NCBI GenBank assembly: GCA_031409815.1
Contig: JANNXV010000086.1
Span: 1-59,879 of the forward strand
Length of the DNA: 59,879 bases
Direction: 5' to 3'
From: Bacteroidota bacterium
Lineage (GTDB): Bacteria; Bacteroidota; Bacteroidia; AKYH767-A; OLB10
Shown one piece after another: positions 1-59,879 of this stretch. The notes below the pieces were generated by a model. The model saw nothing but the letters and a program-made list of their open reading frames with translations, was not told the DNA's origin and searched no databases. Both the position numbers and the translations under genes were made by a program. Position 1 is the stretch's first letter. Every line of letters starts with the position of its first letter.

Positions 1-13
1 ACTAAATTTTAAT

Positions 14-1333
14 ATGAAAAAATATTTTACAGCGTTACTGATTGTTTTAGTTGTGATTTCATCGCAACTAACTGCTCATTCAAACAATCGATTCATTGCT
101 CATAAAAATCAAGAGGGTTATGTCGATGGTGCAGTTAGCAAGCAAAATGGTATTAATAAGAGTACGGCTGCAATTGATGTTCAAGTAGGGGCAATAAGTC
201 CAAAAGGTACAATGCTTTCGTGCCAGAGTTATACTAATATAACTGTTTATGTTGAAATCGAAAATGTGGGACAAAGTCCAATTTTTGATATACCCGTAAG
301 TTATTCTTATGATGGGACATCTCCTGTAAGCGAAATTTGCCCCGATACGGTAGCACCTTTAAGTAGTAAGACTTATTCATTCATAACAAAAGTTAATCTT
401 GGATTTCTTGGTTATCATTCGCTGATGGTATGGTCAGCTCTTGCAGGTGATTTGAATCAAAATAATGATACCACAAATGCAGCTATTAGTTTTCTTTCCG
501 GTATTAGCGGGACAGTACCCTTCATCGAAGATTTCGAAACTTTTGGTTTATGCTCCACAGCAAGTGATTGTGAAGTAACGGTGTGTGGATTGCTAAACGA
601 ATGGATGAATGAGGAAAGTGGTGTGATTGATGATATTGATTTTCGCACAAATGCTGGTGCCACACCTTCTACATCTACCGGGCCAACAAACGATCATACT
701 ACCGGCACCAATATCGGAAAGTATATGTACCTTGAACCATCCGGTGCCTGTACACTTAAAACAGCGCTTCTTACCACGCCATGTCTTGACTTGACTTTAC
801 TCACTACACCACAGTTGACTTTTTGGTATCATATGTATGGTGCAGATATGGGCGAGTTGCATATCGATATTTATTCTGGTGACAAATGGACACTTGATGC
901 AATACCTCCAATTATTGGTGACCAGGGAAATAACTGGTATAAAAAGGTAGTGTCGTTATCGACTTTTGCAACCAATGTTGTTAACATACACTTCAGAGGA
1001 ATTACAGGAGTTGACTATAGAAGCGACATAGCCATCGATGATGTTAGCATTGATAATACAACAGGCTTAAACGAAAACGAGTTTGGAGGAAATGTGATGG
1101 TATACCCAAACCCTTCTAACGGAATTTTTAATATTGTGATGAACGATATTAAAAATGAAACATTAAGTATTCAACTTTATAATGTGGAGGGTAAATTGTT
1201 GCAACAGAACAATGTGGAAGTTTCTAATAGCTATAAAACAATATTAGATATGCGTAACTATTCAAAAGGAATTTATTTTCTGATGATTAGAAGTAACTCC
1301 GGTGTAAAGCGTTTTAAACTTACCGTGATTTAA
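14..1333 (+). CDS. T9SS-sorted secreted protein with CARDB/Ig-like and MAM domains
   Basis: Signal peptide; Ig-like segment (VEIENVG...DLNQNND); MAM-like motifs (TGPTNDHT, GKYMYLE, LTFWYHMYG, GDQGNNW, DIAIDDV); C-terminal YPNPSNG...SKGIYFL...FKLTVI T9SS type A domain. Confidence 0.8.
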   Translation: MKKYFTALLIVLVVISSQLTAHSNNRFIAHKNQEGYVDGAVSKQNGINKSTAAIDVQVGAISPKGTMLSCQSYTNITVYVEIENVGQSPIFDIPVSYSYDGTSPVSEICPDTVAPLSSKTYSFITKVNLGFLGYHSLMVWSALAGDLNQNNDTTNAAISFLSGISGTVPFIEDFETFGLCSTASDCEVTVCGLLNEWMNEESGVIDDIDFRTNAGATPSTSTGPTNDHTTGTNIGKYMYLEPSGACTLKTALLTTPCLDLTLLTTPQLTFWYHMYGADMGELHIDIYSGDKWTLDAIPPIIGDQGNNWYKKVVSLSTFATNVVNIHFRGITGVDYRSDIAIDDVSIDNTTGLNENEFGGNVMVYPNPSNGIFNIVMNDIKNETLSIQLYNVEGKLLQQNNVEVSNSYKTILDMRNYSKGIYFLMIRSNSGVKRFKLTVI

Positions 1334-1410
1334 TCATCTCAAAATTTAGTATATCCCCAGCTGCTTCGTTGGTAGAGTTTTAATTATAATCTCTTTAATT
1401 AGTAAATATT

Positions 1411-3159
1411 TTGAATCGAGTATCGCTATTTGTAAAAATAACTGGCCATTTATTTTTCTTAGTGCTGTTTGTTTTTTCGATTTTGTTTTACAAAGAGCGA
1501 CACGCATTTGATGCTGCACATTATTTATTTGAAATAATTAACCGCAAAGGGTTTTATATTGCACATGGAAGGTTAATCGGTTTCGTGTCGCAGGTTTTAC
1601 CCTTGATTGGTATTTATGCAGGTGCTAACCTAAAATCGTTAATGTTGTTATATAGCTGTGGTGATGTATGCTATTATTATTTATTGTTCTTAGTGGCAGT
1701 ATATGTTGTGAGAAGTCAAACGGCCGCTGTTTCAGTTTTGTTATTGGTTTGCCTTGCAGTTAAGTTTAGTTTTTATTGTCCGGTAACTGAGTTATTGCAA
1801 GGATTAGTGCTGCTTCCGTTTCTTTATGAAGCATTGATGCAGATGAAGCGATTTAAATATAATCTGATTCCGTTGCTACTTTTGCTGATTATTTTTTCGC
1901 ATCCTTTGTTATTTATTCTTGCTGGCTTTGTTATCATTTGGTTTATTGTTCAGCAAAACGAAATTTTTTTTTCTAAACAGAATTTATTTCTAATTAGCAC
2001 ATTTTTAATTATTACTGTGGCAAAATTTTTAGTGCTTGATAAATACGATTATCAAAAATCTTTTTACCCTGTGGTGTTCAACGATTACAGTAATGTGAAT
2101 AATGTTACCGACTTTGATTTTATAGTTTCTTTTCTCAAGGTTTACTTTAAAGAAAATTTCCTGATCGGTATTTTATGGATAATCACACTGGGGATATTGT
2201 TTATCAAAAGGAGAAATCTTCAATTGTTAATGGTGTTTTTTGCTCCTGTAGCATTTCTTTTATTGATAATTATTACCCATCGTTTCACTGCTATCACCAA
2301 TTACAGTGAGCGAATGTTGTTGCCTTTTGCAGGGATGATTATTTTATCTTTTTCAGTATGTATACAAGAGGTGAGGACTGTATTCGCAAAAAATATTTTA
2401 TATGTATTCATAGGCATCTCACTTTGCTTACGTATGTGGATTATTTATGAGGCATCGTTTCTATACACCAAAAGAGTTGCACAGATGGAAGAATTGATTC
2501 GCCAGGCACATTTGCAAAACACTTCAAAGTGCATTGTAGATGAACGCAATCTTGAATACCTTCCTTATGCATTAACCGGATGGAGTTATCCATTGGAAAG
2601 TTTATTGTTGTCCTTGCTAAATCCTAAGGATTCTTCTGTAACTATTGCATTAAAAGAGGAACATTACAATCGTTTTAAAAAACGAAATTTAGCAACAAGG
2701 GAAGTATACAAGACGCAAGATTCCATCATTAGTAATTCGAATTTAAATGTGGATTATTTTAGATTGCCGTTAACCAACTATAAATTCTTAAACACAAGTT
2801 GCTCCAATCAATCAGTAGTTAAACCCACCATTGAATTACAATTTTTCAATTCGAAATTCGTTCGGTCAGAAAATGGCTTTTGTTTTATTGAGTCGAGTAT
2901 AGTTAATCAAGGTGGTGTTATATGCAGCAATGTGGATAGTGGATATCAAATCCAATTAGATGCAATAAGTATAAACGATTCAGCTTATCGCGATAGCCGG
3001 TTAATCCCATTTCAGATTGATGTAATAAATACATTGAAACAGGATGTTATTTTTAATAATTATGGCATGAAAGGAAATTGGAAATTAACAGTTTCAGTTG
3101 TTGATGAGCATAAGCAAACAGTATCAGCTCCTTTTATAGTTACAGTAAATATTAAATAA
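1411..3159 (+). CDS. Polytopic membrane protein of unknown function (GT-C-like topology possible)
   Basis: 582-aa ORF with TTG start, ~10 hydrophobic segments followed by a soluble C-terminal region. Confidence 0.55.
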   Translation: MNRVSLFVKITGHLFFLVLFVFSILFYKERHAFDAAHYLFEIINRKGFYIAHGRLIGFVSQVLPLIGIYAGANLKSLMLLYSCGDVCYYYLLFLVAVYVVRSQTAAVSVLLLVCLAVKFSFYCPVTELLQGLVLLPFLYEALMQMKRFKYNLIPLLLLLIIFSHPLLFILAGFVIIWFIVQQNEIFFSKQNLFLISTFLIITVAKFLVLDKYDYQKSFYPVVFNDYSNVNNVTDFDFIVSFLKVYFKENFLIGILWIITLGILFIKRRNLQLLMVFFAPVAFLLLIIITHRFTAITNYSERMLLPFAGMIILSFSVCIQEVRTVFAKNILYVFIGISLCLRMWIIYEASFLYTKRVAQMEELIRQAHLQNTSKCIVDERNLEYLPYALTGWSYPLESLLLSLLNPKDSSVTIALKEEHYNRFKKRNLATREVYKTQDSIISNSNLNVDYFRLPLTNYKFLNTSCSNQSVVKPTIELQFFNSKFVRSENGFCFIESSIVNQGGVICSNVDSGYQIQLDAISINDSAYRDSRLIPFQIDVINTLKQDVIFNNYGMKGNWKLTVSVVDEHKQTVSAPFIVTVNIK

Positions 3160-3169
3160 TAAAAACAGT

Positions 3170-3949
3170 TTACTCTTTTGCAATAGGATTTACTAAACCT
3201 TCATAACTTTTTAAATCCATTTTTACAGAACCAACAAATAATTCGGCTTCGGCACGAATCGGAATTCTGTTTTTATCATCAGTTATCCAAACGGTCATTC
3301 CTTCTTTTTCTTTAAAGACGCGTCCTTCCAATAACATTGGTCTAAAGGCAATACATCTGAATTTCCCCTTTGCTGTTTTAATGGTTTCGCGACCGATAAA
3401 TTTTATGGTAAGCGGAAACGTTTCGTCATCAAGATAAGTGTGAATTACAAACGTATCACCAGGGGCAGCTTTGGAGAAATCAATAGTTCGTGCATAATAA
3501 AAGGAGGAAACCAAATCCTGAACATGACCAGGTGTGGCAATAGTTTTCTTTTCGCTGGTAGCTGTTTTTTTATAATGATTGAAACTTACATTTTGGTTAA
3601 TAGTATATCCGCCTTCATTAACTCTTCGGATAAACAACCACGGCACTAAAGCCTGAGTGTCAATATAACTTTCGTAGCGATCGCGAACTTTAAAAAACCA
3701 GTCGAATGCTCCCATCGATTTGCCGGTTCCGATTACATGATAACAAGTGCGGCCACCAAATTCTTTATAATCCTTACTTACTTCTAAACGTGCTTCACCG
3801 GCATCAATAAATCCGTAGTGAACTCTGTACTCTAAAATTTCTCCAGGTGCAAAAGCAGCGTTTTGAATAGATGGTAAAGCAGCTTGTGACAATGCACTTG
3901 AAACTGCAATAAAAAAGGTGAATGCAGTAACAATAGAATTTTTCATCAA
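3170..3949 (-). CDS. DUF3108 domain-containing secreted protein
   Basis: Signal peptide; GEILEYRVHYGFIDAGEA, FFKVRDRYESY and WITDDKNRIP motifs typical of DUF3108. Confidence 0.85.
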   Translation of the reverse strand: MMKNSIVTAFTFFIAVSSALSQAALPSIQNAAFAPGEILEYRVHYGFIDAGEARLEVSKDYKEFGGRTCYHVIGTGKSMGAFDWFFKVRDRYESYIDTQALVPWLFIRRVNEGGYTINQNVSFNHYKKTATSEKKTIATPGHVQDLVSSFYYARTIDFSKAAPGDTFVIHTYLDDETFPLTIKFIGRETIKTAKGKFRCIAFRPMLLEGRVFKEKEGMTVWITDDKNRIPIRAEAELFVGSVKMDLKSYEGLVNPIAKE

Positions 3950-3953
3950 AATA

Positions 3954-4634
3954 TTAACTTTCGTTTTCTTCTTCGTTTTGCAAATGCTGTTCCACTTCTT
4001 CTCTACCTATAGCAGTGGTGTTGTTTGCTTCATCTAAAGGTGCACTTTCTTCATCTGCCGGTAAATCATCAACAAGGTCTCCCGGAGTCCCTATTTCATT
4101 TTCAGCAAGGTGCAAATCTTTTAATTTGGGCAAATCCTTTACTGATTTTAAACCAAAATGATCCATAAAATTTTTGCTGGTCGCATAAATTAATGGCTTA
4201 CCTGGTGTGTCGGCTTTGCCATCAATAACAATTAATTCTTTCTCTAACAATTTCTGAATACTATAGTCGCAATTCACACCACGTATGTGTTCAATTTCTG
4301 ATTTAGATAACGGCTGTTTATATGCAATAATGGCAAGTGTTTCCAAAGCGGCTGTTGACAAACGTCTTTTTGCTTTTATCTGCAGCAATGTATTCACTGC
4401 ATTGTGATATTCTTTTTTTGAGAGGAACTGAAATCCATCTGCTATTTCTACAATCTCAAAAGAATAATCATCATGATTATACTTTTCTTTTAATTCAGCT
4501 ATCACTTCAAGGATTTCTTTTTTTGTAAGATCCCATTCGTAAACTGTTTTTAAACAAGAAATAATTTCTTCTGCTGTAATGGTTTGCTCAGCTGTAAATA
4601 TGAGCGCTTCGATATGTTGTTTTAATAATTGCAT
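3954..4634 (-). CDS. scpB: SMC-Scp complex subunit ScpB
   Basis: IEALIF, LSTAALETLAIIAYKQP, IEHIRGV, PGKPLIYATS, FGLKS..DLP motifs. Start moved to ATG at 4634 because the upstream extension lies in an intergenic repeat. Confidence 0.93.
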   Translation of the reverse strand: MQLLKQHIEALIFTAEQTITAEEIISCLKTVYEWDLTKKEILEVIAELKEKYNHDDYSFEIVEIADGFQFLSKKEYHNAVNTLLQIKAKRRLSTAALETLAIIAYKQPLSKSEIEHIRGVNCDYSIQKLLEKELIVIDGKADTPGKPLIYATSKNFMDHFGLKSVKDLPKLKDLHLAENEIGTPGDLVDDLPADEESAPLDEANNTTAIGREEVEQHLQNEEENES

Positions 4635-4643
4635 TTGTTTTTT

Positions 4644-4738
4644 GTAGGGAGTTTTTAGTAGGGAGTGGGGTTGGTAGTGAGGCATGATGTAAGCATTAAA
4701 TTATAGTGCCCTACTCCCTACTTCTTTCTCCCTACTTC
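4644..4738. repeat. Inverted pair of degenerate 7-nt tandem repeats in the leuS-scpB spacer
   Basis: Left arm gtaggga-gttttta-gtaggga-gtgggg; right arm ctactcc-ctacttc-tttctcc-ctacttc (reverse-complement related). Confidence 0.7.
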
Positions 4739-4739
4739 T

Positions 4740-7628
4740 TTATATAACGATATTTACTATTCTTCCGGGTACTATTATTATTTTTTTTATTTGATCGCCA
4801 TTTAGAAACTTTGACATTTCGGGTGATGAGATAACTTGTTTTTCTATTTCTTCTTTATTGAGCTGAAGCGGCATGGTTAATTTGAAACGTACCTTACCAT
4901 TGAATGAAACCGGGTATTCAAAAGAGTCTTCTACCAAATACTGCTGGTTCCATTTTGGAAATTGTGTTTTGGTAACGCTTTCTTTGTTTCCTAATAGGTT
5001 CCATAATTCTTCAGCCACATGTGGAGCATACGGTGAAAGAATAACTGCCAATGGTTCCAATATCGCACGTTTGTTGCACTTCAAATCGGTTAGTTCATTT
5101 ACGCAAATCATAAATGTGCTTACGGATGTATTGAAGGAGAAACGCTCAATATCTTCCTCCACTTTTTTAATGGTTTTGTGCAATGTTTTTAATTCAGCTG
5201 CTGTTGCAACTTCTCCACTAACTTCAAATTCGTTCTGCTTATTGTGATATAAGCGCCACAGCTTGCGGATAAAATTTGAAACACCTGAAATGCCATTGGT
5301 GTTCCAGGGTTTGCTTTGTTCTAACGGACCAAGAAACATTTCGTAGAGGCGCAAGCAATCTGCACCGTAATCTTCAACGATCTTATCAGGGCTTACAACA
5401 TTATGCTTTGACTTTGACATCTTTTCAACTTCACTTCCACAGATATACTTACCATCATCCTCAGTGATAATAACTGCATCTACAAATTCCTCACGCCATT
5501 TTTGAAAACCTTTAATGTCTAAAATATTATTATCAACTAAGTTAACATCTACATGAATTTGACTTATGGCAATTGCATTGTCCTTCAAAATGTCTTCGAG
5601 ATTACAATAGCCAGGGATTTTACTATTAACCTTTTCTAATAACTGCTGAGTGGTAATTTTTTGACTTACATAATCTGCGACAATTTCTTTTGAAATAAAA
5701 ACTGGTCTTGCAGAAGTTATTACCACCTTTAATGGTAAAAGCCTGTATGCAAAGGCAGACACTCCCTGAATCATACCTTGGTTAATCAACTTCTTTGCAG
5801 GTTCTTGTTTTGGAATGTATCCTAAGTCAAATAAAAATTTTGTCCAGAATCGAACGTACAATAAATGTCCGGTTGCATGTTCTGCGCCACCTAGGTATAA
5901 GTCCACATCTTGCCAGTAATCAGCCGCTTCTTTTCCTACAAAGGCACTTTTATTATTTGCATCCATATATCGCAAATAATACCAGCTTGAACCGGCCCAA
6001 CCAGGCATTGTAGTGGTTTCGTAATTCCAATCTTTTGCTCTTGCTAAAGGTGGCTCACCTGTTTCAGTAGGTAAAAACTTATCTACTTCAGGCAACACTA
6101 ATGGAAGTGCTTCTTCCTTCATCACGCAAGGAACTCCATCGTTATAATAAACAGGAATGGGTTCACCCCAATATCGTTGACGACCAAAAATGGCATCACG
6201 CAAACGGTAATTAGTTTTTCCTTTACCAACTCCCAACTTTTCAATTTCCTTAATCGCAGCCTTTATTGCCTCGCGACCAGTAATTCCATTTAAGAAACCT
6301 GAGTTAATCATCAATGCATCTTTGGTTGCATCTGCGGCTTCACTTATATCAACATCTTTATTAATTGGAATGATGGGCAAATTAAAATGCTTTGCAAAAT
6401 CCCAGTCGCGCTGGTCGCCTGCTGGCACAGCCATCACAGCCCCGGTTCCATATCCGGCCAATACATAGTCGCCTACCCAAACCGGAATTTTTTCACCGTT
6501 TAAAGGGTTGATTGCATATGCGCCTGTAAACTGACCAGTGATACGTTTTACCTCACTCATACGTTCACGTTCACTTCGGTTGCGCGCATAAGTAACGTAC
6601 TCATTAACTGCATTCCGATATTCGTCAGTGGTTAGCTCATTTACCAATTCATGCTCAGGGGCAAGTGTTAAAAAAGTTACTCCAAATATGGTGTCAGGGC
6701 GAGTAGTGAAAACTTCAATTTCAGCATTCGAACCTTGAACTTTAAATTTTAAACTGGAGCCTTCACTTCTGCCAATCCAGTTTCGTTGTGCTTCTTTAAT
6801 GGACTCAGACCATTCTATTCCTTCCAGGTCATTCAGTAAACGATCAGCAAAAGCGGTTATGCGTAGACACCATTGACTCATTCGTTTGCGTTCAACAGGG
6901 TAACCACCACGCTCACTCACTCCATCTTTCACTTCTTCGTTGGCCAGCACAGTGCCAAGTTGCGGGCACCAGTTAACCATAGTATCGCCCATGTATGCCA
7001 GTCGAAATTGTTGCAAAACATTTTCTTTGGTTGAACTTGAAAAGTCTTTCCATTCTTGTGCAGTAAATCCATCGTGATAAATTTCAAGATCACCGGTTAG
7101 AATGTCATCTGATGTTCCTTTGAAACCGTTTATTTCAAAACAGTTGATCAGTGTACTAATGTTCTCCGCTTTGTTTGTTTTTTTGTTGTACCAAGAGTTG
7201 AACAACTGAATAAAAATCCACTGAGTCCATTTGTAATATTGAGGGTCGCTAGTTCTAACTTCTCTGTCCCAATCGAAACTGAAACCAATTTTATCTAATT
7301 GCTCCCGGTATCGGTTAATGTTTTGCTCAGTGGTGATGGCAGGATGCTGACCGGTTTGAATTGCATATTGTTCGGCAGGTAATCCAAAGGCATCATAACC
7401 CATAGGATGTAAAACATTAAACCCTTTTAGTCTTTTGTATCGGCTAAAAATATCGGAGCCTATATAACCTAAAGGGTGCCCTACATGTAACCCCGATCCG
7501 GAAGGATAAGGAAACATATCCAGTACATAAAACTTAGGTAGTGAAGTATCCAATACGGTTTTATACGATTTGTGTTCACGCCAATAGTGTTGCCACTTAG
7601 CTTCTATCTCTCTGAAATTGTATTCCAC
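4740..7628 (-). CDS. leuS: Leucine--tRNA ligase
   Basis: [15 protein letters not shown] (HIGH-like), KMSKS, TTRPDT and GTGAVMAVP editing-domain motifs; GTG start. Confidence 0.98.
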
Positions 7629-7648
7629 CGCTCAAAAATTTTGAGGCA

Positions 7649-7656
7649 CGAAGATA
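7649..7656 (-). promoter_or_regulatory. Putative Bacteroidota -7 promoter element for leuS
   Basis: TATCTTCG on the minus strand, one mismatch to TAnnTTTG, ~20 nt upstream of the GTG. Confidence 0.5.
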
Positions 7657-7665
7657 AGGAAATCA

Positions 7666-7770
7666 GTGTTGAAGTATAGGAGTATTAGGGTGTTGAAGCC
7701 GGTTTTTTCTTAATTATTTTAGTATCTCAATATTTTATCTCAACTCTTCTACTCCTCAACACTTTAACAC
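7666..7770. repeat. Inverted pair of degenerate 8-nt tandem repeats between leuS and ftsX
   Basis: gtgttgaa-gtatagga-gtattagg-gtgttgaa versus ctcaactc-ttctactc-ctcaacac-tttaacac. Confidence 0.65.
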
Positions 7771-7781
7771 AAATAACTTTA

Positions 7782-7789
7782 TATTTTTG
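7782..7789 (+). promoter_or_regulatory. Putative -7 promoter element for the ftsX operon
   Basis: TATTTTTG matches TAnnTTTG, 20 nt upstream of the ATG. Confidence 0.6.
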
Positions 7790-7809
7790 CCGCTCATTCT
7801 CAACATCAA

Positions 7810-8682
7810 ATGGCTGAAAACACACGACTGGTTCGTAAAACACATCGTTCTTCTCGAATTTCTACCATTATCAGTCTTGCTTTGGTGCTATTCTTATTAG
7901 GGATTTTGGGTGTTTTGCTATTGCAAGCGAAAAAAATATCGAATTACGTACGTGAAAATATTGAGCTTTCAGTAATACTAAACGCTGATGCAGATAGTGC
8001 CTCAATTGCTCAATTGCAAAGCGTAATAGCAAACTCCCCTTATGTAAAAGATAACCGGTTTGTTAGTAAAGAGGAGGCCGCTTTGTTACTTAAAAAGGAT
8101 TTAGGGGAGGATTTCATTAACTTTCTAGGGTACAATCCGCTTTTCCCTTCCATCGATGTACACATAAAGGCTGAATATGCTGAACCGATCACCATTAAAA
8201 ACTTTATTCAGTTAATTTCAACTAATCCTGTAATTAAGGAGGTCTACTATCAGCAATCGTTAGTGGATTCAATCAATAGAAATCTGCGTATCATGACGCT
8301 TATTATCCTTTCGTTCAGCTTTTTGTTACTCTTGATTTGCATTGCTTTGATCAATAACACTATTCGAATTGCGTTGTATGCAAAACGATTACTGATTAAA
8401 AGTATGCTTTTAGTTGGAGCAACAAAGGGTTTTATTCGTAAGCCATTTATCACCAAAGGACTTATGAATGGTTTATATGGGGCACTTGTAGCATTAGCGC
8501 TACTTGGGGGTTTGATGTATTTTGCAATGCAACAAATTCCGGAACTTTCAATGCTGAAAGATTTTCAAACCATGGCAATTATTGCTGCAATACTAATCGT
8601 TTCAGGCATTGTTGTTTCTGTATTAAGTACTTTGTTTGCAGTTAATAAATACCTACGTTTGCGCACTGACGATTTATTTTAA
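7810..8682 (+). CDS. ftsX: Cell division permease-like protein FtsX
   Basis: ISLALVLFLLG TM helix, FVSKEEA, FLGYNPL, LINNTIRI, MLLVGATKGFIRKPF. Confidence 0.92.
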   Translation: MAENTRLVRKTHRSSRISTIISLALVLFLLGILGVLLLQAKKISNYVRENIELSVILNADADSASIAQLQSVIANSPYVKDNRFVSKEEAALLLKKDLGEDFINFLGYNPLFPSIDVHIKAEYAEPITIKNFIQLISTNPVIKEVYYQQSLVDSINRNLRIMTLIILSFSFLLLLICIALINNTIRIALYAKRLLIKSMLLVGATKGFIRKPFITKGLMNGLYGALVALALLGGLMYFAMQQIPELSMLKDFQTMAIIAAILIVSGIVVSVLSTLFAVNKYLRLRTDDLF

Positions 8683-8709
8683 TCTTCAATATTTGTATAT
8701 AGAAAAATC

Positions 8710-9003
8710 ATGGCAACTACTAAATCCAAAGCACCTGCTCCTACTAAAAGTACCGCGGCACCAAAGCAAACAGTTTTAACTGGTGATGCAGCATTCGCCT
8801 TTGGCAGAGAGAATTATATCATCATGTTAGTTGGATTGGCAGTTATTATTCTAGGATATATGCTAATGTCAGGCGGGAAGAGCACCGACCCCAATGTTTT
8901 CAATGAAGAAATTTTTAGTTTCAGAAGAATTACACTTGCTCCAATTGTAGTTTTGTTAGGCTATAGCATTGAAATATATGCTATTGTAAAAAAAGCGAAA
9001 TAA
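8710..9003 (+). CDS. DUF3098 family membrane protein
   Basis: FGRENY, GYMLMSGG, FNEEIFSFRRITLAP; usual position between ftsX and uppP. Confidence 0.88.
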   Translation: MATTKSKAPAPTKSTAAPKQTVLTGDAAFAFGRENYIIMLVGLAVIILGYMLMSGGKSTDPNVFNEEIFSFRRITLAPIVVLLGYSIEIYAIVKKAK

Positions 9004-9009
9004 TTCCGA

Positions 9010-9804
9010 ATGAATTTGATTGAAGCCATACTATTGGCTATAGTAGAAGGAATCACAGAATTTTTGCCTGTTTCCTCTACTGGTCATATGATCATTGTTT
9101 CTTCGCTTATGGGAATAGCAGATAATCCATTTACAAAAACTTTTACAGTTGCCATTCAATTAGGTGCAATTTTATCGGTGGTAGTCCTTTATCATAAACG
9201 GTTTTTTCAGAGCATAGATTTTTATATAAAACTGATAGTTGCTGTAATACCTGCCCTTGTATTAGGGTTTTTATTAGATGATTATATTGATGCTTTGCTT
9301 GGCAATGTTTTGGTGGTTGGATTCACACTTTTTGCTGGTGGTGTATTCTTGGTGTTTATGGATATGCTTATTAAAGAAAACAAAACTGAAAATGATCAGG
9401 AAATCACCAACTCCAGGGCTTTGAAAATCGGGTTTTTTCAGTGCATAGCTATGATACCGGGTGTGTCGCGTTCGGCAGCCACAATTGTTGGAGGATTATT
9501 GCAGAATCTGAATAGGAAAACAGCCGCAGAGTTTTCTTTTTTTCTGGCAGTGCCAACCATGTTTGCCGCCACCGCCTACAAGATTTTAAAATTTTATAAG
9601 GAAGGAATCGGTTTTCAAGGCAACGAGATTAGTTACCTGGTAGTGGGCAATATTGTTGCTTTTATAGTTGCTATGTTGGCTATTAAATCATTTATCGGAT
9701 ATATTACAAAACACGGATTTCGAGTTTTTGGTTATTATAGAATCGTTGTTGGACTCATCATTATTATTTTGGTAATGTTTGGGGTTGACCTGAAAGTAAT
9801 TTAA
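9010..9804 (+). CDS. uppP: Undecaprenyl-diphosphate phosphatase
   Basis: [38 protein letters not shown] motifs. Confidence 0.96.
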
Positions 9805-10520
9805 TGATGAATCCTTTTGATGAAGGAAAGGTTTTACTTTTCAATAAACCTAAAGACTGGACATCATTTGATGCTGTAAAAAAGGTGAGAAACCTGTGTC
9901 GTACAAAAAGAGTAGGTCATGCAGGCACATTGGATCCATTGGCAACAGGTTTGCTTATAATTTGCACTGGTCCAAAAACAAAACAAATTCAGTTTATTCA
10001 GGCTGATGAAAAGGAATACACCGGCAGTTTTTTTTTGGGAGCCACTACAGCATCCTATGATTTAGAAACCGAAGTTGAAAAAACTTTTGATATCAGTCAA
10101 CTCAATGATTCAAAAATCAGAGAAGCAACACTCCAGTTTACGGGTACTATATTGCAAACGCCTCCGCTTTATTCTGCCGTTAAAGTAAATGGTCAGCGTG
10201 CTTATACCATTGCTCGAAAAGGAGGTGATCATGTACTTGATCCAAAAGAAATCACCATCACCAAATTTGAAATAACCAATATCCAATTACCTGCTGTCGA
10301 ATTCAGAGTAGTATGTAGCAAGGGAACTTATATTCGATCGCTTGCCAATGATTTTGGCAAAGCTTTGGGTGCAGGAGCGTATTTGCAAGCGTTATGCAGA
10401 ACCAGAATTGGCGAATATTTATTGAAAGATGCTTGGGAAATAACAGATTTTGCTGAATCGGAGCTGGTTAAGGAAGCCAGGATAGAAAAAAAGAAAAATG
10501 ACGAAAACCAGCAGAAATAA
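9804..10520 (+). CDS. truB: tRNA pseudouridine(55) synthase
   Basis: VGHAGTLDPLATG, PPLYSAVKVNG, CSKGTYIRSLA. Confidence 0.96.
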   Translation: MMNPFDEGKVLLFNKPKDWTSFDAVKKVRNLCRTKRVGHAGTLDPLATGLLIICTGPKTKQIQFIQADEKEYTGSFFLGATTASYDLETEVEKTFDISQLNDSKIREATLQFTGTILQTPPLYSAVKVNGQRAYTIARKGGDHVLDPKEITITKFEITNIQLPAVEFRVVCSKGTYIRSLANDFGKALGAGAYLQALCRTRIGEYLLKDAWEITDFAESELVKEARIEKKKNDENQQK

Positions 10521-10548
10521 AAAAAGTCCCAACTATTGTCGGGACTTT
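10521..10548. terminator. Intrinsic terminator hairpin between convergent truB and tRNA-Val
   Basis: aaagtccc-N10-gggacttt inverted repeat preceded by an A tract (U tract on the minus strand). Confidence 0.75.
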
Positions 10549-10549
10549 G

Positions 10550-10624
10550 TGGGAGCTACAGGGTTCGAACCTGTGACCCTCTGCTTGTAAGGCAGATGCT
10601 CTGAACCAGCTGAGCTAAGCTCCC
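10550..10624 (-). tRNA. tRNA-Val (anticodon TAC)
   Basis: Reverse complement GGGAGCTTAGCTCAGCTGGTTCAGAGCATCTGCCTTACAAGCAGAGGGTCACAGGTTCGAACCCTGTAGCTCCCA folds as a cloverleaf; GGTTCGAA T-loop; CCA not encoded. Confidence 0.97.
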
Positions 10625-10668
10625 TTAAACTATTTCTGACCCGTGAGCCAGTTTTTTTATTGGGGGTG

Positions 10669-10699
10669 CAAATATAGACAGGTGAAGCATATATCCAAA
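10669..10699 (-). promoter_or_regulatory. Bacteroidota sigma-A promoter for tRNA-Val
   Basis: TTTG-N19-TATATTTG on the minus strand, a full match to the -33/-7 consensus. Confidence 0.75.
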
Positions 10700-10781
10700 A
10701 AACAAACTGGAATATTTTAAGTATCTATTTTAATGAATGCCTATTAATGCTTTTTGGTGTCCTAAATCGATTATTTATTGT

Positions 10782-13067
10782 TTAATAAAGCGCTCTTTTG
10801 TTAAACAATATATATCCTAAATGGAATATTAATGAGAATGGTTTTTCGCGTTGATCGTAATAGTTCAGGCTTAAACTTACCGGCCCGATAGGAGAATTAT
10901 AAACTGCATTGGCAGTGCCAATAAAATATCTTTTACTAAAGAGTTCTCCATAGTAAGCCTTGTTTAATTCGTCAGGCAATATTTCCTTAAAGGGTTGAAA
11001 CATATATCCTTCAAGCCTGAAATCAACAGAATTGCTAATGGCAAGTATTGTTTTTAATCCAAGTCCAGTAAAATTATGTGCTCTAAAATTGTCGAGAAAC
11101 AGCGTTTTGGTTTCTTGCAGCGGATAAAAGGCTGGAGCAGCCAAAATGCTTGCTGTATAATTAGAAAAGAAAGGCTGTCCACTTAGTGTAAGTTCACCAT
11201 AAAAGCCAATCTTGAATTTCCAGAGGTGGGTGAAATAATTATCATATACAATGCTTCCCTGAAAGTACTCATGATTAACGGTAACTGTATCACGAATTGC
11301 ATTTGTTGATCCCGGAATTGTGCTTTCCTGGCCGGTAACATAACGCACATGAACATTAAGATAAGTGCCGCTATTGGGATACATTTTTCGGTTTAAAGTA
11401 CTTCTTTCAAATTCCAGTATTGCACTGATACCTTCAAAATTGGTAACGTCATTGGTGTCGCTTTGTGTGAATTGACTGGTTTGATAATATCTATTCTTAA
11501 GCTTAAACCATGAAGCGCCACCTATCACTTTTGCTTGATTTCCGGCCGGAACACCAAGATTTAATGCATAGCTTCTGTCGAATTGAATAAGATAAGCAGG
11601 TTTAATATCATTAAAAAAAGTAGTGCTGCTTTTGTAAAAATCCCATTGGTTTAAAGTAGCAGAAGGCTCCATAAAGAAAGGTAAACGGCCCGGCACATCA
11701 ATTCTGATTTTGGCTTGACTGGAATTATACAATTTACCAAAGTAAACATTACCAGTTAATTTATAACTCAATCGCCTCCAGTAATTATATTGAAATCCCA
11801 CAAAACCGGTATTAATTGGTCTTGATGAAAAATTTCCACCAAAATCGACAGTTAAACCTTTGGTGCTTTTTACATCAAGATGTAAATCATAATTACGCGA
11901 ATCCGGATTGTATAATAAGTGAGGAAACAGATATCGAATATTATCATCTGCAGCCAGTTTGAAATATGCTTTGCGCAATTCTAATAACGTAATACAATTG
12001 TTATTAGGATTTAATATTTTGCGGATATATGTTGCTTTTTCGTGGCTTATACCATGAACATAAATCTGATCAACAATAACCTCATCGGTGGTTGTTCTAA
12101 AAAATTTTCTCCGTTCTTCAAGACGAACCATGTCAGCATTTTTTTTGGTTCTTTGTTTAATGGATTCAATCATTCTAACAGTGGTTGCGTATCCACTATC
12201 AATAGCAGGTTTGATTCTGTCATAATCAAACGAACTCATGTATTTTACATCAGGCTCAATTAAAATATCAGATTCTCTAGGTACTTCATAAACCGTTGTT
12301 TGATATAACAATGTCCGAATCTGTGTAAGAAAATTTCCTTCAGAAGGGATATCAGGCAAACCTGCCGCATTTACCCCGATTATAACATCCGGATGGTAAT
12401 CTTTTTGCATTATATCAACTGGAAAGTTATTGTAGATGCCACCATCAAACAAGATTTTATTATCGAACAAAACCGGTGCGTAATAAAATGGGAATGCCAT
12501 TGAAGCGCGCACTGCCATTGCCAAATCACCATTACGAAATACAATAGCTTGTTTGTTTGTAATATCAGCTGCAACGCATCTAAAAGGGACCACTAAACTG
12601 TCGAAATTATAACCCGACTTCATGGAAGGCTCAGCCATGCGTTCAGCTAAAGTAAAATCTATTTCTGCCGGATTTACAACATTACTTGGGAGTTGAGTTC
12701 GTAAAATAGAATCGAGTACAAATTTTACTGTTACCCATGATGCATCTGGAGGATTCCTTTTAAAATAATAAGTGTCTTCTTCGTCAAAGATGCCGCTTGC
12801 CATTTTGATAAAATTTTTATCGGTAACGATACGCTCCATTTCTTGCGGAGTGTAGCCCATAGCATACAAGCTGCCGATATAGGCCCCGGCTGAAGTTCCA
12901 GTGATGTAGTCAATTGGAATATGATTTTCTTCGAGTGCTTTGATAACACCAATATGAGCCATTGCACGCATGCCTCCACCACTCAACACTAAACCAACTT
13001 TTTGTGCTGTACAATATATGGTGATAGTGCAAAATACAAGCAACAACAAAAAACGTTTTGAAAACAT
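10782..13067 (-). CDS. Patatin-like phospholipase with POTRA and Omp85-like barrel (PlpD-type)
   Basis: LVLSGGGMRAMAHIG, GTSAG nucleophile elbow, DGG motif; C-terminal amphipathic strands ending SPIGPVSLSLNY...HLGY. Confidence 0.88.
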   Translation of the reverse strand: MFSKRFLLLLVFCTITIYCTAQKVGLVLSGGGMRAMAHIGVIKALEENHIPIDYITGTSAGAYIGSLYAMGYTPQEMERIVTDKNFIKMASGIFDEEDTYYFKRNPPDASWVTVKFVLDSILRTQLPSNVVNPAEIDFTLAERMAEPSMKSGYNFDSLVVPFRCVAADITNKQAIVFRNGDLAMAVRASMAFPFYYAPVLFDNKILFDGGIYNNFPVDIMQKDYHPDVIIGVNAAGLPDIPSEGNFLTQIRTLLYQTTVYEVPRESDILIEPDVKYMSSFDYDRIKPAIDSGYATTVRMIESIKQRTKKNADMVRLEERRKFFRTTTDEVIVDQIYVHGISHEKATYIRKILNPNNNCITLLELRKAYFKLAADDNIRYLFPHLLYNPDSRNYDLHLDVKSTKGLTVDFGGNFSSRPINTGFVGFQYNYWRRLSYKLTGNVYFGKLYNSSQAKIRIDVPGRLPFFMEPSATLNQWDFYKSSTTFFNDIKPAYLIQFDRSYALNLGVPAGNQAKVIGGASWFKLKNRYYQTSQFTQSDTNDVTNFEGISAILEFERSTLNRKMYPNSGTYLNVHVRYVTGQESTIPGSTNAIRDTVTVNHEYFQGSIVYDNYFTHLWKFKIGFYGELTLSGQPFFSNYTASILAAPAFYPLQETKTLFLDNFRAHNFTGLGLKTILAISNSVDFRLEGYMFQPFKEILPDELNKAYYGELFSKRYFIGTANAVYNSPIGPVSLSLNYYDQREKPFSLIFHLGYILFNKRALY

Positions 13068-13105
13068 AGATCAGTGTGAAGCAAAACAAAAATAGAGCAA
13101 AACAA

Positions 13106-13876
13106 TCATAAGTTTTTTCGCAGACTGGTGAAGTAGGAGGGAGCTTTCAATAATCTTGAACCATACCACGAAAACATTTCTCCATCTACAAGTACTACTT
13201 TTGATTGAGGACAGATAATCCGATATTGTTCAAAGTGTTTTTCTTTAAAAGGAAATGGTTCGCTTGATAACAAAATAAATTCGGGGTTTAATTTTTTTAT
13301 GTCTGCTTCGATAATTTCAGGGTATCGCTTGTAATTGGAAAAGACGTTTATGAAGCCGGCATATTTCATCATCTCATTAATAAAAGTATCGCCACCAATG
13401 GTCATCATCGGCTCCTGCCAAATTAAATAGGCTGCACTGGCTGTAGAGGTGGTTTTAATTTTTACGAATTGGTTGCTGATTCCTGAAATAATCGAAGCAG
13501 CTTTTTCAGAACGATTGGTAATTAACCCGATTTGTTCAATCATCCAATAAGCATCAGCTAAGGTTGCTATGTCACTGATCCAAACCGGAAACTCATTCAT
13601 CAAAATTTCGAGTTGTACTTGGTTGTTCTCTTCTTTGTTTGCTATAATTAAATCAGGCTTAAGGCTACGAATGAGTTCTAAATTTAATTGTTTTGTTCCG
13701 CCAACTCTCTTTTTGTTCCTAAACCATTCTTGTGGGTGTATACAAAACTTAGTGATGCCAACAACTTCTTTATCCAAACCTAAATCGAAAAGCAACTCAG
13801 TTTGTGAAGGAACAAGTGTTATTATTCTTTTGGGAGTTTTATTTAACTCAACAATTCTGCCTATTTGATCCTTCAT
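13106..13876 (-). CDS. Helical-backbone metal receptor / BtuF-like substrate-binding protein
   Basis: PKRIITLVPSQTELL, VGITKFCIHP, LKPDLIIANKEEN, LSSEPFPF, VDGEMFSWYGSR. Confidence 0.85.
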   Translation of the reverse strand: MKDQIGRIVELNKTPKRIITLVPSQTELLFDLGLDKEVVGITKFCIHPQEWFRNKKRVGGTKQLNLELIRSLKPDLIIANKEENNQVQLEILMNEFPVWISDIATLADAYWMIEQIGLITNRSEKAASIISGISNQFVKIKTTSTASAAYLIWQEPMMTIGGDTFINEMMKYAGFINVFSNYKRYPEIIEADIKKLNPEFILLSSEPFPFKEKHFEQYRIICPQSKVVLVDGEMFSWYGSRLLKAPSYFTSLRKNL

Positions 13877-13887
13877 TGGTAATTGGA

Positions 13888-13990
13888 GTTATGAAGTGAT
13901 GAAGCGATTAAGTGATGAAGAAAATAGTTGTTGATGATTCCAGTAATTATAAAATCAGCACATTAGCACATCAAATAATCCGCACATCGC
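13888..13990. repeat. Degenerate 8-nt tandem repeats in the intergenic spacer
   Basis: gttatgaa-gtgatgaa-gcgattaa-gtgatgaa and atcagcac-attagcac-atcaaata-atccgcac. Confidence 0.6.
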
Positions 13991-15355
13991 TCATCTTGCC
14001 ATCACATCCACAATGTCGTAACGAGTGATGATGTAATTTTTATCGAGTTTAAAATCTTTAACCAGCACCGCATCTTTGTCTTTGCTCATCATTTTTGAAA
14101 TTACTTCAATGGGTGTAGTAATATCTACAAAAGGTAGTGCTTCGGTCATGATGGATTCTACGGGTTGTTTTTTTATTTCAGGATTTTCTAAAATCTTATT
14201 GAAAACCAATTGTTCGTTTACCGCACCTAAAATTCTGTTATCAGAAGTTACTGGTAATTGTGAGAAATTGTTTTCAGTAATTAATTTTAAAGCATTTGCA
14301 ATGGTGTCTTTTTTGTCAATGGTAATCAACTCAATATTTTTTCGAGATGCAACAATATCCTGAGCAGTAAAACCCTTTTTATTTATATATCCCATTTTGA
14401 GCATCCACTCATCGTTAAATATTTTTGCCAGATAACGTGTTCCATGATCATGAAAAATAACCACCACCACATCGTCTTTGGTCAGCTTATCCTTTAGTTG
14501 CAACAATCCTGCAATGGCAGAACCTGCTGAATTACCCACCCATATTCCTTCCAGCTTTACAATTTCACGAGTCATCAAAGCGGCATCCTTATCAGTTACT
14601 TTCTCAAAATGATCGATTACTGAAAAATCGTAATTTTTAGGGATAAAGTCTTCACCGATTCCTTCGGTTACATAAGGATATATTTCGTTTTTTTCCAATA
14701 CTCCTGTTTCGTGATATTTTTTTAATGCAGATCCATAAGTATCAATAGCCCAAACTTTAATATTTGGATTTTTTTCTTTTAAGTACATACCAGTTCCGGT
14801 AATGGTGCCGCCTGTTCCGGCTCCAACAATTAGATGTGTTATTTTACCTTCTGTTTGTTCCCAAATTTCGGGCCCGGTTTGTTCATAATGTGCTTGTCGA
14901 TTGCTTAGGTTATCGTATTGGTTTGGGTAAAACGAATTGGGGATTTCTTTGCTCAAACGCGCTGAAACCGAATAATAGGAACGCGGATCTTCAGGTTCAA
15001 CGTTTGTGGGACAAACAATAACATCAGCGCCAAATGCACGCATGGCATCCACTTTTTCTTTCGATTGTTTATCGGTGGTAGTAAATATGCATTTGTAGCC
15101 TTTAACGATAGCAGCAATGGCAAGCCCCATACCGGTATTGCCGGATGTTCCTTCAATAATAGTGCCTCCCGGTTTGAGTTTTCCGGCTTTCTCAGCGTCT
15201 TCAATCATTTTAACTGCCATGCGATCTTTAATGGAGTTGCCCGGATTTACGGTTTCTACTTTTGCAAGTACCAATGCCGGTATATCACCAATTACTTTAT
15301 TGAGTTTTACCATTGGTGTGTGACCAATCGTTTCCAGAATGTTTTTGCTGTACAT
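13991..15355 (-). CDS. Cystathionine beta-synthase family PLP enzyme with C-terminal CBS domains
   Basis: NPGNSIKDR (PLP lysine), EGTSGNTG, GTGGT; C-terminal FSQLPV CBS pair. Start taken at MYSKNIL. Confidence 0.9.
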   Translation of the reverse strand: MYSKNILETIGHTPMVKLNKVIGDIPALVLAKVETVNPGNSIKDRMAVKMIEDAEKAGKLKPGGTIIEGTSGNTGMGLAIAAIVKGYKCIFTTTDKQSKEKVDAMRAFGADVIVCPTNVEPEDPRSYYSVSARLSKEIPNSFYPNQYDNLSNRQAHYEQTGPEIWEQTEGKITHLIVGAGTGGTITGTGMYLKEKNPNIKVWAIDTYGSALKKYHETGVLEKNEIYPYVTEGIGEDFIPKNYDFSVIDHFEKVTDKDAALMTREIVKLEGIWVGNSAGSAIAGLLQLKDKLTKDDVVVVIFHDHGTRYLAKIFNDEWMLKMGYINKKGFTAQDIVASRKNIELITIDKKDTIANALKLITENNFSQLPVTSDNRILGAVNEQLVFNKILENPEIKKQPVESIMTEALPFVDITTPIEVISKMMSKDKDAVLVKDFKLDKNYIITRYDIVDVMAR

Positions 15356-15389
15356 ATTTAAAAATTTTTGCAGGTGCGAAGGTAACAAA

Positions 15390-15463
15390 AAGCAGCAGGA
15401 GGAAGCAGACAGTAGCAGGAAAAAGGTTGCCCATCTTATTTATTCTGCTGCCACTTGCCACTT
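15390..15463. repeat. Degenerate ~7-nt repeat arrays in the intergenic spacer
   Basis: agcagca-ggaggaa-gcagaca-gtagca versus ctgc-tgccact-tgccact. Confidence 0.45.
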
Positions 15464-15931
15464 TTAAACATGATGATAACTTTCATTTCTTAGAATGGTC
15501 ATTGCTCTATAAAGCTGCTCACTAAAAATCAATCTTGCCATCTCGTGGGTAAAAGTCATTTTTGATAATGTGAGAATGGCGTTTGCTCGATCTCTAATGG
15601 TTTGGTCAAAACCATAAGCGCCACCAATAACGAAAACAATTGTACGTGGATTTTTATTGATCATTTGCTGTATCCATTCTGCAAATTTCACCGAAGTAAA
15701 ATCTTTTCCTTTCTCATCCAGCAACACTACAAAATCGGTAGGTTTCAGTTGCTTCAACATCAAATCATTTTCTGCTTTTCGTTGTGCTTCAAAATTTCCC
15801 TGCACTTTTAAATCCTTTAACTCCTCATACGCAATAGGTAAATAATGCTGTAGTCTTTTCAGGTAAAGCTGAATCCCTTCATTGATAAATGACATTTTTG
15901 TTTTTCCGGGAGAAATTATTTTTATGGTCAT
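15464..15931 (-). CDS. rlmH: 23S rRNA (pseudouridine1915-N3)-methyltransferase
   Basis: LLDEKGK, FVIGGAYG, LSKMTFTHEMARL, EQLYRAMTI...YHH. Confidence 0.95.
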   Translation of the reverse strand: MTIKIISPGKTKMSFINEGIQLYLKRLQHYLPIAYEELKDLKVQGNFEAQRKAENDLMLKQLKPTDFVVLLDEKGKDFTSVKFAEWIQQMINKNPRTIVFVIGGAYGFDQTIRDRANAILTLSKMTFTHEMARLIFSEQLYRAMTILRNESYHHV

Positions 15932-15938
15932 TTGTGTT

Positions 15939-15981
15939 TGGGTAATTGGGTGATTAAGGTAATTGGCTAATTAAGTTAATC
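15939..15981. repeat. Degenerate 8-9-nt tandem repeats between divergent rlmH and engB
   Basis: ggtaattg-ggtgatta-aggtaattg-gctaatta-agttaatc. Confidence 0.5.
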
Positions 15982-16037
15982 GTGTGGATTTGTAACATTC
16001 GTATCTGATTCGTTAATTAGTAACCTATTTTTACCGC

Positions 16038-16637
16038 ATGAATATTTCAACCGCTGAGTTTCTGTGCAGCAATACAAAGATGGAAAAGCTTCCCGAAGGG
16101 CCGTTCCCTGAGTTTGCTTTTATTGGCCGTTCCAACGTTGGTAAGAGTTCTTTGATCAATATGCTCACAAGAAGGAAAGGTTTAGCTAAGATTTCGAATA
16201 CACCCGGTAAAACACAAACTATTAATCATTTTATTATTAATAATAGTTGGTATATGGTGGATTTGCCGGGCTACGGCTTTGCAAAAGTAGCGCAAACAAC
16301 ACGCGCCAATTGGGAGCAAATGATTAGTCAATATTTGCAACAACGCATCAACCTGATGTGTGTGTTTGTTTTGATTGATATCAGACTTACTCCTCAAAAA
16401 TCTGACATTGCTTTTATTAATCGTTTAGGTGAATTGGCAATCGCATTTAGTATTATTTTTACTAAAGCTGATAAATTGCCAAAGGCAAAAATTCCATTTC
16501 AAGTTGCAGAATATAACAAAACATTGCTCGAACATTGGGAGGAGTTGCCAAAGCAATTTATTACCTCGTCAGAGAAATCAACCGGCCGCGAAGATTTATT
16601 GGATTATATTGATGCCATCAGTAAGAATTATAGTTAA
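16038..16637 (+). CDS. engB: Ribosome biogenesis GTPase YihA/YsxC (EngB)
   Basis: GRSNVGKSS, PGKTQ, DLPGYG, TKADK G-motifs. Confidence 0.95.
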   Translation: MNISTAEFLCSNTKMEKLPEGPFPEFAFIGRSNVGKSSLINMLTRRKGLAKISNTPGKTQTINHFIINNSWYMVDLPGYGFAKVAQTTRANWEQMISQYLQQRINLMCVFVLIDIRLTPQKSDIAFINRLGELAIAFSIIFTKADKLPKAKIPFQVAEYNKTLLEHWEELPKQFITSSEKSTGREDLLDYIDAISKNYS

Positions 16638-16672
16638 GCATCGTGTTTTTTCTTTTTCAGGAACAAGATTTT

Positions 16673-17008
16673 TTATTGCAACACTTTCGTTTTCTCTCCA
16701 AATTGCTTAGCGAAATTTTTAAGCTCGTCAGCCATCAATTTATCGTTAGTGGCACGCAAATAGGTGTCGGCCATGCTTGCCAGTGTTTCATAAAAGAAGA
16801 ATTGCATTTCTTCAACCATCATTTCGTTGGTCCATAAATCAATTCGCATGGTGCTTTTTTCTTTCTTATCCCACAATGCCAGCAACATGCTTTTCGATTC
16901 GTGCAAACCATCTACACCACTATCGTCAGCTTTCCAATGTATGGCTATTGGTTGTTTGGTTTCATCTAAGGTAATTGATAATTTAATTTCAGATTTCTTT
17001 GATTCCAT
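16673..17008 (-). CDS. gldC: Gliding motility protein GldC
   Basis: SEIKLSITLDE, MLLALWD, MRIDLWT.EM..EEM..FF; adjacent to gldB. Confidence 0.92.
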   Translation of the reverse strand: MESKKSEIKLSITLDETKQPIAIHWKADDSGVDGLHESKSMLLALWDKKEKSTMRIDLWTNEMMVEEMQFFFYETLASMADTYLRATNDKLMADELKNFAKQFGEKTKVLQ

Positions 17009-17012
17009 TATG

Positions 17013-18047
17013 CTATTTTTTCGGTTTATATTTTGAATTATTTAAAATGTTCTGTGCGTCATTGTTCAACAACAACTGTTCGAGGGTTATGTTGCCGTTC
17101 TCTTGCATGTAAGACTGAATTATTCTCCAACCAATATAACAGCCCAACTTAGCAGGTGCTTCTTTTGGGAAACCATTTGTTGAATTACCATCATTGATAA
17201 ATTTCATGAAAATCCCCGGTGTTTTATTAAACAATAGTTTCTGCTCAATTAAAAACGACCAAACTTTTGCTTCATTATCATCGCACCATTGCAATTGATT
17301 TGCAGTATATCCTAAACGGATGGTGTCATTGATGTCAGGAGTGGTTAATTCAAGAAAATATAATAGCTTACCCTGATAAATCATGTTACTTAACATGTCA
17401 TTGGCTTGCTCATTTAACTCCCATTCACTTTGAAACCATCCTTTCATGCAATCGCTAACAATGTACTCTTCTCTAAACTTCTTAATCATATATTGAGGAA
17501 GCTCTAATGATGAATAGTATTTAAATTGAGTGCCTAGATACATGTCAAGACCAATACCAATGGTGCTGTCCATGGTCATCACATTATAATTAAATGGAGC
17601 AATATAGGTTATTGCATTTGGAATTGTTTTTTTAGGAAAATAATAAGAATAATGCTTAAAGGCGTCCTCAAGGTTGGATTTAATAGAACGTAGGTCTTTA
17701 TATTTTTTTTGCGATTCCAAGTACACTTCGCGTATATATTTATCTTTTGTATACTGGCTCATATTCAAAGCAAGCACTCCATCATTTACAGCAGGCAATT
17801 GAATCATTCTTGTGCAATACAAATCGAAAAAACTTCCATATTTAATGCGGGTTTGCTTCACAAATAAGGAATCTATTGTGTCGGCTGAAAATAATTCCTG
17901 TTCAAATCGATCCAATCGTATATTAATTTTCTTTTCAGAAACATCTATTCTTTGATTGGTAGGACTAGTGCAACCAGAAATTAGTGCTAGAAGCACAAAT
18001 AGTTCGAGTATATTTATTTTTTTTGCAATTAATTTTATGATTAACAT
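17013..18047 (-). CDS. gldB: Gliding motility lipoprotein GldB
   Basis: Lipobox ISGC; RFEQELF, IGIGLDMYLG, MIYQGKLLY, NEAKVW.FLIE, GWRII..YM, SKYKPKK. Start moved to ATG at 18047 to avoid overlap with the divergent gene. Confidence 0.88.
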   Translation of the reverse strand: MLIIKLIAKKINILELFVLLALISGCTSPTNQRIDVSEKKINIRLDRFEQELFSADTIDSLFVKQTRIKYGSFFDLYCTRMIQLPAVNDGVLALNMSQYTKDKYIREVYLESQKKYKDLRSIKSNLEDAFKHYSYYFPKKTIPNAITYIAPFNYNVMTMDSTIGIGLDMYLGTQFKYYSSLELPQYMIKKFREEYIVSDCMKGWFQSEWELNEQANDMLSNMIYQGKLLYFLELTTPDINDTIRLGYTANQLQWCDDNEAKVWSFLIEQKLLFNKTPGIFMKFINDGNSTNGFPKEAPAKLGCYIGWRIIQSYMQENGNITLEQLLLNNDAQNILNNSKYKPKK

Positions 18048-18069
18048 TGCACACTTAAATTTAAAAAAT

Positions 18070-18726
18070 ATGAACCGAATCATCCTGTTAATTTCTTTCT
18101 GTTTTTTTGGAACTTCAATTGCCTCAGCGCAAAAATTTCATTTTGGACTTAAGGCATCACCCAATTTATCCTGGTTTAGTTCCAGTTCCAAAGGTTTTAG
18201 TACGAGCGGCTCAAAAGTAGGTTTTTCTTATGGTATTGTTACTGAATTTGGTTTTACTGATGCAGAAAATTACGCTTTTGCAACCGGTCTTGAATTTAAC
18301 AGTCGCGGAGCAACATTGACTGATAATACGGTGCCCGCTATTCCAGTCGAAAACGAAATTAAACTTCAATACCTCGATATTCCATTGACTCTAAAAATGA
18401 AAACGGCTGCTAAAGGCAAAATAAAATACTTTGCGCAAGTGGGTTTCGTTCCCGGATTTAATATAAAAGCAAGAACAACCACAACAACACCAACTACTTC
18501 AGAAGAGGATGATTTTAGCAGTAGCATAAATTTATTTGATCTTTCTTTTTTAATTGGTGGAGGACTTGAATACAATTTGGGTGGAACTACCGCTGGCTTT
18601 GTATCACTTACCTTTAATAATGGCTTCTTGGATATTACTGACAAAGACTATTCGGTTGCTGATAAATCAAGTTCTGTTAAAGCAACCAATAAGGTGGTAA
18701 CATTGAATATAGGTATATTGTTTTAG
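18070..18726 (+). CDS. PorT-like outer-membrane beta-barrel protein
   Basis: Signal peptide MNRIILL...ASA; FGLKASPNLSW, LQYLDIPLTLKMKT, GGGLEY; terminal strand LNIGILF. Confidence 0.85.
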   Translation: MNRIILLISFCFFGTSIASAQKFHFGLKASPNLSWFSSSSKGFSTSGSKVGFSYGIVTEFGFTDAENYAFATGLEFNSRGATLTDNTVPAIPVENEIKLQYLDIPLTLKMKTAAKGKIKYFAQVGFVPGFNIKARTTTTTPTTSEEDDFSSSINLFDLSFLIGGGLEYNLGGTTAGFVSLTFNNGFLDITDKDYSVADKSSSVKATNKVVTLNIGILF

Positions 18727-18741
18727 TATTCATAATTCTAA

Positions 18742-18822
18742 AGGTTGTTCAACCTTATAAAATCAGGAGAGGCCAATGCGATTTCTAATTTCATGGCATT
18801 GAACCTGGGTGTGTTTTTTTAA
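18742..18822 (+). pseudogene. In-frame relic of a second PorT-like C-terminus
   Basis: In the frame of the upstream gene, after three stops: RLFNLIKSGEANAISNFMALNLGVFF*, aligning with the real end KATNKVVTLNIGILF*. Confidence 0.6.
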
Positions 18823-18839
18823 GAAATAATTTGATTACA

Positions 18840-18873
18840 AAAAAAGGGTTGCTCAATTGAGCAACCCTTTTTT
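18840..18873. terminator. Bidirectional terminator; perfect 34-bp palindrome
   Basis: aaaaaagggttgctcaa|ttgagcaaccctttttt between convergent genes. Confidence 0.85.
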
Positions 18874-18897
18874 GCAATTATTTTTATGAAGTAAATA

Positions 18898-20982
18898 TTA
18901 TTTTGCTTTCATCATCGTTTTAGTATCAATTACTTTTCCATTAAGCACCAAGCTATAGGTGTAAGTGCCATTGCCAAGGTTGTTAGCATACACTGTTAAT
19001 TCTCCATAGCCAGTGTTTTCAATTATTACCATTTTTATTATAGTGCCAGATTTATTGTAAAAGAAAATTTTTGCATCAAATCCATTTCCGACTTCAATAT
19101 TATCAGTAGGAATATTCCATGTAATTTTTGTTTGCTCTTTAAATGGATTGGGTGAATTTTGATCAAGGACTATTGCATTTACATCAGACAGTTCTGTGGT
19201 AAGATGCTGACTACTTTGGGGAGTTATATTCCCTGTAGTTCTATGCACTCCTGAAGGGTTAGCTTGTGCAAGAGCAGAAACAAGCGAATCAATGCGGGCT
19301 TGTTGTTTATTAAATCCTTCGACCAACAATGGAATTACACCTATATAATTAAGCTCTTTAACAGGTCTTGCAGGCGTTACAATGTTTTTTAGTGAATCAA
19401 ATACCGGAGGGATAATCGTGTTTATCACAAGGTTTGGCGCAACCCGTTCCACTTGCTGAGCCATTAATCCAAATTGTTTGTTGTGTGATACATTCAGCGT
19501 ATTTTGGAGCAATGTCGTATCAAAATAAAATGAATATGCATTAAGCTGGCTTAAAATGATGCTTGCACTGTCTAAAGGGTGAATCGCGGTTTTCAATGTT
19601 GAATCCGATATATTATAGGTAGTCCCGCTAATATTTACATCCCCATCAAAATAACCTGCCCAAGTCCCTGTAAGAGCAGATGGGGTTGATGGATTAGTGG
19701 TACCATCGGAACTTCCATAAACACCTACATTGAACACTGTGTTTTTACCCATATGCGCGATTGCGGAAACGCCACGATTATAGGTATTATTATCGTAAGC
19801 ATACGCTAAAACATCAACACCAACTTCATTTATTGCACTGCCAGCATAAAATAATCCTGCTCCACTATAATCACCTCGTTCAGCAATACTATATAATCCA
19901 AAATTGTTTTGACCATCTGTTGCAAGAAAATATCCACCCATATTTTGATGGTTTATCAGTTGTGAATTGGTTGCTGTCGCTTCAAATCTTCCTGCCGTGT
20001 TATAATATGCATTTCGAGCTTTAAAAAAACCACCATAATTATTTTCATTTTTACCCAATGTAGATACGTGAATACCATAAGCGTCTCCATTGTATTCACT
20101 TGCTTGATCAACATCATAATTCTCAACTCTAACACCCGTAGGATCGGTAACGGGAAGTGTAACAGGTGATGATGCAATATCTCGGTAAACATGTAGTGAA
20201 GCTGTTGGAGCAGTCGTTCCCAATCCTACAAGTCCTGTTTCAGTCAAACGCATTCTTTCAACATGTGCACTGGCATAATAATCGCCCGTAAAAAATTTCA
20301 TAGAAGCATTTTCATAATAGTGAAACTCCGCTTCATCTTCATTAAGCGGATCATTCCATTCAATTCCTATTTTAAGACCATCATACGGAGTCTCAGAATG
20401 CAACGGATGACAACCCTCATTAGTCCACTGATGAAATACATCTACATTATCCGCCTCAAATTGATGTATCTGACTTTGAGGATTAAATTGCAAATAATTT
20501 CCCACTCCTAAAAACCCGTCATTAGCATACCCGGGTTTAGACAGCAATATCATTTTTGCATAATCGCCAGGTCGAAAGATAATACTCTGATTGGTGCCAG
20601 TGGGAGTAATAAGGCCAAACTGTGAATTTGAAGTAGCTACCTGACCTCTTAAGACCCCTCCTTCATACATTGACCAAGATTGATCTACTGAATTTGGTCC
20701 ATTTGAACGAAATACATCACCTGTACTCCCCGGATTACCATCTAATGTTAGTATTGAAGAAGGTGAAGAAGTACCAATGCCAACCTTTCCCGTAACATCA
20801 GCAGTACCCGTAACAGTTAATTTGTTTGAAGGAGATGTGTTTCCAATTCCAACATTGCTGCCTGTGCTAGATGGATATAGATTGGGTGAAAATAAAGACC
20901 AACCTTGACCAAAACTGTTATTAGTAAATGCAATTGCTAAAAATAATGTAATAGAAATTCTTTGAATGTTGATTTTTTTCAT
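18898..20982 (-). CDS. Tail-fibre-like protein with peptidase S74 (intramolecular chaperone) domain and T9SS CTD
   Basis: Signal peptide; VGIG repeats; SDSTLK...GLMAQQVE.VAP.LV...LNY..IPLLVEG S74 signature plus coiled coil; QNSPNPF...GTYTYSL...TKTMMKAK CTD. Confidence 0.85.
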   Translation of the reverse strand: MKKINIQRISITLFLAIAFTNNSFGQGWSLFSPNLYPSSTGSNVGIGNTSPSNKLTVTGTADVTGKVGIGTSSPSSILTLDGNPGSTGDVFRSNGPNSVDQSWSMYEGGVLRGQVATSNSQFGLITPTGTNQSIIFRPGDYAKMILLSKPGYANDGFLGVGNYLQFNPQSQIHQFEADNVDVFHQWTNEGCHPLHSETPYDGLKIGIEWNDPLNEDEAEFHYYENASMKFFTGDYYASAHVERMRLTETGLVGLGTTAPTASLHVYRDIASSPVTLPVTDPTGVRVENYDVDQASEYNGDAYGIHVSTLGKNENNYGGFFKARNAYYNTAGRFEATATNSQLINHQNMGGYFLATDGQNNFGLYSIAERGDYSGAGLFYAGSAINEVGVDVLAYAYDNNTYNRGVSAIAHMGKNTVFNVGVYGSSDGTTNPSTPSALTGTWAGYFDGDVNISGTTYNISDSTLKTAIHPLDSASIILSQLNAYSFYFDTTLLQNTLNVSHNKQFGLMAQQVERVAPNLVINTIIPPVFDSLKNIVTPARPVKELNYIGVIPLLVEGFNKQQARIDSLVSALAQANPSGVHRTTGNITPQSSQHLTTELSDVNAIVLDQNSPNPFKEQTKITWNIPTDNIEVGNGFDAKIFFYNKSGTIIKMVIIENTGYGELTVYANNLGNGTYTYSLVLNGKVIDTKTMMKAK

Positions 20983-21001
20983 TTTGTTAGATTTTAATTT
21001 G

Positions 21002-21829
21002 TTAGAATAATATTGAAATATTAAATGATGGAATTATTTTTGAAAATTGAATACCTTTATACGAGGTAGTTGAATATGAATATGTTTCTGTCTGAGGAGG
21101 ATTAGGGATATTTTGTTTAGTTGCTTCTCCCCTAATTTCTCCTCCTAAATCATATGATAAAAGAGCATCAGAAAATTCTACTCCTATTGCAATATGCTTT
21201 TGAACATTTAAATTAAACCCCATAAAAGCTCCAATACCGAAAGCATGTCCCCCTTTTGCAATTGCATTATCATCAGCTGAAAAAATGAGTGTATCACCCG
21301 GTAAACTTCTATTCTCGTAAAGCCCATGATATTTCATTTCATCGTATTGTAAATAGCAAAGAGTCATTCCCCCGTAGGATACTATTCTTTTATTTTTGAA
21401 AAAATTAAATTGAATCCCTGGAATGTATCTCGTAATTCTTTGTTCAATTGAAATAGTTATTAGTATATGAGAAGTTTCTGGAGTAATTGAACCGTGAAAT
21501 TCAGAATCATAATAATTCTTCAAATCAATATTTGATATACTAAATTCAAAGCGCAATACAAATTGATCGTTAATAAAATACTTCGGTATAATGCTTAGAG
21601 AAAGAGAATTATTAGTTATATCACCGAAGTTGTTAAAATTTCCTGTTGCATAACCCCAGCTTGATTCTTCGGGTTTTCCAATTTGAGCCTCCATACTATT
21701 GATTGCAAAAGAGCAACTCCATTTGCATTTTTCTTGTTTACTGGGTTGGGCATGAGTGTCAATGGTAGTTTGAGCATTGCATTTAAACAAGACAAAAAAT
21801 AAAGTAGCGAGGAGTAAATTTTTTTTCAT
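21002..21829 (-). CDS. Hypothetical outer-membrane beta-barrel protein
   Basis: Signal peptide, alternating amphipathic strands (GIGAFMGFNL, IAIGVEFS), C-terminal FNISILF. Confidence 0.65.
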   Translation of the reverse strand: MKKNLLLATLFFVLFKCNAQTTIDTHAQPSKQEKCKWSCSFAINSMEAQIGKPEESSWGYATGNFNNFGDITNNSLSLSIIPKYFINDQFVLRFEFSISNIDLKNYYDSEFHGSITPETSHILITISIEQRITRYIPGIQFNFFKNKRIVSYGGMTLCYLQYDEMKYHGLYENRSLPGDTLIFSADDNAIAKGGHAFGIGAFMGFNLNVQKHIAIGVEFSDALLSYDLGGEIRGEATKQNIPNPPQTETYSYSTTSYKGIQFSKIIPSFNISILF

Positions 21830-22034
21830 TTTACATTGTTTTAAATTCCAAGCAAATTAAAGCATTCTTAAACTAACACCTGTCCAAAAAATCATCTTGC
21901 ATAAATAAGCGCAAGTTTTTTTTGTAATTCATTGCAAGTGTAAATTGTTAATGTTAAGCATTCGAATGTTTTATATAAACAAATTATTATGTAATTCTTA
22001 TTCCTCTTTAATGTAATCCCGGTTCTTTATTATT

Positions 22035-22042
22035 TACTTTTG
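22035..22042 (+). promoter_or_regulatory. Putative -7 promoter element for nadE
   Basis: TACTTTTG 22 nt upstream of the ATG. Confidence 0.6.
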
Positions 22043-22064
22043 CCCTTAGAAGTAAACAGTTTTT

Positions 22065-23711
22065 ATGAATATCGCTCTCGCACAACTCGATTATCATATC
22101 GGAAATTTTGAACAGAACAGCGTACGGATAATAAGCACTATTAACAAAGCAAAACAACATAAGTGCGACTTAATTGTTTTTGCCGAACTCGCTATTTGTG
22201 GTTACCCTCCGCTTGATTTTTTAGACTTTAAAGATTTCACTAAGCAAAGCTTAACTGCGATGGAAGAGGTGGCTGCTGTTTGCAAAGGCATCACAGCCAT
22301 TGTTGGCGGACCCAGTGTGAATCCTGATATCAATGGAAAAAATCTTTTCAACTCCGCATTTGTTTTGGCAGATGGAAAAATTTCCAAAATCATTTCTAAA
22401 ACATTGCTACCTACTTATGATGTGTTTGATGAATACCGATGGTTTGAATCCAACAAAAAGTTTGAGTGCATTCAAGTTAATGGTGTTCGCATTGCATTAA
22501 CGGTGTGTGAGGATTTATGGAATATGGATGCCGATCCGCTTTACACACATTGGCCCATGAATGAGTTAATAAAGGAAAAGCCGCAGCTCATGATTAACAT
22601 TGCTGCTTCGCCATTTAATTATACGCATGCTGTTGAACGAAAAAAAATTTTAGAGAAAAATATTTTGCAATATAAACTTCCGCTTTTGTATATAAATCAG
22701 GTAGGGGCGCAGACAGATATTTTGTTTGATGGCGGTTCGCTTATTTATGATGCAAGTGGAAAAATGTTGCAGGAAGCAAAGTTTTTTGAAGAGGATTTAA
22801 TTTGGTGTGAGTTTGATGCAACTAATAATATTTCTGTTAAACAAACTAATGTTCGGTATAAAATTAAAACTCCAATTGAGTTGATTCACGATGCACTCGT
22901 TATGGGCATTCGCGATTATTTTTTAAAGCAGAATTTTAAAAAGGCCATATTGGGATTTTCAGGAGGCATTGATTCTGCAATTGTGCTTGCTTTAGCTGTT
23001 AAAGCTTTGGGCAATGACAATGTTCACGCTGTGCTGATGCCATCACAATTCAGCAGTGATCATTCGGTGGATGACTCACTGGCAATGGTAAAAACACTGG
23101 GTGTTTCGCATGAAATATTACCTATCGAGCCGGTTTACAATTCATACCTCTCCACTTTAAAAGAGGACTTTAAGGATTTGCCATTTGATTTAACAGAAGA
23201 AAATCTTCAAGCACGTATACGAGGAGTTTTGTTAATGGCTTTAAGTAATAAGTTCAAATACATTTTGCTGAACACTTCAAACAAAAGTGAATTGTCAGTT
23301 GGCTACGGTACTTTATATGGCGATATGTGTGGAGGCTTATCGGTGATCGGTGATTTATATAAGACACAGGTATTTGAACTGGCTCATTACATCAATCGCG
23401 AAAGCGAAATAATTCCTGTCAATATAATTACTAAACCACCCAGCGCAGAGCTCAGACCCAATCAGAAAGACACTGATTCGTTACCTGATTACAGCGTGCT
23501 TGATCACATATTGAGATTATACATTGATCAGTCGCATGGGCCTGACGAAATTATTGCAAAGGGACTGGACGAAAAATTGGTACATCGCATATTGCGAATG
23601 GTAAATATGAATGAATACAAACGCCATCAGTTTGCTCCTATTCTTCGTGTGTCGCCAAAGTCATTTGGTCGTGGAAGAAGAATGCCAATAGTGGGAAAAT
23701 ATTTGTGTTAA
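22065..23711 (+). CDS. nadE: Glutamine-dependent NAD+ synthetase
   Basis: Nitrilase-fold E/K/C triad (FAEL, SKTLLP, CEDLW) plus synthetase SGGIDS, ENLQARIR, GYGTLYGD, KPPSAEL. Confidence 0.96.
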   Translation: MNIALAQLDYHIGNFEQNSVRIISTINKAKQHKCDLIVFAELAICGYPPLDFLDFKDFTKQSLTAMEEVAAVCKGITAIVGGPSVNPDINGKNLFNSAFVLADGKISKIISKTLLPTYDVFDEYRWFESNKKFECIQVNGVRIALTVCEDLWNMDADPLYTHWPMNELIKEKPQLMINIAASPFNYTHAVERKKILEKNILQYKLPLLYINQVGAQTDILFDGGSLIYDASGKMLQEAKFFEEDLIWCEFDATNNISVKQTNVRYKIKTPIELIHDALVMGIRDYFLKQNFKKAILGFSGGIDSAIVLALAVKALGNDNVHAVLMPSQFSSDHSVDDSLAMVKTLGVSHEILPIEPVYNSYLSTLKEDFKDLPFDLTEENLQARIRGVLLMALSNKFKYILLNTSNKSELSVGYGTLYGDMCGGLSVIGDLYKTQVFELAHYINRESEIIPVNIITKPPSAELRPNQKDTDSLPDYSVLDHILRLYIDQSHGPDEIIAKGLDEKLVHRILRMVNMNEYKRHQFAPILRVSPKSFGRGRRMPIVGKYLC

Positions 23712-23785
23712 ACAATTTAGCTTCTTAGTTGTTTATCATAAAGCCTATTTAAATTTCTTAAAATAATTATATTATTGCCCGCGCT

Positions 23786-23844
23786 CACCCTAATTCCCTA
23801 AAGGGATACCACGCGCACGACAGTTCCCCTATAGGGGTTAGGGG
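23786..23844. repeat. GC-rich REP-like imperfect inverted repeat
   Basis: ccctaattccctaaaggga ... tcccctataggggttagggg; each arm is itself a small hairpin. Confidence 0.6.
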
Positions 23845-23966
23845 TTTTTGAAGATAAAATATATTGGATTAATAAATTTTAAACAAGCTCTAAATACTAC
23901 TTTGTTTACATTCGCGTTTCTGAAATTTTGAATTAATTTTTGTTTACACCATTACATTCAGTCAAT

Positions 23967-25025
23967 ATGAAAAAAGAATTATCAGCTTTTGAGGCAAAAA
24001 GCGAGGCTCAAAAAATTGCATTCGCACCCATTTACTTTCAAGCGGCTATATCGCTATGGCAATTAGGCATACTTCAGTTGTTGAGGAAAAATAAAAAAGG
24101 AATGTCGGTAAAGGAAATAGCTGAATCTTTAAGTCTGAGTGAATATGGTGTTCAGGTATTGGTGGAGGCAGGTGCTCAGATAAACATGGTTGCTTATATA
24201 AGCGAAGACACAGTTGTGATTTCTAAAATCGGGTTGTTGCTTAATTCAGATCGGATGACGCAGATCAACTTCAATTTCATGAATGATGTTTGTTATAACG
24301 GTGCAAAGTATTTGAATGAATCGATAAAGAATGGAAAACCGGAAGGCCTAAAGACTATTGGAAATTGGAATACATTGTACGAAGGTCTGATGCAATTTCC
24401 AGAACAAGCAAAAACCTCCTGGCTTGAGTTTGATCATTATTATTCCGACATTGCTTTCAATGCTGCATTAGAAATTGTGTTTAGCGAACAACCCAAAACT
24501 ATCTTTGATATAGGTGGCAACACCGGAAAATGGGCTATTGCTTGTTGCACTTACAACAAGGATGTGCGTGTAAAAATGCTCGACTTACAAGTGCAGCTTA
24601 ACGTTGCAAAAAAAAATGTGGAAGAGAAAAATTATTTAGACAGAATTGATTTTAACCCGATCAATTTATTGGATACCACACAAAAAATTCCGAAGGGTGC
24701 TGATGCCATTTGGATGAGCCAGTTTCTTGATTGCTTTTCTGAGGACGAAATTGTGGCAATTCTAAAAAATGTTTGTCAGGCAGCTGGTGCAAAAACAACT
24801 ATTTACATCATGGAACCTTTTATTGATAATCAGAAATTTGAATCGGCTGCTCATTGTCTTGTTGGAACCTCGTTATATTTTACAACTATGGCAAATGGCA
24901 ACAGTAAGATGTACAGTACTAAAGCCATGGAAAAATTAGTGGAGCAAGCAGGATTAAAAGTTGTGCAAACTTTTCCGTTGATTGATGATAGTCAGCAATC
25001 TATTCTTAAATGTGTAAAACAATAG
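23967..25025 (+). CDS. Class I SAM-dependent methyltransferase (O-MT fold; aryl polyene/flexirubin-associated type)
   Basis: AQKIAFAP N-terminal dimerisation region, DIGGNTGKWA SAM motif, DAIWMSQFLDCFS, SLYFT.MANGNSKMY. Confidence 0.88.
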   Translation: MKKELSAFEAKSEAQKIAFAPIYFQAAISLWQLGILQLLRKNKKGMSVKEIAESLSLSEYGVQVLVEAGAQINMVAYISEDTVVISKIGLLLNSDRMTQINFNFMNDVCYNGAKYLNESIKNGKPEGLKTIGNWNTLYEGLMQFPEQAKTSWLEFDHYYSDIAFNAALEIVFSEQPKTIFDIGGNTGKWAIACCTYNKDVRVKMLDLQVQLNVAKKNVEEKNYLDRIDFNPINLLDTTQKIPKGADAIWMSQFLDCFSEDEIVAILKNVCQAAGAKTTIYIMEPFIDNQKFESAAHCLVGTSLYFTTMANGNSKMYSTKAMEKLVEQAGLKVVQTFPLIDDSQQSILKCVKQ

Positions 25026-25038
25026 CACAATAAAACTT

Positions 25039-26079
25039 TTAATTTATTTTCTCTACCAGCATAAAACCATGCTGTACCCCTTTGCAATTATTATAAATTA
25101 AAATGGTGTTGATTGAATTTTTATTCACAGCAGTTTTTAAAACATTCACAGGTATCACTTTACTATTTAAAAGGTAGCAGGAAAGCCATAATGCAAATGA
25201 ACTTGCTGTGGGATATTCACCACATAAATGTTTAAAACGCGCCACTGAAATTTTTTCCAGCAACTGCTCACACGAAAAATAAAAATGATCAAAACGGTTG
25301 TCACCATTTTCTCCTGTAAGAAATATGTCAACCTTTTTATCGGGATGTAAATTCTCTTTCAGAAATAGTTGCAATTGCTCTTGCACTTCAAGAGCATCAT
25401 CAGTATGCAATAATTTTAAAGCCTTCAGTTTGGCAATTGCGCCTTCCTTTTTTCCGCTTGCAATAAACATGGCTACACCTTCGCCTGCAATACTTCCTTT
25501 GGTGTTGGTTTGATATAAATCTAAATTGGAAGTAATGGCTTCTTTATACCAGCCTCTGGCATTTTCTAAATTGAAATTATAAGTGGAAATTTCATCACCA
25601 CCACCGGTCAGATAAACACGTTCAGGATTTTCTTTTATCAGCATCCAGGTATCCAGCAATGCATTTTCAAATGCCAGCCCGCGATGAACATGCGTGATGT
25701 TATAACCAAAATTATTTGCAGTGAGTGCTATTTGTGCTGCAATCGCATTGGTGGTACTTTGAACAAAATTTTTTGGGGTCAATGTGCCTTCTTCAAATTC
25801 GATGATCTGGTTTAAAAATTTAATACAATCATCCATACCTCCATTTGCAGTACCAATGATGATTCCATTTAGTTCAGGAATGTCTTTAATTAAAGTGATT
25901 GCGGCAGCTACTCCCATACGTACTGCTTTTCCCATTCTACGCAAAGTATTTAGCGGGATGTTTGCAATTTTTGGCTCTATTATATGGAGTTTGTTATCAA
26001 CAGAATCAACTACTTCTTCAAGATTTATTTCCGAAAAAGTATGTTGTGGAGAAATGCAAACTGTTTTATGAATATACAC
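25039..26079 (-). CDS. Beta-ketoacyl synthase chain-length factor (copy 1)
   Basis: LRRMGK..RMG, IGTANG, FVQSTTN, AFENALLD, GEYPTAS; no catalytic Cys motif; probable GTG start (VYIHKTVCISP). Confidence 0.85.
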   Translation of the reverse strand: MYIHKTVCISPQHTFSEINLEEVVDSVDNKLHIIEPKIANIPLNTLRRMGKAVRMGVAAAITLIKDIPELNGIIIGTANGGMDDCIKFLNQIIEFEEGTLTPKNFVQSTTNAIAAQIALTANNFGYNITHVHRGLAFENALLDTWMLIKENPERVYLTGGGDEISTYNFNLENARGWYKEAITSNLDLYQTNTKGSIAGEGVAMFIASGKKEGAIAKLKALKLLHTDDALEVQEQLQLFLKENLHPDKKVDIFLTGENGDNRFDHFYFSCEQLLEKISVARFKHLCGEYPTASSFALWLSCYLLNSKVIPVNVLKTAVNKNSINTILIYNNCKGVQHGFMLVEKIN

Positions 26080-26087
26080 GTGACTGA

Positions 26088-27278
26088 TTAGTTTTTCGAA
26101 AAAATTAAAGAACAGCAATTGCCACCAAAACCAAAAGAGTTTGTCATTACATTTTCGTTGATTTGTTTTTGTAAAACGGCTATCGGTCTTAATCCGGTTG
26201 ACTCAACTGGCTCATTAAAATTCAGGCTGGGATATATTTCGTTATTATTTAAAGCAAGAATACTTAGCACCGATTCAATGGAAGCAGCTGCTCCAAGTGT
26301 ATGGCCAATTTTTGATTTTGAAGAGAGGAAAGGAGGGACGTTGCTAAAAATCCGTTGCATGGCTTTTCCTTCTACTTCATCATTATTTTCAGTGCCGGTT
26401 CCATGTGTATTTACAAAACTTATTTGTGAAGATTTCAAATTTGCAACCTGCAAAGCATCGCTCATTGCGCGATAAGGGCCTTCACCATTTTCTGATAATG
26501 ATGAAGGATGAAAAGCATCATTCGCATTTCCATATCCGCTGAGTACAGCAAAGTGTTTTTTATGTTTTGCGTCTTCTTCTTTTTCTAACACTAAAAATGC
26601 AGCACCTTCACCGAGATTTAGACCGTTACGTTCTTTGTCAAATGGTCGACATAATTGTGGAGCGAGGATACCTAAGGCATTAAATCCGTTAATCGTAAAT
26701 TTTGCAAGGCTGTCAACTCCTCCCACAATGGCTCGCTTTGCAAAGCCATGCTTGATTAGTCGTGCACCATAAATAATTGCATTGGCAGATGAGGAACAAG
26801 CGGTATTGATAGAATTAACAATTCCTTTTATTTGGAAACTATTTCGTAAAAACAATGTTGGAGAAGCGGTATCATAAGAGTACAATGAATCTTCTGTGAT
26901 TTGAGATAAATTGTTAGCATCAAGATACAACTCATCCGTAAGGCACATTCCTCCAACAGTGCTTGCGCTTATCAGTGCAGTTTCATAAGATGAAATTTCG
27001 TGCTTAGTGAGTCCGCTGTTTTCAAGGGCTTCGTTAAAAGCGTGAAGTGCCAACAAATCAGTTCGTGTAATTCCTTTCTCCGTTAATGAAAGTTTTTCTT
27101 TTAGTTCTGTTGTGCTAAACTTTATTTCGCCAAATCGAGAAAGCGTGGCGAATTTTGTTTCTAAAAAATCAAGTGTCGAAAGACCGCAAGTGATGTTACG
27201 TAATGCTTCTTGATTTTGGTCAACTGAGTTTCCAATTGCATTTATTACACCCATTCCGGTAATAACAATCCGGCTCAT
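26088..27278 (-). CDS. Beta-ketoacyl-ACP synthase (copy 1 of the polyene-type KS)
   Basis: TACSSS, HGTGT, GHTLGAA (Cys-His-His), NSFGFGG. Confidence 0.92.
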   Translation of the reverse strand: MSRIVITGMGVINAIGNSVDQNQEALRNITCGLSTLDFLETKFATLSRFGEIKFSTTELKEKLSLTEKGITRTDLLALHAFNEALENSGLTKHEISSYETALISASTVGGMCLTDELYLDANNLSQITEDSLYSYDTASPTLFLRNSFQIKGIVNSINTACSSSANAIIYGARLIKHGFAKRAIVGGVDSLAKFTINGFNALGILAPQLCRPFDKERNGLNLGEGAAFLVLEKEEDAKHKKHFAVLSGYGNANDAFHPSSLSENGEGPYRAMSDALQVANLKSSQISFVNTHGTGTENNDEVEGKAMQRIFSNVPPFLSSKSKIGHTLGAAASIESVLSILALNNNEIYPSLNFNEPVESTGLRPIAVLQKQINENVMTNSFGFGGNCCSLIFSKN

Positions 27279-27281
27279 GGA

Positions 27282-27554
27282 TCAGGATGCGATGGGTTTG
27301 GAATGTTGTAAAATATAATCAACAATAGTATTTACATCCACAAAAATTTTCCTCCCTTCTTTAGGATCAGTAATCTTAATGTTGTATTCTCTTTCTAATA
27401 AAACAGCTAACTCCAGTGAATCTATCGAATCCAATCCAAGTCCTTCACCGAAAAGCGGTTGATCATCTCCAATGTCTTCAGGAGTAATTTCCAACAAGTT
27501 CAGGTATTGAATCATGTGTTTTTTAAGCTGTAATTTATGTTGATCTCTATCCAT
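27282..27554 (-). CDS. Acyl carrier protein (copy 1)
   Basis: PLFGEGLGLDSIDSLEL phosphopantetheine motif. Confidence 0.93.
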   Translation of the reverse strand: MDRDQHKLQLKKHMIQYLNLLEITPEDIGDDQPLFGEGLGLDSIDSLELAVLLEREYNIKITDPKEGRKIFVDVNTIVDYILQHSKPIAS

Positions 27555-28831
27555 TATATTAAATTCTTTCTTTTTAATGTGATTAATGCAAGCACTTGTA
27601 ATGAGAATGCGGTAATTAATAATGCGATTATATTGTTGCTAATATCATCCCATTTTGCACCCTGTAAAAATAAGCTGTAATACGATTCGAGGCACCAGTG
27701 CAGCGGTGAGATATTCATAATCAGTTTAAAAGCCTGGGGCATAGCGAACGAAGGAACAAATATGCCCCCTATTGCAGCCAACAAAACCACAGATACTGCT
27801 CCGAAACCATTGCATTGTTCCTGCGTTTGTGCAAAAACACCTATGCACATTGCGTAGCTAATGGCGCACCACCCACACAACAATGTGACTAAAACTAAAC
27901 TTAGGACGTGGTCGGGAATATTTAGTGCAGGTAAATTTATTTTTGGAAACAGCAAAACTCCAATGGAGAAAATAATCAACACTTGTAATAATATCACTCC
28001 GATGTAAACAAATTGTTTAGCTATCAATGAAATTAAATAATTGGCCGGAAGTGTTTTTAATCGGGTAAAACTTCCGCTAAGTTTTTCTTTCACCACGTTT
28101 CCACCTAATGAAATCACGGTAAAAAACATGGCAAATACGGTCCATGCCGGTACATTGTGTTGGGTGGCATTTGGGATATTTCTGCTGCCGTTTATTAATG
28201 CGTAACTTTCAGTGAAGCTGGTTTTGTTGCGGGTCATTTCACTTTCAAAATCGGGCGGCAGTTCTTCTTCGTTCACTGCTTTGTACAATGCTTGAATCAT
28301 GAGTTTGTTTTCAACCAGCATCAAGGCTCCCTGCAATGCGCCACTGATTGATTTGCAATACGACTCCTGCAAAATAGGATGAAAAATTAATTCAGGTGAA
28401 ACAGCAGTCAATTCTGATTTCATGGAATCGCTTTCCAAACCAAAATTTGTTAATGCTTTGGCAGATGTTGACTTTGCTTTCTGATTGAGTTGTGATGAAA
28501 AACAGGTAGGAATAATTAATGCAACCATTGCATCTTTTTCTTTCATATCTTTTGAAACTTGATTGGATGCAACCATGTTTTTTGATTCCACAATATTGAA
28601 CATTTGCAATTTGCGGATGGCAACAATAAATTCTTTAGAGACAACACCTGAATCACTATTAATGAGCAAGAGCGAAATTTTGTTGTCGTTCACCATATTA
28701 AATGCGCTGTTTTGCACGCTTGTAATAACTACCACCAAAATAACAGGCATCAAAAACATCAACGCAAGTCCAACACGATCGCGAACCAGCAAACGATATT
28801 CTTTAATTATTGAAGCGAGCAGAATGTGCAT
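27554..28831 (-). CDS. ABC-2 type transporter permease
   Basis: KEYRLLVRD, PNATQHNVPAW..FAMFF, AAIGG.FVP...MP, SPLHW. Confidence 0.9.
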   Translation of the reverse strand: MHILLASIIKEYRLLVRDRVGLALMFLMPVILVVVITSVQNSAFNMVNDNKISLLLINSDSGVVSKEFIVAIRKLQMFNIVESKNMVASNQVSKDMKEKDAMVALIIPTCFSSQLNQKAKSTSAKALTNFGLESDSMKSELTAVSPELIFHPILQESYCKSISGALQGALMLVENKLMIQALYKAVNEEELPPDFESEMTRNKTSFTESYALINGSRNIPNATQHNVPAWTVFAMFFTVISLGGNVVKEKLSGSFTRLKTLPANYLISLIAKQFVYIGVILLQVLIIFSIGVLLFPKINLPALNIPDHVLSLVLVTLLCGWCAISYAMCIGVFAQTQEQCNGFGAVSVVLLAAIGGIFVPSFAMPQAFKLIMNISPLHWCLESYYSLFLQGAKWDDISNNIIALLITAFSLQVLALITLKRKNLI

Positions 28832-29571
28832 TAGTCGCGGTACGCTTTGCCTGTTAAATTCAAAAACAATTCTTCCAATCCCGTTTTATCATGTTCGATG
28901 AGCAGCTTGTCCAAATCGTCATTTAAAATAATTTTTCCATCGTCAATTAAAGTAATGCGGTTGCATAAATCCTGCGCTTCCTGTAAAAGATGTGAAGTGT
29001 AAATCAATGTGGCACCCTGCGCATTTAATTGTTTCAGGTAGTCGATAATCGCAAAACGTGTTTGCACATCAACACCAACTGTTGGTTCATCGAGAAATAA
29101 AATTTTCGGTTCGTGAATTACACCGATGGCAATGTTTAACCTGCGTTTCATTCCGCCCGAAAAACTTTTAAGGATTTTATTACGTGCATCATTTAAACCT
29201 AATACTGTAAGTAATTCATCGGTCCTTTGTTTTATCTGGTTGCGATTTAATCCTGACCAGGCACCAAAGAATTCCAAATTTTCTATAGGAGTCAACTCAT
29301 CGTAAAAAGCGAAATCCTGTGGTACATAACCAAATAATTTTTTAGCGTTGCGATCTGTGGTTACATCCAATCCAAACAAAGTTACCTTTCCATTTTGTGG
29401 TTTCAGAAGCCCCGTCATGATGGAAATGAGTGTGGTTTTACCTGCACCATTGGGACCAAACAAACCAAAGCGATCACCAGTGGAAATTTTTAATGAAATG
29501 TTTTTAAGACACGTTTCAATATTATTTCCGTACCGAAAATTTATCTGTTCAACGGAAACTGCTGTTTGCAT
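28831..29571 (-). CDS. ABC transporter ATP-binding protein
   Basis: GPNGAGKT, FSGGMKRR, LDEPT, SH switch. Confidence 0.95.
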   Translation of the reverse strand: MQTAVSVEQINFRYGNNIETCLKNISLKISTGDRFGLFGPNGAGKTTLISIMTGLLKPQNGKVTLFGLDVTTDRNAKKLFGYVPQDFAFYDELTPIENLEFFGAWSGLNRNQIKQRTDELLTVLGLNDARNKILKSFSGGMKRRLNIAIGVIHEPKILFLDEPTVGVDVQTRFAIIDYLKQLNAQGATLIYTSHLLQEAQDLCNRITLIDDGKIILNDDLDKLLIEHDKTGLEELFLNLTGKAYRD

Positions 29572-30585
29572 TTAGTTCCATTTAATTTTTGACAAAGCTA
29601 TAAATGCCTGTTTTTCAAATTCGGCTACTTCAAAAAGATAGTTACCCATATCATTAAAATCCTGTTGAGCAGTGATGCGGCCTTTAAATATTCCGGCAGC
29701 CTGTACTGCTGACGAACGCCACAAATCTCCTGCTTTAGTAAACTGCTCTGATATTTTTAACAGTTCATCAATTTTATGATACTTGTATGCTTGTTGCAGA
29801 AATGCAGCGTAAATAAAACGAAATCCTCCACCACCGGTACCTATTTCTTCCTGCATACGAACGAGTTGTGCCAGATAAAGTCCTGCGGTTTTTACTCCTA
29901 ATTTATCGCGCCAGTTGATAATTTTTTTTGCGGTGTAACGGATACCATTCACGCCTACAATCGGCCCTGGTATATGCAACATATCACGAACATTGCGCTT
30001 GATACCTTTGGTAATTGCTTTTCGGATGACATCATCATTCACCGGATTTTTCAGTTGCGGATAATACAACTGACCACGCGGAGCAAGCGCACCTTTTGCA
30101 AAACGTACACGTTGTAATTCATAACTGGTGAGTGTAGTAACTGTTTCCATTACCGGATCACTGATTAAATAATTATCAGCTTCTTTACCATACACCACAA
30201 TATTGTGTGCATTAAAATGAAAGCGGTATTCTTTTGGAAAATAGGTGAGGTAGTAGACTCCTACTTGTGCACCAACAGGTTGATTATTAAGTAAACATTC
30301 ATCTAAGAAGATCTGTGCTTTTTCTGGTGATGAAAATTTTTTTCTCATCACCGGAATACTTAACGAGTCACAGGTGCGTTTAAAAATCAAACCCGGCATG
30401 GTGCGATAGGAAAATGCAGGGCCGTTATTTATTTTTAGTAAAGGAATGTAAATGAAAAATAATCCCGACCCGATGCCAAACGCCAAGGGTTCAGTCATTT
30501 CATTTACACCAATATGATGAAGTAAATTGGTGGTAACTCCATTTTCACAGTGAGCTGTTTGTAGGTGATTAAATTCAGTCTTCAT
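29572..30585 (-). CDS. BtrH N-terminal / C39-like peptidase domain protein
   Basis: HCENG (Cys), FNAHN (His), ISDP; QEEIGTGGGGFR; a type I recall from flexirubin clusters. Confidence 0.82.
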   Translation of the reverse strand: MKTEFNHLQTAHCENGVTTNLLHHIGVNEMTEPLAFGIGSGLFFIYIPLLKINNGPAFSYRTMPGLIFKRTCDSLSIPVMRKKFSSPEKAQIFLDECLLNNQPVGAQVGVYYLTYFPKEYRFHFNAHNIVVYGKEADNYLISDPVMETVTTLTSYELQRVRFAKGALAPRGQLYYPQLKNPVNDDVIRKAITKGIKRNVRDMLHIPGPIVGVNGIRYTAKKIINWRDKLGVKTAGLYLAQLVRMQEEIGTGGGGFRFIYAAFLQQAYKYHKIDELLKISEQFTKAGDLWRSSAVQAAGIFKGRITAQQDFNDMGNYLFEVAEFEKQAFIALSKIKWN

Positions 30586-30982
30586 TAATTCTCAAACTTT
30601 TTAAATCATCAATGCTCACTTCAAATGTGTCAGCATACTTCTTCAGTTTTTTATCAGAAAGCTTTCTAAAGATGTTTGGATGAATGTGTCGTTTAATCTG
30701 CCATTGCCAGAATCCGGTGTAAGCAGCAATCGTAGGAAAATCCATCAGGCGCAATTCCATGAAAAATAAAACAGGACTTGCATCCCCGTTGTTTACTTTT
30801 TGTTTTGCATCATTGATACGCTGCTCAATATCCTTCCATGCAATATTTAATGCATCGGCTTTTACTTGCCAGCCTCTGCTTAAACCGGTTGTGTAATTTC
30901 CGGATGCATCTTCGCCATACACTACATCTCTTGTGAACTTGTCGAGCACTGATGGATCTTGTGGAAGATCTTTAATTTTCAT
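30575..30982 (-). CDS. Conserved hypothetical protein of dar/flexirubin clusters
   Basis: DLPQD, S.GW.VK, SPV.FFME..LMD, WQIKRH..P..F..LS motifs. Confidence 0.75.
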   Translation of the reverse strand: MKIKDLPQDPSVLDKFTRDVVYGEDASGNYTTGLSRGWQVKADALNIAWKDIEQRINDAKQKVNNGDASPVLFFMELRLMDFPTIAAYTGFWQWQIKRHIHPNIFRKLSDKKLKKYADTFEVSIDDLKSLRINED

Positions 30983-31043
30983 TTGTCAAAAGTATTATGA
31001 AAACTGTATTATCGGATTGGTAAAAATAAATTGGTGATAAAGT

Positions 31044-31913
31044 TTATTGTATGGATAAATGAGATTTTTTATCTGAAGTAATTATTTCCTTTGCTATTTG
31101 ATCAAGCCAGGATGCAAAGGTGTTGGCCGAAGACTCATGACTAATTGCAAGTTCCAACACATCTCTGGCACTTAGGTTGCACCAAACATTGCATGCTAAT
31201 TCTGTGTATTGGTTTAAGCAATTGGTTAGTGAGCGTGATTTGGCGACCATTGCGACTCCAATGCCTAATTGTTTACGATGTTTCCCTGCCAATGAAAAGA
31301 ATGATTTGTATATATTTACATCACAACCTCCAACATACACAGAGGCAATACCAACTCCTCTCCACAAATCAGGATGTCGTAAAGATGAAAACTTTTTAAT
31401 GTTTTCTGCTACAGCATTCACATCACCTTTACAACTGTACCAAAGGCTTCTGCCTAATCCTTGATCAAAAGCCGGAAAATCTTTTTCGGTAACAAAACTT
31501 TGTGTCTCTTGATTTTTTATTGAGGTTCTGTATTTGAAAATACCGGAATAGAAACCACATCCATCCCAAACTCTGCTTTGCATCATTGGATGAATGGTAT
31601 TCAAAAAGGATAATGCTGAAATGGAATCTGCTGCTATTGCCCAACCAAGACCAATATGAACATGACTTGCTTGATTAGTAGTAATCTTAACAAATTGATT
31701 CCATTTTTTTATCGAGTGATTTTGAATAAAATCATTTTGTGCAAGTGCCATAGAAGCTCCTTCATAAGCAACCGAACGAAATTCGGCATCGGTGCTTTCA
31801 AGATAATGGAATAACTCATCAAAATCAGGCAGCTTACTTGCAAAATGTTTTGCTTCCTGAAAAATAGTTCGAATAATTTCTATTCTCAGTTGTACACTAC
31901 TCTTGTTATTCAT
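31044..31913 (-). CDS. DUF1702 family protein (enediyne biosynthesis UnbL/E3-like)
   Basis: AYEGASMALA, HVHIGLGWAIA, DGCGFY.G, DQGLGRSLWY, DLWRGVGIA..Y.GG match my recollection of the DUF1702 consensus. Confidence 0.8.
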   Translation of the reverse strand: MNNKSSVQLRIEIIRTIFQEAKHFASKLPDFDELFHYLESTDAEFRSVAYEGASMALAQNDFIQNHSIKKWNQFVKITTNQASHVHIGLGWAIAADSISALSFLNTIHPMMQSRVWDGCGFYSGIFKYRTSIKNQETQSFVTEKDFPAFDQGLGRSLWYSCKGDVNAVAENIKKFSSLRHPDLWRGVGIASVYVGGCDVNIYKSFFSLAGKHRKQLGIGVAMVAKSRSLTNCLNQYTELACNVWCNLSARDVLELAISHESSANTFASWLDQIAKEIITSDKKSHLSIQ

Positions 31914-31930
31914 TTTTGTTTTTGGGCTCG

Positions 31931-33622
31931 CTATCCATTTGCCATAACTTCTTTCTTATTGTAGAACCACATTACATCAACATCCTTTGCAATTGATTCA
32001 TCAGGCAATAATCCATTTATATGTTGGCTTAAATCAGCACCATCGCTAAGCGATATGGCATAAGGATCAACACGCATATCAACAGGTGTTCCCTTAACTT
32101 GTGTGCTCACCAATCGGAAGATGGCAGCAGCAATTTTCTCCAGCTTCTCCATATTCATTGCAATTTGCGCAACAATTTTTTCCCCGTGTTGTACTTCAAT
32201 ACCCTGTTGAAATTCGCGCAGGTATGTCACATCAAAAGGATCAATGTAATGATTAGAGAAAATTTCGGTTTCGAAAGGCTTCCAGGCAAGAAAAAGATCC
32301 TGCATGGTTTTATTTAACCTTCCGAATTTTTTACCTAAGCTATCCGTTGAAGAGAAAAGTTCTTTTAATACTTTTAAATTGGTGAAAGCTTTATTGGTAA
32401 ACAGTAATGAAGGAATAGACCAATAGATGGCCCAGTCCCAGAAAATTTTAATTACCATAATCTGGGTGTTGCCCATTAATGTGTATTTGTTCTGATAAAT
32501 GGGAATCCAGTTTTGCACGTGTGAAAGATGTGCCTGCTCGTAAATACCAGCACGCATGCTAATGTCTTCTCCATCCAAATCACGTAGTATTAAATCTGAT
32601 AGCCAGGTGTTGGCCAATGAAATAAAATCTGAACCGGGCGAATATAATGGATCAAGAAATGCACCTGACTCGCCAACCACACCCCAACGTTCTTCAGAAT
32701 ACAAACGGCCTGAATCATGTGCAAAATGTTTGAGCACCCTAAAATCTAACAAGCCATCGCCTTCACCAAATGGCTTTAGCATTTTATAGCAAAGCGGTTC
32801 GTTTTTCTCGAGCCAGTTTAAAGCTTTATCATATTTATTTATTTCATCAAACGGATGAATGGCAGGGTCTGCAACAATTCCAATGCTGGTGTTTTTTGAT
32901 CCCAATGGGATAATCCATACCCAATAGCCCGAATCCATAAAATGAACAGTACTTAAATATCTTAAACGTGGTTCGAGATGATGTTTCCATTCCGGATTGT
33001 CCGACCAGTCATCAATATCCACAATTCCTTTTAAACGCCACCACACAGCATTTACATGGTGCTCCATCGGTTTTTGAAATTGCAGTTTGCGTTTGAGTAA
33101 ACTGCCACGCCCGGTTGCATCAGCCACCCATTTGCCTGTTACTTTTACTTCTTGTTCATCTTTAAGATAAATTACTTCGTGTCCGCTGGTGGAAAAATTT
33201 ACTTCTTTGGCACGTGCACCCAGAATCAATATTGCTCCTAACTCCTGAGCATGTTTGGCCAGATAATTTTCCAATGTTCCTCTATCTAATTGATGACTGG
33301 GTACGGGAAGTTTTAAACGTGGGCCCAATTCAACTCTATTAGAGATTTCTTCTTTGTGATTGGTTTTGAAAAAAAATCGTAATCCATGTTTAGGCAATTC
33401 ATGTGCTTCAAGATAATCTTTAAGACCCAATACTTCACGCATATAATGTGTGGCAAGTTCCACCGTTGATTCACCCACTTTGTGCGCAGCTGTTGAAGCT
33501 TCACTGGCACGGCTTTCCAAAATCAAAATGGAGATTTCCGGTTTTGCACGTTTTAACTGAATAGCTAAGGTAAGGCCGGCAAGGCCGCCACCTGGTATTA
33601 TGACATCGTATGGTGTTTGCAT
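31931..33622 (-). CDS. Flavin-dependent halogenase
   Basis: GGGLAG FAD motif, HKVGESTVE, LPKHGLRFFF (candidate catalytic Lys), WVWIIP halogenase motif, FLDPLYSPG. Confidence 0.8.
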   Translation of the reverse strand: MQTPYDVIIPGGGLAGLTLAIQLKRAKPEISILILESRASEASTAAHKVGESTVELATHYMREVLGLKDYLEAHELPKHGLRFFFKTNHKEEISNRVELGPRLKLPVPSHQLDRGTLENYLAKHAQELGAILILGARAKEVNFSTSGHEVIYLKDEQEVKVTGKWVADATGRGSLLKRKLQFQKPMEHHVNAVWWRLKGIVDIDDWSDNPEWKHHLEPRLRYLSTVHFMDSGYWVWIIPLGSKNTSIGIVADPAIHPFDEINKYDKALNWLEKNEPLCYKMLKPFGEGDGLLDFRVLKHFAHDSGRLYSEERWGVVGESGAFLDPLYSPGSDFISLANTWLSDLILRDLDGEDISMRAGIYEQAHLSHVQNWIPIYQNKYTLMGNTQIMVIKIFWDWAIYWSIPSLLFTNKAFTNLKVLKELFSSTDSLGKKFGRLNKTMQDLFLAWKPFETEIFSNHYIDPFDVTYLREFQQGIEVQHGEKIVAQIAMNMEKLEKIAAAIFRLVSTQVKGTPVDMRVDPYAISLSDGADLSQHINGLLPDESIAKDVDVMWFYNKKEVMANG

Positions 33623-33673
33623 GAAAATAATTATCGAACTATGAGAACAACTCTATGAACACTGTTAACATTC

Positions 33674-34819
33674 TTAAACTACCGTAAGTAGGGCATACAT
33701 ATAACTGAATCGTGAACTTTCGGGAACCAATAAAAATATTCGCTCGCCTCTTTTTAATTTGCCACTATTGAATAATTCTTCCACCATCATATAAATAGAT
33801 CCTGCTCCAACATTTCCAATGGTTGAAAGATTGGTAAACCATTTCTCTTGAGGAATATGCATATTATTTGCATCTAGCTTTTCAGCAATTTTATTTCTAA
33901 AAAATTCGCTGCTAAGGTGAGGAAGGAAATAATCTATGTCGGATACATTGATATTATATTTTTCAAACAGCGGTTTAAACATATTGTATCCTAATTCAAC
34001 GATATTTTCGCCAAGTAATTTTATATCTTGCTTGATGGCAAGAATAGAATGGTCGATAATTTCTGTTGACGAATAATCCATGTAACTTTTTAGTACTCCA
34101 CCTTCGAGTTTTTCTGCGGCCATATACATGCAAGGTTCAACCAAATGAGCATATGATACCCCATCTAATCCATCAATGCGCAAGCTTATTCCGTTTTCAT
34201 TCTTCTTGTCATTTAACTGAAGAGCTCCGGCACCATCGCTCAGCATCCAACGTAAAAATTCTTTATCAAATGTGATAAACGGATTTTTTTCTGCTGCCTC
34301 CAACTTGTTTGCTTCTTCTTCAAAAACATCTGAACGCAGAATGCGTGATAGTCTTTCGGAGCCTGAGGCTACTGCATTTTTTGCTTGGCCTAATTGAACC
34401 GACATCCATGCATATTTTAGTGCATGCATACCTGAACAACATACACCGGAAGGAGAAACCACTTCAATGGCGTTTGCTTCGGGTAACCAACCATGAACCA
34501 TCACAGCATGAGAAGGCATCATCTGATCGGGTGATGAGGTTCCACAACATAGAAGATCCATGGCTTTTATTTTATCTGGATTGTTATCCATCAGATTTCT
34601 GATTGCCAATGCAACCATTTGTGAATTGGTATGGGTGGAAATACCGTTTTTGTCGATGGCATAATAGCGAGACTTGATACCGTTATTACGCAACACAATG
34701 CGTCTTGATTTGGATGATAAATGATGAATCATACCCAAATAATCTTCCATTTCATCATTCGAAACCGGTTGGTTGGGTAAAAATTTTGCCGCTTTTGTTA
34801 TAAAAACTTCGTTTGTCAT
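33674..34819 (-). CDS. darB: StlD/DarB family beta-ketosynthase III
   Basis: FLPN.PVSN.EME..LG, GVCCSG catalytic Cys, FLRWMLSDGAGA, LPHLSS, GNVGA, VPESSRF. Confidence 0.9.
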   Translation of the reverse strand: MTNEVFITKAAKFLPNQPVSNDEMEDYLGMIHHLSSKSRRIVLRNNGIKSRYYAIDKNGISTHTNSQMVALAIRNLMDNNPDKIKAMDLLCCGTSSPDQMMPSHAVMVHGWLPEANAIEVVSPSGVCCSGMHALKYAWMSVQLGQAKNAVASGSERLSRILRSDVFEEEANKLEAAEKNPFITFDKEFLRWMLSDGAGALQLNDKKNENGISLRIDGLDGVSYAHLVEPCMYMAAEKLEGGVLKSYMDYSSTEIIDHSILAIKQDIKLLGENIVELGYNMFKPLFEKYNINVSDIDYFLPHLSSEFFRNKIAEKLDANNMHIPQEKWFTNLSTIGNVGAGSIYMMVEELFNSGKLKRGERIFLLVPESSRFSYMYALLTVV

Positions 34820-34820
34820 T

Positions 34821-35726
34821 CTAATTGTAATTTACTCCTGAATAATAGATTTTGTTTTTACTGATTTGATTGCCTGAAAACGGCCTGATGAAAATATTAT
34901 AAATTAACAACACTACAGGTGCAACTATAAATAAGGCAAATAATAAATAGTATTTGAAGATTTGCAGCCATAATGATCTGTTGCTCTTTTTGATGATAAC
35001 GCGTGCCCATATTTTAAACAATACAGATGCCCTGGTTTCGATAAACATCAGATTGGTATGTACTTCTACAGCATTCATTGTCAGTAATCGTTCTTGTAAG
35101 TCTTGCCAGTTATTATTTTCCAATGACTTTACTACTTCAAATCCAAACGCTCGGCTACCTGCAACATCAGTTTCGTTAATTCCCGGACGCGGAAAAATAC
35201 CAAGAAAATGGTCACGTTTGCCGGTAAACATCCAATATTGAATAGTAATAGCGCTTACAAAATTATTATGGCGGTCGGCCAGCACAATATTGGCAAGTAA
35301 ATTGGCTCCGCTTTCTTTCAATAGTTTTTTAACTTGTTCCTGTGAGTTGATCCACATGTTTCGCGAACCAATCAGTGTAATTACCGGAGTGTTAGCTAAT
35401 CTATTTTTAAAGTCTGAATGCTGAAGCAATGAAGAAATAGGGATGCTTGGAGATAAAAACCAGGGTTGAAAAGCAATTACAATAAGATCGTAATGAGTTC
35501 TCTTAAAATCAGGTTTTATTAATTCGGTGGCTATACCTAATACACTCTCAGGCATGGCATCAAAAAATGCTTTGCCTGACCATGGAAAGGGAAAATCGTT
35601 TGTCGGTTGAATCTTCATCCATTCGATCTCACAATTGTTTTCCATTAATGGTGAAATAAAATTTTCAGCAATTTTTTTTAGCTGACCTGATTGAGAATAA
35701 TATGCTACAAGAATATTTTTATTCAT
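34821..35726 (-). CDS. darA: Dialkylresorcinol-condensing enzyme
   Basis: LVAYYSQSGQL, FPFPW...FFDAMPES, QPWFLSPSIP, GSRNMW, DRH.N.VS; adjacent to darB. Confidence 0.9.
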   Translation of the reverse strand: MNKNILVAYYSQSGQLKKIAENFISPLMENNCEIEWMKIQPTNDFPFPWSGKAFFDAMPESVLGIATELIKPDFKRTHYDLIVIAFQPWFLSPSIPISSLLQHSDFKNRLANTPVITLIGSRNMWINSQEQVKKLLKESGANLLANIVLADRHNNFVSAITIQYWMFTGKRDHFLGIFPRPGINETDVAGSRAFGFEVVKSLENNNWQDLQERLLTMNAVEVHTNLMFIETRASVLFKIWARVIIKKSNRSLWLQIFKYYLLFALFIVAPVVLLIYNIFIRPFSGNQISKNKIYYSGVNYN

Positions 35727-35733
35727 TTTAATC

Positions 35734-36243
35734 TCAATTAGCAATCAGTGACTTTAAAGCGGTTGAATTTTTTGAATAATCCAATATCACCTTTTGTAAT
35801 TCGGGAGTGAATTGAGGATAGGCCTTTTTTACTATTTCGGCATCTTTATTAATACTCTCATGGTATTTTACCACTTCAGGACAATGCTCTTGAATGATCA
35901 ATCTTAAAAATCGAAATTCAGCATTATTATTTTCTTTAACGATTGCTTCTTCTAATAAAACTCTTCCTTCTTTAAAAAGATCCATTTTACGCTTAACGGT
36001 TTTGATAAGATCTGATTTTTTCATCATCAATGCGCCAGTAAATGCTTTATCATTATCTGATGAAATGGGTTTTAATGATTGTAGTGATATATTAATTTTT
36101 ACGGTATCATTTCCCGAAAGGGCATCATAATAACTTGTGATATTTTTATTTTTAAAGTTAGGTGGAGCGGTGTATTGTTGAAAGCCATAGGCATGAAAAA
36201 TTATGCAGTAAGAGAAAATAAAGAAGTAAAATATTTTTTTCAT
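35734..36243 (-). CDS. Hypothetical secreted helical protein
   Basis: Signal peptide; GALMMKK, FKEG..LLE.AI, N.EFRFLRL.IQE..P. Confidence 0.7.
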   Translation of the reverse strand: MKKIFYFFIFSYCIIFHAYGFQQYTAPPNFKNKNITSYYDALSGNDTVKINISLQSLKPISSDNDKAFTGALMMKKSDLIKTVKRKMDLFKEGRVLLEEAIVKENNNAEFRFLRLIIQEHCPEVVKYHESINKDAEIVKKAYPQFTPELQKVILDYSKNSTALKSLIAN

Positions 36244-36276
36244 TTTTAACAAATTGATGCAAGCACAAAATGGGTA

Positions 36277-37521
36277 TCAGGAAGGAAAAGCAGGTTGCGT
36301 AATCCTTATGGTTTGAGCCAATGCTTTTAAAATTGTTTTATGCTTCTTTACAATCGGGTTGGTTTCATCCCAAACATATCCTGCCAGAATGGAACAAATT
36401 TGTTGTTTTATACTAGCCTTAATATCTGGAGCTAAAATGATCGTTTGAATATCTCCATTATACCATCCCAAAACAAATGATCGGAAAACATCAATACCAC
36501 TTCTTAAAACATTTTCATATTCATTGAGCCAATCTACGGGTTCACCATTTAATTGTCGGTGAGCCAATTTTGCTGCCAGCAAACCTGAGCCGGTTGCAAG
36601 TGTTACACCTGACGAAAAAATCGGATCCAGAAACTCGGTGCTGTTTCCACACAAAACATATCCTTCACCGAATAATTGTTTAGCACGAACCGCATAGCCA
36701 AGTATCTTTTTTGGTTCAAACACTAGTTTTTCTTCGCTAAAGCGTCCGTTTAAATCTTTAAAATTTCTGATATGATTTATAAACCCTGCACCATTGTTGG
36801 CTGCAAATTCTTCAACTAGAGATACTTCTCCAACAACACCAACAGACGTTGTTTGATCAGAAAATGGTATCGCCCAAATCCAAGCAGTATGGTTATTGAA
36901 CGAGTGAACAAATATGTTTTCTCCTGCTTTGCTTGTCCTTTTATTATCTTCAATATGTGCAAATACTGCTCCTCTGGGTGGGGTGTTAACGGGCTCTTCT
37001 AAATTAAAAAATTTGGGCAACACCCTTCCGTAACCACTGGCATCCAGAATAAATTTCGCCTCAACTGAATGTGTGTTTCCTTCAGCATCGCTGTAAGTAA
37101 CCAGTTGTTTTTCTTTAGAACAATTTACGCTCTTAACTTCACATTTGAATTTAACAGTAACACCTTGTTCAATAGCAGTATTGATTAAAATATGGTCGAA
37201 CTCGGCACGCTTAACCTGCCAGGTCCAGGTCCATCCTTTGGTAAACTGATCAGCAAAAAGAAATTCGATTTTTTGTTCACCTTTATAAAAAGCGGCTCCG
37301 GTTTTTAATTGGAAACCGTGCTTTTTCACGTTCTCTAAAAAGCCAACTTCTTCTAAATGAGCCATGCATTGTGGCAATAGACTTTCACCAATTACAAATC
37401 TGGGGAATTGCTCTTTTTCAAGAACGAGCACTTTGTAATTATTTTTATTCAGATAGGCAGCAGCTACAGCACCGGCTGGTCCTGCTCCAATAACTAAAAT
37501 GTCAACGTTTTCTGTTCGCAT
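36277..37521 (-). CDS. FAD-dependent oxidoreductase / halogenase-like (flexirubin cluster type)
   Basis: GAGPAG, FPRFVIGESLLP, FQLKTGA.F, DASGYGR, WIWAIP, EFLDPIFSSG. Confidence 0.85.
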   Translation of the reverse strand: MRTENVDILVIGAGPAGAVAAAYLNKNNYKVLVLEKEQFPRFVIGESLLPQCMAHLEEVGFLENVKKHGFQLKTGAAFYKGEQKIEFLFADQFTKGWTWTWQVKRAEFDHILINTAIEQGVTVKFKCEVKSVNCSKEKQLVTYSDAEGNTHSVEAKFILDASGYGRVLPKFFNLEEPVNTPPRGAVFAHIEDNKRTSKAGENIFVHSFNNHTAWIWAIPFSDQTTSVGVVGEVSLVEEFAANNGAGFINHIRNFKDLNGRFSEEKLVFEPKKILGYAVRAKQLFGEGYVLCGNSTEFLDPIFSSGVTLATGSGLLAAKLAHRQLNGEPVDWLNEYENVLRSGIDVFRSFVLGWYNGDIQTIILAPDIKASIKQQICSILAGYVWDETNPIVKKHKTILKALAQTIRITQPAFPS

Positions 37522-39050
37522 GATTTTTTTACTTTTTCAATAACCTTGTGACGGTCGACAAACTCAAATGCAGTTACAAATGCACCAACAGAAACTCCCA
37601 TTACACCATGTAAGCCAACATTTTGGCCGGTAAGAAACAAATTAGGGATTCTGGTTCTGGGACTAATAAATGATTTTGAAGGATTAGTACTGTCCTTCAA
37701 AATGCCATATAAAGAACCATCGTAATTGCCGGTGTAATCACGGTTTGTTAAAGGTGTAGAAGTATAAATGTTTTTTATTTTTTTGCGAATGTCAGGAAAT
37801 ACCTCTTCAACTTTTTTTAGCAGTTTTTCTGCACGATCATTCTTAAATTCCTGATATTTGGTACCACGGTTTTCAGGATGGGCTATGGTGTTATGTGAAT
37901 TTTCCCATTGCTTTGTTTCTTCAATATTCATGTAAGTCATTACGGCCATTGAGTCGGCATACTTCTCACTTTTGGTATTTGCAGGTGTGCAGATGAAAAA
38001 ACCGTCTGGCCATTCAGTAGGATTATAATCGATGCCAGACCAAACATCATCTTTATTGTATTGATAAATATTATAGTTAAGATATTCAAAACTTTCAGGA
38101 TGAAACGTGATATAAATAGTGAAACAAGATATGGTGTTTGTAACAGTTCGGACCCGTTTTTTATATGCAGGTAAAAATCTTTTTTCGCCAAAAACATCGA
38201 TGGTAGCGGCAGGATGCATATTGGAAATAAAATTTTTCCCCCGAACCAACTCACCACTTTCTAAAAGCAGCTCTTTTATGTTCCCATCCTCATAATAGTT
38301 GGCGCCAATTACATTTTTTCTTTTGTGTATTTCGCCACCCAAATCTCTTATTTGCTGGCACATAATTTTAGCAAGTTGCGAGCCGCCATCCACAATTTTA
38401 TAAGAGCCCATTATGTAGCTGTTTAATATAAGCGCATGCACATAAAAGGGAGTTTTGTCTTTAACTCCCGCATACAATGGATTGTTACCAGCTAATACAT
38501 TTCTAAGCCTTTCGTTTTTTGTAATTGAAGCAATGTATTCATATGCATTCAATTCGCGAGTTTCAAACGCACCTACATAATTTGGATTGATGTCGGGATC
38601 TAAATTATAAAGTGGAAATTTTAAGCAGGTTTCCTGTACAAAATCACAAAACTCCAGAATGGCTTTTTCTTCTTCCGGAAAATCCTGTATCAGAAATTTC
38701 TTAAAATTTTCATAACCATGTCCATGCTTATACTCTTTGCCATCCGCAAAACGAATCAGATCATGAAAATCATCATTCATTCGTTTAAGTTTCAATTTCC
38801 CAATCAAACCAAAATATTGAAATATGCTCCAAAGGGTTTGCCCTTCGTCTAGGCTACCTATATAGTGAACTCCTGTGTCGAAAACCGATTTATCGCGACT
38901 GAAAACCTGAACATTGCCTCCTATCTGATTGTTTTTGTCGAGCACAATAACGCTATGACCTTCAGCTGCCAGAATATAAGCGCAAGCAAGCGCTCCGAAA
39001 CCTCCTCCGGCAAAAACAAAGTCAAATTCCTTATCGGTTATCTTACTCAT
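37494..39050 (-). CDS. Phytoene desaturase / retinol saturase family FAD oxidoreductase
   Basis: GGGFGA, FDTGVHYIG, GGSQLA, STPLT.RDY, GSLYG, NLFLTGQ...HG. Confidence 0.85.
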   Translation of the reverse strand: MSKITDKEFDFVFAGGGFGALACAYILAAEGHSVIVLDKNNQIGGNVQVFSRDKSVFDTGVHYIGSLDEGQTLWSIFQYFGLIGKLKLKRMNDDFHDLIRFADGKEYKHGHGYENFKKFLIQDFPEEEKAILEFCDFVQETCLKFPLYNLDPDINPNYVGAFETRELNAYEYIASITKNERLRNVLAGNNPLYAGVKDKTPFYVHALILNSYIMGSYKIVDGGSQLAKIMCQQIRDLGGEIHKRKNVIGANYYEDGNIKELLLESGELVRGKNFISNMHPAATIDVFGEKRFLPAYKKRVRTVTNTISCFTIYITFHPESFEYLNYNIYQYNKDDVWSGIDYNPTEWPDGFFICTPANTKSEKYADSMAVMTYMNIEETKQWENSHNTIAHPENRGTKYQEFKNDRAEKLLKKVEEVFPDIRKKIKNIYTSTPLTNRDYTGNYDGSLYGILKDSTNPSKSFISPRTRIPNLFLTGQNVGLHGVMGVSVGAFVTAFEFVDRHKVIEKVKKSCEQKTLTF

Positions 39051-42000
39051 GATTTTTTTAGAATGAACAATACATTGGAGGTTTTTTTAGAATGTTCGGT
39101 CATTTCTAAATCCAGATTATTGTTTACTGCAAAGGACTTAATAAAATCCGAGGAGAAAAAATGAAAATCCTCTTCTTTTTTATTAAATCGGAATATTTTG
39201 GTAGAGAGCTGTTCGGTTTTTTTTGTGTTTTTGTGTCTGTTCTTCAAATCAGCTATTCCATCTCTGATAAAAACGATTCCATTTGGGTTTAATCCCGCTA
39301 GGCATTTGTTTAAGACCAATAGCTGCTTTTCTTCGGATAAGTAATGTAAAACATCATTTAAGAAGATCACATCCTGATTTTTTATTTCATACAGATTGAT
39401 GTCAGCATGTTCAAAGTTTAGATTCTCGTTTTTATCATACACATTTTGTGCAATTGCAATTTTATCTTCGTCATAATCCACTCCAACAATGTTTCTGTTT
39501 TCGTTTTTATAGTGAAGATAGAGTGGTAAAAAACCATAGCCACAACCGATGTCTAGAATATTAATTCGATCAGCAATTTGTTCATTATACGATTCATAAT
39601 TTTTTGATTCCAGTTTCCATTTAATACGCAAATACCATTCGAGTACTGGTCCCTTAAAAATATAGTTTTGATAAACCCTGTTCCATAAATAAGCAGCTGT
39701 TTCTCGCTCCTCTTTAAAAATGTTATGCTGTGCTTTAAAATATTTTGAGATGCTTTTTGTTCGTTCAGAATAGGTTGCACCCCAACTTGCATCCGCTGCT
39801 TTAATTCGGGGAAGCACTTTTAAATGCGTACTTCCTTTGTGTACATAAAAATCGTTTTTTGGTAAAACATCCGAAATGCCATGAAGCAAAACCGGAGTGA
39901 TGTCGAGATTTAATTCTTGCGCAAGATAAAATGCTCCTTTATGAAAGCGCAATAATTTACCATCGGGAGAGCGTGTGCCTTCCGGAAAAACAGCTATGGA
40001 ATAACCAGCAGCTATTCTTTCACGCACAATGTCAAGATTAGACTCTGCTCTGGTTTCTGAATAAATATATCCTACATAACGCACAAACGGGCCAAACAAA
40101 GGAGAACGATACACCCACTCTTTTACCATGATGATAATTTTGGGATGCAACATCATCACTAAAAGTATATCGAGAAAAGAAGAATGATTTGCGATAATGA
40201 TGGATGGATTTTTAATGTCAAGATTTTCTTTATTGAAAAATCTTTTGCGCACATGCACTCCCGCATACATCACACTGCCGGCAAAAAGCGACATGAGTGT
40301 GTTTAAGATTCTCCGCTTCATTGTCCGTGGTAATGGTATCAGCATCAGCACTGCAAAAATTAAATACATCAATACACAGCCACAAACGAAATAGGCAAAA
40401 TCAAAGCACGAAATCAGGAATGGGAAAAATGTGATTGGAGCTCTTTTCTTTTCAATCCTACGCTGAACAAAATAGTTGAATATAAAAGGTTGAAAGAGTA
40501 ACGAAATAATTAAGATGACAGCAATTCCCAAAACGCTTATCAAAGCGATGCCATGTATAGCAGGGTGTTTTGCAAAAAATAAAACGCCTGTTCCGATAAG
40601 AGTTGTGAGGGCAGATAACAGTATGGCCAGGTTGCCTGAGGCAATTGCATCTTTCTTGTATTTATATTTATTAAGCAATCCGTCATTCACAAAAATGCTG
40701 AAGTCGTCACCCAAACCAAAAATAAAAGTGGCAATAACAATGTTTACAAAATTGAATTTGATTCCTGTGAGCGCACAAATACCAAGTATCCAAACCCAGC
40801 TAACAGCCATTGGTAAAAACGCAAGCAATGCTAATTCTATTCTTCCATAAATGAGCAACAGTGTAAAAAAAACAGCGAGTGATGAAACCCAGAAAATGTA
40901 GTTGAAATCGTTCTTTACAATGTCGAGCAATGATGTTGCCATCTCTGACATTTCTAGTAATTCAGCTCCTTTAATTTTTCTTAATTCAGCTTTTACCTGT
41001 GCTAAGTTTTTATTCTCAACAACCACTGTTGTGATCAAGGTTGTTTTGTTGCCGCTTTGTTCAATCAGATTGTCAAGACCAAGTGCGCTGACAAGTGAAT
41101 CGCTTTGGAGAGTGGCTTCCTTATGGTCAATCCAGTTTTTAAATACTTCAAAAGCTTTGGTGTCAAAACCAAGACCGTCAGCCGTTTTATCCAATAAGTT
41201 AATCGTGCCTGCTTTTTTGTTTTGCCAGTAATTATTCCAGGCAATTTCTCGCTCATGTTTTATTGATTCAGGAATTTGAAATTGTGCTACTGAAAGAAAA
41301 CTTTTTACTTCACCGGTGTTTTTTAGTTGTTTAACTTTTTCAAATACACGATAATTATTTTCATTGGCAGTTTGATTATCACCTGCTGCAAAAACATAAA
41401 TTTTCTTTTCACTACGCGGATTAATTCCGGTTAGTTCAACTTCTTTGTCTTTCAAGTCTGAAGTATGATAACTTAAATTTTCCAATTGGCTATCGAACTC
41501 AGTATTGTTTGCGTATTGTAAAAAAATAAATGTGAGTATGATGATAATTACCATCGCAACTCCGCGAAAATATTTCGGGAACAAACGAATTTTTAACAAG
41601 CGTTCCTCTTCCTGAATGGTAGTGTAATCGAACTTGAATATTTTTAAAAGGATAGGTAAAAAACAAATGGTGAAAAATGCAGCTCCGGTCAAGCTCAATG
41701 CGCCAAACAAACCAAAATCCTGCAATATGGCAGAATTGGTAAACAACAATGCAATGAATGCAATAACGGTTGTAAAACTTCCGGTAAGTAAAGGAGCACT
41801 GATGTCCTTTATTGTTGTTGAAATGGAACGTGTATGTTTAAGGTGGGTGAAAAAGTGGAACGAAAAATCGAGCATAATACCAAACAGTATTGAACCACAC
41901 GCTATCGAAATACCTGAGATCGCGGGTTTTATTAATCCGATAATTCCAGATGCAAACAATCCACCAAACATTGCAGGGAGAATAAAGTAAATTGGGATAA

Positions 42001-42874
42001 CGATCTTTCTATAATAGACTATCAGGATGGTGAGAATGATAATTAGTGCAATCACGCCAGTATTCACTGCATCCTTTTTTATCTGAATAGCATTTTGTGC
42101 TGCTATCTGAAAAGTGCCGAAATAGGTAACACTATTATTTGGATGAGCGCCATTCCATTTGGATCTAAAATCTTCAAGTGTATGGTAGGCCTTTGTGTTG
42201 TTTACCGAATTGTGTGTGTCAAAGGAGGTTTTTGCTGTGATTAAAATCTTCTTTTTATCCTTAGTGTAAACAATTCCATTTTCCACCACCACACCTTCCG
42301 AGTTATTGGTTGCGTTGAGTTCAACAAAGAAATTGCTACTTAGAAAAAGTGGGTCGCGCAAAATATATTGCTTGGTAAAGGCACTTCCGGGACCAACTAA
42401 CTGGCGGTAAGCGGCATTAACAGATGATTTAATAGAATCAGGTTGCAACTTATTATCAAGAAGTCGATAATAAGTGGAGTCAATCAGCAGCGGGAAATTA
42501 TTGTAGAAATAATCATAAACAGTTTGCTCAACATCGGGTCGCATTGAAACAATGTTAGTGAGATAATTTTTTGAAACAATATTCAGTGAATCTGCAAAAT
42601 CATTCAGCACAGTTCTTATCGAATCCTCATTCTGAATGTGCCTAACATCAAGCGAAAACACCACCTGGTTGGTAATGCTTTTATTTTCAACTAACTTACT
42701 AAGTTGCTCAAACGATTTGCTTTTGGGAAGTGTAGAATAAATATTCTGGCTGACCTGCAATCTTGAAATCCCCATGAAAAGCACTCCAAGAATGGCGATC
42801 AGTACAGTGAAAAACAGCGCCTTGCGACTGGATAAATAATTTACGATCGTTGATATAATATTGCCTAAATTCAA
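39047..42874 (-). CDS. Trifunctional MMPL exporter / lysophospholipid acyltransferase / SAM methyltransferase
   Basis: Two MMPL TM repeats (GI.LDF, GLGDDF), NHSSFLD and FPEGTRS acyltransferase motifs, LDIGCGYG SAM motif; TTG start. Confidence 0.9.
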   Translation of the reverse strand: MNLGNIISTIVNYLSSRKALFFTVLIAILGVLFMGISRLQVSQNIYSTLPKSKSFEQLSKLVENKSITNQVVFSLDVRHIQNEDSIRTVLNDFADSLNIVSKNYLTNIVSMRPDVEQTVYDYFYNNFPLLIDSTYYRLLDNKLQPDSIKSSVNAAYRQLVGPGSAFTKQYILRDPLFLSSNFFVELNATNNSEGVVVENGIVYTKDKKKILITAKTSFDTHNSVNNTKAYHTLEDFRSKWNGAHPNNSVTYFGTFQIAAQNAIQIKKDAVNTGVIALIIILTILIVYYRKIVIPIYFILPAMFGGLFASGIIGLIKPAISGISIACGSILFGIMLDFSFHFFTHLKHTRSISTTIKDISAPLLTGSFTTVIAFIALLFTNSAILQDFGLFGALSLTGAAFFTICFLPILLKIFKFDYTTIQEEERLLKIRLFPKYFRGVAMVIIIILTFIFLQYANNTEFDSQLENLSYHTSDLKDKEVELTGINPRSEKKIYVFAAGDNQTANENNYRVFEKVKQLKNTGEVKSFLSVAQFQIPESIKHEREIAWNNYWQNKKAGTINLLDKTADGLGFDTKAFEVFKNWIDHKEATLQSDSLVSALGLDNLIEQSGNKTTLITTVVVENKNLAQVKAELRKIKGAELLEMSEMATSLLDIVKNDFNYIFWVSSLAVFFTLLLIYGRIELALLAFLPMAVSWVWILGICALTGIKFNFVNIVIATFIFGLGDDFSIFVNDGLLNKYKYKKDAIASGNLAILLSALTTLIGTGVLFFAKHPAIHGIALISVLGIAVILIISLLFQPFIFNYFVQRRIEKKRAPITFFPFLISCFDFAYFVCGCVLMYLIFAVLMLIPLPRTMKRRILNTLMSLFAGSVMYAGVHVRKRFFNKENLDIKNPSIIIANHSSFLDILLVMMLHPKIIIMVKEWVYRSPLFGPFVRYVGYIYSETRAESNLDIVRERIAAGYSIAVFPEGTRSPDGKLLRFHKGAFYLAQELNLDITPVLLHGISDVLPKNDFYVHKGSTHLKVLPRIKAADASWGATYSERTKSISKYFKAQHNIFKEERETAAYLWNRVYQNYIFKGPVLEWYLRIKWKLESKNYESYNEQIADRINILDIGCGYGFLPLYLHYKNENRNIVGVDYDEDKIAIAQNVYDKNENLNFEHADINLYEIKNQDVIFLNDVLHYLSEEKQLLVLNKCLAGLNPNGIVFIRDGIADLKNRHKNTKKTEQLSTKIFRFNKKEEDFHFFSSDFIKSFAVNNNLDLEMTEHSKKTSNVLFILKKS

Positions 42875-42902
42875 GAGGGGTCACCAATTTTAAGTGTAAG
42901 AG

Positions 42903-42923
42903 GGCAAAAGTATTATTTTTGCC
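42903..42923. promoter_or_regulatory. Back-to-back divergent -7 promoter elements (MMPL operon / ammonia-lyase operon)
   Basis: TACTTTTG on minus (42905-42912) and TATTTTTG on plus (42914-42921), 1 bp apart, forming a near-palindrome. Confidence 0.6.
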
Positions 42924-42937
42924 AACTATCTTCCAGA

Positions 42938-44509
42938 ATGTTTAGATTTTCAATTGATCAAATCGAAGAATACGCCTTTGGTAAAAAGCAATTTTTATTA
43001 GATAAGGATGCGTTAGAAAATGTTTCAAAGTCGTTTCATTTCTTAACCGATTTCTCCAAAAATAAAATTATTTACGGCATCAATACGGGCTTTGGTCCGA
43101 TGGCGCAATATAAAATTGACAATGCTCAACTCAATCAGCTTCAATACAATCTGATCAGGAGTCACTCAAGTGGTGTGGGCAATGTGTTGGGCGAAACTTA
43201 TGCACGCAGCGTAGTGCTTTCTCGCTTAATCAATTTTTTGCAGGGTCATTCCGGTGTGAGCAATGATGTGATTAATCAACTCATCTCATTTTTAAATAAT
43301 AATATTTTACCTGAAATTTTTGAGCACGGTGGAGTGGGAGCCAGTGGCGATTTAACGCAACTCGCCCATCTCGGCCTCAACCTGATCGGGGAAGGGTATG
43401 TTTATCACAATGGTGAGCGAACAAAAACTGCTGATGTTTTAAAGAAATGCAATATCCAGCCTTTAAAACTCCACTTGCGTGATGGACTTGGTATCATCAA
43501 CGGTACTTCATGTATGAGTGGTATCGCAGCAGTGAATTTAATTTATGCTTACCGTTTGTTGAATTGGGCAGTTGCAACTTCTGCCATCGTAAATGAAATT
43601 GTTTGTTCGTTTGATGATTCTTTTTCAGCAGAATTAAATAGCGTTAAACGTCATAAAGGGCAACAGCAGATTGCTGCCAAAGTGCGTTCGTTTTTATCTG
43701 ATAGTAAACTAATCAGAAACCGTATCGAATTGTTTGAAGATCATTCTGAATTTCAACGTGAAGAATTTACGAGTAAGATACAGGAATATTATTCCATCCG
43801 TTGTGTGCCACAGATATTAGGTCCCATTGCTGATACATTGGATTATGCAAAGCATATTATTGAAGACGAAATAAATTCCACCAACGATAATCCTGTAGTG
43901 ATGCCCGAAGAAGACAATGTTTTTCATGGCGGAAATTTTCATGGTGATTACATTTCACTGGAGATGGATAAAGTAAAATTGGCGCTCACCAAATTAAGTA
44001 TGCTTGCTGAACGCCAGTTGAATTTTTTATTGAATGACCATTTGAATGAAAAGTTTCCTCCTTTTTTGAATGCTGAAAAATTAGGTTTGAATTTCGGTTT
44101 GCAGGGTGTGCAATACACAGCAACTTCCACCACCGCTGAGAACCAGACGTTGTGTAATTCGATGTATGTGCACAGTATTCCAAGTAACAAGGACAACCAG
44201 GATATTGTGAGTATGGGAACCAACAGTGCCATCATCACCAAGAAAGTGTTAGAAAATTCTTTCCAGGTAATGGCTATTCATTTAATAGCAATTTGCCAGG
44301 CGATTGATTTATTAGATAAACCGGAAAAGGAAAAAATATCCTCCAATACAAAAGCGGTTTATAACATGATCCGAAAAAAAGTAAAATTTATTACAGAAGA
44401 TGTTTCTCATTATGATTCCATCCATACTGTTTGTGAGTTTATAAAGGAGTATAACCTCCCTTTTTGGAATAAGGAGGATGCCAGGACAAAAGTTGTAAAA
44501 AATCATTGA
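42938..44509 (+). CDS. Aromatic amino acid ammonia-lyase (HAL/TAL/PAL family; probable polyene starter supply)
   Basis: YGINTGFG, GASGDL (MIO-forming ASG), NGTS, QEYYSIRC.PQ, NDNP, GGNFHG, NQDIVSMG. Confidence 0.92.
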   Translation: MFRFSIDQIEEYAFGKKQFLLDKDALENVSKSFHFLTDFSKNKIIYGINTGFGPMAQYKIDNAQLNQLQYNLIRSHSSGVGNVLGETYARSVVLSRLINFLQGHSGVSNDVINQLISFLNNNILPEIFEHGGVGASGDLTQLAHLGLNLIGEGYVYHNGERTKTADVLKKCNIQPLKLHLRDGLGIINGTSCMSGIAAVNLIYAYRLLNWAVATSAIVNEIVCSFDDSFSAELNSVKRHKGQQQIAAKVRSFLSDSKLIRNRIELFEDHSEFQREEFTSKIQEYYSIRCVPQILGPIADTLDYAKHIIEDEINSTNDNPVVMPEEDNVFHGGNFHGDYISLEMDKVKLALTKLSMLAERQLNFLLNDHLNEKFPPFLNAEKLGLNFGLQGVQYTATSTTAENQTLCNSMYVHSIPSNKDNQDIVSMGTNSAIITKKVLENSFQVMAIHLIAICQAIDLLDKPEKEKISSNTKAVYNMIRKKVKFITEDVSHYDSIHTVCEFIKEYNLPFWNKEDARTKVVKNH

Positions 44510-44637
44510 TATATATTTCGTGGTTTGAAGCAATTAAAGCCTTGCTTATCTAATAAGTTAAGTTAAAGCAAAACAAACTGTAGTTCAGAAGCAACTAATG
44601 CACAACTTTACACGTCCTTAGTTTTAATTCATAACTG

Positions 44638-46059
44638 ATGCAAAAACTCCTCCTCCTTCTTTTTACCTTTTTCTTTTGCTCTGCTGCACAAGCACAAAGC
44701 ACTTTTGAAAAAGTGATTGATACTTTGGGAATACCAACTGCAAAGTGCGTGCAGCAAACATTTGATGGGGGCTTTGTGGTATGCGCAACAAGTTCTGTAG
44801 GTGGTAACAATGTAGTTGTTATTAAGCTTGATTCAACAGGAACTATTGAATGGGCAAAAACACATTACGGTTCGGGAAATGACATAGCACAACATATTGA
44901 ACAACTGCCCGATAGTGGTTATATAGTGGATGTACTGTATGATGGATTTCTTAATTCTAAAAACTGGTTGATACGTTTGGATATTAATGGAGACACACTC
45001 TGGACACAAAAATTATCTGTTGGGGTGGGTGCTACAAATGCCTATCAATTGGCTACAAATTACAATGGTAATTATGGTTTAACAGGTTATTTTACATCTA
45101 CAACTTCAAGTATTGATGCTTATTTGATTGTGACAAATGATTCAGGTGTACCACAAACTTCAAAAATATTCCCGACAAATTATGGTTCGGAGGGATATGG
45201 AATTTCCCGAACCTTCCAAAATAATTTTATTGTTACTGGTGCTAAGGCAGATTCATTCAACGATAATTTATATCTTTTCCTCACAGACTCTTTAGGTGAT
45301 ACTCTGTGGACGAAATCTTATGATAATTCGCAAGCAGATATAGGTAATGCAGTAGAACAGACCAGTGATGGGGGATTTATTGTTGTTGGAAATACCTGGA
45401 ACATTACATTCGGAAAATACAATATTTATTTAATTAAAGCCAAATCAAACGGAGATACTATCTGGACAAAAATGTTTGGTGGTGCAAATGAAATTGGAGG
45501 TAACGCAGTGCAACAAACCAAAGAAGGAGGATATATTGTGGCTGGCAGAATCGTAAATGGAATTCCGCTCCAGGCAGATGCTTACCTGTTAAAAACCGAT
45601 TCAATGGGAGACACACTTTGGTCAAGGCAATATGGAGGTAGTAGTGCTCAGGAGGCATCCTATGTCAGGCAAACGAAAGATGGTGGATACATTTTATGCG
45701 GAAGTTCAAGTGCCATTAATGGTGGAATCTATTTGATTAAGACAGATAGCATGGGCCTGGTGCAAAGCGGAACAGGAATAGCAGATATAAATAATCCGTT
45801 CGGATTTAATATTTATCCTAATCCCTGTATCGGTAATTTCTCCATAAATCTGAAAGGCATCAATTATAAAAATTCAAAAGTTGAAATATATAACATGTAT
45901 CATCAAAAAATATTTTCTCGACCTATTAAGAATATTAATTCAACAATGGAAATAGACTTGAGATCAGAAGTTAGTGGAATCTACCTTGTTGTATTGAAGA
46001 TAGGTGAAAATGTCTGCTCAAAAAAAATAATCATAGATAAACCCTTCGGTGAGAAATAA
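44638..46059 (+). CDS. T9SS-sorted beta-propeller-repeat protein
   Basis: Signal peptide; repeated QT.DGG.I..G / Y.IKTDS.GDT.W units; IYPNP...SGIYLV...SKKIII CTD. Confidence 0.85.
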   Translation: MQKLLLLLFTFFFCSAAQAQSTFEKVIDTLGIPTAKCVQQTFDGGFVVCATSSVGGNNVVVIKLDSTGTIEWAKTHYGSGNDIAQHIEQLPDSGYIVDVLYDGFLNSKNWLIRLDINGDTLWTQKLSVGVGATNAYQLATNYNGNYGLTGYFTSTTSSIDAYLIVTNDSGVPQTSKIFPTNYGSEGYGISRTFQNNFIVTGAKADSFNDNLYLFLTDSLGDTLWTKSYDNSQADIGNAVEQTSDGGFIVVGNTWNITFGKYNIYLIKAKSNGDTIWTKMFGGANEIGGNAVQQTKEGGYIVAGRIVNGIPLQADAYLLKTDSMGDTLWSRQYGGSSAQEASYVRQTKDGGYILCGSSSAINGGIYLIKTDSMGLVQSGTGIADINNPFGFNIYPNPCIGNFSINLKGINYKNSKVEIYNMYHQKIFSRPIKNINSTMEIDLRSEVSGIYLVVLKIGENVCSKKIIIDKPFGEK

Positions 46060-46094
46060 ATCCGTATTGAAATAATTAACAAATATAAAACAAA

Positions 46095-49000
46095 ATGAAA
46101 CAATCAATCCACTTAGTCTTAGTATTCGTTATTTGTAATTGCATACCTGCATGGTCGCAAACCCAAATGAGGAAATGGTATATTTCACCCAACGATGTAA
46201 CGATTCCTTTGGTAGGGGCCGCATCAGTTGGAACAATACTTACTCCGTTATGGTTGGCCGGGATGTCGGCTCCAACAGCAGGGCGAGTGGCCAATGGCAT
46301 GTATGATATAAATAACAACCTGATTTTTTATGTTTCCGATAATGCTGTTTATGATAGTAAAAACAGCCTGATAGGCAACATTAATCCTGGAGGTACCGGT
46401 ACTGAAATTGTTATAGCGCCTTTTGGCGATAATGATCTTGCTTACCCAATTTGCCAAAACAAGTACAATATATTTACCACTGCGGGCGGGTTTTCTGATG
46501 GTGCGGTATTAGTACAAACTGTTCTGGACATGAACAGTTATTCTTTAACAAGTACAGTAATTGACAATATTTTATGGACCTGTGGCGGATGTCCCGGACA
46601 AGAATTTGGAGCAATTGCCCTTAGTTCAGTGGTGCAAACCAATGGAGACCGTTATCTTTATTTTCTTGGAGGACCAGGAACCGTGGGTGCTACTCAAGGT
46701 CAAATTAATAAGGAAATTGTACACAATGACGGATCTGTCACAATTACTGCAACACCTTTAAATCCATTTTATCCAACTACTACTTATCCTAATCAAAATG
46801 CGGGAGGAGAAGTTTTTACACGTGAACTTGATTTATCTCCTGATGGTCAATGGCTGGGTTGGGCAAGTTTTGCATCCGTTTATATGGTTGTTAATGGAAT
46901 AATTCTGCCAGATCAATATCGTTATCATTTTTTACACTTGAATCCTGTTACTGGCGATTTGGATATTAACCCTTTCAATCAGGTTTATTGGTCATTCAAT
47001 CTTCCTGATCCCAATCCAATCCTTAACAACTACAATTATAATTATGATCATGAAGGTTTTAGGGGTGTTGAGTTTTGGCAGGACGCATCAGGTAATACCA
47101 AGCTGTTTATGGGAGATGGCAGTGATGGTATTTATGTTACGGATGTTCCGCACATGACCTATTATAAGAAGATTCAAAATTCAAGTCCTGACTTTGGTTT
47201 CTCGCAAATTGAATTTGGACATAATAGTATGATGTATGCAAGTTCTACATTAACCAACGCGAATGTGTGTTATTTCAATCCAACACCATTAACGCCAGCA
47301 ATAAATATAGGCGCAACGTTCACATTAATCTCACCACCTGGAATACCGGGTTTTGAAGCTTTGCCCGACCAGATTGATGGACAGAATTATGATGCTATAA
47401 TACCCACTTACATAACAGCCATGATTCAGGCAGCTTCATCAAGTGTTTATACTTTTTCAGGTACAACAACAACCTGGGCTTATGGAACTGGTAGCAACCC
47501 ATGGAATGCAAGTAACGCTGTTCAGATAATTGCCAAGTTGATAATTTCAGGTAATTCAAATTTAACAATTAATGGAATGACATTTAAATTTAGCCCCACT
47601 GCAAAGGTGATAATTGAAAAGGGCAGTTCACTCACACTTAATGGTGCCACTTTTACTTCAGATTATGATTTTGATAATTGTCCTGATCATCCTTATACAT
47701 GGCAAGGTGTAGAAGTACGGGGCGATAAAACATTAAATCAATTCGTTGCAAATGCGCAAGGAAAACTCACTTTAATTAACTCAACTATCAAGTATGCACA
47801 ATGGGGAGCGCGTGCCTATAATTCAGATACACAAAGTTCAACCGGAGGTATCATCATAGCGAGCGGAAGTACCTTTAGGAATAATAATGTGGATGTTGAA
47901 TTTAATCCTTATGAGAATAAAAGAACATTTTTAAATGGAAGCGCGTATGTGTATAATAACAGAAGCTCGTTCACAGATTGTGATTTTATCTCTGACATAA
48001 GTTATCCTTTTTCAACCCGCGCAGTTCATGCAAAAATTGAAAGTTGCATAGGTATTCGATTTGCAGCTTGCGATTTTGTTAATGCTTCATCTGCTGTGGT
48101 AACTATTAAGCCTGTTCTCAAGCATAGTATTGGAATAAGAGCCATGGACGGAGGATTTACCGTTAGCCCAAATTCAACATTTGTAAATTTTATTCGTGGT
48201 ATAGAAACATTAAGAATTTCAGCTAACCAGCCGTTTCGTGCTTATCATTCCGATTTTACTGATAATGCTACCGGCATTCTCGCCAGAGGAATTAATAATT
48301 TTGTTGTTCAACAATGCACACTTTATGTCGGAGGCAATCAAAATGCCATTTCGCAGGTTGGTCTATCCATGAATAATGGAAGTGGTTTTACTGTTGAAGA
48401 AAATAATTTTATACCATCAACAAATCCTGCTTCAGGAACTTTTAAGTATGGAGTCGTAATAGTAAACAGTGGTGCGGCTGATAACCAAGTTTATAAGAAT
48501 GAGTTTACAGGTTTAAACTACGGCAATATCGCCAAAGGTATTAACCGCAATAACACCGATCCATCATTCCATGGCTTGCAATATTTGTGCAACACATGCA
48601 CTTTAAACACAAATGCTGATTTAACTATTACCACCAATGGAATTTATACACCGCCTGGAATAAGAAGCTTTCAGGGCAATGCAAATAGTCCAACTGGAAA
48701 TACTTTTACTCAGAGTGCGGTGGCGGGAATAAATAATTACACCTCAGATGTACTTAATTATTTTAGCTCTATAACACAAGTACCTTCAAATATTGTAAAC
48801 GTAAATGTATTAACTGCTTCGGGTAATAATAATTGTCCGTCAAACATTGGTACCGGAGGCATCGGCAGCAGACTTTCCGTTGAAGAGACTCAACAACTCA
48901 ATCACAGTTACGATACATCAGAAACAGCATATCTAAATCTACTCTATTCTTACAATCAGTTGATGGATGGTGGCAGCACCAATGCTTTACTTACGCAAAT

Positions 49001-50051
49001 TCAGCAAAGTTGGTCGACAGATGCATGGGTGTTGCGTAATCAGTTGCTTGCACAGTCGCCTTACTTATCACAAACTGTTTTACGCGATGTGGCAAATCAA
49101 AATATTTTACCGCAAGCTATGCTGCTTGAAGTATGCATAGCAAATCCTGATGCAACAAAAGATGATGCCTTTCTTAAATTCCTACAATATGAAATTCCCA
49201 ATCCATTACCTCAATATATGATTAATGCAATTGTTGCATCATGGAATATTAAAACAGTTCGCACAACAATGGAGAGTACGCTTGCGCTATATAGCCATAG
49301 TATGGCCACAACCTCCGACCGGCTTTTAGCTGATTTATATTTTAGAAGTGATTTAGAAATCGACAGCATTGTTCCTACTGATACTACCAATTATAATCTA
49401 ACTATAAGGTATTGGTTACAAAGAGTACAAACCCTAACTGCAAAATACGATTTGATTGAAAATTATCTTTCAGCAAACGAATTAGAAGCTGCGCAGAATA
49501 TATTGGATTCAATTTCGTATCATTTTAATTTATCATCCGATCAACAGTCAGCCTATAACAACTATGTTTACTTCTATAATTTCAGGAAAGATATTTTTGA
49601 CGATGGAAGAAATTGGTCGCAATTAACCGAATCGGAAGTTACTTCGTTAGCAGAATTTGCAGCAGACGGTGATGATTTAGCAAAAGTGATGGTACAAAAC
49701 GTTTTGTGTTATTATTACAGTAATTGTGTAGAAGAAAATTATGAATTGCCATCGAGCGGCAATCGTGTGCATCGTAATCCGAAAGCAAGTGTAAAGAACG
49801 AAATCAATAATGTGAGTGTTGGCCCAAACCCGGCATTAACTTACACCACATTCAGTTATTCATTACAAATAGATAAAGCAATATTGGTTATCAGTGATGT
49901 ATCTGGTAAAGAAATTGAACACATTACTTTAAAAAATAAAGAAGGCCAACAAATATGGGATACTAGAAATATAAATAATGGATTGTATTATTACACAGTT
50001 ACCGATGGAATCACTAAAATTGCCACAGGAAAAGTGGCGGTAGCAAAATAA
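46095..50051 (+). CDS. Large T9SS-sorted protein (propeller-like N-terminus, right-handed beta-helix, helical domain)
   Basis: Signal peptide; WQGVEV plus Asn-rich beta-helix-like repeats; helical region DGG.T..LL...SPYLS; PNPA...NGLYYY...GKVAVAK CTD. Confidence 0.78.
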   Translation: MKQSIHLVLVFVICNCIPAWSQTQMRKWYISPNDVTIPLVGAASVGTILTPLWLAGMSAPTAGRVANGMYDINNNLIFYVSDNAVYDSKNSLIGNINPGGTGTEIVIAPFGDNDLAYPICQNKYNIFTTAGGFSDGAVLVQTVLDMNSYSLTSTVIDNILWTCGGCPGQEFGAIALSSVVQTNGDRYLYFLGGPGTVGATQGQINKEIVHNDGSVTITATPLNPFYPTTTYPNQNAGGEVFTRELDLSPDGQWLGWASFASVYMVVNGIILPDQYRYHFLHLNPVTGDLDINPFNQVYWSFNLPDPNPILNNYNYNYDHEGFRGVEFWQDASGNTKLFMGDGSDGIYVTDVPHMTYYKKIQNSSPDFGFSQIEFGHNSMMYASSTLTNANVCYFNPTPLTPAINIGATFTLISPPGIPGFEALPDQIDGQNYDAIIPTYITAMIQAASSSVYTFSGTTTTWAYGTGSNPWNASNAVQIIAKLIISGNSNLTINGMTFKFSPTAKVIIEKGSSLTLNGATFTSDYDFDNCPDHPYTWQGVEVRGDKTLNQFVANAQGKLTLINSTIKYAQWGARAYNSDTQSSTGGIIIASGSTFRNNNVDVEFNPYENKRTFLNGSAYVYNNRSSFTDCDFISDISYPFSTRAVHAKIESCIGIRFAACDFVNASSAVVTIKPVLKHSIGIRAMDGGFTVSPNSTFVNFIRGIETLRISANQPFRAYHSDFTDNATGILARGINNFVVQQCTLYVGGNQNAISQVGLSMNNGSGFTVEENNFIPSTNPASGTFKYGVVIVNSGAADNQVYKNEFTGLNYGNIAKGINRNNTDPSFHGLQYLCNTCTLNTNADLTITTNGIYTPPGIRSFQGNANSPTGNTFTQSAVAGINNYTSDVLNYFSSITQVPSNIVNVNVLTASGNNNCPSNIGTGGIGSRLSVEETQQLNHSYDTSETAYLNLLYSYNQLMDGGSTNALLTQIQQSWSTDAWVLRNQLLAQSPYLSQTVLRDVANQNILPQAMLLEVCIANPDATKDDAFLKFLQYEIPNPLPQYMINAIVASWNIKTVRTTMESTLALYSHSMATTSDRLLADLYFRSDLEIDSIVPTDTTNYNLTIRYWLQRVQTLTAKYDLIENYLSANELEAAQNILDSISYHFNLSSDQQSAYNNYVYFYNFRKDIFDDGRNWSQLTESEVTSLAEFAADGDDLAKVMVQNVLCYYYSNCVEENYELPSSGNRVHRNPKASVKNEINNVSVGPNPALTYTTFSYSLQIDKAILVISDVSGKEIEHITLKNKEGQQIWDTRNINNGLYYYTVTDGITKIATGKVAVAK

Positions 50052-50054
50052 AGA

Positions 50055-50786
50055 ATGAATTGCGCTTTAATTACAGGAGCTTCAAGAGGAATTGGTAAGG
50101 CGGTGGCTATACAAATTGCCAAAGACCACGGCTTACATATTTTAATTAATTACTCTTCCAACGCAACTGCTGCACAGGCAACCTTGGATGAAATAATTGC
50201 AGCCGGTGGAACCGGTGAGCTGATTCCATTTAATGTGCAGCATAAAACTGAAGTGGATGCAGCATTGAATGAATGGAAAGAAAAACATCCTGATGATTTT
50301 ATTTCTGTATTAGTAAACAACGCGGGTATCACCAAAGATGGAATGTTTATGTGGATGCCCGAGAAAGACTGGGACGATGTGATGAATGTTTCTTCAAAAG
50401 GAATGTTTAATGTTTCTCAAAATATTGTGCAGAATATGCTGCGTAAACGGACAGGGTGTATCATCAACATGGTTTCTTTATCAGGATTAAAAGGTGTTGC
50501 AGGTCAAACCAATTATTCTGCAGCAAAAGGTGCATGTGTTGCTTTCACCAAAGCACTGGCACAGGAAGTGGCAAAAAGAAATATTACAGTAAATGCAATT
50601 GCCCCCGGTTTTATTAAAAGCGATATGACTGAAGGCCTGGATGAAAAGGAATTATCTAAAATGGTTCCAATGCAGCGGTTTGGCAACGTGGAGGAAGTTG
50701 CACACCTTGCAAGTTTTCTGGCATCAGGCAAATCAAAATATATTACCGGAGAAATTATTAATATTAACGGAGGAATTTATAGTTAG
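50055..50786 (+). CDS. fabG: 3-oxoacyl-ACP reductase (cluster-associated FabG)
   Basis: TGASRGIG, NNAG, YSAAK, APGFI SDR motifs. Confidence 0.92.
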   Translation: MNCALITGASRGIGKAVAIQIAKDHGLHILINYSSNATAAQATLDEIIAAGGTGELIPFNVQHKTEVDAALNEWKEKHPDDFISVLVNNAGITKDGMFMWMPEKDWDDVMNVSSKGMFNVSQNIVQNMLRKRTGCIINMVSLSGLKGVAGQTNYSAAKGACVAFTKALAQEVAKRNITVNAIAPGFIKSDMTEGLDEKELSKMVPMQRFGNVEEVAHLASFLASGKSKYITGEIININGGIYS

Positions 50787-50802
50787 TTGTTTCAAATTGT
50801 AG

Positions 50803-50863
50803 TGCCTTCGACTTCGCTCAGGCTGACTCGAATGGTGGGTCAGCCTGAGCGAAGTCGAAGGCA
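50803..50863. repeat. REP-like hairpin, perfect 25-bp inverted repeat (copy 1)
   Basis: tgccttcgacttcgctcaggctgac-N11-gtcagcctgagcgaagtcgaaggca. Confidence 0.9.
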
Positions 50864-50883
50864 AATAAGGAGTATCAAATAAA

Positions 50884-52101
50884 ATGAACAGGAGAGTTGT
50901 AATAACAGGAATAGGAATATATTCCTGCATAGGAAAAAATTTAGCCGAAGTAAAAGATTCCTTATACAAAGGCAAGAGCGGAATTATTTATGAAGAGGAA
51001 AGAAAAGTACTCGGATATCGTTCCGCTTTAACAGGCTTTGTTGAAACGCCTGATTTAAAATCTTTCTTGTCACGCAGAGAAAGAATCGGAATGCATCAGC
51101 CTGCAATGTATGCTTACATGGCAACAAGGGAAGCATTAGAAAATGCAAAACTGGATATTGATTTCTTAGACAAAAACGAAACCGGAATAATTTATGGTAA
51201 CGACAGCACAGCAGGGGCAGTTATTGAAACCGTAGATAAATCAAGAATAAAAAAGGACAATACATTAATCGGTAGCGGAGATATTTTTCAGAATATGAAC
51301 TGCACGGTTAACATGAATCTCTCTACTATTTTTAAATTAAAGGGAATCAATTTTACGTTGGCTGCTGCCTGTGCTTCTGGTTCTCATTCTATTGGCATGG
51401 GATTTTTATTGATTAAAGAAGGTTACCAGGACCGGATTATTTGTGGAGGCGCACAGGAAATAAATGTGCATACAATGGGAAGCTTTGACGGGCTTGGAGT
51501 TTTCTCTATCCGCGAATCAGAGCCTGCAAAAGCTTCACGTCCGTTTGATCGCGATCGTGACGGACTCATTCCGTCAGGAGGTGCAGCTACACTGATTCTT
51601 GAATCTTATGAATCAGCAATTAAGCGTGGTGCACCGATACTCGCAGAAATAATAGGCTACGGTTTTTCGTCCAATGGTGATCATATTTCCAATCCGAGTC
51701 ATGACGGACAATTGCGTTCGTTAAACATGGCAATTAAGCAGGCTGGAATTAAAATTGACGATATTGATTACGTGAACGCACATGCTACCTCAACACCTGT
51801 TGGTGACAGCATCGAGGCAACTGTAATTCTTGATGTGCTTGGAGACAAAGTTCCGGTGAGTTCCACCAAATCAATGACCGGACATGAATGCTGGATGGCA
51901 GGTGCGAGCGAAATAGTTTACTCTATGCTGATGATGCAGAATGATTTTGTGGCTCCCAACATCAATTTTGAAAACCCTGATGAGCACTCAGCCAAAATCA
52001 ATATCATACCTGAAACAATTGAACAAAAGATTGATTGTTTTTTATCCAACTCGTTTGGATTTGGAGGAACTAATTCTTCTTTGATAATTAAGAAGGTTTA
52101 A
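50884..52101 (+). CDS. Beta-ketoacyl-ACP synthase (FabB-like)
   Basis: AACASG, HATST, GHECWMAG, NSFGFGG. Confidence 0.92.
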   Translation: MNRRVVITGIGIYSCIGKNLAEVKDSLYKGKSGIIYEEERKVLGYRSALTGFVETPDLKSFLSRRERIGMHQPAMYAYMATREALENAKLDIDFLDKNETGIIYGNDSTAGAVIETVDKSRIKKDNTLIGSGDIFQNMNCTVNMNLSTIFKLKGINFTLAAACASGSHSIGMGFLLIKEGYQDRIICGGAQEINVHTMGSFDGLGVFSIRESEPAKASRPFDRDRDGLIPSGGAATLILESYESAIKRGAPILAEIIGYGFSSNGDHISNPSHDGQLRSLNMAIKQAGIKIDDIDYVNAHATSTPVGDSIEATVILDVLGDKVPVSSTKSMTGHECWMAGASEIVYSMLMMQNDFVAPNINFENPDEHSAKINIIPETIEQKIDCFLSNSFGFGGTNSSLIIKKV

Positions 52102-53255
52102 TTTTTGTTTTTTGATCTCACAAGAGAAAAGGAATAGTAGCTTACCAGAAAAAATAATAAGCCAGCAGCAATTGCCAGCGCAACTGCTCCAACAACATAT
52201 TGAATAAAATAAATATTTATCGAAGCTAATGTAATGGAATGCATGGGAGGAAGCACTTGATTAGCGGTTACAAAAACCACACCCATCATATAACTTAAAT
52301 AAATAATCAGCGGAATCATTGGAGGGATACTGATGTTTGCTGCTGCGATAAATAAAACTTTGTTCATCCTAAATAAAATGGAGAGTGGAATGCCGATCAG
52401 AAGCTGGAAACCCCACACCGGTAATATTCCCATAAAAACTCCGAAACCAATCGAAGCCGCTTTCATGAAATTAGTTTCTTCTGATTTTATCGCTTCCTTG
52501 GCGATAATCTTAAAGATGTTTTTTTTTAACAGCCGCTTGGGCAAATAATAAATCAGTGTAAGTGTAACCAAGTAAATCCGGAGAATGGTAATTCGTGTAA
52601 AATCTTTGAATGGCCTGAAATGACTTACCCGTTCCTCCATATCGTAAAGCACTTTTACATTCACTGGAATAATATTTACTCCTCTCCATGCAAGCTTTAC
52701 GATGACTTCAATTTCGGTTTCAAATTTATTGGTGAATAATTTTATTTTTTTAAGCGGCTCCAGTGGATACAAACGAAAACCGGTTTGTGTGTCGGGCAAA
52801 TCAATACCTGACTCCACCCAAAACCAAAAATTGGAAAATTTATTTCCGAACGAACTTTTTTTGGGCACTCCTGGCTGAGTCATATCACGTGTGCCCATCA
52901 GAAGTACCCCAGGATGTTCCAAAGCTTTTGCAATCATCAACGGAATATCTGTCGGAAAATGTTGTCCGTCAGAATCAATTGTTATTGCGTTTTCAAATCC
53001 GCGTTTGATGGCTTCTGCAAAACTTTGTCTTAAAGAAAAACCTTTCCCCTTGTTAGGAAAGTGTTGCAGCAAAATGATTTTACCTTTATACGTTTCTAAA
53101 ATTTTTGATGTGTCATCCGTTGATCCGTCATTGATAACAATCACATCGTTACCGTTGGAGTAATTCAGCACTCCATCAATAACCGATTTGAGTGTGCGCT
53201 GATTATTATAGGTTGGAATAATTACACAACCTTTTATTTCCCCTAAACTACTCAC
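52098..53255 (-). CDS. GT2 glycosyltransferase fused to DUF2062
   Basis: IIPTYNN, NDGSTD, NKGKG, DSDGQH, DTQTGFRLYP; C-terminal FGVFMGILPVWG...NISIPP. Confidence 0.9.
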   Translation of the reverse strand: MSSLGEIKGCVIIPTYNNQRTLKSVIDGVLNYSNGNDVIVINDGSTDDTSKILETYKGKIILLQHFPNKGKGFSLRQSFAEAIKRGFENAITIDSDGQHFPTDIPLMIAKALEHPGVLLMGTRDMTQPGVPKKSSFGNKFSNFWFWVESGIDLPDTQTGFRLYPLEPLKKIKLFTNKFETEIEVIVKLAWRGVNIIPVNVKVLYDMEERVSHFRPFKDFTRITILRIYLVTLTLIYYLPKRLLKKNIFKIIAKEAIKSEETNFMKAASIGFGVFMGILPVWGFQLLIGIPLSILFRMNKVLFIAAANISIPPMIPLIIYLSYMMGVVFVTANQVLPPMHSITLASINIYFIQYVVGAVALAIAAGLLFFLVSYYSFSLVRSKNKN

Positions 53256-53611
53256 TGATAAATGCCGCTGAATTTAAAAAATGCAGTTTCTTCAAATGCA
53301 CCTGCCGCATTCATCTTAATTTGTTCTTCAACCACCGAAAAATCAATTGTAATGGTAATTGCAGGCGTATTTTCAGGATTCAGAATATTTAAAAATTTAC
53401 ATTTTGAAATAATCTTTAAACTCAGGTCTTTTTTAAAATGTGATTCGAGAATTTCCTTTACTATTTGCAGTTGAACCACGCCAGGTGTTACCGGATTACC
53501 CGGAAAATGTCCATCAAAAATTCGGTGCTTTGCGTTCAATCCAATCTGTACCACCAGCTTTTCGGGGGCAGCTTTCATTTCTGAAATAGTAAAGAAGTCG
53601 TTCAGCAGCAT
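53252..53611 (-). CDS. 3-hydroxyacyl-ACP dehydratase (ApeI-like hotdog)
   Basis: HRIFDGHFPGNPVTPGV motif. Confidence 0.88.
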   Translation of the reverse strand: MLLNDFFTISEMKAAPEKLVVQIGLNAKHRIFDGHFPGNPVTPGVVQLQIVKEILESHFKKDLSLKIISKCKFLNILNPENTPAITITIDFSVVEEQIKMNAAGAFEETAFFKFSGIYQ

Positions 53612-53661
53612 TGCTTATTGGCTTGATTTATTTATTGCAAAGTAAGCATAGTATTTCCAAT

Positions 53662-53735
53662 TACAAACTCAAAAACCTCAAGAAACCAAGAAATCTGCTT
53701 TCATCACTCTGCAACTTTGCGTCTTTGCGTTAAAA
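53662..53735. repeat. Degenerate 8-9-nt tandem repeats in the intergenic spacer
   Basis: aaactcaaa-aacctcaag-aaaccaaga and ctctgcaa-ctttgcgt-ctttgcgt. Confidence 0.55.
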
Positions 53736-53748
53736 TATTTCGTTGCAA

Positions 53749-54378
53749 TCAGAATTTTGAAAACACTTCATCCCTAATTTCCTCGTTAAAAGTCTGCTTA
53801 AAAAAACTCATGGTGCTTTTATCTCCCGAATGTTCAAAGAAAACCAACTCATTAAGATGAAGGTTCTCTTTTGAAAAGGATAGTTGAATTTTATCAAAAA
53901 AGTTTTTCATTTTTTTCTGCGTTGGAACGAGCACCACAATATACTCATTCTTGTTTTCAAAATAAGTGGAGGTGAAGGCTTTGCTGTCAAGATAAGATCC
54001 GTTAACCAGCATCAGCAACAACTCTTTTATTTTATCTACCATTCGCTTGGCAGCTGTTACATCCTTTTCTTTTTCATTCTCCTTGATCTTGATTTTGTCA
54101 TCATTAATAAGAATAATGTATTGAAAAGGTTGTTTTTGCTCCCAACGGATTTTATCCTCTTTTTTATAGCAGAAGATTCCGGAAGATTTTTGTGGTTCCT
54201 TTAAATAGGATAAATGCTTTTCTTCCGTAAAATCGGCTTTAATAGATTTTGTGGAGGCAGAAACAGTTTTAAGTTTTTTGAAGAAATCAGCAGGGTTTGC
54301 AAGCGGTTTCATCTCTTGCGCTTTTACAGTAAGCGTACTTAGAATGAAAACCAGTAAATAAATATATTTTTTGTTCAT
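53749..54378 (-). CDS. LolA-like outer-membrane lipoprotein carrier
   Basis: Signal peptide; ADFTEEK.L..L.....SSG, KIRWEQ.QPF.Y; start codon overlaps the upstream stop (ATGA). Confidence 0.85.
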   Translation of the reverse strand: MNKKYIYLLVFILSTLTVKAQEMKPLANPADFFKKLKTVSASTKSIKADFTEEKHLSYLKEPQKSSGIFCYKKEDKIRWEQKQPFQYIILINDDKIKIKENEKEKDVTAAKRMVDKIKELLLMLVNGSYLDSKAFTSTYFENKNEYIVVLVPTQKKMKNFFDKIQLSFSKENLHLNELVFFEHSGDKSTMSFFKQTFNEEIRDEVFSKF

Positions 54379-55142
54379 GTACTTAATCCTGTTAATTCGG
54401 TAAAGGAAGCAATTTTGATTCCATTTTTTTTGCAATGCGAAATAATATCCGGCAACGCAGCCAGCGTAACGGGTCTGTTATCGTGCATTAAAATGATTGA
54501 ACCGGGAGCAATCAACCTTGCAACACGCGCTGTCAATTGCTCTTTACTTTTCATCATCGTATCGAAGCTTCTCAATGACCAGCCGATTGATTTGAGTTTT
54601 AATTGATTTAAAACTTTTCTGTAACGTGGTGTTGTTACTCCATAAGGAGGACGAAATAAGGAAGGGTATTTGCCAATTGATTTTTCAATTGCGATCGAAC
54701 ATTTCTCAATATCGTTCTTTAATTTACCGGAAGAAAACATTGCAATTTTATTGCTGTGACTGTAAGTGTGATTAGCAATCACATGCCCTTTATCAGACAA
54801 TTCCTTTACAATATGCGGATACATTTCAACCTTGTTTCCAATCACGAAGAAAGCAGCTTTAATATTTTCTGCTTCCAGTATTTCCAGTATCTTAGGTGTA
54901 AGTTCCGGATCAGGTCCGTCATCGAAAGTGAAGCAAATGGCATTACTATTCCCTTTATTTATTGAATCAACAAAATAATTCCACTTGATTTGAAACGAAC
55001 CGTAAATAGTTAAGAAAAGAAATACAATGATGATTAATGAAAGTAACAGCAAAAAATAATTTTCGTGCCTGTAAAAAAAAGTAACAAGCAATAACACAAG
55101 CAAGGTTGAAGAAAGAATTATTTTATGCTTCAAGAGATTCAA
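54375..55142 (-). CDS. Polysaccharide deacetylase family (CE4) protein
   Basis: TFDDGP, NHTYSH, FRPPYG, GSIILMHD; two N-terminal TM helices. Confidence 0.9.
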   Translation of the reverse strand: MNLLKHKIILSSTLLVLLLVTFFYRHENYFLLLLSLIIIVFLFLTIYGSFQIKWNYFVDSINKGNSNAICFTFDDGPDPELTPKILEILEAENIKAAFFVIGNKVEMYPHIVKELSDKGHVIANHTYSHSNKIAMFSSGKLKNDIEKCSIAIEKSIGKYPSLFRPPYGVTTPRYRKVLNQLKLKSIGWSLRSFDTMMKSKEQLTARVARLIAPGSIILMHDNRPVTLAALPDIISHCKKNGIKIASFTELTGLST

Positions 55143-56076
55143 CTAATATGATTCCAATATGATTTTTATGTAGGTGATTGCAAATTAAGATTCTTTTTGG
55201 TTTGTCGTGATGATGTTTGAATGAATCAATTGCAAAATGCAAAGCAAAAGCTGAATTGGTAAAATAAGTACCCGAATATTTTAAGTAATCGAGTGTTTCT
55301 GATTCGGGAAACAATGTTTTAATTTCTTTTTCACTTTGTGCATCCAGACTTGAAAAAAGAATCAGATCAATTTCGTCCTTTTTTATTTTGGTCTGAGCTA
55401 AGAAGGAATTAATCGCATCAGCAAATGATTCAGCAAATGCATATGAACCACAATCAATAATTTTTGCAATTGCTTTTTCGTTGTTGCTTTTTGATAAAAT
55501 AAAAAAGGAAGCAGCTGAAGTCATGTGAAGATTTTCAAATCCTAATTTACCTACAACATCATTTAACAATGAAATGTGTTCATCAGCACCACCCACCAAA
55601 ACATGTTCATTGCCTTCTTCAATACACAATGCTGCATCCTGCAAAGCATGCTCAAACGATAATGTGTTTTGCGTGTGCGTCATATTGTAATTGTGATTGC
55701 CCAATAAAATGGAAAGTTGTCCGCCAACCGTGTTGTGAGTGGATTGAATAAATGCAGTGGGAGAAATTAAACCTTCTTCATTAGCAATGAAGTTTTCCAG
55801 GAATTTTTCTGTTTCAACCAAACAACCTAAACCGGTTCCTACTATAATTGCATCCGGTTTTTCAATGCCAGCTTGCATTAAGCAATCGAGACTGCAAGTA
55901 ACAGCAGTGCGCAGAATTTCACTCATCCTGCGAATATTGTTGGGGCTAATGTACTCTTTGAAGTTGGGTGATAGGAGTAAGGAGTCAGATGGTAATTCCA
56001 GACTGCTTTCACTAAATCCTTCATTCTTAAAGGAAAGCTGATGTGAAATGGAAGATGCTGCTGTTATAAAATACAT
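55123..56076 (-). CDS. Beta-ketoacyl synthase chain-length factor (copy 2)
   Basis: IRRMS, IVGTGLGC, SPTAFIQSTHN, SFEHAL.DA. Confidence 0.85.
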   Translation of the reverse strand: MYFITAASSISHQLSFKNEGFSESSLELPSDSLLLSPNFKEYISPNNIRRMSEILRTAVTCSLDCLMQAGIEKPDAIIVGTGLGCLVETEKFLENFIANEEGLISPTAFIQSTHNTVGGQLSILLGNHNYNMTHTQNTLSFEHALQDAALCIEEGNEHVLVGGADEHISLLNDVVGKLGFENLHMTSAASFFILSKSNNEKAIAKIIDCGSYAFAESFADAINSFLAQTKIKKDEIDLILFSSLDAQSEKEIKTLFPESETLDYLKYSGTYFTNSAFALHFAIDSFKHHHDKPKRILICNHLHKNHIGIILVESLEA

Positions 56077-56111
56077 CTGTTATTTTTTAATAGTAATTTT
56101 TGATTGGACAC

Positions 56112-56172
56112 GCCTTCGACTAAGCTCAGGCTGACCAATGAACGGAGAGTCAGCCTGAGCGTAGTCGAAGGC
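56112..56172. repeat. REP-like hairpin, 24-bp inverted repeat with 1 mismatch (copy 2)
   Basis: gccttcgactaagctcaggctgac-N13-gtcagcctgagcgtagtcgaaggc; same arms as 50803-50863, different loop. Confidence 0.9.
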
Positions 56173-56192
56173 AAAGTATATGTAAAATACAT

Positions 56193-57371
56193 TCATTTTT
56201 TAAAAACCAGACTTGAATTATTACCCCCAAAGCCAAATGAATTTGACAACACCACATTCACGTTATCAACTGTTTTAAAGTTTGTATTGGGTTTTAGTTT
56301 CGTTTCTGCAATTTCATTTTCAAAATTAAGATTTGGAAAAATGACATTGTGTTTGATTGCCAAAACGGAGAATACCGCTTCAATGGCTCCGGCTGCTGCA
56401 AGTGTATGTCCGGTAAAAGATTTTGTGGAACTGAATTCAGGAACGTTATCACCAAATACATTTTTCAGAGCGGTTGATTCTGATAAGTCGTTGTTTTTGG
56501 TGCCTGTTCCATGTGCATTAATGTATCTGATATCATTGGCAGAAAGTTTTGCTTTTGCAATTGCCTGTTGCATCGCCATCGTTGCACCTTTTCCTTCGGG
56601 TGAAGAGGCTGTTTGGTGATACGCATCACTGGTGTTTGCCCAACCTGCCACCGAGCAGTAAGGAATGTTTTTTGTTTTACTCAAACTCTTTTCGTTTTCC
56701 AAAACTAAAAATGCTGCGCCTTCTCCAAGGTTCAAACCAGTTCTGTTTTCATCAAATGGTTTGCACCATTCTTTATCAAATATCATTAACGAATGAAAGC
56801 CACTAATGGTAAACAATGTCAATGCATCTGTTCCGCCAACCAATACGCGATCTAACTTATTTTGCTCCATCATTCTTGCACCCAGCATAATGGAATTTGC
56901 AGAAGAGGAACAGGCAGTTGAAAGTGTGTTAATGTATCCTGAAAATCCTAAGGCTTCTGCAATTTTTTCAGAAGTGTTTCCGGTATCGTGTGTTGCAAGC
57001 AATGAAATATCCGGAACTTTCCCTTCGTGTTTTTGCTTAAAATAGTTCTCTGTTCTGTCCATTCCACCCACCGATGAAGCAGAAATAAAACCTGTTCGGA
57101 TGTCTTTATCATGCTGGTTATTGCCCCACGATTCTGTTGCCGCTGCAATACCCAGCAATGAAGTGCGTGAGATAACGGAAGTTTTTACTTTGTATTTTTT
57201 TATCAATTCCTCGTTCGACAATTTGACTTCCCCAACCAGAATATTTTTCTTGCAGGAAAGATATTTGATCGTTTCAATTCCGGTGCGTTGGTTTTTTAAT
57301 GCAGCAAAATTCTCTTCCACATTCAAACCAATTGCTGAAACAATTCCAATACCCGTAATATAAACCGCCAT
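56193..57371 (-). CDS. Beta-ketoacyl-ACP synthase (copy 2 of the polyene-type KS)
   Basis: TACSSS, HGTGT, GHTLAAA, NSFGFGG. Confidence 0.92.
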   Translation of the reverse strand: MAVYITGIGIVSAIGLNVEENFAALKNQRTGIETIKYLSCKKNILVGEVKLSNEELIKKYKVKTSVISRTSLLGIAAATESWGNNQHDKDIRTGFISASSVGGMDRTENYFKQKHEGKVPDISLLATHDTGNTSEKIAEALGFSGYINTLSTACSSSANSIMLGARMMEQNKLDRVLVGGTDALTLFTISGFHSLMIFDKEWCKPFDENRTGLNLGEGAAFLVLENEKSLSKTKNIPYCSVAGWANTSDAYHQTASSPEGKGATMAMQQAIAKAKLSANDIRYINAHGTGTKNNDLSESTALKNVFGDNVPEFSSTKSFTGHTLAAAGAIEAVFSVLAIKHNVIFPNLNFENEIAETKLKPNTNFKTVDNVNVVLSNSFGFGGNNSSLVFKK

Positions 57372-57386
57372 TCGATAAATGAAAAA

Positions 57387-57641
57387 CTATTTCTTTTGGC
57401 TGGTAATAAAATCTGCCAATGAGTTAACAGAAACAAATACTTTTTTCCCGTCTTCAGGGTTAGTCATTTGTATGCCGTGGTATTTTTCGAGTAAAACAAT
57501 TAATTCCAGTGCGTCAATTGAATCCAACCCTAATCCTTCCCCAAACAATGGTGCATCGTCCTTAATATCTTCGGGTTTAAGATCTTCCAGGTTTAACTGT
57601 TCTATGATTTGCTTTTTTAAATTTTCTTTTAGTGCTTCCAT
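57387..57641 (-). CDS. Acyl carrier protein (copy 2)
   Basis: PLFGEGLGLDSIDALEL. Confidence 0.93.
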   Translation of the reverse strand: MEALKENLKKQIIEQLNLEDLKPEDIKDDAPLFGEGLGLDSIDALELIVLLEKYHGIQMTNPEDGKKVFVSVNSLADFITSQKK

Positions 57642-57645
57642 AAAT

Positions 57646-58272
57646 TTACTTATCCCGATTAATCGGGAACAAATTTGATAATATTTTTGATGTAAGAGGT
57701 AATTTCAAGCTAGTGCTATCTGATTCTTCAATAAAGAACAAGAAAGCTTCAATATTGTTTTCTAAAACATCTACCCAACCGCAAAGAAATGCTTTTGAAT
57801 TTTTTTGTATCAGAATCTCAACATACTGTTGAAAAAAATCAGCATTAAATTCAGGCACGATAAAAAATAGATTTTCTCCATACCATTGATTCCTGATTGC
57901 AATTTCTCCGATTAAAATATTGGGTAAAGTGTAAACAAACAATGCTGGGCTTGGTAATGCTTCATTTGTGTATGAGTTATGAAACTTTACATCTGTGTCG
58001 GCAGATGAGTTGCGGTTGGAGAAGATTAACGCTATGTCATTATCAGTATAACTTTTTATGCCCTTGTTTTCATTTTTTATTAATTCTGATCCAATGAATG
58101 CAAGTTTTGAAAGCGCATCCATCTTATAAAATTTCGGATAATCAATGGCCAGTTTTTTATATAGTTGTTTAAGCCAATCACTTCCTTGTTCATCATTGCG
58201 GTTGAGAACTAATTTTCCGTTTACAAAACATGTATCGTTTGAAATATGACAATAAGAGGTAATAAAGCTCAT
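57646..58272 (-). CDS. Truncated KS-like partner protein of aryl polyene clusters
   Basis: YPKFYKMD.LSKLAF, SS.DTD, PSPALFVYTLPNI..GEIAIR. Confidence 0.8.
   Translation of the reverse strand: MSFITSYCHISNDTCFVNGKLVLNRNDEQGSDWLKQLYKKLAIDYPKFYKMDALSKLAFIGSELIKNENKGIKSYTDNDIALIFSNRNSSADTDVKFHNSYTNEALPSPALFVYTLPNILIGEIAIRNQWYGENLFFIVPEFNADFFQQYVEILIQKNSKAFLCGWVDVLENNIEAFLFFIEESDSTSLKLPLTSKILSNLFPINRDK
57653..57668. repeat. 16-bp perfect palindrome at the 3' end of the KS-like gene
   Basis: tcccgatt|aatcggga. Confidence 0.7.
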
Positions 58273-59351
58273 ATCTTTCGTAAAATTAAAGAGGCATTTG
58301 CACCACCGAATCCTGAAGCGGTTTTTAATATGCAGTTTACTTCTGTTTGTTTGTTTTGAGTTAAAACCTTTAGCTCCTTTGTAGTGCCGGGTTTATTAAA
58401 ACCGATACTCCTGATCAAGAAATTGTTTCGCATCGATTGCATACTAATCGCAGTTTCCAAAACTCCTGCTGCTCCCAATGTATGGCCGAAATATCCTTTT
58501 AAACTATTCAATGGAATCTGATTCATTCCTAGCCGTTCAAATGCAATGGCCTCCATTTCATCATTGTAAACAGTTGCTGTTCCGTGCGCGGAAATAAAAT
58601 CTATTTCACTTGCATTGATGTTTGCCGAGGCAAGTGTGTTTTTTACTGATCGAAATAATCCTTCTCCCGTTCTTGATGGTCCTGAAATATGATTGGCATC
58701 ATTGGAAGAAGAACCGGAAATATATTCTTGCGGAGAATCACTGAAAACAGTTTTATTTTTTGAAAGTACCATAGCAGCACAAGCTTCTCCGAGTGTCAAC
58801 CCCTTTCGGTTTAAATCGTAGGGAGCGCAAGGCTCATCGCTTATGGCAAATAAGGACTGAAAGCCGTACAAAACAAAATTTGAAATCACATCACATCCAG
58901 CAACAATTGCATGATCATACAATCCGGCCTTAATTAAAGCTGCTCCAAGGTTAATGGCCTGCACGCCTGAGGTACAAGCATTGCAAACGGTTATGGGATC
59001 ATTATAAAGTTCAAATTTTTGCTTGATAGCCAGTGCTGATATTCCAATGGCATCTACCAAATGTTGTTCTATATCGGCTTTTGTGGTGCTAAGTATAAAA
59101 ACAGTTTTTTGTGAAATGAAAATATTCTCATCTACTTTTGATTTAAGTTCACTCAAACATTTTTCAATCAGTGTTTGAAATTTAGTTGTTTCTGCAAAAG
59201 CTGTTTTGGCTAAATAAACATCCTGCTTATTAAAACCAATACCTTTAAATAATTGAATACCAGAAATGCAATCACAAAGGGATTGAAAGTTTTCCTCAGC
59301 TGTGTTTCCTATTGGAGTAATTGCATTTTCAGCTCCGATAAATATTCTCAC
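58269..59351 (-). CDS. Beta-ketoacyl synthase family protein
   Basis: NACTSG, DANHISGPSRTG, HGTAT.YND, GHTLGAAG, SGFGG. Confidence 0.9.
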   Translation of the reverse strand: MRIFIGAENAITPIGNTAEENFQSLCDCISGIQLFKGIGFNKQDVYLAKTAFAETTKFQTLIEKCLSELKSKVDENIFISQKTVFILSTTKADIEQHLVDAIGISALAIKQKFELYNDPITVCNACTSGVQAINLGAALIKAGLYDHAIVAGCDVISNFVLYGFQSLFAISDEPCAPYDLNRKGLTLGEACAAMVLSKNKTVFSDSPQEYISGSSSNDANHISGPSRTGEGLFRSVKNTLASANINASEIDFISAHGTATVYNDEMEAIAFERLGMNQIPLNSLKGYFGHTLGAAGVLETAISMQSMRNNFLIRSIGFNKPGTTKELKVLTQNKQTEVNCILKTASGFGGANASLILRKI

Positions 59352-59360
59352 AATAAGCTA

Positions 59361-59786
59361 TTAATCGTTAAGCTTCATTTTTTTTTCCCAGGCAATGATA
59401 AATTCAGGCTTATTTAGTTCGAGGGTTCGGGTATTGGCAGTTAAAAAAACCTGGACTGTACTTCCTGTTGCACTTAAACTATTCTTGGTTAGATTAATAA
59501 TTTCATAGTTAAAAATTAATTTAGCAGCTCTTGTGGGAATTAATGTTGCAATTGCTTTTACTTTATCACCATAGTACAAGGGCGACTTATGATTGATTTC
59601 TGATTTTACTATCGGAGTAAAATAACCTTCATGGTACATATCCAAATAACGGAGAGCAAAATTGTTTCCAAATGCTTCTCGTGCATCTTCAAAAAAGCGC
59701 AGGTAGTTACCATGCCAAACAACACCCATTGCATCGGTATCGCTAAAACGTATATTTAATTCTAACTCAACTTTTAGTTCGCTCAC
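59361..59786 (-). CDS. Acyl-CoA/ACP thioesterase (4HBT hotdog)
   Basis: IRFSDTDAMGVVWHGNYLRFFEDARE; probable GTG start overlapping the upstream TGA. Confidence 0.9.
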   Translation of the reverse strand: MSELKVELELNIRFSDTDAMGVVWHGNYLRFFEDAREAFGNNFALRYLDMYHEGYFTPIVKSEINHKSPLYYGDKVKAIATLIPTRAAKLIFNYEIINLTKNSLSATGSTVQVFLTANTRTLELNKPEFIIAWEKKMKLND

Positions 59787-59878
59787 GTAATCACAATTTT
59801 CATTTCGCACTCCAATAATTTTTTCCCATCACACACACTTTCGCCTTTTACTAAAAAAACATTTTGAAACTGATAAAC
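59783..59878 (-). CDS. Partial CDS (3' end), probably a hotdog 3-hydroxyacyl-ACP dehydratase
   Basis: Manual translation ...VYQFQNVFLVKGESVCDGKKLLECEMKIVIT*; GTGA overlap with the thioesterase; not in the ORF track. Confidence 0.6.
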   Translation of the reverse strand, partial: VYQFQNVFLVKGESVCDGKKLLECEMKIVIT

Positions 59879-59879
59879 C

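Follow-up and report, generated by a model that had tools for sequence, protein, structure and literature searches.

A 563-residue protein bearing the marks of a flavin-dependent halogenase (Hal563) and a 289-residue DUF1702 protein, encoded by adjacent genes of a flexirubin cluster, are supported as one functional unit by their strict co-occurrence, the many overlapping pairs of open reading frames (ORFs), and the natural fusions of the two. The pair is a recurrent accessory cassette of the flexirubin loci of Bacteroidota, instead of the "new pathway" peculiar to this DNA that the initial annotation had put forward. Our best explanation, held with moderate confidence, is that the pair constitutes a two-subunit accessory halogenase of the flexirubin pathway, which probably tailors the pigment on its dialkylresorcinol part. 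No published description of a halogenase–DUF1702 pair was found in a literature search that took in only a minority of subscription journals; the public records name such proteins "DUF1702 family protein", "enediyne biosynthesis protein E3", "flavin-dependent dehydrogenase", or "NAD(P)/FAD-dependent oxidoreductase".

The gene pair and its host cluster

The window, that is, the whole stretch of DNA analyzed (59,879 nucleotides from a Bacteroidota bacterium), contains the following features around the pair.

29572..30585, (-) strand: darH, BtrH-related acyltransferase (NF053550, 464 bits against a cut-off of 300; Pfam BtrH_N and DUF4872)
30575..30982, (-) strand: darG, downstream neighbor of the pair (NF053545 flexirubin_DarG, 177.5 bits against 170)
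31044..31913, (-) strand: DUF1702 protein, 289 residues, predicted divergent helical repeat of the E3/UnbL family (PF08012)
31914..31930, (-) strand: spacer of 17 nt between the two genes (read from the sequence)
31931..33622, (-) strand: Hal563, putative flavin-dependent halogenase of the variant B type, 563 residues (motifs, Pfam, AF2 model)
33674..34819, (-) strand: darB, upstream neighbor of the pair (NF053539 resorcinol_DarB, 611 bits against 550)
34821..35744, (-) strand: putative darA (position and conserved synteny with darB)
36277..37521, (-) strand: Hal414, second, canonical flavin-dependent halogenase, 414 residues (Trp_halogenase, 95.6 bits)

The ORFs are exactly as first described, a halogenase gene with the GGGLAG, KVGES, and WVWIIP motifs ending in a TAG stop codon and, after the 17-nt spacer, the ATG of the DUF1702 gene. 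The darB gene lies 51 nt upstream of the Hal563 gene and darG 61 nt downstream of the DUF1702 gene, followed by darH and then an ABC ATPase gene. In a genome of the same genus (G002), darB directly adjoins darG with no halogenase–DUF1702 pair between them, and it follows that the pair interrupts the usual darB–darG order. The putative darA gave only weak flavodoxin-type matches and none above cut-off among the curated families, and its homologs adjoin darB in related loci. A promoter and terminator scan of positions 28000–39500 gave no excess over shuffled sequences, with the spacers empty.

The polyene/resorcinol operon recognized in the initial annotation is, as judged by the curated models, a bona fide flexirubin cluster: FlxA (790 bits against 700) and FlxB (378.8 against 340) are found above cut-off in one gene array, which also passes the DarB, DarG, and DarH models. 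The same operon contains the gene for Hal414, which had been overlooked. Hal414 scores 161 bits against the CmlS model, under the equivalog cut-off, has K73, WIWAIP at 214, and FLDPIFSSG at 297, and is 24% identical to Hal563. G001 and G002, both devoid of the halogenase–DUF1702 pair, encode orthologs of Hal414 with 78% identity, and Hal414 is the conserved core halogenase of the cluster.

Co-occurrence and fusion of the two genes

Related loci were found with an alignment of DUF1702 proteins as the query (a single-protein query gave none), and the best 80 DUF1702 relatives in Bacteroidota genomes served as the locus sample; because they were picked by similarity to the DUF1702 protein of the window, the locus data describe this DUF1702 clade only. 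Of the 77 loci that extend far enough upstream (three of the 80 do not), 72 encode a Hal563 homolog upstream on the same strand, at a distance of less than 400 nt with 45–87% identity in 70 of the 80 and at about 0.4 and 0.9 kb in two further loci; the five loci lacking an adjacent homolog each (5/5) belong to a genome with a 61–67% identical ortholog elsewhere. Whether the pair recurs in other genomes had been left as a check on the original proposal, and it does. Among the genomes of 61 relatives, a tally that counts the unpublished G035 with those having neither gene, DUF1702 and Hal563 orthologs occur in the same three. Among 401 genomes of the phylum, Hal563 orthologs (E ≤ 1e-40) occur in two, both with this DUF1702 type; the remaining two genomes with a DUF1702 gene have PKSE cassettes, and Hal563 is absent from them.

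Where both ORFs are complete and in the length range, the DUF1702 ORF is intact in all 56 loci; the two ORFs overlap or abut in 28 of the 56 and lie 1–20 nt apart in 13. Genes of dar or other flexirubin-cluster functions accompany the DUF1702 gene in 70 of the best 80 loci, in which the pair usually abuts darA, darB, darG, or the ACP–KS block. The arrangement is not uniform: a four-gene operon, darB–DUF1702–darG–darH, has DUF1702 among the dar genes with no halogenase beside it; in G461–G463 the two genes are unlinked, the halogenase gene lying among unrelated genes; and in G057 the pair is located away from the pigment genes. Hal563 is the better conserved protein in 99.7% of 1596 pairs (mean pairwise identity 59%, against 39% for DUF1702), indicating that DUF1702 evolves faster; between G000 and G019, the DUF1702 proteins are 52% identical and the neighboring gene products 73–90%.

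At least five full-length proteins (P0123, P0124, P0245, P0246, and P0256) and the fragment P0311 are halogenase–DUF1702 fusions, always with the halogenase N-terminal and DUF1702 C-terminal. Pairwise identity among them is 29–61%, and their positions on the DUF1702 tree (built with FastTree and taken without support values) are scattered. For some of them the only source is one metagenome contig, and these may be artifacts of assembly or of a frameshift. A further candidate, L031, was rejected as a fusion because of a stop codon between the two genes. One Hal563-like protein carries, at the C-terminal position that DUF1702 occupies in the fusions, a lipid-binding SCP2 domain.

Properties of the two proteins

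Flavin-dependent halogenases are characterized by the motifs GxGxxG, WxWxIP, and FxxPxxSxG. Hal563 scores 44 bits against Pfam Trp_halogenase (cut-off 21) and contains HKVGES, GGGLAG (G11–G16), K48, K78 in LPKHG, WVWIIP (W234xW236xI238-P239), and F322xD324-P325xxS328xG330. In 35 orthologs, GGGLAG, the two lysines, and the numbered residues of the last two motifs are invariant, apart from P239, whose retention is at least 90%. K78, invariant in 35/35, falls at the FPK(K) segment when aligned to PltA and Mpy16, and by comparison with the catalytic lysine of PltA it is the putative catalytic residue. The solved relatives closest in sequence are PltA (8e-17), Mpy16, ChlB4, CtcP, Bmp2, CmlS, and CndH. 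The AF2 model (pLDDT 90.3) retrieves with Foldseek CtcP (2.3e-22), then PltA, ChlB4, PltM, Mpy16, CmlS, Bmp2, CndH, MalA', and RadH; the first kynurenine monooxygenase appears at rank 46, and those above it are halogenases, except for one unannotated Cytophaga flavoprotein. In sequence and in the predicted model, Hal563 therefore carries the marks of a flavin-dependent halogenase, namely the motifs, the lysine after the GES segment, and the fold.

The 289-residue protein matches Pfam PF08012 (DUF1702) with 177.6 bits (cut-off 25, E 3.7e-52), bearing out the membership first read from its motifs. An hhalign comparison of the alignment of its relatives with the canonical E3 set (25 sequences, including actinomycete proteins, Haliangium "UnbL", and the G278 cassette protein) gave a probability of 100, E 9e-60, and 23% identity, and by these profiles the protein is a member of the E3/UnbL family. 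The AF2 model (pLDDT 93) is all-alpha with 15 helices; the sequence has five GxG motifs at 88, 118, 152, 186, and 217, and its 43 relatives share 23 invariant columns, with E51, D117, R155, R179, and R227 among the invariant polar residues. Foldseek found no match in the PDB at E ≤ 0.001 (TM scores about 0.2), the best Z of a wide VIA-align search, 7.5, was obtained for designed helical repeats and MA3/HEAT-like domains and does not rise above the helical-repeat background, and the 43 relatives matched no second Pfam family such as HEAT at E ≤ 5. An ESM Atlas search excluding PF08012 yielded one unnamed cluster at 0.88, to be taken as a lead only. A sequence profile search of the PDB returned a fucose lectin through short repeat-like matches, which we regard as spurious.

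The residues invariant in the 25 canonical E3 sequences (R24, F26, H105, Y107, R119, H147, Y150, and Q244) are not retained in the DUF1702 protein of the window, and the position of His147 is occupied by Tyr, Phe, or Ser in 43/43 halogenase-linked members and 6/6 fused forms. In a quick tree, the halogenase-linked proteins group separately, joined by a long branch (1.11) with SH-aLRT 100; they are a distinct, derived clade within the E3/UnbL family. As first noted, the window contains no PKSE, UnbV, or UnbU of the minimal enediyne cassette, and it also lacks the cassette thioesterase. When its own genome (95.6% complete) was searched with a real PKSE cassette, neither a PKSE-type multidomain ORF nor an UnbU match was found, and the UnbV search gave only partial FG-GAP matches on other contigs.

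Possible roles of the pair

In the mechanism that we propose, Hal563 would be the catalytic subunit, generating hypohalous acid from reduced FAD, dioxygen, and halide, and Lys78 would guide the hypohalous acid to the substrate. DUF1702 would be a dedicated helical-repeat partner, binding Hal563 near its C-terminus, and would most likely hold or present a hydrophobic substrate, or otherwise enable the halogenase, rather than perform redox chemistry of its own. The substrate would be a pigment intermediate; by gene position it more likely belongs to the dialkylresorcinol half or the dar-associated acyl-ACP stage, the other candidate being the aryl-polyene ring. We would expect the resulting flexirubin-type pigment to carry a further halogen in addition to what the core halogenase Hal414 introduces. 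What the data establish directly is the anatomy of the genes, the families of their products, the strict co-occurrence, the overlap of ORFs, and the fusions; the physical complex of Hal563 and DUF1702, the halogenating activity, the substrate and halide, and a role of DUF1702 other than catalysis are what we infer. A complex prediction from the alignments of the two proteins, run without controls, gave ipSAE values of 0.00 and 0.00 and carries no weight either way as to binding.

In weighing the two-subunit halogenase, we counted in its favor the adjacency, the two-way co-occurrence, the ORF overlap, the fusions, the halogenase marks, and the dar/flexirubin context, together with the enzyme-unlike repeat fold and faster evolution of DUF1702, the SCP2 domain case, and the variable chlorination of flexirubins described in PMC3992019. 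Counted against it were the unlinked genes of G461–G463, the placement in G057, the lack of a known product, the possible fusion artifacts, and the fact that no characterized flavin-dependent halogenase is known to us to require a partner of this kind. The chlorination of flexirubins, reported for the polyene ring in the same source (PMC3992019), could moreover be due to Hal414 alone.

DUF1702 may itself be catalytic, because the polar residues E51, D117, R155, R179, and R227 are invariantly kept. They lend weight to an alternative that we consider rather unlikely, in which two enzymes act in sequence, Hal563 halogenating an intermediate and DUF1702 then processing what Hal563 has halogenated (it might, for instance, eliminate HX and thereby introduce extra unsaturation), so that the halogenation would be cryptic. 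The operon with DUF1702 among the dar genes and no adjacent halogenase accords with such a division of labor, as does the derivation of DUF1702 from the E3/UnbL family: the enediyne cassette pathway reportedly passes through iodinated polyenes, Gui et al. (2024) name a diiodotetrayne intermediate in their title, and CalU15 is the E3/UnbL homolog of the calicheamicin cassette. According to a review (PMC8341276), a role of CalU15 in forming acetylenic bonds has been proposed but not proven. However, the halogenase-linked clade is devoid of the E3 N-terminal segment and of His147, Y107, R119, Y150, and Q244, and its model shows a simple helical repeat for which no enzyme-like match was found. Nor are we aware of any flexirubin that is an alkyne or another product of elimination. 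Regarding the halogenation/desaturation module postulated in the initial annotation, the functional unit and the halogenase marks are upheld, whereas nothing here shows a desaturation step.

It is improbable, in our judgment, that Hal563 acts in vivo as a halogenase-like flavin monooxygenase or oxidoreductase modifying the pigment together with DUF1702. Its modest Trp_halogenase score (44 bits) comes chiefly from the N-terminal, FAD-binding part, it is matched as well by geranylgeranyl-reductase and hydroxylase models (all under their cut-offs), and public records label its relatives as dehydrogenases or oxidoreductases; nevertheless, Lys78, WxWxI, and FxDPxxSxG are invariant in the 35 orthologs, and solved halogenases are the best matches in both sequence and structure. 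An adjacency without functional meaning, in which the two genes moved in together as a mobile insertion or DUF1702 is a remnant decaying next to an independent halogenase, might be read from the patchy distribution (3/61 relatives and 2/401 in the phylum sample), the absence of the pair from same-genus genomes, and the divergence of DUF1702 between G000 and G019, but is hardly tenable, being already contradicted by the strict two-way co-occurrence and recurrent fusions as well as by the 56/56 intact ORFs and the 23 invariant columns.

If the two-subunit halogenase is correct, it would represent a flavin-dependent halogenase depending on a partner protein, and halogenated flexirubin-type pigments not yet described are predicted. 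A broader proposal, to which we give little credence, casts DUF1702 proteins as the component, so far missing, that handles halogen in polyene pathways, the flexirubin pair acting cryptically and E3 performing the equivalent step on iodinated polyenes; were it true, Hal563 would halogenate and DUF1702 would eliminate HX or otherwise transform the halide, adding unsaturation to a polyene or resorcinol precursor, and the natural fusions would be a one-polypeptide model of that chemistry. A sister clade of E3 tied one-to-one to, and repeatedly fused with, a recognizable enzyme is in any case a useful lead on E3 function, and since the flexirubin host pathway is non-toxic, colored, and genetically tractable, the function of DUF1702 should be testable by simple means. 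As to the expectation that this pair could reveal the function of DUF1702, transfer of results to enediyne E3 is uncertain because the clade is a derived one that lacks the E3 N-terminal segment and the invariant His.

Comparison with known systems

The halogenase-linked DUF1702 proteins are worth comparing with canonical E3/UnbL, which PMC9992847 describes, along with two further conserved genes of the enediyne cassette, as being of unknown function. Both belong to the same Pfam family, have GxG repeat motifs, and operate in pathways building a conjugated polyene, and E75, D142, R181, W184, and R253 of E3 correspond to E51, D117, R155, W158, and R227, with E3 D208 also kept. The identity is, however, only about 23–27%; the N-terminal segment of about 45 residues bearing the invariant R24/F26 of E3 is absent; and in the protein of the window His147 is replaced by Tyr122 and His105 by Gln81, with Y107, R119, Y150, and Q244 lost. 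The partners also differ, being a flavin-dependent halogenase and type II flexirubin genes in the one case, and PKSE, UnbV, and UnbU in the other.

With the variant-B halogenases (PltA, Mpy16, Bmp2, CndH, CmlS, CtcP, and PltM), Hal563 has the FAD fold and the motifs in common, and like CmlS and CtcP it has about 560 residues with a helical C-terminal extension. In contrast to the solved members, to which it is about 18–22% identical, it has its own strongly conserved, Trp-rich C-terminal domain, and it is set apart by the strictly co-occurring, sometimes fused DUF1702 partner. We know of no solved variant-B halogenase with a DUF1702-like partner, nor of any characterized flavin-dependent halogenase needing such a partner protein.

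A halogenase gene inside an aryl-polyene/dialkylresorcinol pigment cluster is also represented by ArcA of Azoarcus sp. BH72 (arcuflavin/xanthomonadin clusters; PMC3949708, Table 1); the cluster gene list published there is without DUF1702. Finally, Hal414 shares with Hal563 the operon and the enzyme class, and both are candidates for the known chlorination of flexirubin-type pigments, but Hal563 comprises 563 residues with a partner protein, whereas Hal414 comprises 414 residues and has none.

Host cluster and gene order

From 39050 down to 25039 the window's genes are all on the minus strand and closely spaced, and within this array the 563-aa halogenase (Hal563) is followed, after a spacer of 17 nt, by the DUF1702 protein. 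The pair has darB upstream and darG, darH and an ABC ATPase gene downstream; darB, darG and darH exceed the curated cut-offs, and the ABC ATPase does not.

Features of the minus-strand array
31931-33622, minus strand: Hal563, 563 aa, predicted flavin-dependent halogenase; Pfam Trp_halogenase, 44 bits against a cut-off of 21
31044-31913, minus strand: DUF1702 protein, 289 aa; Pfam PF08012, E 3.7e-52, 177.6 bits against a cut-off of 25
36277-37521, minus strand: Hal414, 414 aa, canonical flavin-dependent halogenase; K73, WIWAIP, FLDPIFSSG

The initial annotation, which described a halogenase bearing the motifs GGGLAG, KVGES and WVWIIP, followed 17 nt later by a DUF1702 gene in a polyene/resorcinol operon, is upheld by these ORFs, by the Pfam model, by the presence of all three motifs, the second as HKVGES, and by the setting, a genuine flexirubin cluster, since FlxA tyrosine ammonia-lyase (790 bits), FlxB, ketosynthases and ACP are also encoded. 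Hal414, which that annotation left unmentioned, is matched by the CmlS model at 161 bits, under the cut-off of that model. We regard it as the core halogenase of the cluster, because same-genus genomes without the pair retain it at 78% identity.

A 1275-aa ORF (39047-42874, minus strand) heads the array; its single protein unites MMPL/RND transporter segments with two enzymatic domains, a PlsC-type acyltransferase and a SAM methyltransferase. Between flxA and flxB, still within the pigment cluster, are two plus-strand ORFs of 473 aa (44638-46059) and 1318 aa (46095-50051), their sole family match being the type IX secretion C-terminal sorting domain.

The observation that the pair separates darB from its usual next genes also stands: in the same-genus genome G002, which carries Hal414, the CrtI-like gene, darA, darH, the ABC genes, ACP and the KS genes, darB runs directly into darG and the pair is absent. 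G019, from another genus of the same family, shows exactly the arrangement of the window. Identities to G019 versus G002 (block 25039-35744 against loci L098 and L097) are 90% versus 73% for DarB, 86% versus 75% for the ABC ATPase and 83% versus 69% for the permease, and this greater closeness to the other-genus genome hints at transfer or recombination of the pair-bearing dar block.

Co-occurrence across Bacteroidota

Among 61 relatives, the window's own genome (G000) counted and G035, flagged as unpublished, tallied among the negatives, DUF1702 occurs in three (G000, G019 and G057), and Hal563 orthologues, 87% and 68% identical, occur in exactly these three, adjacent and in unchanged order; the remaining halogenase-like matches do not exceed 30% identity. 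In G057 (L099, G057:C14:20000-39900, 8629-11183), the two ORFs overlap by 4 nt and stand among a T9SS protein, an M16 peptidase and a TPR protein, with no pigment genes within ~8 kb. PF08012 matches four of 401 evenly sampled Bacteroidota genomes with a completeness of at least 90%, and two of the four (G000 and G422) carry Hal563 orthologues at E<=1e-40. The other two have no such orthologue at that threshold, and their DUF1702 lies within enediyne-type cassettes.

Enediyne-type PKSE cassettes in Bacteroidota
L094 (G278:C1:4003000-4022900): DUF1702 at 298 bits
L096 (G192:C92:6300-21366): DUF1702 at only 49.7 bits

In both cassettes DUF1702 is accompanied by a PKSE-like synthase (2010 or 2122 aa), a protein of FG-GAP/UnbV_ASPIC type and a membrane protein resembling RnfD/NqrB. 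Given Hal563 in G000 and G422 and the PKSE cassettes in G278 and G192, DUF1702 has two contexts in these samples, only one of which is accompanied by Hal563. The two genes co-occur in both samples, the pair being widespread but rare (~0.5-5% of sampled genomes).

One genome per species was further scanned with an alignment of 43 DUF1702 relatives, and at least 536 stretches, out of at least 599 pattern matches, encode relatives. The best 80 loci, picked by similarity to this DUF1702 and hence representing its clade rather than the whole family, are all from Bacteroidota metagenome-assembled genomes (Bacteroidia, Chitinophagaceae, Ferruginibacter, Chryseolinea, Saprospiraceae, Cyclobacteriaceae and others). 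When the window's proteins were used as tblastn queries, 70 of the 80 showed a Hal563 homologue of 45-87% identity less than 400 nt upstream on the same strand, and two more showed one ~0.4 and ~0.9 kb upstream; three have no room upstream, and five lack Hal563 in the locus. In each of these five genomes a Hal563 with 61-67% identity is encoded at another site, at the far end of the dar cluster itself in G465 and amid unrelated genes in G461-G463.

Dar or other flexirubin-cluster genes accompany 70 of the 80 loci. The pair mostly adjoins dar genes in varying positions (after darB, after darA, before darG, before darB, after a KS-like gene or before a KR-ACP-KS block). In L020 (8840-12299), trigger factor and RNase G flank an operon of four genes, darB-DUF1702-darG-darH; by tblastn the order is the same in L024, L036 and L060, and all four genomes carry darA and the halogenase on separate contigs. 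The pair therefore recurs across Bacteroidota flexirubin loci, and the initial idea of a unique new pathway falls.

ORF coupling and fusions

Over 56 loci with both ORFs complete and of normal length (start codons assigned heuristically), the two ORFs overlap or abut in 28, and are separated by 1-20 nt in 13, 21-120 nt in 14 and a longer gap in one. A search for longer proteins yielded two fusions, P0123 (839 aa, on three contigs) and P0124 (868 aa), with an N-terminal halogenase, a short linker and a C-terminal DUF1702. Querying the full library with P0123 brought in P0245 (848 aa), P0246 (849 aa), P0256 (900 aa) and the fragment P0311, which spans the junction; Pfam confirms these four. The five full-length fusions share 29-61% identity, and their scatter over different subclades of a DUF1702-domain FastTree, read without support values, with P0256 on the canonical-E3 side, suggests several independent fusion events. 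Some may be artefacts, as several are each seen on one contig alone.

In the Hal563-like proteins P0306, P0346 and P0375, an SCP2 sterol-transfer domain, an N-terminal DUF3050 or an O-methyltransferase replaces DUF1702, suggesting a broader group of halogenases that have acquired extra partner domains.

Proposed partnership and relation to known systems

Motifs, sequence relatives and fold matches agree in assigning Hal563 to the variant-B flavin-dependent halogenases, its activity being predicted. In 35 orthologues (mean column identity 66%), K48, K78, W234, W236, I238, F322, D324, P325, S328 and G330 are invariant, and the Trp-rich C-terminal domain is invariant over much of its length. The closest solved relatives by sequence are PltA, Mpy16, ChlB4, CtcP, Bmp2, CmlS and CndH, and in a Foldseek search with the AF2 model (pLDDT 90.3), CtcP, PltA, ChlB4, PltM, Mpy16, CmlS, FasV, Bmp2, CndH, MalA' and RadH outrank kynurenine monooxygenase.

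The small protein, a Pfam DUF1702 member by sequence, is confidently modelled as 15 helices (AF2, pLDDT 93, pTM 0.91) and carries five GxG motifs recurring every ~30-34 residues; structure searches with the model returned no informative match. It evolves more quickly than the halogenase: over 1596 pairs the DUF1702 proteins average 39% pairwise identity and the halogenases 59%, and the halogenase is the more conserved of the two in 99.7% of the pairs.

Most simply, Hal563 and DUF1702 would work together as a complex, because two-way strict co-occurrence, overlapping ORFs and recurrent colinear fusions are classic signs of such a partnership. The halogenase would be the catalytic subunit and DUF1702 a dedicated partner binding or presenting the substrate; the repeat fold, the lack of an enzyme-like match, the faster evolution and the lipid-binding SCP2 domain in the same C-terminal place of a related halogenase point to this role, although DUF1702 may instead be catalytic. 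The target is probably the dialkylresorcinol half of the pigment, favored by gene position, or alternatively the phenolic ring of the polyene. Published flexirubins differ in chlorination at that ring (PMC3992019), a step that could more simply be ascribed to the core halogenase Hal414.

The chief alternative is that the two proteins act in sequence, DUF1702 transforming the product halogenated by Hal563. This is attractive because the enediyne E3 pathway itself reportedly runs via iodinated polyenes, a diiodotetrayne intermediate being named in the title of Gui et al. 2024. The cassette protein CalU15, which we take to be E3/UnbL, bears on the same idea. Triple-bond formation by CalU15 was once proposed without proof (PMC8341276). 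Direct transfer, in either direction, is weakened by the loss of canonical E3 residues in the halogenase-linked clade. Against 25 canonical E3 proteins (actinomycete proteins, the Haliangium 'UnbL' and the G278 protein, named from Changchengzhania lutea), hhalign gives a probability of 100 at 23% identity, the alignment beginning only at canonical position 47. The R24/F26 segment is missing in 43/43 halogenase-linked proteins; H147 is Tyr in 39, Phe in three and Ser in one, and Tyr or Phe in all six fused forms. Y107, R119, Y150 and Q244 are also substituted, whereas E75, D142, R181, W184 and R253 are retained in 43/43 and D208 in 37/43; H105 stays His in 37/43, but the window's protein has Gln there. 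A quick maximum-likelihood tree places the 45 halogenase-linked sequences in a single group, which sits beside the canonical E3s on a long branch (length 1.11, SH-aLRT 100).

No description of a halogenase-DUF1702 pair turned up in the literature searched, and public records name its proteins only generically. What appears to be new is the pairing of a flavin-dependent halogenase with a putative partner of its own from the E3 family, and the pair offers a practical entry point to DUF1702 function. Compared with known systems, Hal563 bears every testable mark of the flavin-dependent halogenases, whereas the DUF1702 protein departs from canonical E3 in two, the invariant residues and the cassette context.
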